From the NCBI GenBank assembly GCA_051294375.1, contig CM119271.1:13640372-13704371 (forward strand): a DNA stretch of 64,000 nt. Direction: 5' to 3'. This DNA is from Paraspadella gotoi. Its lineage: Eukaryota; Animalia; Chaetognatha. Shown in pieces: positions 1 through 64,000 of this stretch (positions are counted from its first letter, which is position 1; each line of letters opens with the position of its first letter). A program made the translations under genes and the position numbers. Under the pieces are notes generated by a model that saw only the letters and a program-made list of their open reading frames with translations, was not told where the DNA came from and did not search any database.

Positions 1-1820
1 TTTGAGTTTTGTGAGTTTTGTGAGAATGTCTGATGTCTGGTTAGTTTTGTGATGCGAGGGAGTGAAACGGTTAGAGAGATTTAATCCTTGAATTTTCTTA
101 TCTCGCTGTAGAANNNNNNNNNNNNNNNNNNNNNNNNNNNNNNNNNNNNNNNNNNNNNNNNNNNNNNNNNNNNNNNNNNNNNNNNNNNNNNNNNNNNNNN
201 NNNNNNNNNNNNNNNNNNNNNNNNNNNNNNNNNNNNNNNNNNNNNNNNNNNNNNNNNNNNNNNNNNNNNNNNNNNNNNNNNNNNNNNNNNNNNNNNNNNN
301 NNNNNNNNNNNNNNNNNNNNNNNNNNNNNNNNNNNNNNNNNNNNNNNNNNNNNNNNNNNNNNNNNNNNNNNNNNNNNNNNNNNNNNNNNNNNNNNNNNNN
401 NNNNNNNNNNNNNNNNNNNNNNNNNNNNNNNNNNNNNNNNNNNNNNNNNNNNNNNNNNNNNNNNNNNNNNNNNNNNNNNNNNNNNNNNNNNNNNNNNNNN
501 NNNNNNNNNNNNNNNNNNNNNNNNNNNNNNNNNNNNNNNNNNNNNNNNNNNNNNNNNNNNNNNNNNNNNNNNNNNNNNNNNNNNNNNNNNNNNNNNNNNN
601 NNNNNNNNNNNNNNNNNNNNNNNNNNNNNNNNNNNNNNNNNNNNNNNNNNNNNNNNNNNNNNNNNNNNNNNNNNNNNNNNNNNNNNNNNNNNNNNNNNNN
701 NNNNNCTTTTTTTTTTTCCTTTTTTTTTTCTTTTTTTTTCATGGCGTCTGATCTTTCTTTTTTGCTCCTTGATTGGTCGAAGTGTTATTTTTTTTCTCTC
801 AGTTCTTTGAAAGGGTTGATATATATTTAATCTTTTTTTTATGTATTTTCACTGATTAGCCAAATTGTGGCGGGACTAATCATTACCAGAAAAAATTTGC
901 TTTTGAAATATTGATAAGAATTTAACTGTTTTTGTTAAATTAGCTAACTTAATTTTTGATCTATTATCTATTTTATTATTTTCTACTTTTTTAGATACCG
1001 GATTTAAGCCGTTGAAAATCCGGTTCGGATCAGAAAGCGAAAAAAAAATCGACCAAAACAAAAAAAAAACTAGATTAAAAACAAAGAACACCAACGAAAA
1101 TAAAACAAAAACAAAAACGTTGACGAGGACAAAAAAAAACAAAAAAACAAAAGGACAAAACAAGTTAAAAAGAAAAAACAAAAGGACAAAACAAGATAAA
1201 AAGAAAAAACAAAAGGCTTGAGAGAGAAAAGGAAAAAGTTGACGACGAAACTTTTTTCTTTTTTTTTTTTNNNNNNNNNNNNNNNNNNNNNNNNNGGGCC
1301 ATCGAATAGAAGCCTTTTCGTACGGCTCGTGTCCGCCTCGTTGGAGCCCAACCTAGCCGCACGGGGACGAAGCTTCTGCCCCCCCCATGTGGAGAGCCAT
1401 TCGGGAAAGGCTGAGCGACTAGGGGGAAAGAAAGGTCACGGGAAATGACATTGTTTGCCAGTGAGAAGAATTCACGAAGTTGTTAGTACAAGGTTTTGGA
1501 TGTGAAAGTGAAAAATTGAGGTTGATTAGGGAATAAAACGGGATAGGGGAGGAGGAGAATGTGTGAGGTGATTTTAATGCTTCGTGAATAGGATGAATTT
1601 TCCCAGATGTAGGCGCAATGGTGCTACGCGCTTTTAACTTCGAACGTCAGGGTCGAGGGTTTCTCGGCCCACACGACAGGCAAGCCATTTGTTAGAGTTT
1701 AGGAAACATCAAGAAACAGGAGGAAAAATCTCATGGACCCACCCGGGTGTACACGATCTTGGGGGCACACTGATAGAGAGTGTTAGATGACTCTGGCTCT
1801 TTCACTTTCATGCCATACAA

Positions 1821-2477
1821 GGTCGTAGTAAATTTCTAAAATTTTAACTTTAATTAAAATTCTCATAAGTGTAGGAACGGATACAAAACATATATTTACT
1901 AATGAACATAAAATAAGTATTTTAAAAAAAAATTTATAATAAATTTTACAATTTTACGCAGTGGACCATATTTATACTAGTACTAAATCCGCAATAAATG
2001 TTAAAATTTCAAAAACAGCTTTTTTCTAGATTTTTTTTTTCTGCAGATCTTTGGATCGTCACAAAAAGTTGAATAAAACACAAAATATACACTCCTTTTT
2101 TAAAAAATTCCTTTCATTAATGGAGATAAAAAAGATTAGAAAAAACATATATTTTTAAGCTGAAAATTAATTTTTTATATATTAAAATATAGCTTTGTAA
2201 TTTTTAACCCACTTAATGAAAAGAATTTTATAAAAATAATTGTATATTGTCTTTTTAATCAACTTTTGACGATGGAATTCAAGATCATGCAATAAAAAAT
2301 TAGGAAAAGCCTATTTTGAAATTTTTTCTGATTATTATTATAGGATAGTACGATATATAAATATTATAGCCTAATGCGAAAATTAAAAAACATAAAATTA
2401 ATGTACAAATAATGTTCATGACTGGTATGTGTTCATAATTGACCTTTAGAATTTTCGTACGTAACTTTCACTACGCC
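1821..2477. mobile_element. Non-autonomous DNA transposon/MITE (GG..CC termini, Kolobok-like), noisy copy
   Basis: Starts GGtCGTAGTA and ends CACTACGCC-TTAT; reverse-orientation copy of the element at 35920-36525. Confidence 0.65.
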
Positions 2478-2899
2478 TTATAGCATACAACGCTAATTGT
2501 TTATCGTCAATGATAAACTTAACAACAGTTAATTTGGAAGCACGGCAGAATGATAGACGTTCTTTGCTTAAATTAGTTTAATTTGAAGGCATCCTTTAAA
2601 AATTTTGAATGAATATTTTCGGACAAGGTTATAAAATGACGTGAGAATTTGTAAAAAGATCCTTTTCGTCGCCAGAGGTGATGCGAGGCGATGTTATTTG
2701 AGTTTGTGTTTTTTGTGAGAACGTCTGATGTGTGGATTTAGTTTGTTGTTGATGGCCCGAGAGTAATTGTAGAAGGTTTGGTTGATTGAATACACGGTTA
2801 TTGTAGAGTATACTTTTAATTTCACGAACACTTGAAATTTAGTTTCCCTCCGTTTATTGGTCGCTTCTTTTATAACTTTTCTCTTCTTACGTTATTGGA

Positions 2900-4950
2900 A
2901 AAAAAAATACAGTGCGTTCTCTGCCACGTTTGTTATTTTTAAGATTTTTTTATTTCTTTGTTACATTGGAATCATTTTTCACTCACGATAATTTATGAAA
3001 GTGTCTGTTAAACACATTACTCAGATTTCCTGTATAGCGAGAAAAGTCGTATATTACCCACACCCCTCTGTGGTATTAAAAGCAGTATTTTTATTCTAAT
3101 TGAAAACAGTGAGAGAAGCTAGCATAAAATTATAGGAAGAAAACGAGAGAGAGATAGGAAAGAATAAAAATAAAGAGAAGGAATTGTTATGTTTTGTAAG
3201 ATTTTAAACTGTCACCATGCACACGGAAAGGCTCCAATTTTACAACAATCGAATGATGTTATTGTTGACAGAAGTAATTATAACGTTTTTATTTCTTTTT
3301 TCTTGAAATAATCGTATTTCCCCACCTCCACTCCCACCCCTCAACATCCTCCCACCCCCGCTATCACATCCTCCCCATATCCCTCCTCTCTGCCCATCCC
3401 CATCATCCTAGCGCACATCCCGGTGTTTATTTGAAATTTTTTATATATCTGCTTTTACATTGGAGCGTTTATTCTTTCGTCATTTCCTTTTCTTTGTTTT
3501 TTAAGTTGCTATCTGATATCACCTCTAATGCACAAACAACGCTATCAAATTTTTTGGATGAAATATCGTCATAGATGCCGCTGTATTTAACGTTTTTTAA
3601 TTACTCTTTCTACTTTTAGTATAAGTCGTATTACTTTTCGTGTATTTTTTTATATGTTTTTTACATTGGAAAACAGTTGTAGCCGGTTTTGTTTTTTTTT
3701 ATTAAAAGTTTTTTTTATCTATTTATACAATTGAAATATCGTTTTCTGTGTAAATATTATTTAAAGTTTTTCCATCTTTTTACCAGAGAAAAAGTCGTTC
3801 TTCTGAGTGTATTTATTTGAAAACAGTTTTTATAAAAGAATCTTTTGAGAGTGAGGAAGCTACATTAAAATTAAGAGAAGGAGAGGAGGAGACTCAATAA
3901 TAGAGAGGAATGATTGTTTGTTTTGATAAAAAGATATTGTAATTAACATGGTCGCCTCTGTACGATTGAGAGTACCTCAATTTAACACCCCTCGATGATG
4001 TTTATTTTGCAGAGTATTCGTTTTTAAAATTTCTTTTTTCCTTTTGAAAGAAGTATCGTTTTTCCAACATACCCCAACCCGCGACACCCCATCTCGCGAA
4101 CTGTGATTTTTATGAAATTATTTAATTATGTCTCTTTTACATATGGAAAAAGCGTTTTCTTTGATTTTAAAGTTGTTAATCATCTTTGGAAAATGTTCGT
4201 CTGTGGACCGGTGTAATTTTACGTTTTTATTACTTAGTTAACTTTAGAAAAGATCGTTTATTTTATTCATTATCAATGTTTTTTAGTAATACTCTTTTTA
4301 CATTTAGAAAAACGTTTTCTCCTTTGTTTTTTTAAAGTTGTTATCGAGACCATCTTTGAAAATGTCGTCACTGGCGCTGTATTTATAAACGTTTTAATGA
4401 ATACAATATGCATTTTTTTATATGTTAGAAATAGTCGATTTTTTCGGTGTTTTTTTTATGATAGATGATTTTTACATTGGAAAAAAAACGTTTGCTACCG
4501 TTTTTATTTTTAAAGTTTTTTATATCTTTTTACATTGAAAGGTAATCGTTTTTCGTACCTGATTAGTTTTTAAGTTTTTCATATTATCTTTTTAGCAAGA
4601 AAAAGTCGTCTTCCTGGCCTGTTGTATTCTTATACACGTTTTGTAATACTATTGGGGTGGAGAGAAAAGCTACATAAAATTAGAAAAAGAGAGAGAGAAT
4701 GTGAGACCATAAATAAGAGGGATTTGGTTTTAGTTTTGTGGATTAAAAGATATTAATTAACTTGTCCTCACGACTCGAGCTGTATGGATATGCCCAATTT
4801 AACACCTCGATGATGTTATTTGCAGAATATTAAACGTTTTTAAATTTTCTTTTTATTTGAAAATAATCGTTTTCGGTGTTTAAAAAGATTTTTATCCTCT
4901 TTTTAACTATTGGAATAAGACGTTAAATTTGCCATTTCTTTGTTTATAGA
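2900..4950. repeat. AT-rich tandem array, about three degenerate ~770-bp units
   Basis: Marker 'gaagcta(g)cataaaatta' recurs near 3115, 3856 and 4665; 'ttttacattggaaaa..cgttt' subrepeats recur throughout. Confidence 0.55.
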
Positions 4951-5169
4951 AGAATTAAAGTAATTATGCATTCATGGAGGGAAAAAATATACGTAGGGGG
5001 ATTTTTGAGAGAGTAAGAGAGAGAAAGAGAGAAGATGAGAGGAGAGAGAGAGAGAGGAAAGATGAGAAAGCGAGATTAGAAAAATATGCGGGGGGAACGC
5101 CCCTGTTAGGCGCCTTAAACCACCAGACTTAAAAAAAAATGTGAGTGGCGATCAAGATTGGTGTGGACC

Positions 5170-5203
5170 TAAGAAAAAGCTGGAGCAGACTGAGGAGGAA
5201 GAG

Positions 5204-5240
<37 letters not shown>

Positions 5241-8200
5241 AAAGATTAAACGGGGAGGAGGTAGGAAATAAAATAAGAAAGAAGTCGTGGATAAGTGGTT
5301 TGGGGAGAGAAGAGATTACGATTTGAAGAGAGGAAAGTGGAAAAGAATAAAAAAAGGAGAGGGAGGAAAGATAGAGAAGAAAAGAAAAAGAAAAGAAAAG
5401 AATAAGCGCCCATGAGTAAGGGAATCAACATATCGCGAATAAAGAAAATTCTCATCGAATGAGACTGGAGGAAAATAAAAAATAAAATTTAAATAGTAAA
5501 AAGAGAAAAATTAAATTTCAGGAGAGAAATTGAGAGTTTGAAATAAAGAAGTACCGAACTTATTAAGAGTTTCTTTTTTCCCCATCTTATTGCGGTTGGA
5601 TAGCTCTAACTTTCTTTTTTTTCTAACGCGGTCAACGTCCAGAAAAGCAGGTCGAGCCTTACCTTTTTCTACTGAGACGGAAGTACTACAATTTCTTCGC
5701 TGAGGAAAAGAGCCTTGGTTTTTAATATGCCAAAAGGGATAGTGCGCCCGAGAACTTAGAAATCCGCATAAATTTTAACAAAAGTAGCTACTTACCCTTC
5801 AGCCCCCGCCGATCTTTGACCGGGAAAATACCTCTCTTCGAAATACTCAAGCCAGAATCATTTGACCCGCTCCCTGTTTTTCTTCTGAAGCCGCCAAGTC
5901 GTTGACCTAAGCCTGGACCGCTCTGGCCTGCCGCCCTGGAACCGCCTGACGCCCGCCCTTGGCCACATCTGGCCCGCCTGGCCCGGCCTCAATCGTTGTC
6001 ACCCTAATCGTCTGACTTTCATATCAAAAATCCGTTCGCGACGCCGTTTCGAGTTTAGCTTTTACACTTGAGATACCCTTATTGAAAATACTCCGTTGAA
6101 CGGAATTGATTAATTTGCCTTCATTCATTCGTTTATTCCTTTTTTTAGTTAGCGACTCGCGAAACACTCGTGGAGGGCAACTCTATAAGTTCACTTTCCG
6201 GTCAGTCGGTCGTCGGTATTTCTGTAACGCCCGGTCTGTCCCACCTTTTGTTAAAAAATGTCAATTAACTCGCCTGGAGTTTGTTGCTCAATTATTAAAG
6301 TAGACGAGAATCTCGCTTAAAAATTCAACATTTTTAATAGAGATTTACGTTAAAATCTGACTACCCCAACATTGCAAACGAGATTGCCAAGAAATTTGGG
6401 TAAAAACAGTTGTAAAAAACACAGACGATTCGATAAGCGTTATATCTTAAGAGCTAGCCAAATTCGTCTTATGGCATTTGATAAAGGAATTTTAAATATC
6501 CAAACAAGCCAGGGGGAATGCCACTAGTCATAATCCGGAGAATTTTCAACCGTTGTTTTTACTATAGAAATGAAAGGGAAAGTTTGCTTTTCCAAAAATT
6601 GTAAACGGGGCTAGGGTATGTTAAACATTATAAATTTACTTCAAAATTTTGAGATTTAGAAGCCTCTTGTCTCAAGAGCTTGCCAAATTTTTTCTTTTCA
6701 TTATTGACATAAACTCTCAATAGTAAACCAACGTTGTAAAAGTCCCATTGGTCCTGGTTTGACAAAAATGAAATTTTTATTTAATAAGTTAATTAAAAAG
6801 GAAGGTATTTGGACACACACAAACTGGATTTTTCAACCTGATATCGTCTTTAACGGGTAAACAAAGATACAGGGATGGCAATAGTACCGAAAAATGTAAG
6901 CATAATCTTGTGAGCAACATACAATTACAATATTAAAATTATTTTTGCTGAAACCTCTTTAACAGGGTGTGTGTCATAAACTAAAGTTCAAAATTATAAT
7001 GAATTTAAAAAAGTCTTAATAGAAACCCACATAAAATAAATGAAAATCTAAATTTCATTTTTAGTGATTCTGAAAGAGAGAGAAAGGCGTAAATTGTACA
7101 TCACAGGTAAAAACTTTAAAGTTTTATTGGATAAAAGAAAATATAAATTTTTTTTTTCACTTAAAATATTTGCTTGACTGATATTACAAGCATGCTTACA
7201 AAATTCTAAACAAAATATTATTCACTACGTGGCCCATCAAAATAGCCTAAACTATTTTATCTTTCTTTTTCCAGGCCGCCCCCAGCAAAATATTATACAT
7301 TAAATTTATGTTAGAGAACAGAGGATGTTTACCCCTGAATGAGTTCTGGAAGACGTTCAAATACTTCACTTAATTTATTTTTCATATAAATTAAAATAGC
7401 GGCGAATCTTTTATATTATTTACTCTTCAACAGGTCTTTACAAGAACATTTTACTGTTCATAATATCCCAAATGATTAATCGTAAAATTCATTAAATAAT
7501 ATTTTTAACACCAAAATCATAAAATAACAGTAAGATTGTGGATTCCTTCAGCTAGTTAAAGAAAAAAAATTTAACTAAGCGAATTATACAGTTTGTAAGA
7601 GAAAGTCCAGGAGATCGGCGAAATCTTAAAAGGCGAGAATGTTGAAAAAAAAGGGGTGGAATTTTGATGGGTTTCCTCATAGATTTCTCCAAGCAATGTG
7701 AGGTCCGCTTAAAGCGAAACTTGTGATTTAACAATACTCCCAGTCATTTCGCATCATCTATCGATATAAAAATATAAGAAAAAAGTCAGCTGCTTCCTCT
7801 TTCTATAGCGGCTTCCTAATTAAGACAGGAAAAAAAAAAATTAAAATCTAAGTGACTACCAGCGCCACTTTAGAAAATTCTAAAACTATAAAGAATAAGA
7901 CGAGATTTCGACGAAAGTGCGCGTCGAAATATACTATCAGGTACAGAAGCAACTGGCGCAGCGTAACACACACACATTTGAATTTCCGTTCTGTTTCTTT
8001 TTTTTCATCCATGTTGGATAAGACTTTGTAGCAGAGGCACATTTTTTTTATTTATTATTAGTGATACTATACTTATCTGGTTACCCGAATGACACTTCAA
8101 ACGCAACGCCAAGACAAATCCCGAAGCTGACGCCCTTTGGTTTTTAGCCGTTCCCTACTCCATCGACGAGTTAAAATCCTGACTCGCGAGGTTTTTTTCT

Positions 8201-9927
8201 CTCCTTTCCTGAAAATCCCCGATCTTCCACTCTCCCTACACCCTCCAAGTCCGTACTTCAAAACCCCGGTCTGCACTTTCTGACCAGGGCCCTATCTCTC
8301 TCTCGCCAACACACCCGCCCCCACCCCCAAACTTCAAAACGTCGATCGGCTTTCGGAAAGCCTCATTCTCTGTTCCTCACATAATCAAAGCGAAAGAAAA
8401 AAAAAAAAAGAAAAACGGGGCGGGTTGTGGGAGAGAGAGATAGGGCCCTGGTCAAGAAAGTGCAGACCGGGGTTTGAAGTACGGACTGGAGGTGTAGGGG
8501 AGTGGAGATCGGGATTTCAGGAAAGGGAGAAAACCTCGCGGTCAGGATTTTAACGCGTCGATGAGTAGCAACTGGCTAAAAACCAAAGGGTCAGCTCGGG
8601 ATTGTCTTGGCGTTGCTTGAATGTCATTCGGGTAACAAGATAAGTATATATCACTACTAAATAAAAAAATACCCTCTGCTACAAAGTCTTATCCAAATGG
8701 ATGGAAAAAAAAGAAAACAAGAACGGAAATTCAAATGTGTGTTACGCCGCAGTTGCTTTCTTAGCCTGTGTATATTCGACGCGCACTTCGTCGAAATCTC
8801 GTCTTTTATTCTTTATAGTTTTAGAATTTTCTAAAGGTGGCGCTGGTAGTCACTTAGATTTTAATTTTTTTTTTTTCTGTCTTAATAATTGAGCAACAAA
8901 CTCCAGGCGAGTTATGAGCATTTTTAACAAAAGTGGGACAGACCGGCGTACAGAAATACCGACCGACCGACAGACCGAAAAGTGACTTATAGAGTTGCTC
9001 CACGAGTGTTCGCGACGCAACTAAAAAAGAATAACAAATGAATGAAGGCAAATTAATCAATCCGTTCAACGGAGTATTTCAATAAGGGTTTCATCTCAAG
9101 GGTAAAAGCTTAAAACTCGAAACGGGCGAACGGATTTTTGAATGAAAGTCAGACGATTAGGGACCAACGTTGAGCCGGGCCAGGCGGGCCAGACGGGCCA
9201 GGCGGGCCAGGCGGTCCAGGCGGGCCAGGCGGTCCAGGCTTAGGTCAACGACTGGCGGTCAGAAGGCAAAACAGGCGGCGGTCAAAGATCTGGCTGGATG
9301 TTCCGAAGAGAGATTTTCCCGGTCAAAGATCGCGGGGGCTGATGTAAGTAGCTCTTGTAAAAGTTATGGGATTTCAAGTCGGTGGCGCAGATCCCTTGGC
9401 AAATAAAACCAAGGCCTCCTCAGCGAAGAAAAAGGTAAGTACTCGTCTCAGTAAGAAGGTAAGGTCGACCTGACTTTTCTGGACGTTGACCGCGTGAAAA
9501 AAAGAAAGTTAGAGCTTCAACCGAGATGGGGGAAAAAAAAGAAACTCTTAATAAGTTCGGTCTTCTTTATTTCAACTTCTCAATTTCTGAAATTAATTTT
9601 TTTTTTTTACATTTAAATTTTATTTTTTAATTTTTTCCTCAGTCAGTCATAGAATTTTCTTTATTCGCGATATGGTTGATTCCTTACTCATGGCGCTTTT
9701 CTTTTCTTTTCTTTTCTTTTCTTCTCTATCTTTCCTCCCTCCCTTTTTTATTTCTTTCCTACTTCCTCTCTTCAAATCGTAATCTCTCTCTCCCCAAACA
9801 CTATCCACGACTTCTTTCTTTTTATTTCCTACCTCCCCCTTTAATCTTTCCTTCCTGTCTCTCTCTCTCTCTCTCTCTCTCTCGTCCTTCACACTCTCCT
9901 CACTCAGTCTGGCACCAGTTTTTCTTC
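5170..9927. repeat. Large inverted duplication (fold-back 1)
   Basis: 5170-6298 plus 7820-8321 is the reverse complement of 8417-9927, with many small indels. Confidence 0.85.
6299..7819. mobile_element. ~1.5-kb insertion flanked by a TTAA target-site duplication
   Basis: Left arm reads gctcaattaTTAA[insert]TTAAgacagg. The mirrored arm (~8880) has the empty site gctcaattaTTAAgacag, and a related repeat at ~25860 is also empty. Related sequence at ~41620-41660 and ~37600. Confidence 0.65.
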
Positions 9928-10817
9928 CGAGACTCGTTTTCAAAGGGAAAACCCACTCCTCCTCCTCTTCCTCCTCTTCCTCTTCCTCCTCTTCCTCCTC
10001 CTTAGCATCTTCGAATAGATTTACTGCTCTCGCCTACAAAAATGTAAAAGGGGATGAGAACGCATTAGTTTTTTATGACTCCTGTTTTTTTAATTTTTTT
10101 TCTTTTTTTTTGTTTCCATAAAAGTTTTAAAAAAATGTTTTACTAAAATATTAGACCTACGAATTAAATTATTTAAAAAATGCACTTTGTTGTAAAAAGG
10201 AAAAACGTATTGAAACGAAATAACAAGAAAAAAATCTCTTTTTTTTAATTATCAGTTTAGAAAGAAAAAATAAATGAGCATCGACGGAAAACGACGACAG
10301 CGCCCCTAACGTAACTAGACTGGAATCACGTGATCAGAATTATTATGAAACAAATCGATTATAGCATTTAAAAAGCAAGTAATCCAAACGATACCGACTA
10401 GTATAATATAGTATAGTAAAAACTAGTGCGAGATACTGCATTTGATAAAAACTCCCTCTCAGTTTTTAAATGTATTTGTTTGGGCGAAAAGTTTGACAGT
10501 CAACGATGATAGTTCTAAGAGAAGTTGTGACAGACTGAGGATAAGGTGACATTCTAAGAGAAGTTGTGATAGACTGAGGATAAGGTGACATTCATAGGAC
10601 GGTATGTTTTCACTTTTCACATGGCATCATATCAGTGATAATCATAATCGATAATCAGCTTTGCAAACAGCCGATACTATCATGGCAAAAAAATCGGTCA
10701 TCGGATCAAGAAAATGGATCATCACGTCGGGAAAGCGATGATCGTTCTATGTAATAGATCGAAGAGGAAAGGAAAACGAGACAGAGAGAGAGNNNNNNNN
10801 NNNNNNNNNNNNNNNNN

Positions 10818-11081
10818 TATTTTACGCATTTAAACGAAAGGCACTTATCTATTGGGTGCATTGGTTTTTTCGGGATGAAAACTTTTCAAACTTGAGATCA
10901 AAACCTGGAAGAGAAGCTCGCGTCAAAAAGAAAAAAAGAAAAAAAAAAAAAAGAAAAAAAAAAGAAAATAAAAAGACCTTGTGTCGCGTGACCTTGGAAG
11001 TTCTGGCCCAAAAGGGCGGGGCTGAGTTTGGCCTCTTGATCGCTCGAGCACTTAAGACTCAAAGGGGATGTGGAGATGGAA

Positions 11082-11116
<35 letters not shown>

Positions 11117-12377
11117 CCACATTTCGCTCTCATAACGACGACGAATTACAAAATTAATGAAATAATAAACGAAAAACTTCGAAACTAATTAAAGACAAAA
11201 AAGAAAAGATCATTTTAAGAATTAACGTCATCGTTCGCCAGCCTTCGCCACCCCACGGTGTAAACAACCGCCCCGCGCTGCGCCGCCATCCAAGACCGCC
11301 GCTCCGTCGACGGCTTTCATCTTCGCCGCCTTCGCCGCCACGAGAAACACCCGGCCGCCGCCGCCATCCAAGACCGCCGCATTCCCGTCGACGGCTTTCA
11401 TCTTCGCCGCCTTCGCCGCCACGGAAAACACCGCCGCCGCCGCATCCAAGACCGCCGCTCCCGTCGACGGCTTTCATCTTCGCCCGCCTTCGCCGCCACG
11501 GAAAACACCGCCGCCGCCGCCATCCAAGACCGCCGCTCCCATCGACGGCTTTCATCTTTCGCCGCCTTCGCCGCTACAGTTTAAACCGCCGCCGCCATCC
11601 CAGATCGCAGCCGCCGTGGACTAGCCCCGCCTTCCGCCGCCTTCGCCGCCATTTGTTTAATCCCGCCATCGCCGCCATATGAGACAACGCCGCTCACTGC
11701 CTCTCACCGCTATCGCCTTCCGCCGCCTTCCACCGCCTCGCGCCTTCCCGCCCTTTCGCCGCCTTCCTGACCGCCACTCCGCCGCCGTTCCGCCGCTCCG
11801 CCCGCCTTTCGCCGCCTTCCGCCGCCCTCCGCCGCCTTCCGCCGCCGCCTCCGCCGCCCTCCGCCGCCCTCCGCCGCCCTCCGCCGCCTCTCGCCGCCTT
11901 CCGCCGCCCTCCGCCGCCCTCCGCGCGTGCCACCGATCAATACACGTGAGGAATAAAACGTCGAAGTTAAACGAAGGAAAGAAAAAAAAAGTTTTCCTCG
12001 TAAAAACTTCGTTCGAGGAAGAAGATCTCACTGGTGTTTGTTGTTGTTGTTTGTCGTGATATTTGTTTTAGTTGTTGTTGTTCTTGTTGCATTAGTTGTT
12101 AACTTGTTATTGTATTTGTTTTTTGTTATATTGCTTTACTTTGTGGTTGTAGTAATATTCGTATAAGTCGTATTAGATGTAGTAGTTGTATTAATGTATT
12201 GTTGAATTAGTTGTATGAGTTTTATTAGTTGGTATTAGTTCCTGTTGTATTTTCATGGTTGTAATTAGTTTATTTATTGTTGTTGTCGTCGTCGTTGTTG
12301 TCGTCGTTCCATGTTAACAGCCCCTTCGTGCTCGGAGTCGTTTATCCCAGTTTATGACTTTTTCTTACGCAAGAGCC

Positions 12378-12427
<50 letters not shown>

Positions 12428-12723
12428 CTCTCCTTCTTTCTCTCTCTCTCTTCCCTCCCTTCTCTCTCTCTTTCTCTCCTCTCTCTCTCTCTTCGTCTCT
12501 CTCTCTCTCTCTCTCCTCTCTCCTCTTCTCTTTCTCTCTCTCCCTCCCTTTCTCTCTCTCTTTCTCCTCCTCTTCTCTCTCCTCTCTCTTTTCTCTCCTC
12601 TCTCTCCTCTCTCTCTCATTCTCTCTCTCTCTCCCTCTGCCTCTTCTCTCCCTCTCTCTCTCTCTCTCTCTCCTCTCTCTTTCTCTCCCTCTCTCTCTCT
12701 CTTCTCCCTCCCTTCTCCTTCTC

Positions 12724-12769
<46 letters not shown>

Positions 12770-12800
12770 CTCCTCTCTCCCTCCCTCTCTCCCTCTCCCC

Positions 12801-12840
<40 letters not shown>

Positions 12841-14581
12841 TCTTGCGAAGAAAAAGTCATAAACTGGGATAACGACTCCGAGCAACGAAGGAGGCTGTTA
12901 ACATGGAACGACGACAACAACGACGACGACAACAACAATAAATAAAACTAATACAACCATGAAAAATACAACAGGAACTAATACAACTAATAAAACTCAT
13001 ACAACTAATTCAACAAATACAATTAATACAACTACTACATCTAATACGACTTATACGAATATTACTACAACCACAAAGTAAAGCAAATATAACAAAAACA
13101 AATACAATAACAAGTTAACAACTAATGCAACAAGAACAACAACAACTAAAACAAATATCACGACAACAACAACAACAACACCAGGTGAGATCTTCTTCCT
13201 CGAACGAAGTTTTTACGAGGAAAACTTTTTTTTTTCTTTCCTTCGTTTAACTTCGACGTTTTATTCCTCACGTTATTGATCGGTGGCGGCGGAGGGCGGC
13301 GGAGGGCGGCGGCGAGGCAGCGCGAAGGCGCGGAGGGCTCGCGGAAGCGCGGCGAAGGCGGCGAGGGCGAAGGCGGCGAAAGGCGGCGGAGGCGCGCGAA
13401 GGCGGCGGAGGCGGTGGAAGGTCGGCGGAAGGCGATAGCGGTGAGAGGGCAGTGAAGCGGTTGTCTCATATGGCGGCGATGGCGGAATTAAACAATGGCG
13501 TGCGGAAGGCGGCGGAAGGCGGACATAGGGTAGTCCACGGCGGCTGCATCTGGCGGATGGCGGCGGCGGTTTAAACTGTAGCGGCGAAGGCGGCAAGCAT
13601 GAAAGCCGTCCACGGGAGCGGCGGGTCTTGCGATCGCGGCGGCTGCGGTGTTTACGCGCGGAGGAAGCGCGAACGATGAAAGCCGCGACGGGAGAGCCGT
13701 GCGCGTCTTGCATTGGCGAGCGCGCGTGGCGCTTTTACCGCTGCGCGGCGAAAGGCGCGAAGCCCAATGAAAAGACCCGGACGGGAGCTCTGCGCGGTCT
13801 TGTGCTCCGGAATGGTGGTTATCCGCGGCGGACGTTTTTACCCTTGCGGCGAAGGCGGCGAAGATGAACAGCCGTCGACGTCGAGCGGCGGTCTTGGATG
13901 CGCCGGCGCGCTCGGTGTTTACCGTTGGCGGCCGAAGGCGGCGCAAGATGAAGCCGTCACGGGCAGCGGCGTCTTGAGATGCGGCGTGCGCTGTTACGTC
14001 CTACGCGGCGAAGGCCGAAGATGATAAGCTCTAAACGCGTCGCGGGGGAGCGCTGTTCTTGGCGAATGCCTACGCCGCGCGTGTTTACCGTGGCGGCGAA
14101 GGCGGCGAAGATGAAAGCCGTCGACGGGAGCGGCGGTCTTGGATGGCGGCGGCGGCGGTGTTTACCGTGGCGGCGAAGGCGGCGAAGATGACGTTAATTC
14201 TTAAAATTATCTTTTTTTTTCTTTAATTCGTTTCGAAGTTTTTCGTTTATTTCATTAATTTTGTAATTCGTCGTCGTTATTGAGAGCGAATGTGGTCGTC
14301 GTCGTCGTCGTCGTCGTCGTTTCCATCTCCACATCCCCTTTGAGTCTTAAGGTGCTCGAGCGATCAAGAGGCCAAACTCAGCCCCGCCCTTTTTGGGGCC
14401 AGAACTTCCAAGGTCACGCGACACAAGGTCTTTTTATTTTCTTTTTTTTTTTCTTTTTTTTTTCTTTTTTTCTTTTGACGCGAGCTTCTCTTCCAGGTTT
14501 TGATCTCAAGTTTGAAAAGTTTTCATCCCGAAAAAACCAATGCACCCAATAGATAAGTGCCTTTCGTTTAATGCGTAAAAA
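10818..14581. repeat. Large inverted duplication (fold-back 2) centred on a CT/GA tract
   Basis: 10818-12380 is the reverse complement of 12836-14581. 14925-16500 is a further error-rich direct copy of ~13225-14925. Confidence 0.85.
11230..11600. repeat. GC-rich ~69-bp minisatellite
   Basis: Unit ccgccgccatccaagaccgccgctcccgtcgacggctttcatcttcgccgccttcgccgccacgg(t)aaaca repeated about 5 times; mirrored at 13480-14190 and 15230-15720. Confidence 0.85.
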
Positions 14582-14780
14582 GATTTATAACATGAGTGCG
14601 CGAAGTTATGAATTATCCGGACGCAAAAATGAATCCGCTCTCGATAAAGAGATAAACATCTACATGTAAATTGGAATAAACGGATATAAAAAATTATTCT
14701 ATGGAGAGGCGAGGGTAGTTAAAGCCTACATAACTTTAATATAATAATGAAAATTATTAATAATATTATATTAAAGTGTA

Positions 14781-14870
14781 GTGGAGGTGGTCGAGATAAA
14801 AATGGCGAACAAAATGAGATAAATCGATTCATCTCATTTTGTTCGCCATTTTTATCTCGACCACCTTCAC
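14781..14870. repeat. ~90-bp near-perfect hairpin/palindrome
   Basis: gtggaggtggtcgagataaaaatggcgaacaaaatgagat-aaatcgattc-atctcattttgttcgccatttttatctcgaccaccttcac; noisy copy at ~16315-16410. Confidence 0.85.
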
Positions 14871-14886
14871 TTCACCTTCACCTTCA

Positions 14887-14924
14887 CCAGTCTCTTCGGA
14901 GGCGTGGGTTCGAATCCCACCGCT
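14887..14924 (+). pseudogene. 3' half of a tRNA-Leu (AAG/TAG family) gene
   Basis: CCAGTCTCTTCGGAGGCGTGGGTTCGAATCCCACCGCT matches the 3' anticodon stem, variable arm and T arm of metazoan tRNA-Leu(AAG). The noisy copy at 16428-16470 ends ...CCGCTGCCA. No 5' half seen. Confidence 0.75.
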
Positions 14925-16924
14925 TTTTTTTTCTTTCCTTCCGTTTAACTTCGCACGTTTTATTTCCTCACGTTATTGATCCCGGTGCGGCGAGCGCGCC
15001 GGAGGCGCGGGCGGAAGGGCGGCGGAGGGCGGCGGCTAGGGCAGGCGGAGGCGGCGGCGAAGGCGGCGGAGGCGCGCGGAGGGCGGCGGAAGCGGCCGGA
15101 AGGCGGCGGAAGGCGGCGAAAGGGCGGCGGCAGGGCGCCGCGAAAAGGGCGGCGGAGGGCGGTGGAAGGCCGGCCGGAAGGCGATACCGGTGAGAGGGCA
15201 GTGAGCGCGTCGTGTCTCAATGGCGGCGATGGGCCCGGATTTAAACAATGCGGCGGACAGGCGGCGGAAGGCGGCACATGAGCTAGTCCCACCGGCGGCT
15301 GCGATCTTTGGCCGCGATGGCAGGCGGTCGGTTTAAACTGTAGCGGCGAAGCGGCGAAGATGAAAGCCGTCGACGGGAGCGGCGGTCTTGCGATGGCCGC
15401 GGCGGCGGCGGTGTTTACCGTGGGCGCGGAAAGGCGGCGAACATGAAAGCCCGTCGACGGGAGCCGGCGCGTCTCTGCCATTTGGCGGCGCGCAGGGCGG
15501 CTGATTTTACCGCTGCGCCGGCGAAAGGCCCGGCGAAGCCCAATGAAAAGCCCGTCGACGGGAGCCGGCGGCTTCTTGGATGGCGGCCGGCGGCGGTAGT
15601 TTACCCGTGGGCGCGCGAAGGCGGCGAAGCATGAAAGGCCGTCGACGTGAAGCCGGCGGTCTTGGATGGCCGGCGGCGGCGCGGTGGTTTACCGTTGGCG
15701 GCCCGAAGGCGGCGAAGATGACGTTTATTCTTAAAATTATCTCTTTTCTTAAATTTCGCTTTCCGAAGTTTTTCGTTTTATTTATTAATTTTGTAATTCG
15801 TCGCTCGTTATGAGAGCGAACTTGTCGTCGTCGTCGTCGTCGTCGTCGTTTCCACTCTCCAACATCCCCTTTGAGTCTTAAGGTGCTCGAGCGATCAAAG
15901 AGGCCAAACTCAGCCCCGCCCTTTTTGGGCCAGAACTTCCAAGGTCACGCGACACCAAGGTCTTTTTATTTTCTTTTTGTTTTCTTTTTTTTCTTTTTTC
16001 TTTTGACGCAGCTTCTCTTCCAGGTTTGATCTCAAGCTTTGAAAAGTTTTCATCCCGAAAAAAAAACCAATGCACCCAATAGATTTAAGTGCCTTTCGTT
16101 TAATGCGTAAAAAGATTCTATAACATGAGTGCGCGAAGTTAATTGAATTATCCGGACGCCAAAATGAATCGCTCTCGATAAAGAGATAAAACGATCTACA
16201 TGTAAATTGGAATAAACGGATATAAAAATATTTCTATGGGAGGCAGTAGTTAAAGCCTACATAACTTTAAATATAATATGCAAAAATTATTAATAATATT
16301 ATATTAAAGTGTAAGTGGAGGTGGTCAGCATAAAAATTGGCGAACCAAAATGAGATTAAATTCGATTCATTCTCATTTTGTTCCGCCATTATTTATCTCG
16401 ACCACCTTCACTTCACCTTCACCTTCACCAGTCTCTTCGCGAGGCTGGCGTTCGAATCCCACCGCTGCCAGCCAAGTGAGGTGCGTCGCAGTAAAAATGG
16501 CGAACAAAATGAGATGAAATCGATTTATTGAAATCAGAAAACGAATGGAAAATCGAATTGGCTAATTGTACAAAGTGGCCATTCATTTTTATATGGCTGC
16601 AGAGAGAGAAAATTTTGGTTTACATTTGTAAAGTAAAACAATTCAAAAAATACTTCCAAATAACGTAACGTTTTGCGACCCGGACGTTTGAACAGACAGG
16701 GAGCAAAATAGTTCTTAGCGGGCATTTGGAATTTTTAAAGAATTCGGCCGGCGATTTTATTNNNNNNNNNNNNNNNNNNNNNNNNNTACTTTCTTACTAA
16801 TAATAATAATCAGGATCTCCACTGTGTCAAAAGTCTGGGGCGAGATAGTTTATTGAATGAATAATTATTGATTAATTTTTATATTGCTTATACCGATTTT
16901 ATAGACAAAACCCTGCAAGGTTTT

Positions 16925-17036
<112 letters not shown>

Positions 17037-17499
17037 AATAAGGAATATGGTAAAGTTGTATTTATCTCGCAAGAATATTTTCTTACATCACGAAATAGAA
17101 GTATATTTCTAAAATCGAATCAAAAACATTCCAAAATAATCACCGAATGCCCGAATATCTCAATATTCGGGCATTAAATATTAAAAAATAAACTCACATC
17201 CGAATTTCCTCCCGAAATCGAATATTGAATAATTGAATCGATCGGTGAATGCAATGCGCCCTTTCGGCCTTATTTTCCATAAGGCGCCATATTTCTTTTT
17301 TAAATTCGGAATTGAGTTATTTTTAGGTTTGAAGATTAGGCTAGTGGGTAGTGCTAGGGACTATTGTTTAGGGTTAAAGTTTAGGGTTAAGATTAAGGTT
17401 AGGGATTGGGTTATAAGTTTGGTTATATACCATATCAGATGAACTCGGATGAAATCCGCCGAGGACTCTCTGATTGGATGAATCATCATGATCATCATG

Positions 17500-17535
<36 letters not shown>

Positions 17536-18614
17536 TGTCTTCTTACTTAAATGATACTAAGGTTGAATATTAGCGTTAAAACCAAGTTCAGGAATTAAGG
17601 AAAAGAAATGGGTCGCTTTTAGAATAGAGAGCCCGACTTTTGAGGTCAACCAAGACTCGAGAATCTTCTTCCGATTTTTATTTGAAATTTTGATGCCGAA
17701 AAGAAAAAAAAAGAAGAAAAGAGAAAAAGAAAAGGATTTTCGTCTCCGTTTCAGGGTTTTGGTGAGTGATTGGTTGAGGTGATTGGTGATGATTGATTGG
17801 TTGGTAGAGTTATTTATTAGGTTATTGGTCGGGTGCTTGTAGTTATTGGTCGGGAGATTGGTTGGGTGCTTGGTGAGGTTGAGGTTGGCGATTGGTGGGG
17901 TGATTGGTGGGGTGATTTGTAAGGTGATTGGTGGGGTTGTTTGGTTGGGTGATCCTCCGAATGCTGGGGTGATTGTTTCTGGAATCGGTGATGCGATTGA
18001 TTGGATTATCATATGAATTTTTGTTTGTTTTTTTTTGATTGGTGCATTAATTGTTTCGGATGATGGTTGGTGTTTGTAACTTGAGTTTACTTACTCACGT
18101 TTTAATCCACAATTTCCTGTCGTCATTTTGAAGTATTCTTTTTCTTTCTTTCTTTTTTTTTTCTTCTTTTTTTAATTATTAAAGATGCATAAAATCGTTA
18201 AATCTTTACCCTACTACTATTAGCTTATTAACTCGGTTTTGGCGAAGTCACTGGCCAAGTTTTCGTTGGCTCGTCGTCGTAATTGTCTTTTGTTTATATT
18301 TGGATTTTTTTTTTGCAACTTCCAGCGCCGCGGTCCGAAAAAATAATTCATTTTTTTCTGAATATTTCTAAACAAAAAAAAAATTAAAAAGGGAAGCAAA
18401 AAAACTTTACCCGCGATAAAACTGCATTATGCGTAGGTGGATAACTACTAACTACTATGTAGGTTATATCATTTTATACAAACGACTAAATACCAAAGAT
18501 ATGGAAAAGCAAATCTAATCTTTTAGCTCGGAAATCTATCAATCAATTAATGAATCAATAAAATCTGTTTTATATATATATATGTAATATATATATCTCA
18601 TCTCTCTCACTTTA

Positions 18615-18648
<34 letters not shown>

Positions 18649-18899
18649 AATCTATCTCTCTCTCACTCACTCTCATCTCTCTCTCCTCCATGTACTCATC
18701 CGCAAAGTAACCTAACGCGTTGGCCAGAGTCCCGCGGGAGAGAGAGCTAAAGGTTGTCGTCGTTGTTGTTGTCGTTGTTGTTGTGGGTTCGATGAAGGAG
18801 TCGATTTCGTCCTTGAATCCTCATCTCAATTCTCCTCAGACAAACTGAAAAAAATGGGCAAAAGATTGAGGGNNNNNNNNNNNNNNNNNNNNNNNNNAC

Positions 18900-22978
<4,079 letters not shown>

Positions 22979-23088
22979 AAGAAAAGAAAGAGATATACGG
23001 AAGACAGAAAGAGCAAAACAAACTTCGAAGAAAGAAAAAAGACAGAAAGAAAAAAGATAAAGATAGAAATAACTATCCTTATAATCTT

Positions 23089-23130
<42 letters not shown>

Positions 23131-23142
23131 CTCTGCTTTCGC

Positions 23143-24552
23143 ATTCAAGAGTTGTTGTATGATAATATCCAACGCGACTGCGAACCGAATGAACACAACC
23201 TTAAATCCTTCTCAATTCTTTCTTTCTTTTTATTTCTTTCTTTCTTTTTTTATTTTTTTTTTACTATTTCTTTCTTTTTGTTTCTTTCTTTTTTTTATTT
23301 TTAGTTATTAGTTTAGATTTTTTGAAATATATTATATCGTATTGGATAAGGTGTAATCGTACAGTTCATAGTAAACCTTGTCTTCAAATTTCCTATTTTT
23401 CTGCCAAACACTCTGAACGACTCGGCTACAGTTTTTTTAAAAATCGATAAAATGTAATTTCAAACTTATCTCGTCTGTCCATTTCTTTTTTTCAATATTC
23501 TATATATTATATAAACAAACTCCCCTTTACTCATGATCCAAAACCGATGCGTCCTTTCCGCATCCACGCATCCCTCTAACCAAACATTTTCGTGTCGCTT
23601 TTTTTATCAAAACCAAAAATCTTTCTCTTTCTTTTTTTCTTTTCAGTTAGGGAATTTTGCAGGGTGGTGCTTATAATTCGAGCCTGTTGCTATGATAATA
23701 TCCAACCGCGACTGCGAACCGATATAACACAACCTTAAATCCTTCTCAATTCTTTCTTTCTTTTTATTCTTTTCTTTCCTTTTTATTTATTTTTTTTACT
23801 ATTTCTTTCTTTTGTTTCTTTCTTTTTTTATTTTTAGTTATTAGTTTAGACTTTTTTGAAATATATTATATCGTATTGGATAAGGTGTAATCGTACAAGT
23901 TTCATAGTAAACCTTGTCTTCAAATTTCCTATTTTTCTGCCAAACACTCTGAACGACTCGGCTTCAGTTTTTTTTAAATATCGATTAAATGTAATTTTCA
24001 AACTTATCTCGTCTGTCCATTTCTTTTTTCAATATTCTATATATTATAAAACCAAACTCCCCTTTACTCATGATCCCAAAACCGATGCGTCCTTTCCGCA
24101 ATCCACGCATCCCTCTAACCAAACATTCTTCGTGATCGCTTTTTTTATGCAAAACCAAAAATCTTTCTCTTTCTTTTTCTTTTCAGTTAGGGAATTTTGC
24201 AGGGTGGGCTTATAATTCGAGCCTCTGTGTATATATACTTGATTGGCAGGGTGCGAATGAGGAGTTAGGGAATTTGCAGGGTGCTGTGGTCTTATAATTC
24301 GAGCCTCTGTGTTATATACTTGCAATTGGCACAGGCGCGAATGAGCGAGTAGGGAATTTTGCAGAGGTTGGTGCTCTAATAATTCGAGCCTCTGTGTTGT
24401 ATATATACTTGATTGGCAGGGCGAATGAGGAGTTAGACGAATTTTGCAGGGTGGTGCTTATAATTCGAGCCTCTGTGTATATATACTGATGGCAGGCGAA
24501 TGAGGATTAGGGGAATTTTTGCAGGGTAGGTGCTTATAATTCGAGCCTCTGT
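23143..24552. repeat. ~545-bp tandem duplication followed by a ~75-bp minisatellite
   Basis: 23150-23690 is repeated at 23690-24225; then agttagggaattttgcagggtggtgcttataattcgagcctctgtgtatatatacttgattggcagggcgaatgagg about 5 times. Confidence 0.8.
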
Positions 24553-26656
24553 GCCCCCCCCCACCGTGTCCGTTTCGTCTCCACGAGTTTTCTTTAAAAA
24601 CCTTCGACTTTCATTTCTCTTCTCTCCACCCGTTGCCCCCCCCCATTTTAATTTTCGCGNNNNNNNNNNNNNNNNNNNNNNNNNGTTTTCTGTCTGTCTC
24701 AGTCTGTCTGTCTTTTGTTTCTTTCTTTTTCTTTCTCTCTCACACCCTCGTAATCATTGTCTCAACCCTTTTTCCTATTTGTTCACCCATTTAGTATATT
24801 TTCTCATCCATCCCTTCGTTATTTCTTCTTCCCCTCTAATTCTTATTCCTATCCCTTCTACTTCCTTTTCTTATCCCTTTCCCTTCCCTTTCCTTTCCCT
24901 TTTCATTCTCCTATCCCTTCTCCTTCCCTTCCTTTCCCTTCTCATTCTTCTCTCCCTTCTTCTTCCCTTTCCTTTCCTTTCTCTTCTCATTCTCTTATCC
25001 TTTTTCCTTCCCTCTCCTTTCCCTTCTCATTCTCCTATCCCTTCTCATTCTCCTATCCCTTCTAATTCCTTCTCTAATCCCTTCTCCTTAACTCTCCTAN
25101 NNNNNNNNNNNNNNNNNNNNNNNNNNNNNNNNNNNNNNNNNNNNNNNNNNNNNNNNNNNNNNNNNNNNNNNNNNNNNNNNNNNNNNNNNNNNNNNNNNNN
25201 NNNNNNNNNNNNNNNNNNNNNNNNNNNNNNNNNNNNNNNNNNNNNNNNNNNNNNNNNNNNNNNNNNNNNNNNNNNNNNNNNNNNNNNNNNNNNNNNNNNN
25301 NNNNNNNNNNNNNNNNNNTTATCCTTTTTCCTTCCCTCTCCTTTCCCTTCTCATTCTCTTATCCCTTCTAATTCCCTTTCTAATCCCTTCTCCTTCCCTC
25401 TCCTTTCCCTTCTCATTCTCCTTTCTCTTCTCATTCTCCCATCCCTTCTCATTTGTCTCTTCTCTCTTTACAACTTCCTTCCCTTCACGTCAGTTTCTCT
25501 TGATTACTTTTTTCCCTTTTCAAGACTTAAAAAAAAAATTTATCTCTCTTTTCACATCTTTTCCTTTTTTTCTTTTTGGTTTCCTTTTTTTTTCATTTCA
25601 ACTCGCGCATTTATTTTTCCATTTTCATCTTTCGCTCTCTTCCATTTGTACCTTTTTTTGAGTAACTTTCACTGGCTATATATTCCGAAAGCGCCCCCTT
25701 TCAACTTGAATCAAGAATTAAATTATTTTTAGTTGCGCCGCCGCGAGTACTCGCGAAGCAACTCTATTAGTCACTTTTTGGTCGATCTGTATGTCTGTCC
25801 GTCGGTCTGTCCCACTTACATTAAAAATACATATAATTCGCCTATAGTTGATTGCTCATTTGTTAAGATAGGAAAAAACCTTAAATCTAAGTGATTGTGA
25901 GATCCACTTTCAAGAAATCCTAAAACTTTAAAGAATAAAAGACAAAATTCTCATGCAATGCGTATCATAAATAAAGAAAAAAAAGTCGCTGCGGCGCAAT
26001 ATATTTGAATTAGTATTCATGTTTCTTAGGTTCAAAGATTAAGTTAAGGGTTGGTGACTATGTTAGGGATTAAAGCAAGAAACTAAGTTAGGGATTTGGT
26101 TAGGGTTAAGGTTTAGGTTTAAGATTTGAGGTTAAGGGTTAGGGAATAAGGATAGGGATCACGGTCAAGTGTTAGGGTTTAGAGTTAACGACTAGGTTAG
26201 GGTTAGAAAACAAGTGTTCAAGATTATTTAATAAATTTGGACAAAAATTTATATTAAATTTGGGGTTTAAATTTTAGTTCAGGGTTTAAAGATCAGAAAT
26301 GAAGCGCTCTCGGAAAATAGCGCAACTTTTTCTCCCTTCTTTTTTTCAGACTTTCATCTTTCTCCCCTCTCCACCTCCCATTGCAAGCCTTCTACTCCCC
26401 CTTCAGCCCCCCTCTGCCCCCCCTTCCACTCCCCCCCTCGGCCCCCTTCTCTCCCCCTTCTATCCCCTCTCCGCCCCTTCCACTCCCCTCATCCCTCCCA
26501 AATTTGCCGTTTCCGGCATTCAATTTTCATTTCTTTTTGTTTCTCTCTTTGAAAATCTTTCTCCTCCTTCTAAACTTCTCGTTTCTCAATCTTGATCTCG
26601 ACTCCCACTTCCTCTCCTCACTCACTCACCTCCCTCTCTCCTCCGTCTCCTCCTCC

Positions 26657-26709
<53 letters not shown>

Positions 26710-26733
26710 ATCATCTCTCTCTCTCTCTCTCAC

Positions 26734-26809
<76 letters not shown>

Positions 26810-26941
26810 GCTGTATATCATTTTCTTTCTTTGCCGATGTGCTTTTGTCTGTTTCCAGATAATGCATAAATGTATATGCATCACTTTAAATTTAGCTATT
26901 TTAAGATTCTATTTCCACTGATTTTCGGCGACGGTGTTTCA

Positions 26942-27021
<80 letters not shown>

Positions 27022-27754
27022 ACTCAAAAACTTATCTTATTTTAGTCAAGAGCTTCGATGCGTCGCTGCACCTCTTTAAGTCTTAAGAGTCGGTCTATCA
27101 TTCAGATAGAAAGTTAAATACTAGTACTATTAAACGTTATCATAAAATATATCACAAACTATTATCAAAGTTTAAATATTCAAATCATACTGATACATAT
27201 AAAAATATATAAAAGAAATAAACTATAAATTATCTTATTTGTCATCGTGGACGCATATCTTAAACTCTTTCACTCTCTCAACATTTTAGTTCCAATTTTC
27301 CGAAGTGGAAAGTTGTAAAGTTTGAATTCTACGCGTTACTTTTTAGCTAAAAAAAAATAAATTAAAAAAAATAAGAAAAAGAGAAAGAAAAAGATAATTT
27401 TTTTTAAAAATATGCGCCACATTCATAGCTTTAGTGACTGTTTGAATTTACTACGAGAGGTGGGAGCTGAAAAAAAAAATTCTGTATATATATCGAAAAT
27501 AAAATTTTTTCCACCATGTTTTCCTTGTCATCTCTAGAGGGTTTTATCGGAAAATAAAAAAAAAACATTTTAAAAGAAAGTTTTTTAAAAAAAAAGTTGT
27601 TGGGTTTAATTCAAATTCGATTTCTCACGACAAGACTCAATTTCTGGCAGATTTCCCCGGATAGAACTTACCTTACCTTTTTTTAAACCTTACCTGGTCG
27701 AATAGCGTCGTTACATTTGACTCGAGTATCTAAGACGTTATTTAAAAACCCATT

Positions 27755-28033
27755 TCGGCCTTATTTTCCCAGAACGGCCCATTTTATGTTAAATTGGTAA
27801 GTAGATTAATTTTTTTTTAAGTTAAAGATTTAGTTAAAGGTTAGGGTTAGGGATTAGGTTAGGGATTAGCTTGGATATTAAAGTAATAAAAATTAGGGAT
27901 AAGTGTATAGTTAAATTAAGGTTAGGGATTTGGGTTATAAGTTTAAAAATATATTTAATTTAAATAATAATATTGAAATTAAAATCCGGGATAAAAGAAA
28001 CTGAAATGGAACACTCTGGGAAAGGAGAGCCGA
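27755..28033. mobile_element. MITE-like element with imperfect TIRs and a degenerate TTAGGG-rich interior
   Basis: 5' TCGGCCTTATTTTCCCAGAACGGCCCATTT and 3' AAATGGAACACTCTGGGAAAGGAGAGCCGA. Relatives at ~17265-17420, ~26030-26325, ~45660-45870, 59672-59927 and ~63400-63563. Confidence 0.6.
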
Positions 28034-28684
28034 CAGTACTAAACCAAATCAACAAATCCGACGCAACAACCGCTCAGCACCTCAGCGCCTCTCGCGGATG
28101 GAACCGAGATTAGGCTGGGCAAAGAAAAAAGGGGATCAGGGCCACGAGTTTTTTTCTTTTTTTTTCTTTTTTTTAAATTTATGCAAACAAAAAGGCATCG
28201 GGAATTACCGGCTAAACTCCTTTGCATTCAAGTCACGTCTTTTATTCGAAAACCAGAATTAATTATTGTTTTTCTTTTTTTGCCTTCTCCTTCTCCTCCT
28301 CTTCCTCCTCTTACTCATTGTCTTCCTTCTTCTCTTCTTCCTTCTCCTACTCTTCCTCCTCTTACTCATTATCTTCCTTCTACTCTTCTTCCTTCTTCTT
28401 ATCACTTTTAATTGGCCATCAAATTTTTCGTTGTCCATCTCTGTAAAATTTGGTTATTTTATTTTAAAACTTTATATCATTGGTAAGAACTGGTAAGGTC
28501 GATGTCAAGAAACAGAAAAAATAAGGACAGCATCACTAAAACTAGGGTTTTGATTTATGGCAAGATACGACGCCATGATTGTTACAATGTCGCTATTAAA
28601 AAATGTAAGAATATGCCATAACAAAGGGGTCAGGTTTTGACTTTGGCGGCAAACGGAATTTTAAATAATTTTTGGCGTATTTCT

Positions 28685-28771
<87 letters not shown>

Positions 28772-30479
28772 CTCTCTCCCTCTCTTCCTCTCTCCCTCTC
28801 ACTCTCTGTCAAACCCTCCCAATCCAGAGATTTGACTAATCGTCTCCATGGCAACGAGGTATTTTCTTCCGAAGGTCCCGGATCCCGCCCGTCGTCCAGC
28901 TAAACGCCCGACCCACCGCAATCGCTTCTGCGTGGAACTTCGCAGTTTGGGCAATAACCGATTCGATGGTCGCTAAAATAGCCGCTTCGAATTCACGGCT
29001 TAAATAGTCGATAGTCTCGTCGTAACTCCAACCGTCCAGGTCGTCTGAGGTCGAATAAATGATTGTATCCAAGCGCTACTTAGCTTCGGTCGTCGGGACG
29101 TTAGCGCCGCATCAATCACTCGCTAGCGCCGCATCAATCACTCGCTAGCGCCGCATCAGCCGCCCATCGCTAGATGTTACTGCCCTTAAAAGTTAGTCGC
29201 CTTTACCGAGTTAACGACACTGTCGACTAACTGGTTAGTAACCATTCTAACCGACTTAACGACTCCGATTGCGGATGACCTTTACCTCCATTACAACCGC
29301 CATTACTGACCAGAGACCATTATTGACCCTCACTGACCATTACTGACCAACCACTGAACTTTTCCAATTGTTTTACTTTTTTTTTAAATAAATACTGGAG
29401 TACAAACTGTGCCCCTATCCAGTGCTAATATTGACAATTTCAAAAATATGGTTTTTTTTGTCAAAATGATAAAATAGTCGAGAACAGGCTTCACCGACTT
29501 AACCTTCCATTTCGATTGAGTCGACTCCCGCCGTCTCTTAATTCGCCCTCACCCCCGCCGCCGATAGCTCCTTACCCAAATTACGGCGACGCCCGTCTCC
29601 TTACTGCGACGCCGATGACGCCGCCCGTCCCCTTACTCCGGCGCCGATGAAGCCGGGTCCGTCCTTCGACGCCGTCGTCCCGTGACCTCGTTATTCGTTG
29701 GCGCGACGAATCAATTTAAACAAATGGAAGTTTCGATCGTCGTTCGTCTTCGTTCGTCGTCTTCTTCATCGTTGTCTTCGTTCGTCTTTGTTCGTCATCT
29801 TCTTTTTCGTCATCCCCATTGTCGTTTGTCGTCGTCATCGTCGTAGTAATTCATTGTGACCGTCTTCTTCGTCGACTTCATCGTCGTCGCCTTAGTCGTT
29901 CGTCCACCTCGTCGTCATGTCATCTTTGTTCATCATTCTTCGTCATCGTCACTGTCTTCTTCACCGTCGTCGTCTTCGTTCGTCTTCGTCTTCTTCTTCT
30001 TCACCATCGTCTTCGTTCGTCCCCATCATCGTTCGTTGTCGCCATCGTCGTCATCGTTCGTCGTCGTCCCCGTTCGTCGAACACAATGTCATTTACTGGA
30101 AGATATCGACTATGAAATACGAAATTTGTCCAGAAATTGGAAGATATGAGGTGTGAGGGGGAGTTATAAGGGGGAGAGGGGGGAGGGAAGAAAGGGGATG
30201 GAGACTGGGTTTGGGGGGAAGGTGAGAAGTGGGGACTCGGGCAGAGTGAGAAGCGGTTGGTGGGAAAGATGGGATGGCTGAGATCAGGGAGAGGTGTGGA
30301 CTGGGACGAGATTTAAGAGGTGAGAAGCGAAAGTAAAAAGATGAAAAGCGGATAGATATGGAATAGTTGAGATGAGAAGCGATAAGGAGGAATGACAATG
30401 AAATTTAGAAGCGGAATCGATGAAATGAGAAGCGGAAAAGAAGTGATAATATTCTTTTAACGTCATCTCATGCACTGTT

Positions 30480-31520
30480 AGTATAATGATTAAAAGTTTA
30501 ATTTCATAATGGAGTGCAGTGCAAAAGTTTACTCTTGATGTATGAAGATAATGGCCAAAACAGAGAAAAAACTTCGTAGTATTGCAACTACATACAACCA
30601 CCAAACCCAGAACAGACATTCAACCACTACCAAAACAGGCAATCATAACAAAAGAACACGAAATATAAAACATGAAAACATCACAGATATCTACGCAATC
30701 CCAACCAATCTCTTGATGTCCCCCTTTCGGGAAGAAAATATTGAAGAAGACAAGCCATATGCATGCATCCCATACATCCCGAACATAGCTCAATCACTTA
30801 AAAGATCACTCTTAAAGCCGGCATCAACACTTGTTTCACATCAGGCAACAAAATATAAGGACATTCTTTGCACCAAAAAACCGCACTCACCCTGACCCAA
30901 CAAAAAAAAGGTATCTATAAATACAACTGCCCATGTTCTGAGAAAGCCGTGTATATTGGCCAAAACCTCTCGCAGTTTTCAGACACGCTGGAAGGACATG
31001 AAAGAGCAATTGGAAAAGAGCAATGGCAACACTCCGGAATCTCCCCAACACTATAAAGATTGTCCCACTAACCCCGGATTTTTGCCAACGCAAGTATTAT
31101 TAAAAACGATGTCCGGAAAAAACAAAAAAAACTGATCCATGACCTTAAAACTCGCGAAGCACTGAAATTCGACGTCACAGTAGTGGACCTGGGAGGGTCT
31201 TAATGAAGACTGGGGAGCCTACGTGAAAACTGACGCGTGGAAACGTGTCTTTAATGACTTATGAAGGGTGGGGGGCCAACCCTTTTTGGGTTCTTCTGAC
31301 CACTTTAAGGTCATTTAGTCTTTAGCCTTTTCATTTGTTATTGTGTCTCTCTCTCTTTATTTCTCTATTTCTTACTTTGTAAAAAGTTTGTTTGTTAATT
31401 CTTTTTCTTCCACTGAAGATGACATAGAAACTTATGTCGAAATATATGGGGAAAATTTATAAATTTTTTTTTTGCACTGCACTCCATTGTGAAATTAAAC
31501 TTTTTAATCAAGTGATAATA
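30480..31520 (+). mobile_element. Penelope-like retroelement, 5'-truncated and frameshifted (RT thumb/GIY-YIG endonuclease remnant)
   Basis: Translates to IPYIPNIAQSLKR..., KKGIYKYNCPCSEKAVYIGQ (GIY-YIG) and ...GLNEDWGAYVKTDAW (TGA 31262-31264). Inverted pLTR-like segment: 30486-30525 versus 31471-31510. Confidence 0.85.
31402..31455 (+). ncRNA. Minimal type I hammerhead ribozyme in the Penelope pLTR
   Basis: Stem I TTTTCTTCCA/TGGGGAAAA; core CTGAAGA 31413-31419; stem II GACATA..TATGTC; GAAA 31439-31442; palindromic ATAT stem III; AUA cleavage triplet. Confidence 0.8.
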
Positions 31521-31943
31521 TTTTTTTAGAGAAGAAGAGAAAAAAAGAAAGAAAAATAAAATAAAATATAAGAAGACAAAAGAGATGAGAAGATAAAAGA
31601 AGAGAAGAGAAGAGAAGAGAAGAGAAGAGAAAAAAGAGAAAAGAAGAGAAGAGAAAAGAAAAAAAGAAAAGAGAAAAGACGATATCATTTTTATTTTCTT
31701 TTTTGGCTTCGTCAGTAATGAATTCCTTTGTCTTTATCGTCATCGTCGTCGTAGTCGTCGTCACTGTCGTCGTCTTGACTTGACTTGACTTGAAAGGCAA
31801 CGAGGGACTACCTGACTACCTCGTCGTCGTCGTCGTCGTCGTCGTTCATCTGTCGACGCCTGTCGCCATTGTCGTCGTCGTCGTCAATGAGGTATTCTGC
31901 CCGTCTCTTCGACGACCCTGGCCATGTTCCAATCCTACTCTCT

Positions 31944-31996
<53 letters not shown>

Positions 31997-32284
31997 CTCC
32001 CTCTCTCTCCCTCTCTCTCTCTCTCTCTCCTCTCCTCTCTCCTCTCTCTCCCTCTCTCTCTCCTCTCTCCCTCCTCTCTCTCTCCTCTCTCCCTCTCTCT
32101 CTCTCTCCCTCTCTTCTCTCTCTCTCTCACTCTCTCTCTCTCTCTCTCTCCGTTCTCCCTCTTTCTGTCTCTATCCCGTCTCAGTCCTCTCATCTTGCTC
32201 CCTGTCCTCGTCCTGCTCTCTCTCTCTCTCTCCTTGCCCCGCCCTGCTCTCTTCCCGTTCCCCCCCCCCTGATGTTGATGACAG

Positions 32285-32329
32285 ATCCAAGTTCCCATCA
32301 TTTTTCAGCCTCGTTGACCTCGTGGTGTA
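32285..32329 (+). CDS. Possible small upstream exon of the TANC/rols gene
   Basis: acag|...|gtaagg after a pyrimidine tract; phase 1-1; reads PSSHHFSASLTSWC; no recognisable homology. Confidence 0.35.
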
Positions 32330-33165
32330 GTAAGGCGACCACGTTACGATCTACTACATACGGAAATCGTTCCATCCTTACTTTACTTTACTTTCATCTA
32401 ATCCTTACCTTACCTTACCTCGTTTATTTTTCTGCGCATAACGTAATTACTTTTCTTGCTCTTACTTACTTTAATCCACTTTATTTTATTATACTTTACG
32501 AAACTCGACTTACTGTAAAAACCGTAATCCGATTTACTTTATTTGATCTTGATTTACTTTACTAACTTGAATTTACTTCAATTCAATTTACTTTACTTTG
32601 TCTTACTTTAACTTTACTTAACTTTATTCTACTTTATTTAACTATTTTTTTCATACTTCACTTCTATTCAGTTTAATCACATCGATCGGATATTTTTTTT
32701 CGTCCTCATTCTAATTCAAATCTCCCATCAGTTAAATTTCACAAAAGACTCACTTTAAGGGTTAATTCGCCGTCATTGTACAATGTAAATCACTCTTTCC
32801 CATCGAACCGCCGCCGCAACAGCCGCCGCTTCCCCCGCCGCTTCCGCCGCCGCAGTCGCAGCCGAATTTTCGAGGGAAAAAAAAGGGTTTTTTTCTCTCC
32901 CTTTTGTTTTTCTTTTCGTTTATCGAAATCGTAAATAGGAAAAACAACAACAGGAGGCGCGCATATGAAAGCGATTCGTCGTCGTTGTTGTTATTGTTGT
33001 TATTTGTTTTGTTTTGTGATAGGTTATTTAATTTTCTGGAAGTAGGTTGATTTTGTAAATTGGTTAAGAGCAAAATGGCTATCGTTTCGAGATATGATGA
33101 AACAGTTTCGAATTAATTGTCTTATCGTCATGATTGAAGCTTTTGCCTTTATTTCCAATTTTTAA

Positions 33166-33196
<31 letters not shown>

Positions 33197-33806
33197 CCCT
33201 TAGAAAAGTGCCAATCGTTATTAAGTTGGTATAATTTAAAAATTAGGATACATAGTTTCTTTCGACCGAGTCGATTCGGCTCGCGGGTTAGTTGACAATT
33301 TTCTATCATTCGTATTATATTTGCGAAGTTTCTTTAGACTTCATGCCTACGAGGTCGCAAGTTCGAGGCGTCTCCCATCCAAAAAAGAACGACAAGAGTT
33401 TCTGAAACTTTTAAAATTTTATTGTGATCCAAAAACCCGTAGAAACTAAGTTTCAGACGAGCAGACGCTTAGTAAAAGATTCGCTCAAGAGATTGAATGA
33501 CGATTCGTCAGAAATCAGACCAAAAATGAAGCTTTAAAAAGACGGCTTCAATCACTAAAAAAGGGACGTGGTCAATGGTCATTTGGTCAATGGTCAATGG
33601 TCAATGGTCATATGGTCAATGGTCATATGGTCAATGGTCATATGGTCAATGGTCATATGGTCAATGGTCAATTGTCATATTTGACCATAAAAAAGAAAGA
33701 AACGAGTGGCGATATTTCTACAATAGTATTTTATTCTATATCATTGTATACATATTTAATTATTAATTAATATTTAATATTTTCCCTCTCATCTTCCTCT
33801 CTACAG

Positions 33807-34040
33807 CCACGCCCACTTCCGACTCGGACACCCGCGCCGTCACTTCCTCCGCATCCGTCGACGCCCTCTTCGAGACGGCGGCGCCCTTCGACGACGGTCC
33901 CGCGCCGACCAAGCCGACGAGCAAGCAGACGAGCAAGCAGACGAGCAAGCCGACCCACAAGTCCGTCACCGTCAAGAGAACCAAGTCCATCAACGAGATT
34001 CAGTCCAGACCCATCATTCCGAGGCCCCACTCCATCACCA
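33807..34040 (+). CDS. rols: TANC/rolling-pebbles-like protein, N-terminal exon
   Basis: ctacag| ... |gtgagt, phase 1-1. Ends IIPRPHSIT, resembling TANC PMPRPNSVAAT; joins in frame to the 58913 exon. Confidence 0.7.
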
Positions 34041-35262
34041 GTGAGTACTCTGATGGGGTTGGTTAAACGGAATGTGGTGATGTTGTGGCGTAGGATTGAT
34101 GTTGAGACTTGATGTTGTTCGTGGTTGTTAGTTTTATTTAACGACTTCATCGGAAAATAAAAACACATTTTTTTCACAGAATTGTTTGTTTTTTGTCGGT
34201 AAAATGTCGGTAAATACCGTTGTTGTTTAACGTAATTACGTAATTCAAAACCTGCATTACCAATCTCATTTGCATATATCATTTTAAGTTTTGAAAAGGT
34301 TTGATTCTTTATTTTAGATTCTCACGTGAGAATAAAAAGTAAGCGGTTTTTTTGTTACAAAACCTAGCCGGATTCTTTTAACTAAAACTGCTCACCGTGA
34401 CGCCATTTCGGCGCATTTAAAAGCTCAAGCACACGCCGCGCAACTCGAAAAAGAGTAGAGAATTCTCTGGCTCCAACCGCCGTAACGGGGGACGAGGAGC
34501 TGAGGAACTTAATGGAGCGGAAATATGGGAAATCCTGAGAATCACTCCTTCGACAAAAAAAAAAAGAGAAAGACTGACAAAAGAGCAAATTAAAACGGGG
34601 ACTCGGGGATTAAAGGGGATAAAAGGAGATCGAGGGATTTAAAGGGGAATCGGGACGCTAATGACTTAGACCGAGCCAAATAGTTCGTACTCCCAGCCCA
34701 GCGAGATAGAGAGCGAGACGATCTTTTTAATAAAAAGTCTTTTGCTACGTCGAAGCCGTAGAGAATCGCGCGGAGCAATCTGTCAACGACAAAGCAGAAG
34801 ATTCGACTGGCGGGAAAATTGGAAACGAGGCTGAAGAGAAAAGCGAACAAAGGAACATCGCGAACGGTTGGGGTTTCTTTTTGCTTTGAGCGCGGGTAGA
34901 AATAATTAATTGTCTGTGTAGTTTCTTGATAGACCAAAGCCGGTTTTAAATTTCTTTTAGGCTTCTATCGCTTTACTTTAAAGCAAAAATTATGATAAAT
35001 ACATTTATCACGGGATGAGAACCACCGGTTAACCACAGTATAAAAAGCTAAATAAAATATTGTAACGAATGTATCCGTTTATTAAATAAATGAGCTCTCC
35101 GGCCCCCGACTTGGGACAGGCGAAGTTCTCAATATGTTTATAATAAATAAATAAAAAGGAATAATAAAAACCAAGCATGTATTAATTTAATCCATTTAGC
35201 ACCGAAAAAAGCCTTTAAAATTCGAACAAGAGAACAACCAATTTCAATCAAAAGAATCGAAA

Positions 35263-35680
35263 ATGTGGCGGGAAGACGTCGCCGGCCGCCAGCGCCGCCT
35301 TCCCGCCAAATCCTGTCCTTACCTTCGATCATCGCCGGCGTCTATTCGTTTTCGGCCGCTGACTTCCTGCGGCGTCGGCGGCGGCGGCAGCAGCCATGTC
35401 GATCTCAGCCGCAAATCATCGGTCTCTTCGTCGGGCAGCTTCGTCTCCGTCGATTCCAATCGATCCTTGACGCCGCTGACGACGACGCCGACCACGAAGA
35501 CGTCGCCGAAAGGCCCGTCGACGCCGCAGATGACGGACCGGCGTCGGTGGGCGTCGCCGATTACTCCGGTTTTGATCGAAAGGAGCGCCGGACGAGGGCG
35601 TTCCCGTCCTTTGTCGACGCCGAGTTGGACGGCGGTAGAGGCGAAGGATGAAGAGACGTTGAGATTGCCGCAGAGTCACG
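35263..35680 (+). CDS. Probable alternative first coding exon of the TANC/rols gene
   Basis: ATG-initiated, GC-rich, Ser/Thr/Pro-rich 139 codons ending in a phase-1 donor G|gtgagt compatible with the 58913 acceptor; no good upstream acceptor. Confidence 0.55.
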
Positions 35681-35919
35681 GTGAGTGACACATTCTCCGC
35701 GTAACGGTTAGTGTCACAATTGAATTCTGTGTAAGGGTCTCACTGCGAGGTGACAAAGGCCGCGACTGGTAGTGACAAAGTGACTGGTAGTGACAAAGAC
35801 CACGACTGGTAGTGGCACCTCACGCGTCAGAGTTTTAAAAGTAAAGTGACATGATCATAGATCAATGTCAACCTTTGAACGTAAATATAACAAACATTTA
35901 AGATAAGAATAGACAATAA

Positions 35920-36525
35920 GGCGTAGTGAAAGTTACATACGAAAATTCTAAAAGTCAATTATGAACAACATACCATCAGTGAACATTAATTTGTAAAAAA
36001 AATTAATTTTATGTTTTTTAATTTTCGCAGTAGGCTATATTTATATATAGTACTATCCTTATAAAATCGAAAAATTTCAAAATAAGCTTTTCTTAATTTT
36101 GATTGCAGATTTGAATTCCCCATCAAAAGTTGATAAAAGAAAATATAAATCATTTTTAAAAATTCTGACATTAAGTGGGTTAAAAATGAAAAAAACTATA
36201 TTTAATATATAAAAAGTTAATTTTCAGCTTAAAATATAGCTTTTTCTAATTTTTAACCCATTTAATAAAGGAATTTTTCAAAAAGAGTTATATTTCTTTT
36301 TATCAACTTTTTATGACAAATCCAAATCTGCAAAAAAATCTTTAAAAAAACTGTTTTGAAATTTTAACATTTATTGGTTTAGTACTAGTATAAATATGGC
36401 CTCCTGCGTAAATTGTAAAATTTATTATAAATTTTTTTATTACATAAATGTTCATTAGTATAATGTTGTTCGTTCCTCACTTTTAGAATTTTAATTAAAG
36501 TTGAATTTAGGAATTTTACTACGCC
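35920..36525. mobile_element. Non-autonomous DNA transposon/MITE, Kolobok-like termini
   Basis: ATAA-GGCGTAGTGAA ... TTTACTACGCC-TTAA: TIRs with GG..CC ends and a TTAA-like target. Second copy at 1821-2477; fragments at ~20000-20700 and ~21200-22180. Confidence 0.75.
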
Positions 36526-37725
36526 TTAATAGACAATCAGTCTTTTCAGGTCGAAAGTAATTTTATGTTTTAGCAGTTGAAATTTTCAAGAAATATCCAT
36601 GCATTTTTGTATGAATTTAACATTTTAAGCTCGAATGTATTTATGATTATGTGCAATAATGATATTGAAATAAATCATGTTTATTTGAACTCGGGGGGGG
36701 GGGAACTATTTGGTTTTCTTTTCCAAAACTCGATAATTCGTTTCCTCTTTTTCTGTTTCGTCGTAAAGTTTCTCATTATTTTTTTGTTTGGCGAAATAGA
36801 TTGAAATATTTTTTTTTCTCCCTCTTCGTTTCCCACTCACTGTTTCTCCCTCTCTCTCTCTCTATCTCCGGATTTTCAGTGTTTGCCAAATACTCTCTAC
36901 GGTTGACTTCGTTCAAAGCGAAAGAAGGAGGAATTTTTGAATCGTCGTCTTCGTCGTCGTTGTCGTCGTCTTTGACGCAGTGGCTCTTCTCCTGGTGGCC
37001 GATGGCGGCGCTGTTATTCTGGTGGATCCTCGACGCGCCGGACTCCGGCGTCGTTTCGTGGCGTCCCGGCGTCGTTATCGCCGTTTTGGCGGCGACGCGA
37101 AAGTGGATGGCCTCGCCGGAGATTTTTCGAGGTGGGCGTGGCGACGATTAACGCAGAAACGACAGTTCCGACGACGAAGATTCTTACAGAATCGGCAGTT
37201 ACCGAAGACATTTTTCGCGTTTGTAATTTTCTATTTACGGCGAAAACAAACAAAAAATTAATGTAAAACTTTCGCGGCGTTTGATAATTAAGACCGAATA
37301 GAGGTATATATTACAAGCCGACAAAATTCTCATCAAAAATGCAACTAAATTGCTATCCATATAAAATTCTGGGAGGTAACGGCGTGTTCGCTACTTAACT
37401 GGTGGTCACTTGACCATCCCACTCATATACGGCCGCGTGCGATCTCTACATTTTGAATGAAACTATAGACTCGATTTTTACTATGACCATAAGAATTGCA
37501 AAGTTAACTCCAGCTGATGACGTTTCACTTTACAAACTGTTAGCCAATTGTATAAAACCCATCCGAACGTAAAAGCCAATTTTGATATTTGAAATGAAAA
37601 TTTTAAAATCTGACTACCAAATTTTAAAGAGAGCATCTTTTTCTCTTAGTAATTGACCAACTTTTTGATATTGGGAACAAATCTTACGTCGGAAAACGAT
37701 TAAATTATGGTGGACTAAAATACAT

Positions 37726-37875
37726 CAACCGTTCATCAGCGGCCATTGGTGTTTGCGTCCCAACCCAAAAGTCCGGGGTTTCAGCCCAGTTAAGAGTGGC
37801 GGGGCTCTTCATCCGCCTGTAACACGGTGTTATAGCTTGATCCGTAGCTCAGGGACTGATTATATTGAACTGTTG
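37726..37875 (+). mobile_element. tRNA-derived SINE-like element, internally deleted copy
   Basis: Aligns by eye with 45447-45625. Confidence 0.7.
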
Positions 37876-38176
37876 TCACTATAGTTAGTACTAACAATCA
37901 TTAATGTTTTTAAAACAAATTAGTAATTTTACATCGACCGGTATAAGAATTTAAAAACATTAATCTCGTCGGGTATTCATTTATATCATGTCAGAACATC
38001 AAATTATGCAAAAAAGATGTCTATTTAATTAACTCAAATTATTTAACTACCGATAATGATTGTGGGCAGATCCAACACTTTTTGCTCAAACTTGTTTTAT
38101 GCTTCAGTTGTGGGTAAGTTTAGTCTTAAAGGTTTACAAGGAAATTTGAATTGTTACGATTTTATTATTAATAAGT

Positions 38177-38221
38177 TGCAGACATGTTTCGACTCAGAGA
38201 TTTTCGAGTCTTCATCAGCGC
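38177..38221 (-). ncRNA. Minimal type I hammerhead ribozyme (probable solo Penelope pLTR)
   Basis: Minus strand reads GCG-CTGATGA-A-GACTC-gaaaatctct-GAGTC-GAAA-CATGTC-TGC: canonical core, palindromic ACATGT stem III, GUC cleavage site, short stem I. Confidence 0.8.
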
Positions 38222-38996
38222 TTTTGACAGTTGTGAATAATGGAACAATTTGTGAGTTAAAGAAAGAGAGAGAGACAGAAGAGGTTAAAGTTTCCAACAA
38301 ATAATTGAGATTAGTGGTCAGTTCAGAGGACAGATTTAGTTTAGGCTAGATAGAATAAGTGGTGAAAAGAAATGAAATTTGGTGAAGGTGAGAGAGAGAG
38401 AGAAATAAATAAGTAATTACATTTGAGCAATGTACAACAAAGATAAAATTAAACAAACTTGATTTGTGTCTAATAACAAAATTGCAATAAATTAATTTTG
38501 AAGTTTGAAAAATTGAAATGAATGAAATTTGAAATATAAGAGTTTAATTCAGAGGGATAGATAAGTAAAGACTTTAGTGAAATATAAGATGTACTAAAGA
38601 GCTCAAAATGAGCAAGCCCCCCCAGGTCTTATGAATGAAAGGCATGGCTGATGGTGCCGGGTCATTGGCGCGTCATAGGCTGAGAGGACAGTGGGGTTGA
38701 TCTCAAGTTTGCTGGCTCGGGCAGCGATCCCTGAGGAAAGAGACCCAGAGCTACCCTAATGTCCCTCTGGCCTGATATGCCTGCCGAAGGTTAAAATACA
38801 AATTGTTTAACATTATCGAAAATCCAAGGGAAAAATAACGGAAGTTTAAAAATTTGTTTATACTTCTCGAAAAGTCATATCACAAGTTCACAAACACGAA
38901 TCAACTTAAAAAACACGATTTCGGAAATACTGGAAGAAAAAACTAAGATTTAACTTTAATTTAACTTAACAATTCTTGATCTTGAATTCGGCTGTC

Positions 38997-39496
38997 TTAG
39001 TCTCTGCAAACGTAGAACGGTTGAGTGTAGCTACCCCTATAAAAAAAGTGGGACAACACAGCTATCGTTTAAATGGTATTGAATGAGCATTAAAGTAGCG
39101 AGATGCATACAAGAACCAAATTCATAATCAGTTTTATTTTTTCTCTTACTCGTTGACGCATTCCCTAAGAGTTCCAGTATAAGGATCTCCCCCGCGGCAG
39201 CATTTGGCAGCATCGGCCTCGCAGCCAGACGCTCCAAGCGGGATGCAAGAAGAGCGCTTGAAGACGCGCCCGAACCGATAACCGTGATGACCTATATGTC
39301 GCCTGCTTGCTTGCGTCTCTGAAGTCTATGATAAAATAGAAATTGATGTTAATTAAATTGCAAAAATGAATTAAACTTTATTACAGAAGGTAAGTGGTCG
39401 ATAAAAACTTACGAGGTAACAGATAATTCCGAGGACGAGGAAGACTCCGAGAAGGGAAAACCGGAGTCTCGTCTTGGAGAAAGCGGTGAGACCCAT
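38997..39496 (-). CDS. Secreted cystine-knot (ICK/knottin, framework C-C-CC-C-C) prepropeptide, 99 aa, 3 exons
   Basis: Exons 39496-39413, 39325-39150 and 39036-38997, all GT-AG and in frame: MGLTAFSKTRLRFSLLGVFLVLGIICYL|TSETQASRRHIGHHGYRFGRVFKRSSCIPLGASGCEADAAKCCRGGDPYTGTLRECVN(E)|GSYTQPFYVCRD*. Confidence 0.85.
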
Positions 39497-40224
39497 GGCT
39501 GTTTGAGCGTAAATCTGCGAAAAATTTGAATTAGAGACTAAAGTATGAAAAAAATGATTAATGACAAATATAAGCAAATATTAAAAGCAAATATAGAAGA
39601 AAAAAAAGGCGCTTCGAATGCCAAATCACAATTACTTATCATAAAGTGATTTTAAAAATTGGGTTTGGACGAGGAAGAGCGAGAGAAAGAGTCGAAATGG
39701 CAAAAGCCGATTGGCTGAGTGAGTGTCTTTTCGCGAATTCGACTGACCAATCACATTTCTCTAAATGGAGTCAGTCAGGTGTTTTGCAAAACAGATATAG
39801 ATAGTGTTATCTATGGTTCGTTATTAAGGTTTTTATGTTCTTCTTGAAAGTATTTACTTTTTAATTGTACTGTTATTTATGAGAAAGTAATAAATGTTTT
39901 CTTCCTCTTTATCACTGATAGTGATATAACTTTTATTTTATTTTCTAACGTTACAAAGGAATTTAAGTTAATGATTCACCATTTAAAACGAACTTTAAAA
40001 TTTTATTTTAATATTATATAGTATTATAATATGAAAGTTGCCAAATTACTTGTTTCACTATCTTTATTTATTTTTTTAAGATTTAAAAATAACTATAATT
40101 TATGATTTTATTTATTATAGTATTATATTTTATATAGTATTATATATGTTGCCTCAGACGAAAAAAGTGCGTTTTTAGCTATAGTACCCGAAGCATAGAG
40201 TATGGAATCTCTGGGGACGCTATT

Positions 40225-40282
<58 letters not shown>

Positions 40283-42689
40283 CCCGGCATCGATCCCCAA
40301 TACGCCCTCCATTCACTGGCCAGTGGCAACGGTCGAAACGTGTCGTTAAAAATGTAAAAGTTTTCTCGTGTTCTCTCCGGAGATTTCTTGCGGTCTGGTC
40401 TCGCACTCTGTACTCCACTCTCTCCCTCTCTATCTAATTCTCTCCCTCTCCCTCTCCATCTCGCTGGACAGAAATAGATTAATGGGAATCAAATCACTTA
40501 GAATCGAATAAATGAGATCCATTTTGACCGGAAGCGTAATAAAAAAAAAAAAAAAGAAAGAAAGAAACTCGTGGGATTTTTTTTCTCTCTTTTAGAGACG
40601 CCACCGGGTCTTCTTTAAGGGGTTGTCGTCGTTGTCGTCGTCGTTGTTGTCGTGGTTAAAGTACACCGCTGGCCATCCGAGACTCTCCCCCGCCCCCCTT
40701 CGGAATCTCTCCCCCTCTCCCTCCCCCCCAACCCCTAGAAAAAGAAAAAAATGTTTAAAGCGACGGAAATAGAATCGAGTTGTTTTGTTTGTGGGTCGCG
40801 AATTTGGATTAGAATTAGCATCTGGATTTTGTATTTAGATTATAATTTTCTAAATATTGATTAGGGTTTAGTTTCGATTTACATTTCTATTCTAATTTCG
40901 ATTTAAAATCGGATTAGAATTCGAATTTTGTAAATTTCTAGTCGCCTACAACTATGGATGTGAATTCAGATTTATAGGACTAAGCTCTGACGAAAAAAGT
41001 CAGAGGTTTTTTTAATATATTCTTTGACCGGCCAATGTAGATTGATGGCAATATTGCTATTGTTAAGTTTCAAAAAAATCCGACCATAAATATAGAAAAT
41101 ATTAACCAAAATCTTCGGAAAATCCACCCCTTCTTTGGAAGATTTTCGCCATATAAGATTTTTTCCGAATCTGACTCCCGGTTGAAAACTCTTAGAATTC
41201 CGATCGTAAGCTCCTCTTTTACTTTTACTTTAAATAAAAATTTCACCAAAATGGACTAATTCACTTTACCATGATCGTATCATGTTAAAATAACCAAATA
41301 AAATGTGAAGAAAAATTTTGAGAGCCCTTCAGACATATTGCTATCGGATTCCTGAATTTGAAGTTTATTGTAAAATGACAACATACCTTAAATGCGTTGA
41401 CATTGTATTGAAGTTGAGAAATCCCTTTATTTTATATATAAAAATTGCGTCAAAAATATTTTCCCGAGCTGACCAGTCTATTTGAATCTGATGGTTTGAT
41501 GTCAAAATGATGGTTAATTGTCAAAAGAAAAAAAATGCGAGCCCTTGAGATGTAACAGGATCGGAATCGAGTGTTTTTACATCTGATTTTTACCTGAATT
41601 TTTCCCAGGGGCGTTGACATTATTTGGTAGTCAGATTTTAATGAAAATCTCCATTGAAAAAGTCTTCCTCGATTTCTAAGAACGACGTAGACTCCTAAGA
41701 TTTATGTATAATTCATTTTTGGGTTCGATTTTAGATTTCTTTCCGTAATCTGGATTCGGCAATGCAATGGGGACACGCCGTTTGCCGATTGCAAGTGCCT
41801 TTTTTGGAGGACGAAATTTTTTTTTAAAAAAAGATCATTTCCATTTTATATACATACATACTAGTAAAAAAAGGGAAAGGATTAGTCATTACATAGAATT
41901 TATTCCACTAATTTGAATTTTTGAGTTTTAAATTTAAGTTTTGGATTCTTCGCGGAACTGATGTGTTTCTGTTGCTATTTTAAAATTACTATAATATAAT
42001 AATATATATTACTATGTATAATAGGACCCAAAAAATTTGACTCGTCAACTTTCACGCTTCGTTATCACAACCTCACAAATTTCCCATTTCGAGATTCGAA
42101 AGATCACAGCGGTTGAGGTGATCCATGATCACAATTACATCATTGAGTGACTCTCTCTCTCTCTCTCCATCATCGTTCGATCATCACTGAGATATAATTC
42201 TTTGCCAATGACTCGCGAATCATTCAATATAATATATACTATAATAAAATATAATATAATATAATATATAATATATAATTCTTTGCCAATGACTCGCAAA
42301 TCATTCACACTCGGAGATCGTCGGTCATATCACAAAAGTTCTCACCCTCATGTTTTTTTTTAAGGTGCCCGTTGATTTTGAGGTTTTTTTTTTTTTTTTT
42401 TTTTCTTTTAGCTTGATACTGTTTTGTCTTGTTCAGCAACACGATTGTTTGGATTGAACGATCCAAAGTACATACCTCGACCGACCGACCAAAAAAAAAA
42501 CCTTCTTTTCCACGATGCGTCGACGCATCGAGAAAAACCGAAGCCAAGATCGACGAAAACTGTTGTTACGAGCGGCGGCGGCGGCGGCGTCGCCGGTTAC
42601 ATACGGACGTCGGCGGCGTCGACATCCGGGGCCGCGAATAATGGCAGCAATAAGTGAAGATGGGGTCAATAAAAATTTGCGGAGCCGAA

Positions 42690-42727
<38 letters not shown>

Positions 42728-43466
42728 TGATGATGATGAAGAAAATGACGACGACGATGAAAATGATGATGAAGAGGATCATGATCGTGACAACGATGAA
42801 GCGGACGACAACAAAAAGAACGACGACGACGACGAAAAAGACGACAGCGACGACGATGACGAAAAAGGAGATGACGCTGACGACGATAGCGACGACGAAA
42901 CGGCAAAAAAATGAAAATGAAGACGAAAATGACGATGACGACGACGAAAACGACGATAGCGACGACTCCTCTGGTTCACGTATCGCGATTATCGCCTCTC
43001 AAGTCGAGAGCCTCACTTTCGCGCCATCACAGGTTTATGGGGTTAAGACGGCGAATGCGGGGAACACAATGGGGATTGACGGGGATTGGTGGAAGTGGGG
43101 ATTGGCGGGGATGGGTGGAAGAGGGAGGAAGTGGGGGGGAGAGAGGAGAGAGAGAGAGAGAGACACGCCCTGATACAAAAGGCAGTTCTGATGCGCAACA
43201 GTCAAATGGGAATTCGGTAAACGGCGAATTCTGGCGGCGAAAGACAAAAAATATGTAACGAAGAGACGCAGAGACGTATCGTTCGGAAAATATAGAAGCA
43301 TCGTCGATGGAACGAATGACTTAGATGGTATTAAAATTCCTATTTGTTGCTCATAATTTCATTGAAAATTTCATTGATTAAGAAATATTGGATTAATTTT
43401 CCCTTTTAAAATCGAATTTTGTCGTGTGATTTTGAAAATATTTTTAGGCTTTAGTTTCAAAAAGAG

Positions 43467-43519
<53 letters not shown>

Positions 43520-44171
43520 TCGTAAATAATAATTTTATCGATTTTTGTTTTCCAATCGAATCGATAATATTTGTATCTATTTTCTGGACAAAAGAATTAT
43601 TTTGGTTTTTTTTACTCTCTCTTGTTTTCTGTTTTGCGTTTTGAAAAATCGTGACAAATTAATTTCTGGCGCAGAAGCTTTAAAAAAGAATAATACGGGT
43701 TTAGACCACCGACTGTCGAATCACCGATTTCCGGGATTTTATCACCGTTTCGGACGAAATTTACTGAAGAATGGACGATTGTTAATTTGTTTTGAATGTT
43801 TATAACATTAGTTATTTCCGAAAAAAAAAGCAAAACCAACAAGCTCTTGAAACCCCAAAGCAAGCAAAAAACAAAAAAAAACCAAGGAAAACCCAAAATA
43901 AAACATACAAAACNNNNNNNNNNNNNNNNNNNNNNNNNNNNNNNNNNNNNNNNNNNNNNNNNNNNNNNNNNNNNNNNNNNNNNNNNNNNNNNNNNNNNNN
44001 NNNNNNNNNNNNNNNNNNNNNNNNNNNNNNNNNNNNNNNNNNNNNNNNNNNNNNNNNNNNNNNNNNNNNNNNNNNNNNNNNNNNNNNNNNNNNNNNNNNN
44101 ATACAAACCAAGCAACAAAAAATCTGATTTAAAAAAAAAATTAAAAAACCGGACGTAAAATCGTGAAAAAA

Positions 44172-44252
44172 ATGTTTGGCGCGTTTTTTTCGCCTTTGAT
44201 TATTCTAGCGATAATTTTGTCGTCAAGCGGAACTGAAATCGCTGGCGGCGGC

Positions 44253-44314
<62 letters not shown>

Positions 44315-46983
44315 CCACTGCTCCATCACGGACATTCATGTGGACGCGGTGGTGGCGGTGGACACGAGCAATTCTGTGAACTGGGACGACTACGGTTTGG
44401 GGATGAAGTTTGTGGGAAGATTCATCGATTATCTTGGAAAGGTATGAATAAAAAATAAATAAATATATAATGAATATATAATTATGAAAAAATAGGAGAA
44501 AAAAATTCTTAAATAAACAAATATTGATTAAAATTTTTTTTTCCTCCTCTCTTTATTTTTCTCCAAATGGAAAATATTTATTTTTGATTATCAACTAATT
44601 AATTAATTAATTAATCAATTAATTATTTTATTTATTTATTTATTTATTTATTTATTAATTAATTAATTATTAATAATTATTTTAAAAGTATTTATTTTGA
44701 TATTTTACTAGTCATTCTTCGAAATCTTCTCTTTAAAAAAAAAAAGAAAGTATTTTAGTAAAAGAGAAACCGACTGGCCCTCCCAACTTCTTAAACCAAG
44801 CACGCCAACCGCACACGTTTCGGGATGTTCCAATACTCCGACAAAATCCAAACGGACATTCCTTNNNNNNNNNNTATTTTGATATTTTACCAGTCATTCT
44901 TCGAAATCTTCTCTTTAAAAAAAAAAGAAAGTATTTTAGTAAAAGAGAAACCGACGGCCCTCCCAACTTCTCAAACCAAGCACGCCAACGGCACGCGTTT
45001 CGGGATGTTCCANNNNNNNNNNNNNNNNNNNNNNNNNNNNNNNNNNNNNNNNNNNNNNNNNNNNNNNNNNNNNNNNNNNNNNNNNNNNNNNNNNNNNNNN
45101 NNNNNNNNNNNNNNNNNNNNNNNNNNNNNNNNNNNNNNNNNNNNNNNNNNNNNNNNNNNNNNNNNNNNNNNNNNNNNNNNNNNNNNNNNNNNNNNNNNNN
45201 NNNNNNNNNNNNNNNNNNNNNNNNNNNNNNNNNNNNNNNNNNNNNNNNNNNNNNNNNNNNNNNNNNNNNNNNNTTTTTTATTTTTAGGATGTGGGAAGAT
45301 AGAAGGGGGTCAAATAGAAGGGGGTCAAATAGGTATACTAGATGTTTGGACTTGAAGGGGTTATATTTTTTTTTTAAATTATCCCATTTCTGATTTCAGC
45401 TTCAATTCATGATTTTAATTTTAAGGTAAGGTGGAATAAAATCCACCAACCGTTCATCAGCGGGCGTTGGTGCAGTAGGCAAGTCATTCGCCTCCCAACC
45501 CAAAGGTCCGGGGTTCTAGCCCGGTGGTCGCCAAGCAGTTAAGAGGGACGGGGCGCTTAACCCGCCTGTAACTCGGTGTTACAGACTGATCCGAAGCTCA
45601 GGGACTCCTTTATATTGAACGGTTTTGTTATTAACTCATAACAATTATTACTGTCTTTTCAAAGATTAAGTTAATAATAGAATTGGTTAAAGATTAAGGT
45701 TAGCAATTTGCAGTTAACCATTTTAAGGTTAGGGGGAAAACTTATTAATTTTAGGTTAGAGATTAGGAATTAAGATTATGTATTAGGTGAGGGTTAGGTT
45801 AGGGTTAGTTAATGGGATTAGAGTTTCGGGATAAGGAACTGAAATGAGGCGCTTTCGAAAAAATAGTGCTCAAATTTTGATGATTTTCAAAAAAAAAAAA
45901 CTTAATCGTGTATGAAAAGTTTCTTTCATTCATTTACAGATTTTATTTAGCTCTATTTAGAATCTATTCATTTAAATATTTTACTTAAAAAGTAATCCCA
46001 TTCATCCTCGTTCCCCACCCCCGATTGACCACCCGCAAAGACCCACTAACCACGACCGACCGACCAAGACCGCCGCTATCCGCCTCGGCTTCGTCATCAC
46101 CGACGGTGAGAGTCACCAGAAGGCGGTCGCCGCCGCCGCCGCCGCTCTCGTCGCCGCCAACGTCTCCGTCTATGGAATCGGCGTCGGCGGCGTCAATTTG
46201 ACCGAGTTGACGGTCGTCGCTGGAGGGAACGAGAATAATACGTTTTACGCCAAGAATTACGGGGAACTGAGAGAGATAGAGCGGGTACGGATTGATTGAT
46301 TGATTGATTGGTTGGTTGAATGGTTGGTTGGTTGGTAGGTTTATTGGTTTGATTGATGGAATGAGTGATTGGATGGTTAATTGTTTGGTTGATTGATTGG
46401 ATCATTGATTGGTTTACTGGTAGGTTGGTTGATTGGTTTGATTGATTGATTGATTGGTTGCTTGATCGATTTGATTTATCGATTGATTTATTAATTCATT
46501 TATTTATTCATTTATTTAGAGAAGTCAGGGTTTGGAATCGTATTAATATAGCGATATTTTTTATTTATTTATTTATTTATTTCGGATTAGGATTTATTTA
46601 TTCATTTAATTCATTAAATTTTTTTTCTTTATTTACTTTTTTTTTAATTAATATATTGATTATTATGATTGACTAATAAATCGATTGAATGAAATGAATG
46701 TTCATTGATTGATTGATTGATTGCTTTCTTGAGAAATTGATTCATTCATAAATTAACTGTCTTCGTGATTGATTGATTGAGTAATTAATTAATTTACTAA
46801 ATTATTTATTATTCCAACTACTGATTGATTGATCTATTTACCCTCTCAGCGATTCCACCAACGCGTCTGCAAAGAGATTATGGACTCGAATCGATTCGTG
46901 GAAATCGCGAAAATCTCCGGCGGCGTTTTGGTCGCTATCATCGCAGCCATCCTCGTGGGGATGTTTATTCTTTATCGGGCGCA

Positions 46984-47058
<75 letters not shown>

Positions 47059-47192
47059 GCGTAAAAGATTGGCAATGAGGCAGACAGTCCAACATATATC
47101 ATTGGTCGTACTAATTTCAATGAAGAGAATGATAACACATCTTCAGATAAAACAGAATACATACTGTTTAGTTTTATAACGAAGCATAACCC

Positions 47193-47244
<52 letters not shown>

Positions 47245-47279
47245 GTGACTCGAAACAAAATAAACAACTGCTCTTGTAT

Positions 47280-47327
<48 letters not shown>

Positions 47328-47485
47328 AGTCCCTGATTCGCAGCAAGCTCGAACTGGCGCGACTCCAGGCGGCGGAAGAAGCGATCAAGAAATCGTCGTC
47401 CGACGTCAACCCAATGTACAAGACGCCCCTGACTAAAATCAATCCTGGCGCGCTCGGCGTCGCTTTGAACGGCGCCCAGGAGTGA
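44172..47485 (+). CDS. Single-VWA (MIDAS) type I membrane protein with an integrin-beta-like cytoplasmic tail
   Basis: Exons: 44172-44441 (signal peptide, poly-Gly, C..VVAVDTSNS); 44981 into the gap (HANGTRFGMF; the duplicate at 44801-44864 continues QYSDKIQTDIP); ~46041-46284 (FVITDGES..VYGIGVG); 46850-46984 (C, TM); 47330-47485 (..NPMYKTPLTKINPG..*). AATAAA at 47695. Confidence 0.85.
45447..45625 (+). mobile_element. tRNA(Gly-like)-derived SINE-like element with ~10-bp terminal inverted repeats
   Basis: A box TGGTGCAGTAGG, CTCCCAA loop, B box GGTTCTAGCCC; ends CAACCGTTCA...TGAACGGTT; second copy at 37726. Confidence 0.7.
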
Positions 47486-48113
47486 CGCCGGCGTGGAGGG
47501 GTGTGGAGCGACCGACGCCTTGAAATTTGAATGACGAGATGGCGTGGTCGGCGTCATCGTATTGACGCTGCGAAGAGACAAGAAGATTGTAATCTTAATT
47601 AGTATAATTTTATTTTTTTTTGTAAAGCGTTAACACTTTTTCCTTGTACTAAAAGTTTGGTTGTTTTTTTTGTCTCAAAATACGTTAATAACTGAATAAA
47701 TATTCCATGAAATAAGTTGCAATCAGACACAGAATTAATAAAAATGTTTTACGAAAAAAAAATTAAAAAAAAAAGCGAGAGCCTCAACTTGCCTGAATTC
47801 GCCTGGCAGCGAAACGGGCTAAACGTCCATCACAGATTTGAACAAAAAAATTGTTCACTTGGAAGTTTTAGAATCTCTCTCTGTCTCTCTGACTCTCTCT
47901 CTATCTCTCTTTTTTTCTCTCTTTCTCTCTCTCCGACCGCCCGCCCGTCCGCCCGTCCGCCCGTCCGCCCGTCCGTCCGTCCGTCCGTCCGTCCGTCCGT
48001 CCGTCCTTCCGTCCTTCCGTCCGTCCGTCCGTCCGGTCAACGAATTTAGTCCGCATTTCATTGATTAAAACAATTTCGTCGGAATTTATGATGCGATTTG
48101 CATTTCGATGCCG

Positions 48114-48114
<1 letters not shown>

Positions 48115-48154
<40 letters not shown>

Positions 48155-48207
48155 GAGAGAGAGGGATATACAGAGCAGTTGTTTATTTTGTTTGAGTCAA
48201 TTAGAGA

Positions 48208-48248
<41 letters not shown>

Positions 48249-48297
48249 CTATCAACGCAGTTTGTTATTTTGTTTCGAGTATATAGAGAAGAGGAGA

Positions 48298-48345
<48 letters not shown>

Positions 48346-48436
48346 GAGAGAGAAAGAAAGAGCAGACGAGAGAGGAATATACAAGACAGCAGTTGTTAAT
48401 CTTGGGTTTCGGTCACTATTGAGAGAGGGAGAGAGC

Positions 48437-48481
<45 letters not shown>

Positions 48482-48681
48482 AAGAGACGAGAGAGAGAGG
48501 AAATATACAAGAGCAGGTTGTTAATTTTGTTCGGGAGTCACATTGAGAGAGGGAGAGAGAAAAAAAAAGAGATAGAGGAGAGAGAGAGGAGAGAGAGACG
48601 AGAGAAAGAAAGAGAGACGAGAGAGAGAGAGGATATACAAGACAGTTGTTAATACTTGTTTCGAGTCACATTGAGAAGAGG

Positions 48682-48720
<39 letters not shown>

Positions 48721-48920
48721 CAGAGAGGAGAAAGAAAGAGACAGAGAGAGAGAGGAACAAGAGCAGTTGTTAATTTTGTTTCGAGTGCTACATTGGAGAG
48801 AGGGAGAGAGAGAGAGATAGGAGAGTAGAGAGAGGAGAGAAAGAAAGAGACAGAGAGAGAGAGGATATACAAGAGCACTTGTTATTTTGTTTCGAGTCCA
48901 CATTTGAGAGAGGGAGAGAC

Positions 48921-48969
<49 letters not shown>

Positions 48970-49059
48970 AGAGACAGAGAGAGAGAGGATAATAACAAGA
49001 GCAGTTGTTAATTTTGTTTCGAGTCAACATTGAGAGAGGGAGAGAGAGAGAGATAGAGG

Positions 49060-49090
<31 letters not shown>

Positions 49091-49170
49091 AAGAAGAGAC
49101 AGAGAGAGAGAGGATATACAAGAGCAGTTGTTAATTTTGGTTTCGAGTCACACATTGAGAGAGAGAGAGA
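48115..49170. repeat. Composite satellite: ~45-bp core alternating with (GA)n
   Basis: ggatatacaagagcagttgttaattttgtttcgagtcacattg about 9 times; inverted copy at 47238-47285. Confidence 0.8.
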
Positions 49171-49292
49171 GAGAGATGAGAGAAAGAGGGGGAGAGAAGA
49201 GAAGCAGAATACAGAACAGAGAACAGAGAGAGAGAAAGATTACAGACTGGCAGGCAGAAAGCTCCGATCCATGGAGGGAGAGAGAGAAAGCG

Positions 49293-49349
<57 letters not shown>

Positions 49350-50267
49350 NNNNNNNNNNNNNNNNNNNNNNNNNGAGAGAGAGAGAGAGAGAGAGAATAG
49401 TTGACAAAGGAAAGTTGAGAAGTCGAGAGAGAAGATGAATTTCAACTAAAACCGACGAGGACTTCAACGAACAAGATGACAACAACGACGACGACGACGA
49501 AGATGACGACGACGAAGATGACGACTACAACAACGACGACGACCAAGATGACGACTACAACAACGACGAAGATGACGACGACCGAATTAAAATTCGGACG
49601 ATATTATTTTTAATCGCGTTTTAAACGACGTTTAAATTTTAAGAATATTTTTTCCATTTTTATTAATATTCCTCGAGAAAAGAATGAAAAAAAAAAGCCG
49701 GTAGTAATTTTTACGAAAAAAAAATACATTTTTTTTCATTTTCTGTAAAATTTTTACATCCTTATATTTCGCCTCGTTCTCACTTCAGGGTGAAATTTTT
49801 ATCGCGTTTTTCATTAATCTCCACTTTCCTTTTTGTACTTTTTTTAATATCAGAATGTGCTTCAGATTACATTTCTGTTACACATTTTCAGTTAATTTAT
49901 TATTTTAATAATAGTATAATTTTATACATATATTTAATTTTCTATCTATCTTTTCCGTTTTCTTTTCATTAACGTTTTCATCTTTTTTTTCCTTCTCACT
50001 TTTTCACATTTTTCATCACATTTTTCTCTTCTCTTTTTTTTTCATTATCACTTATAGTTTTTATTCTTTTATGAAGAGAGAGAGAAAAAATGAGATTTTT
50101 AAATCGAGGGTCAGCATTTTTCCCTTCGTTCTTCGCCGCCAGCCGCCAGCCGCAGCCACGCCGTCGCCGCGGCGCTCCCGCCAACTTCTATAGCATCGCA
50201 TTCATTCATTGATATTCCGAGCGAAAGAAAGGAATTTTCTTTCAACAGCTGGACGAAGGGAGATTAC

Positions 50268-50334
<67 letters not shown>

Positions 50335-50498
50335 TTAATTTTAAAACCAAAAGGTGGCGCGCGCGAGCGGGAATGGGGGGGGGGGAGATAAGAACATAAA
50401 TACAGGATGACGAATTTTATTTTGAATCTGAGAATTTATTTAAATCGATGAGGAATGGAACAGTTAACAATTTTGAAAAAGGAGCTTTGTTAATTTCT

Positions 50499-50553
<55 letters not shown>

Positions 50554-50758
50554 CTCTCTCTCTCCCTCTCTCACTCTCTCTCTCTCTCTCTCTCGCTTCG
50601 ATTACAAAATTACAGCACTATGCTTAAAAATTATACATTTAAAAAAATATATATTATCAGGAAAAAAATAAATTTAAGTTTTATTGAGGTGATCAAATAC
50701 CATAAAAATTAACAATACAGAGCGAATTTAAAAAGATTCAGTGTCCACTATCCACCGT

Positions 50759-51143
50759 TCAGCTTTCAAGTTCAACTATTTTTTTCCCGCCTTTTTTTCG
50801 CCTCAAAGATTCGATTAAAATCTCCCGCCATTTCTCTCTCTCCAAATATTTCTTCACATCGATTTCCCCCTTACTTCCCGCGAATTTTCTCAAAATCCGC
50901 AGCAAGAAGAAGTTGCTTCAAATGCGGCAGGCTGTGAAAGAGTTGCATATGCGGCATGTCGTACCAGTCTGGCGAATTGCATCCAATACAATTCAGCTTC
51001 GGCGTCTTCGTGCATGTCGACGTTCGGGCTGTAAGGGTGGGGGCTGAGAGCAGCCTCTTCGCTTGGCCTCACGGCCGCTTCGAGCTTGGGAGTATTTACG
51101 CAGTAAGGTCGACTTACCATCGTTCTGTCCCAACCCATTCCGA
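50759..51143 (-). CDS. STELLO-like glycosyltransferase fusion, last exon (apparent indels)
   Basis: ttccag| VGMGWDRTMVSRPYC..HPYSPN..YWMQFA. A shifted frame then continues DWYDMPHMQLFHS..ADFEKI, with a second shift near 50870. Confidence 0.65.
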
Positions 51144-51284
51144 CTGGAAAGGAAGCGGATTTGAATTTGGTTTTATTATTTTATATATAATATTGTATTT
51201 TTATCTTTGTATCTCATCTTATTGGTTGTTTAATTAAACTATATGACAATTGTATAAATAATTTTTTATTAGTTAGTTTGTAGT

Positions 51285-51561
51285 CGGCAAATGCAGAAGT
51301 TCACCCCGCCTATAAGCAATTAAGCATGACACCTCCAGTCGTGACCCCGTGGCTCATTGAGTAAAGCCATGAGCTCATGACCACTAGGTACCGGGTTTTA
51401 TATGCCAACCCGGTACTTACCCTGCAGGACGGCCGTAAGCCTTCTTGGGGGCATGGAAAACCCTCAAGCCGGGTTCCAAACCCAGGACCCGTTCCATAGC
51501 TGCTGCGGGGGCATTGAAGTTACGGATAGTTGTCTTCAGCCCACATAGCGCCTTATCCACA
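51285..51561 (+). mobile_element. Dispersed GC-rich SINE-like repeat
   Basis: gttcaccccgcc...ccgttccat(a/g)gctgct...ccttatccaca; copies at 53572-53792, 21742-21820 and 20181-20420 (minus). Confidence 0.7.
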
Positions 51562-51711
51562 AGTTATTATTTCACGCTTAAAGATATGGCATCCTATGAT
51601 TCCTATCAATATTACTGACATTATTAGTTTATTAATTTATGAGTTATATTGTTTGTAATAAATAAATAAAATACTATTCATAACAATATTAATTAAAAAC
51701 CAAAATCAAAC

Positions 51712-53172
51712 CCGCGGATTCCTGCCCAGGTTTGACAAACACGTGATCGTAGAAAAACCGTGGCGATGGAAAAAATATGGGAATGCCGACCGAGTAGAAT
51801 TCACAAAGACGAAAAGTGAATGTAGAGTAGGGAATGTATACGGCGGCTTTGTACTGTGACAACGACTCGAGTTTAAATTCACGGGTCACGTGAGAATCTT
51901 TCACGTAGCGCGTTTCCACTTCAGGCCTCAAATAAGATTCCACGTTTCGTGAAAAGTTGCTTTGATACGAATGAAACGTAAATATCAGCACCGTATCTTT
52001 CGTAGCCTTAAATTCGATATTCGGCAAATGGTAACCGTTATATGTTGGTACCAATGGCGCGTTCAAGCCCGTATAATACCTCATGTATTCTAAATCGTAT
52101 CTGTTCGAACTGCCGATAAAGTTTTCTTTATTTTTCGACCAATTTATGATTTGTTTATCGAAAGATTTCCATTCCTTCGCAGTGCAGCGGCCAACGTTGT
52201 AACGATGTATCGGTATAACGACGATGGACCGGTTAAACGGAGCGAATAAAAGACACATAGAAGCGGGAAAGGCGCAAATGAAAACGTCTACATTTTTTAT
52301 CAAGGGGTGATCTTTGTAAAATTCGTAATTGTCCTTTGCCCAATTCGTTCCTTGTCGAGTACTGTGCGCGGCGTAAGATTTGAGCGGCGGAGAAACTTCG
52401 TCTATCACAGACACTCCGGGAAATTTGTTGACACGAGGATAAAATTTTATTTTCCCTTGCGAACCCATCAATAAAATGTTGCTGCCCATGGCTGACACTG
52501 TCGATGCCAACCAAATTCGGGTGCCATGGTGATGATCTGCCACTGCGAATGTGAGATTTTTGTGAAGAGAAATCCGTTTTGATAATTTGGATTTCAGAAA
52601 AAGCGAAGCTTTATGTTTCAGAGTTTCTCCGGAGTTTAGTAAATTTTCGATCAAATCTTGGTTCGTTTTAACACATGAGAACTTTTCATATCCTGGAAAT
52701 CGATAACCGAGAGATAAAAGCGATTTTATCCACATTTGTATCAAGTAAATATCTTCTATTTCAACAAAACCGCGTTCGTACAAATCAACCCAAAGTAACT
52801 CCAGTTGCTCGATAAAATCTTTCCCATCGTTTTTCCATTTTCTCAAATAACTTTCGACGATCAGTTTGACCAAAGCGGAACTCTGTTCGTGCAATTGCTT
52901 TTCGGCTTCCAAATGGTCAGAATCATTGGTCGCATTTATCTCTCGCACAACCAAGGGTCTCGGCAATATTCCCAGAGATAATCCCAGTCTAGGAAAGAGA
53001 GCTTGGGCGGCGTAAGCTCGCCATATGTCCGACACGCGATCGGACACCGTCGCGGGAAGATACAAGGACCAAAACGCGTCGTAAAAGTGAAGTGTAGCTT
53101 GAGCGTTGAAGGGTGTTGCGAGCTTAGATGGGACACGAATAACGGGTTTCGGTTTGAAAGCTTTTTTGGCAT
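51712..53172 (-). CDS. STELLO/DUF288 C-terminal part plus a second GT-like domain, large exon
   Basis: PFNAQATL..LYLPATVSDRVSDIWRAY..LWVDLYERGFVEIEDI..W (STELLO), then VDVFICAFPASMC..HRYNVGRC..AAVYIPYS..EFYSVGIPIFFPS; phase-1 splice sites at both ends. Confidence 0.85.
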
Positions 53173-53207
53173 CTAGAATAATGATATAAAAAAACAATAA
53201 TCGTGGT

Positions 53208-53500
53208 AGCGCGAGGTATCTCAGCAACTGACGTAAGGGTTGCGGACCCTCAGTGACCGCCTCCTGTTACTGGCATGTTTAGACCGGCTCCGTCACGTAT
53301 AAGACAGAACCGGGATACCCAGGGATTGAACCCGGTATGGCAACGGGAGGATAGCCTGTGATACCCGGGGCGTGGGGTATCTCACCAACTGGCGTAGGGG
53401 CTGCGGACCCTCAGTGACCGCCTCCTGTCACTGGCATGTTTATACCGGCACCGTCACATTTAAGCCAGAACCGGGATACCCAGGGATTGAACCCGGGACG
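53208..53500 (-). mobile_element. Two tandem copies of a tRNA-related SINE-like repeat
   Basis: ~160-bp direct repeat; the minus strand carries a B box, CCGGGTTCAATCCC. Confidence 0.6.
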
Positions 53501-53883
53501 CACGGATGGAATGAGATGATTTAGACATTGAGACGAGGCTAAGGACGGACGGACGGCTGTTTTAAGTCGTCTGACATGTCGTCGGGCATTTCATAGGTTC
53601 ACCCCGCCTTCAGTCGTGACCCGGTGGCTCATGACCGCTATGTACCGGGTTCAATCCCAACCCGGTCTCTACCCTGCGGGAAGCGTGAGGATGGCCGTAA
53701 AGTTCCTTGGAGGCCTGGAAAACCCCCAAACCTGGTTCCAAGCCCAGGACGCGTTCCATGGCTGCTAGAGGGCGTTATAGCTCCTTATCCACATACATCG
53801 ATTAGGTTTCAACTGTATTATTTAATAATAATAGCTTTTTCGTACAATTTTGGTAATTTAAAAGGAAAAAGAAAAAAAATTAC

Positions 53884-54186
53884 CTGGAAAATTATTGACG
53901 CTCAAACCAACTTTTCGGTGGCGTTTGAAAAAGACTGGACTTTTTCTCGTCGATCTATAAATAGCATCGACGTCCGGTTGAAGATCTGCGACCGATTGCA
54001 AGACGCCGAATTTAACTGATTTCGGGTCATTTGTGGGTTTTAGCTCGGGATTGAAAGTAGATTTTGTTTCATTGAAAGAGAAAGGAAAGCCACGAGGCCA
54101 AATGGGATAATCGGGACCGCCCAAAACTGAGAACGGATTGAAGGCCAAAGTTTCTTCCTCGATCACTGGTTCGACGATCCCATGTT
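53884..54186 (-). CDS. STELLO/DUF288 glycosyltransferase exon
   Basis: FNPF..WPRGFP..VLQSVADLQPDVDAIYR; cacag| and |gtaatt, phase 1-1. Confidence 0.88.
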
Positions 54187-54451
54187 CTGTGAGAGAAAAA
54201 TCTTTTTTTTTTTTTTTTTTGGAAAGCAATAGCTTGGTATTAAATGTTGAAATGCTTTTACGGGTTTAATTTCGATGCTATTAGGAAATTGAAACCAAAA
54301 AATATAAAATTTGCCATAAGCTATCGTGCTGGTCGTGTTAAGATCATATTAACATAATATCAGAGGAAAACCTTAAAAGCTCTCGCGGTCTATTTAAATA
54401 TTAATATTAATGAAAATTTCTCCACCGTCGGGTCAATCCAATAATTCTTAC

Positions 54452-54710
54452 TTCCCGGGTCGCTGACATAAGTCGCGATATTTAAAGTTGGATCCGGAGA
54501 CGATCCGTTCATCCAAAATTTCAACATGTTCCTGTCGTCAAAATCCCAAATAGCTTTCGCACCGTGTGCAATTGCGAACAAGTAGCCCAAGTTTTTTCGG
54601 TCAGCGTTTTTCCAGGGCAATCGGTTGGCAAAGTCCTTTTGTATTTTCGACTGGGCTGCGTCTGACAGGAATATAATGTTTTCTCCCAGAGTTGATTCAA
54701 AAAAGTAATT
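54452..54710 (-). CDS. STELLO/DUF288 glycosyltransferase exon
   Basis: LPWKNADRKNLGYLFAIAHGAKAIWDFDDRN; tttcag| and |gtaag. Confidence 0.88.
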
Positions 54711-55060
54711 CTGAAAAAAAAAAAAAAATTTTGTAAGAATAAGTCTTTTTTTTTCTTCAAATTTCAAACAACAAAATGCTATCGTCACGATATTAATTTA
54801 TCAAACCCTAAATCAGATGTAAATTAGAATCCAAATTACGATAGTTACTTCTTTTTTTTAATGTTAAATAAATATTTATTGAACGCGCAATGCAACAGAT
54901 AAGAAAGATAAGAATCGAGAAAGAATACCAAACATCGCAGGAGTAATCAAGCCCCCAAAATCGGATCGGAGACTTGATAAAATAAGATGTAGTAAAAAAT
55001 CGATCAATCCATCATGAAAAAAGTCCTGGCGAGATAGCATCATGCAATGGTCACACTTAC

Positions 55061-55275
55061 TTTTGGCCATTGCTGGTCGCCAACGACGACGACGCACCAT
55101 TCGGTCGCGTAGAGAAACCGCCTCACGGCTTCGGTAGGTGGCGTTGAACTCGGCTTCACGACCGCCCAATTTTCACCACAATTTTCACCACAATTTTCAC
55201 CACAACTCTTCCATCTGCGCGTTTTGATATCAAAAATAATGTTCCTTTGTTTATTTGTGTTGTAATCAAGTCTAC
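55061..55275 (-). CDS. STELLO/DUF288 glycosyltransferase exon (5' boundary uncertain)
   Basis: A frame absent from the ORF track reads (CGEN)3-WAVVKPSSTPPTEAVRRFLYATEWCVVVVGDQQWPK|gtaagt, matching the STELLO W.VV....S.AV....W..VVVGD motif; phase 0 into 54710. Confidence 0.75.
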
Positions 55276-56129
55276 TTTAATGCGCATCGAGTTAAGCCCT
55301 GATTGTAACACCTGGGATTCTTTGCTTCCTCGTTAGATTAATGACAACTGGTATTTGAAAGATCGGTAATAGAAAATTTATTTCTTTCAAAAGCTTTTTT
55401 TTTTTTAAATTTTGTAAAAATTTAAGACCAATTGAAACGAACGATTTTTAAGGTATAAAATAGAAACCGCTTTTTTTGGCTATTTTAGTCTTTTTTTTTC
55501 ATCTGTCTCTTATCTGAACAATGACTTTGAAGAATGAATGAATGAATGAATTAATTAATTAATTAATTAATAATATTAAATACCTTTTCTTTGTATTTCC
55601 ATCACAATTTCTCTCTCGGTGGATTTGAGTCGAAAAAAGCAGACGATTCGTCGGAAATTCGCGAATTTTGTTGAAGGAAAAACTTTTTCCTTTTGATGAG
55701 AAATCTTCTTTCTTTTTCATGAAGTCAAATTCTTAAGATTGGAAAAAGACAGAAAATTTAGATTATTATTATCGAAAGAATAAAATTTTATGTAGGAACG
55801 ACTTTGCCTATTCCTGTATGATGCGATAACTCTTAAATTTTGTTTTATTGAACCTGGAACAAGTTGACAATTTGTCAGATTCTTTAAATAAGGACTTATA
55901 CTTTTAACTTTAGTAATAATCATTATTTATATACTATTAAATTCTCTTACGTGCTTTCCAAAAGTAGTGAGAGAGCGTGGCGATCAAACAAAAAATCCCC
56001 AGCAAAATTACGCCTCTCTTTTTCTTACAATTCCTCATACTTCTTAAAATTTTCGAAAAAATTATAAACAATTTATGGTTTTACTCTTAAATTAAAAGAT
56101 CTAAAAAAAAACTGGAGCTTGTATCTCTC

Positions 56130-56178
<49 letters not shown>

Positions 56179-57414
56179 TTCTCTCTCGTTTGTTCTCTCT
56201 CTCTCTCTCTCTCACACACGCACTGTCGCGTACCAAGTCCAGAATTTTTTGCTTTTAACATTGAACCAAAACAATTTTCTCAATAAAATAAACAAAGATT
56301 TAGACTTGATGTTTTTTTGAATATTTTTAAATATCTGAATACAACTTTTATCTCTATTTAAATTCAAAACTCAGAACCCTTAATGCATCTCACTGATTTC
56401 TAATCCACGATCCTGATTCCAAACCTTCAGCCTTAATATAACTCTTATGTAATCCTTTATACTACATAGCAAATACTAGTTTTTATCACTTTTCTTTTTC
56501 ATTTCTTTACGTACTTCATTTTCTTCTTTTTTTTCTTCATTTCTTTTTCCTCCTTTCTTCTTTCTCCCATCCCTTCCTCTCTTCTCTTTCCTCTCTTTAT
56601 TCTCCTTCCTCCCTTTTCCTTTTCTTTTCTCCCTCTTCTTCTCTTTTCTTTTCTTCTCCTTTCTTTTCTTCTCTTTTCTTTTCTTCTCCTTCCTCCCTTT
56701 TCTTTTTCCTTCCTCCTCTTTTCTCCTTCCTCCCTCTTTTTTTCCTTCCTTCATTTTTTTCTCCTTCCTTTTCTTCTCCTTCCTTTTCTTCTCCTTCCTC
56801 CCTCTCTTCTCCTTCCTCCCTTTTCTTTTCCTTCCTCCCTTTCTTCTTCTCTCAAAAAGGCGACTGATCGCGTCTTTGAAAGAAGGAAAAAAGTCTTTCC
56901 TTTCCTTTCCTCTATTTTTTTCTCTCCACTCATCTTGGCTCTTGAATCTAAGAAGGTTCCTTTTTTTTGACCCGACTCAATAAGAGGTTTTTTAGTCGGT
57001 CAGTCTGTGTCAATTTTATTTATTTATTATTTTTTTTAAAAATCGTTTAAATTAAGCATTTTCGAGGCAAAGCCAAAGAGGTCTAGCTAGTCTAAAAAGA
57101 AATTTTATAAAATGAAATAAAAATAAATAATAAATTAAAGCAAAAATAATTAAATGAATAAATGAATTTAGGTTGAAATTACACGCTTTCGGAAAACAGG
57201 CTCCTCTCTTCTTAGTTCTCTTTTTATCTTTCCCCTTTAATTTTTTCTTATTCTTTTTTTTTCTATCTCTCATCTCTCATTGAATCTTTTTTTTCTTCCT
57301 TTTCTTTCTTTTTTTCTTTTCATTCACGCTTTTTTCAGTACAGATTCTTTTTGCAAACGGTAAACTCGCCAGGCTGCGTCCCACCCATGAGAGGTTTATG
57401 CAGCGTGGAAGAAT

Positions 57415-57482
<68 letters not shown>

Positions 57483-58912
57483 GAGTCCAAAAGATTTATT
57501 ATCCACCGCGAACGTAAAAAAATCGGACGTGTTAAGCGTTCCCTACCCTTTCCTACCCGAGAACTTCCAAAAACTTGGAAGCCCTACCGAGCGTTCTGAA
57601 ACCTGTAAAGCTTCTGATAGTGCACTTACGAAAGAAGTTCAACTAACGCAAAAAACCTTAAGCAAACAAAATTAGCCTAAGCATAATTATTCTGCTTGTT
57701 GTATGTTGAAGACAATGATATTCACTTAGCTATACATATTACATAATGAAGACAGTAATCATCCAATTGAAACAGTTTAAAAAAATATATTGTTTCACGT
57801 TATTAGATTAGTAAGCCGGTTTTACAATGAACGAGTCTTTGGTGGGTTTTGTCTCGTAAGTTCAAAGTAAGTAGCCAAGGTAGTTTTTTTTTAATTACTT
57901 AATAATTTTCATATTGGTGGAACTAATTTCATAATAGTTGAGCATATTTATTTATTTACCAATCCGCGTGTACTTAGTCCTTTTCCTTCACCAAGTTTAC
58001 TCATCTTTCCATCAGTTGGCTTTTTCTCCATCACTCCCTTCTCCCTTCTTATTCCAACCCACCCTCCCTCCTCGCTCCTCTTCCCTCTCCCCTTTCCCTC
58101 CTCTTCCCTCCTCTTCCCCTCACCCCCTTCCCCTCTTCTTCCCCTCCTCCCCTTCCTCTCATTTTAACTGCTTCGCTTCCGAGAGACAAGGATTTTTTTT
58201 CGGGTTGGAAGCCAAATCAGAAATCTCGGAAATATAACAGTTTTTTTTGGGGTTTTTTTTTTTTGGCCTCTTCCGCCAAACATATCAAAAGTGGGAAGTT
58301 CGGGTTATCAATTTTAGATTGTGTCCGTTGGTATTCGATGGTCTTGCTTGAGTTTATAAGAGTAGAACCGTCAGAAGTAAAGGTGAATCGGCATAATTTT
58401 ACTGTCGCCGACCGGGGTTAGGGGGGGGTTTAGGATTAAGGGTGGTATAGGGTTAAGGGTGGTTTTGGGTTAAGGGTGGTTTAGGGGGCGAAAATAAAAT
58501 TCGTTCTCATCCGATGAAGTCGTTAGAATAAAAGCTGATTCGTTTTGAATGCGCGTTTTTGAAATCTGTGTTTGAGGTGATGGTGGCTAAAAGCGTGACA
58601 CTTTTATGTCAGCGTAGCGTAGAATGACACTGATATGTCAGCGTAGCAAAAGTTAAAACTTGTTTGGTGTTTCTCGTTTCCTTTGCCCGGATTTGAAAAC
58701 AAGGGTGGGAAATATCGTAACGTGATCGAATTAAATTACAATACGATTAAGAAAACAAAATTGAAATTAGAATACATTTACTATACAATACAAACAACAC
58801 ATCAAAGCAAAACGGTACAATACTATACTTTAAAAAAACAATAACATTACAATACAAAACTCAATAGTATATAAAGTCACAAACCCCCAAACTATTTTCA
58901 CTTTTTCTCCAG

Positions 58913-59044
58913 CGACGTCACCGGGTCGCATCGAGGAAATCTTCGGCGTCGAAAAAGATTTAGTCCAAAGAAAATCGTCTTTTCGGAAAACTTGCGTCTC
59001 TCCGCTGACCGTCGCGGACGACTCGAGAATTCGGGAGATGAGAG
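58913..59044 (+). CDS. rols: TANC/rols-like exon
   Basis: ctccag| TSPGRIEEIFG..RKSSFR..EMR |gtgaga; resembles TANC TSSTKLEDLSY..RTSIR; phase 1-1. Confidence 0.7.
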
Positions 59045-59954
59045 GTGAGAGAGAGAGAGGGGGGGGAGAGAGAGAGAGAGAGAGACAGAGAGAGAGAGAG
59101 AGATAATTAATCACCGGGGAATTTAATCATTATTCGATGATTACTGATAACTAGTTACCACTCGTTAATCATTTAACATTAATTAATAAAAAATAAAAAA
59201 CCGATCAATGATTTTTGATTGCAATTATCTCAAAGTATTGATCATTAATTACTCTAATCGGTGAAAACTAATCGGTAATCGTCAATCAATCAATGTGTAA
59301 TTCCAAATAGGAATCCTCACTTCCCAGGCGAAGACTTAATTTTTGATTACTAATAACCAAACTATCATAACTAATCGTTACTAACAGAAATCCCGAACAT
59401 CAACCATAAACCATTAATCTTTCCCTACCCACGATCAAAAATTCGCAACAGAAAAAAAAAACGCGGGAGAGAGAAAATATAAGTACATCCGCATACTAAG
59501 CGATACTTTTATCATCCAAGGATGGGCTCAGGGAGACGGGGGGGGGCGGCGGCGGAGAGGGGGGGGCGAAAGAGAAAATAAAATACAGGCTCGAGTCCTT
59601 GACCGATGACCACTTCCCTCCCAGGCAGCCCCCTTTTCCCCACGCCTCCCAAACTGCAATGCATTCAATATTAGGCCCTATTTTCGGAAAGCGGCCCATC
59701 CCCGGACTTAATTTTAACCTTAATTACTAACTATAATTCTTTTTTATATTATTCGATCCTTAACCTGAATTTAATCTTTTACTAAAAACTCTAATCCCTA
59801 ACCCTAATCCCTAACCTATTCTCTAACCTAATCTTTATCCTATCCCTTAATCTAATCTTTAAACCCAAAAAACAAATTTCAAATTCTAAATTTAACCTGA
59901 AATAGGACGTTTTCGAAAAAGAATGCCTCATTATTGAAACTCCACCCCCTCTAG

Positions 59955-60106
59955 GCTGCGCCGCCTCCGCCGCTCGGCCACGCCCATTTCCGCCGCTTCG
60001 GACGCCGGAACTCCGCCTGAAAGCGATGACGTTCGAGATTCCTCGACCGGAACACGAGCCTTCGCTCTTCGTGGGCAGAGGGTGGGTCTTCAAGGAGATG
60101 GTCGAG
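59955..60106 (+). CDS. rols: TANC/rols-like exon (start of the NTPase domain)
   Basis: LRLKAMTFEIP..FVGRGWVFKEM resembles TANC LKPLLFEVP..FVGRDWLF; ctag| and |gtgagt. Confidence 0.85.
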
Positions 60107-60936
60107 GTGAGTTCGTTGTGGGGATGTGGGGAATGTTATGATTTTTTTGTGTGGTTGTGGTAGTTGATTTTTTTGTTTTAGTCGTTTTTATGTTTTTTCT
60201 TTTGTTTTGTGGTTGTTTTTTTTTGGGGGGGGGGCTGTTTGCTGTTGTTTATATAGTTGCAATTGGTCATTGTTTGATTGCCGCTGTTGTGTTCATTGTT
60301 TTGTTTATTTATGTAAACATTTGTTGTAAAAATTTAGCTAAAAATCCATAGTACTTTCACTCTCTCTCCCATAATTTGGTGTAAAATTTCACAATTTATC
60401 AAAAGCTCGAAACAGAGTAAAATAAAATCGTTGTTGCATCAAAAACAAATCTATTTGTTAATCAAAAACACAACGAAACGAAAGGATACTATCGAATAGT
60501 ACTTACACAAAAAATGATAAAAATAACTATTTCTTATAGCGAACATAGATTATGTAGTTAATCTCGATAAAATGTTAATTATTGATTGATCGTAAATTAC
60601 AAACGACGTTTAAAAAAAAGAATGAAGAAAATTATTATCTCTTCTTAGTTAAAACGAAAAGCCTTGGCCAAAGTATTGACAATTTTTTACCTGATCGGAT
60701 TTCCTATATTCCATTTTCGCGCCAAGGATTTCTAAGAAAAGGTTCGCCGCTCGAGGGGGCCGCTTCCGACGCCGCTTCCGACGCCGCCCGCCCGCCCGTT
60801 TGGCGTTCAAGGATGAAGACGTGGAAGGAGAGGAAAAAGCGACCTTGTCGAGCTTAAACGAATGGGGTCTTTCAGACGCCGTCTCCTCGGGGAAGAGAAA
60901 AAGATAATTTGATCGATGGCTTTTAAATTTTCGCTC

Positions 60937-61022
<86 letters not shown>

Positions 61023-61100
61023 CTCTCACCTCTCTCTCTCTCTCTATTTTCTTCTTCTCTCTCTCTCACTCTCTCTCTCTCTCTCTCGCGGGGTCTTTTG

Positions 61101-61144
<44 letters not shown>

Positions 61145-61177
61145 CTCTCTCTCTCTCTTTTCTCGCGGGGTCTTATT

Positions 61178-61251
<74 letters not shown>

Positions 61252-61818
61252 GCCAATTTTCTCACCGAATTTCCCCTTCGTACGTCATTTTTCCAGCCGC
61301 GACATTTTTTTCAACATTCGTCGGTCGCCTCTCTTTTAATATTTCCCCCTTATATTTCCTATTTTCCTCTTCCATTAACGTTTATCATTGTTAATCACTT
61401 CCTCATAATCATCGTCTTTTTCATCTCATCACGGTAACCCCGTGATCACGTCATCTTCCGGTCCCAAGTCTCATTACCCTCATTCACTCTCCATTTTCTT
61501 TTTCTCCCATTTCCTTCATTTTCTCTCCACATTTTTCCAATTTTCTTACATTTCCTCCCAATTTGGTTTTACCTTAATTCCCCAGCCATCTTTCCTTCTC
61601 TCCCTCTCTCTCGCTCTGTGACTAGACCTTACTTTCTCTTTCTCTCTCTCTCTCTCATCTCTCTTTCTTTCTCTTTCTTTTTCATATCTCTCTCTCTCTC
61701 TCTCTCTCTCTGACTCTTTCTTTTTTCCTTTTTCTTTCTCTCTCCTTTCCCCCTCCGTTTCTGGGTCTCGCCGTTCCCCCTTACTCTCTCTCCCTCCCTC
61801 TCTGCCCGTTTCTCTCTC

Positions 61819-61854
<36 letters not shown>

Positions 61855-62662
61855 ACTATTTCTTATTATTTTCCTATACCTCTCTCCTCTTCCTTTACTC
61901 TCTCTCTCTCTCTCCTCTCCCTCTCACTCCCTCTCTCTCTCCCCCTCTCATATTTTCAAATATATTCCCTTCCTCTCCCTCCATGCGTAACGAGAGATCG
62001 AGAGGGCAACGGCCGATCCGCGGAATAAACGACATGAGGAAAGCGAGAATCGCGTCTTCGCTTCGAAAACGAGGCTCGAATTCAAGGATTTTTTTTTCTT
62101 TTTGGCGGCAGAAATTAAATGGGATCTTGAATTTATCGCTCAGACCAGCCACCCTCGCGGGCTCGAAAAGCGGAATGGGGGAAGGCGCGGGGCAGTGGAT
62201 GCAATTTATGAAAGGAACAAATTTGATTTAGAACCGGTTGGTCTTTTTTGATGGAATTACCACCAGTTGAGTCGCCTTCAGTCGCCTGTTGATAACCGTT
62301 GATCACTGTTTATTCCAGTGAAATGAAGTTCCGGGCGTGAGCTCGCAATCTCGTTCGTAGCTTCCGAATTTAATTTTACCTCGAAATTCCCTAAAAGGAT
62401 ATTTTTTCCGCTACGATGATAAAATTTATTTGAGGAAAATTTCAGGCTATACAGTATTTAGCATTGATATTCCCAGCGAGAATTGATTATGGTTACACAA
62501 ATCTCGTGGCAATCTAATGTCAGGGGCAAGATAGATTATTTAACGAACGAATGGATATTGGCTAATTCCTCTGTTAGTTTTCGAAATATGTATGTCGTAG
62601 TTTGCCTTTCAAATTACAATAACCTTGTACTCCCTTTCTCTCCCCCCCCCCTCACTTAACAG

Positions 62663-62813
62663 GAACTGAGCGTCCGCAACTCCCCGTCAGCGCGAGGCGT
62701 TGTTCTCCTCGGCGGAACCGGATTCGGAAAAACCGCCATCTTGGAGAGGATCGTCGAGAGGGCCGAACCCGCTCTCGCGAGGAGGCTCGTCTCGCAACTC
62801 CAGCCGGCGCTGG
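62663..62813 (+). CDS. rols: TANC/rols-like exon with Walker A
   Basis: RGVVLLGGTGFGKTAILERIV; the donor may instead be at 62834 (same phase). Confidence 0.85.
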
Positions 62814-63627
62814 GTGGAATGGGTGGACGAGAAGGTGGGAGGAGAGAGAGGAGATGGGATTGGGAAGGTGGGTTAAAGGTGGTGGAACCTAGATGGTGGT
62901 AAGGAAGTAGAATTTAAGTAAGTTTCGCCGAGAAGGTGGAATCGGTCGCAGCAAAAGGGATAAGTTATGGTTTGGGATTCGATTAGGGATTATGGATCAT
63001 AGGTAGTAGAGCGTTGAAAGATAACAAAATATAAGATATTTAATTCCATTCATTATTTTAATGTAATAAGGTCTGAAGAATTGGATGATGATAACCTTTT
63101 TTTTTTTGTATAGTTTCATCTTCCTTGTCGCAAATGGCGATTTTTGGTGCTATTAAAATGGCGCAATCATTGGAGAGTATGAGAAACTCAAATTAATACA
63201 AATTTTTAAAAAGTCATATTTAACTTACATAATATGAAAATAAAGACCCGTAAAAATATTTCGGTAAGTTTATTTACAAAATTTATATGAAATTAGTATT
63301 TTATTAACAGCTTGTTGGCTATATTTATTAATTATTAGTAGTAAAAAACAGGCTAAAGTGAAAAAATTAAAAATTTTGCAATTGGAAATTTCGAAAGTGG
63401 GTAGTCATTAAAGGATTAGGGATCAGAGTAATGAATTAGAAAATAGAGTTAGGGATACAAATAACGGATTAGGGATTTGGTTAGTGATTTGAATATAGGA
63501 TTAGTTTAAAATTGAGTTCAGGCATCAAGAAATAGAAATCGGACGCTTTCGAAAAAAAGAGCCAATAATTGTTTTCCCCTAAAATCATTCACCAACCCCC
63601 CCCCCCTCTGCCTCAATCCGCCCCCAG

Positions 63628-63929
63628 AGGTGAGAGTCACGACTCACATCCAAATCACATGTTGCGACGAGAGCGACTTGGACGACGTCTCCACCGACAG
63701 CGCCTGCCCGACGCCGTCGACCGACGAGCCTTTCCCGACGCTCGGCGCCGTCGAATCCTTTCGGTCGGAGTTGTCGGTCGTCGGCGGCGTCGTGGACGAT
63801 GCCGCGTCGGCTGCGGCGACGGCTGCGGCGGCGAAGACGCTGTCGCCGGCGACGGAGCCTTTGCGCTTCTTGGCCGACAGGATCGTCGCCTTTCACTTTT
63901 GCCAAGCCGACAACGCCACCACTTGTTTG
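63628..63929 (+). CDS. rols: TANC/rols-like exon; gene continues beyond the window
   Basis: LADRIVAFHFCQADNATTCL|gtgagt matches the TANC signature VVAYHYCQADNAYTCLV. Confidence 0.9.
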
Positions 63930-64000
63930 GTGAGTGAGTTTTCGTGGGGGGGAGAGATGTGAAGTGGGCGTGGCAACGTGGATTCGTTTGAGACTATTTT

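Follow-up and report, generated by a model that had tools for sequence, protein, structure and literature searches.

A five-exon gene of Paraspadella gotoi encoding a predicted single-VWA membrane protein with an integrin-beta-like tail

Could one short polypeptide combine the ligand-binding head of one kind of adhesion protein with the cytoplasmic tail of another, and if so, what would such a protein do? This question is raised by a gene lying in a 64,000-nucleotide stretch of DNA from the chaetognath Paraspadella gotoi (contig CM119271.1, positions 13,640,372 to 13,704,371, forward strand; hereafter the window, in whose own numbering all coordinates are given). A first-pass annotation had described the product as a lone VWA domain joined directly to an integrin-beta-type tail. 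The gene is spliced, consists of five exons and encodes a small membrane protein with a single VWA domain near the membrane, and it belongs to a conserved family of receptors, apparently undescribed so far, in which a head of alpha-I-like type is combined with a beta-like tail.

Gene structure and splicing

The predicted product, roughly 330 residues in length, comprises in this order a signal peptide, 23 glycines, a VWA domain between two cysteines, 14 further residues, one transmembrane (TM) helix and a 54-residue tail (Table 1). The signal-peptide-like N-terminus, poly-Gly, DTSNS, TDG, the cysteine pair, the single TM helix and the tail were all found where the first-pass annotation had placed them, and we infer a cell-surface location and a disulfide between the two cysteines. 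The glycine run had been interpreted as a linker; it lies N-terminal to the VWA domain, where relatives carry other low-complexity sequence, so that after signal cleavage it would form a free tail, and a function as linker was rejected on account of this position. The DNA of the window is eukaryotic; its introns are AT-rich and full of microsatellites, and it contains a number of N gaps.

Table 1. Positions of the features of the gene within the window.
Feature	Position	Strand	Remarks
Exon 1	44172..44441	+	ATG, signal-peptide-like segment, poly-Gly, first Cys, VWA strand 1; phase-0 GT donor
Hydrophobic signal-peptide-like segment	~44172-44231	+	judged by eye
23-Gly run	44244-44312	+	exon 1
First Cys	44319-44321	+	exon 1
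MIDAS DxSxS (DTSNS)	44361-44375	+	exon 1, VWA strand 1
Near-duplicate of intron end and exon 2 start	44693..44864	+	left of 10-N gap
21 exon-2 codons inside near-duplicate	44801-44863	+	74% identical to P0074 residues 89-107
Visible exon 2 start	44981..45012	+	VWA strand 2; inferred acceptor, 44948 being an alternative
261-N gap	45013..45273	.	expected, from contig and P0074 lengths, to contain remainder of exon 2 with MIDAS Thr
Exon 3	46041..46284	+	C-terminal VWA half; Pfam VWA; contig match with 0 differences
TDG	46099-46107	+	exon 3
Exon 4	46850..46984	+	last VWA helix, second Cys, 14-residue stalk, TM; 135 nt
Second Cys	46868-46870	+	exon 4
TM helix	~46913-46975	+	exon 4
First cytoplasmic Arg	46976-46978	+	exon 4
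Exon 5, coding part	47330..47485	+	membrane-proximal helix, NPMY, K-x-P, distal NP, stop; 156 nt
NPMY	47408-47419	+	exon 5; followed by K-x-P
Distal NP	47441-47446	+	exon 5; not conserved
3' UTR	47486..47742	+	contig implies extension to at least 47621
AATAAA signals	47695 and 47737	+	within 3' UTR region

Splicing was followed in run X1, whose RNA label is the tool's guess and is not on record, and which contains 0.26 of the words sampled from 45280-47740. One 1033-nt contig of this run is identical to 46040-46284 (0 differences) and runs on directly into the 30 nt that open exon 4 at 46850, so that exon 3 begins at 46041 and the VWA exon is joined to the TM exon, a 565-nt intron with GT-AG borders having been removed between them. 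The 427 nt past exon 3 in the contig correspond to exon 4, the coding part of exon 5 and a UTR portion of 136 nt that stops at a poly-T run; this account, together with the GT-AG borders, supports the exon 4-5 junction by length, the exon 3-4 junction being the one read directly (reads were placed on exon 3). The size of the contig past exon 3 leaves no space for leg domains, no Cys-rich frame occurs in introns 3 and 4, and the relatives P0074 and P0150 (see below) have two ectodomain cysteines each, in agreement with the earlier statement that PSI, hybrid and EGF legs are missing.

Exon 2 is visible in part. The acceptor at 44981 is favoured by alignment to P0074, and the end of the exon falls inside the 261-N gap. 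Stretches 44693-44832 and 44875-45012, with the 10-N gap between them, are identical in 134 of 140 columns, a repeat that is likely to be an assembly overlap. The whole exon was estimated at ~194-233 nt, or about 64 residues: P0074 requires 64 residues across this interval, and the contig has 362 nt ahead of exon 3, enough for exon 2, part of the GGC run and the 129 nt of exon 1 that lie past that run. Translations of exons 1, 4 and 5 are 63%, 48% and 47% identical to P0074 residues 47-87, 238-283 and 286-321, respectively.

The head and the relatives of the protein

Exon 3 matches the Pfam VWA family (E 5.8e-9 and 1.7e-9), and the VWA domain (PF00092, a Rossmann-like fold) scores above the Pfam cut-off. 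In the heads of P0074 and P0150, VWA and VWA_2 are the only Pfam families with meaningful scores, while Integrin_beta (beta-I), PSI, EGF, Anth_Ig and Ant_C gave no match at E<=1 in either protein and the thrombospondin repeat gave none; the distinction between VWA and Integrin_beta suggested as a check in the first-pass annotation thus came out in favour of VWA. A profile search of PDB ranked collagen VI, mussel PTMP1 and the alpha-M/alpha-X I domains above ANTXR2, the best named matches being collagen VI alpha-3, PTMP1 and the alpha-M I domain, and no beta-I domain occurred among the best 60 of 116 matches; phmmer searches of PDB with exon 3, and with exon 5 at E<=10, returned no match. Foldseek agrees, with alpha-I and collagen VI as best folds of a structure model (pLDDT 65.7, built from three sequences) that was used for fold class and secondary structure only. 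By sequence and fold, the head is thus classed as a collagen-VI/integrin-alpha-I type VWA and not as a beta-I domain, which indicates that the protein is not a truncated integrin beta: its design would be chimera-like, and not that of a beta chain reduced in size. The VWAs of alpha-I, collagen VI, cochlin and vitrin are its best sequence and fold matches and share the DxSxS..T..D arrangement of the MIDAS; unlike them, the window VWA stands alone with its own TM anchor, has neither propeller nor triple helix and is ~20-27% identical. DxSxS, Thr and Asp are all present in P0074 and P0150, and in the window DxSxS and Asp are seen while the Thr position falls inside the 261-N gap.

In a phmmer search with exon 3 against 1.84 billion representatives, 227 matches were obtained, the best 150 of which were mostly multi-VWA proteins; the best single-domain score among these 150 belonged to P0074 (336 aa, 55% identity). 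This protein is collinear with all five window exons, with nothing extra, and both P0074 and P0150 (393 aa) start with a signal peptide and a low-complexity spacer, followed by a VWA domain with one Cys on either side, the TM and the tail. The same architecture thus does recur in relatives, as the first-pass annotation had proposed to look for. A third relative, P0109, is a fragment that ends just past its TM. Each of the three relatives forms a JGI/IMG cluster with no other member, on a contig of 1046-1720 nt, and we consider it likely that these records are transcript-derived. In P0150, some 37 residues are also inserted close to where its VWA domain ends (residues ~243-283).

A FastTree of the C-terminal VWA half (69 columns, midpoint root, 53 rows, about 148 of the 200 collected proteins being left out) grouped the window protein, P0074, P0150, P0109 and five fragments together, 9 of the 53 rows in all, as a single clade with a support of 0.88. 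In the ENA fragments P0119, P0124 and P0146, the alignment breaks off where exon 3 has its donor and Val follows, as intron read-through would give. The family-profile search (48 matches of 7998 scored) returned P0074 and P0109, then vitrin, cochlin and collagen VI at ~25% identity; among these 48 matches there was no named protein with the VWA-TM-tail layout and no new member with TM and tail, in a search that missed P0150 and is therefore incomplete. Word-seeded homologue searches, weak as evidence, gave 0 of 108 candidates for exon 5 and 0 of 316 for exon 3, and scans of metagenomes for the locus gave 0 of 164 stretches with P0074 and 0 of 99 with P0150. The atlas search retrieved only unnamed short clusters with the tail and generic VWA clusters below 0.9 with P0074. 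In full-text literature searches, most subscription journals lying outside their scope, none of the titles or abstract openings returned described a lone VWA-TM-beta-tail protein of animals; the supplementary tables of bioRxiv 2020.04.29.069435 list truncated integrin beta forms, which could bear on novelty. Even if the tail does not bind talin, the gene would represent an unannotated receptor family that, among the sequences searched, is otherwise found only in environmental records.

The cytoplasmic tail, possible function and competing explanations

The comparison of the tail rests on three sequences, namely those of the window, P0074 and P0150. As in integrin beta, the TM is followed by a membrane-proximal helix with equal spacing of basic, hydrophobic and Ala positions and by N-x-x-Y-K-x-P about 28-29 residues from the membrane. 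R/K at +6 to +8, a hydrophobic residue at +11, Ala at +12, Leu at +14 and Y-K-x-P are kept, A12, L14 and Y-K-x-P being invariant, and the N of N-x-x-Y lies at +29 from the first cytoplasmic basic residue in all three tails, compared with +28 in beta-1D and beta-3 as worked out from the PDB alignment, peptides given in PMC12237089 and motifs in bioRxiv 2020.04.29.069435. N-x-x-Y-K-x-P occurs in every tail, with NPMY in two of them and N-K-I-Y in P0150. Although P0150 has thus lost the Pro of NPxY, its Tyr is followed by a stretch rich in Thr that resembles the beta-1 inter-NPxY linker. The three-tail profile placed beta-1D (3g9w_C), the closest tail, first of 177,635 PDB sequences at a sub-threshold E of 0.48, in an alignment over 36 positions in which the HDRREFAKFE helix is ungapped and NPxYKSP is reached with one gap. 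Integrin_b_cyt was the only Pfam match of the P0074 tail (E 0.098, model positions 8-40 of 44) and the second of 2 families matched by the window tail (E 0.11), whereas the P0150 tail had no Pfam match; the two matches to this family, which the first-pass annotation had proposed to look for, both lie below the curated cut-off (12.7 and 12.8 bits, against 23.4). Moreover, the tails had been picked for examination as NPxY carriers, which makes these weak matches partly circular. As a small control, 12 of the 200 collected proteins have a C-terminal TM, with an N-x-x-Y-type motif in P0074 and P0150 only.

On the other hand, several hallmarks of integrin beta are missing. A Trp before NPxY, which is conserved in talin-binding beta tails and important for talin according to PMC12637224, occurs in none of the three tails, nor does any carry an aromatic residue ahead of N-x-x-Y. 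The HDR Asp position is occupied by S, E and R, and the distal NxxY (kindlin site) is absent from all three. The degenerate distal NPxY (NPGA) of the first-pass annotation, whose conservation had been set beforehand as a refutation test, is lacking in P0074 and P0150; the bare NP is confined to the window tail and a conserved distal NP was rejected. What is supported of the integrin-beta-type tail is the register across membrane-proximal helix and N-x-x-Y in three of three tails; homology to beta tails is suggestive and falls short of proof. Membership of the integrin beta family was ruled out, the window family having neither beta-I head, PSI, hybrid, EGF and beta-tail domains nor the Trp and distal motif.

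It is an evenly balanced prospect that the protein acts as a single-chain adhesion receptor, in which the VWA domain would bind an extracellular ligand through the metal ion of its MIDAS and the beta-type helix and N-x-x-Y would recruit talin or another PTB/FERM adaptor inside the cell, with no alpha chain involved. Ligand binding would be Mg/Mn-dependent, judging from DxSxS, T and D in P0074 and P0150 and DxSxS and D in the window. Coupling to talin or a PTB protein has about the same chance of being correct as of being wrong, and talin as the specific adaptor is a somewhat weaker candidate; an integrin beta gene is, by contrast, the probable source of the TM-tail, acquired through domain shuffling, if well short of certain. 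Without legs and without an alpha-chain clasp, such a receptor would be expected to act, when under load, as a constitutive clutch and not as an inside-out switch. If the tail binds talin, the protein would be a natural minimal integrin of ~330 residues and one chain, with its head 14 residues from the membrane, and the beta tail would be a portable module that animals are able to shuffle onto other heads. Talin force coupling would then be separable from the role of talin in activating heterodimers, a distinction drawn so far with the amoeba protein SibA (PMC12686525). A bolder version, which we regard as tentative and rather unlikely, is that of a working one-chain integrin: an animal lineage would have grafted an alpha-I-type head onto an integrin-beta TM and tail, and the TM would connect the last helix of the VWA to the talin-binding one in a nearly continuous rod, while actomyosin tension might tune the affinity of the MIDAS with no need for legs, an alpha chain or kindlin. 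The structure model predicts a single helix over residues 237 to 314, which takes in the last helix of the VWA domain, the TM and the membrane-proximal part of the tail; its confidence is low at 256-263.

As an idea, a single-chain talin-coupled VWA receptor already has precedents in SibA and ANTXR2; APP is another non-integrin NPxY ligand of talin (PMC11597407), whose F3 domain binds several non-integrin partners (PMC6032930). Dictyostelium SibA has a much larger ectodomain than the window protein. Similarly to the window family, it is a type I protein with an extracellular VWA, an NPxY tail and no alpha partner, and it binds talin via the proximal NPxY and bears force, as described in PMC9197732 and PMC12686525. 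SibA, compared here by description only, has two NPxY motifs against at most one in the window family, for which reason Sib membership was ruled out, and it was absent among the named matches of the family-profile and atlas searches. ANTXR1/2 (TEM8/CMG2) are single-chain animal receptors with one VWA, one TM and known talin coupling; according to PMC13473502, ANTXR2 binds talin when ligand-free and internalises collagen VI. Among the atlas clusters with a TM, ANTXR2 came closest (score 0.82, a lead only), and ANTXR VWAs matched in PDB at E 1e-10, but they rank far below collagen VI and alpha-M, a beta-like tail is no ANTXR feature, and the window family lacks the Ig-like stalk and Ant_C (no Anth_Ig or Ant_C match at E<=1) and has a stalk of 14 residues, so that ANTXR membership, which the first-pass annotation had named as a refuting outcome, was ruled out. 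Apicomplexan TRAP/MIC2 are likewise single-chain I-domain adhesins with a TM (atlas 0.79, fold match 4f1j) and a cytoskeleton-linked tail, but the window family has no thrombospondin repeat and a different tail.

Among competing explanations, an endocytic or scavenger receptor, whose VWA takes matrix or microbial ligands and whose NPxY recruits clathrin-linked PTB adaptors of Dab, Numb or ARH type instead of talin, is rather unlikely. LDL-receptor-type signals carry a Phe or Tyr two residues before the N, which these tails do not, and the beta-tail likeness takes in the membrane-proximal helix and a constant spacing from the membrane, features that a sorting signal would not require; it is nevertheless in keeping with this explanation that there is one N-x-x-Y only and no talin-contact Trp. 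Beta tails and NPxY motifs themselves bind many PTB proteins besides talin, including Dab and Numb (PMC4030831), and the uptake of collagen VI by ANTXR2, the atlas lead mentioned above (PMC13473502), points in the same direction.

It is improbable that the tail is beta-like by convergence or chance, in which case the gene would encode a VWA-TM protein specific to its lineage, with an amphipathic helix and a Tyr motif in the tail that serve another partner. Every tail match is sub-threshold, one or more members lack the Pro, Trp, HDR Asp or distal motif, and the head is unrelated to beta-I, all of which would fit such a scenario; yet two tails only 39% identical match the same single family out of the 24,736 in Pfam, beta-1D comes first in an independent search of PDB, and the register is a single residue off that of beta. 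Distinctly less probable still is a decoy or modulator of the ordinary integrins of the organism, in which the VWA would serve just to localise the protein, and its beta-like TM-tail would titrate talin or form pairs with alpha chains. The juxtamembrane register is beta-like and a tail without the distal motif could perhaps bind talin without kindlin, but LLxxxHDRKE is described as the alpha-interacting beta-tail motif (KLxxxD is also given) in bioRxiv 2020.04.29.069435, and its Asp is replaced in all three tails; furthermore, the head contains no beta-I domain and both full-length relatives keep an intact MIDAS, as one would expect of a ligand-binding protein. A mis-assembled or truncated true integrin beta with leg exons hidden in gaps is barely tenable, since the 261-N gap and the local duplication inside the gene, which could suggest it, are countered by the position of that gap within the VWA domain, which needs it for completion, by introns 3 and 4 being sequenced throughout, by the splice of exon 3 to exon 4, by the layout common to two independent full-length proteins and by the lack of an Integrin_beta match at E<=1, so that hidden leg exons are effectively refuted.

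Other features of the window

A ~200-nt element with a tRNA-like A/B-box, recognized by eye, is present in two copies that are 73% identical (45420-45625 and 37700-37874); it is probably a SINE, and ARAGORN and Rfam returned nothing in the window, this element included. Near-duplicate translations also occur at 23521-23600 and 24051-24140, several copies of a GC-rich repeated element flank small gaps at 10971-16510 (with similar translations at 10971, 14281 and 15811), and 48100-49400 is an array of ~100-nt units, each made of a conserved core and a GA microsatellite. GC-rich exon-like frames are found at 28800-39520 (for example 28839-29075 on the minus strand, 33767-34090 and 35151-35830 on the plus strand and 39149-39520 on the minus strand), with no Pfam match at 1e-3. 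A STELLO glycosyltransferase gene is located on the minus strand at 51689-54797 (Pfam E 7.3e-9) and probably continues to 50890; its 525-codon open frame extends beyond the STELLO match by some 330 residues, for which Pfam gave nothing at 1e-3. Finally, exons on the plus strand at 59906-63961, with no Pfam match at 1e-3, encode a P-loop (GTGFGKT) and an AFHFCQADN motif, which we take to be TANC/rolling-pebbles-like.
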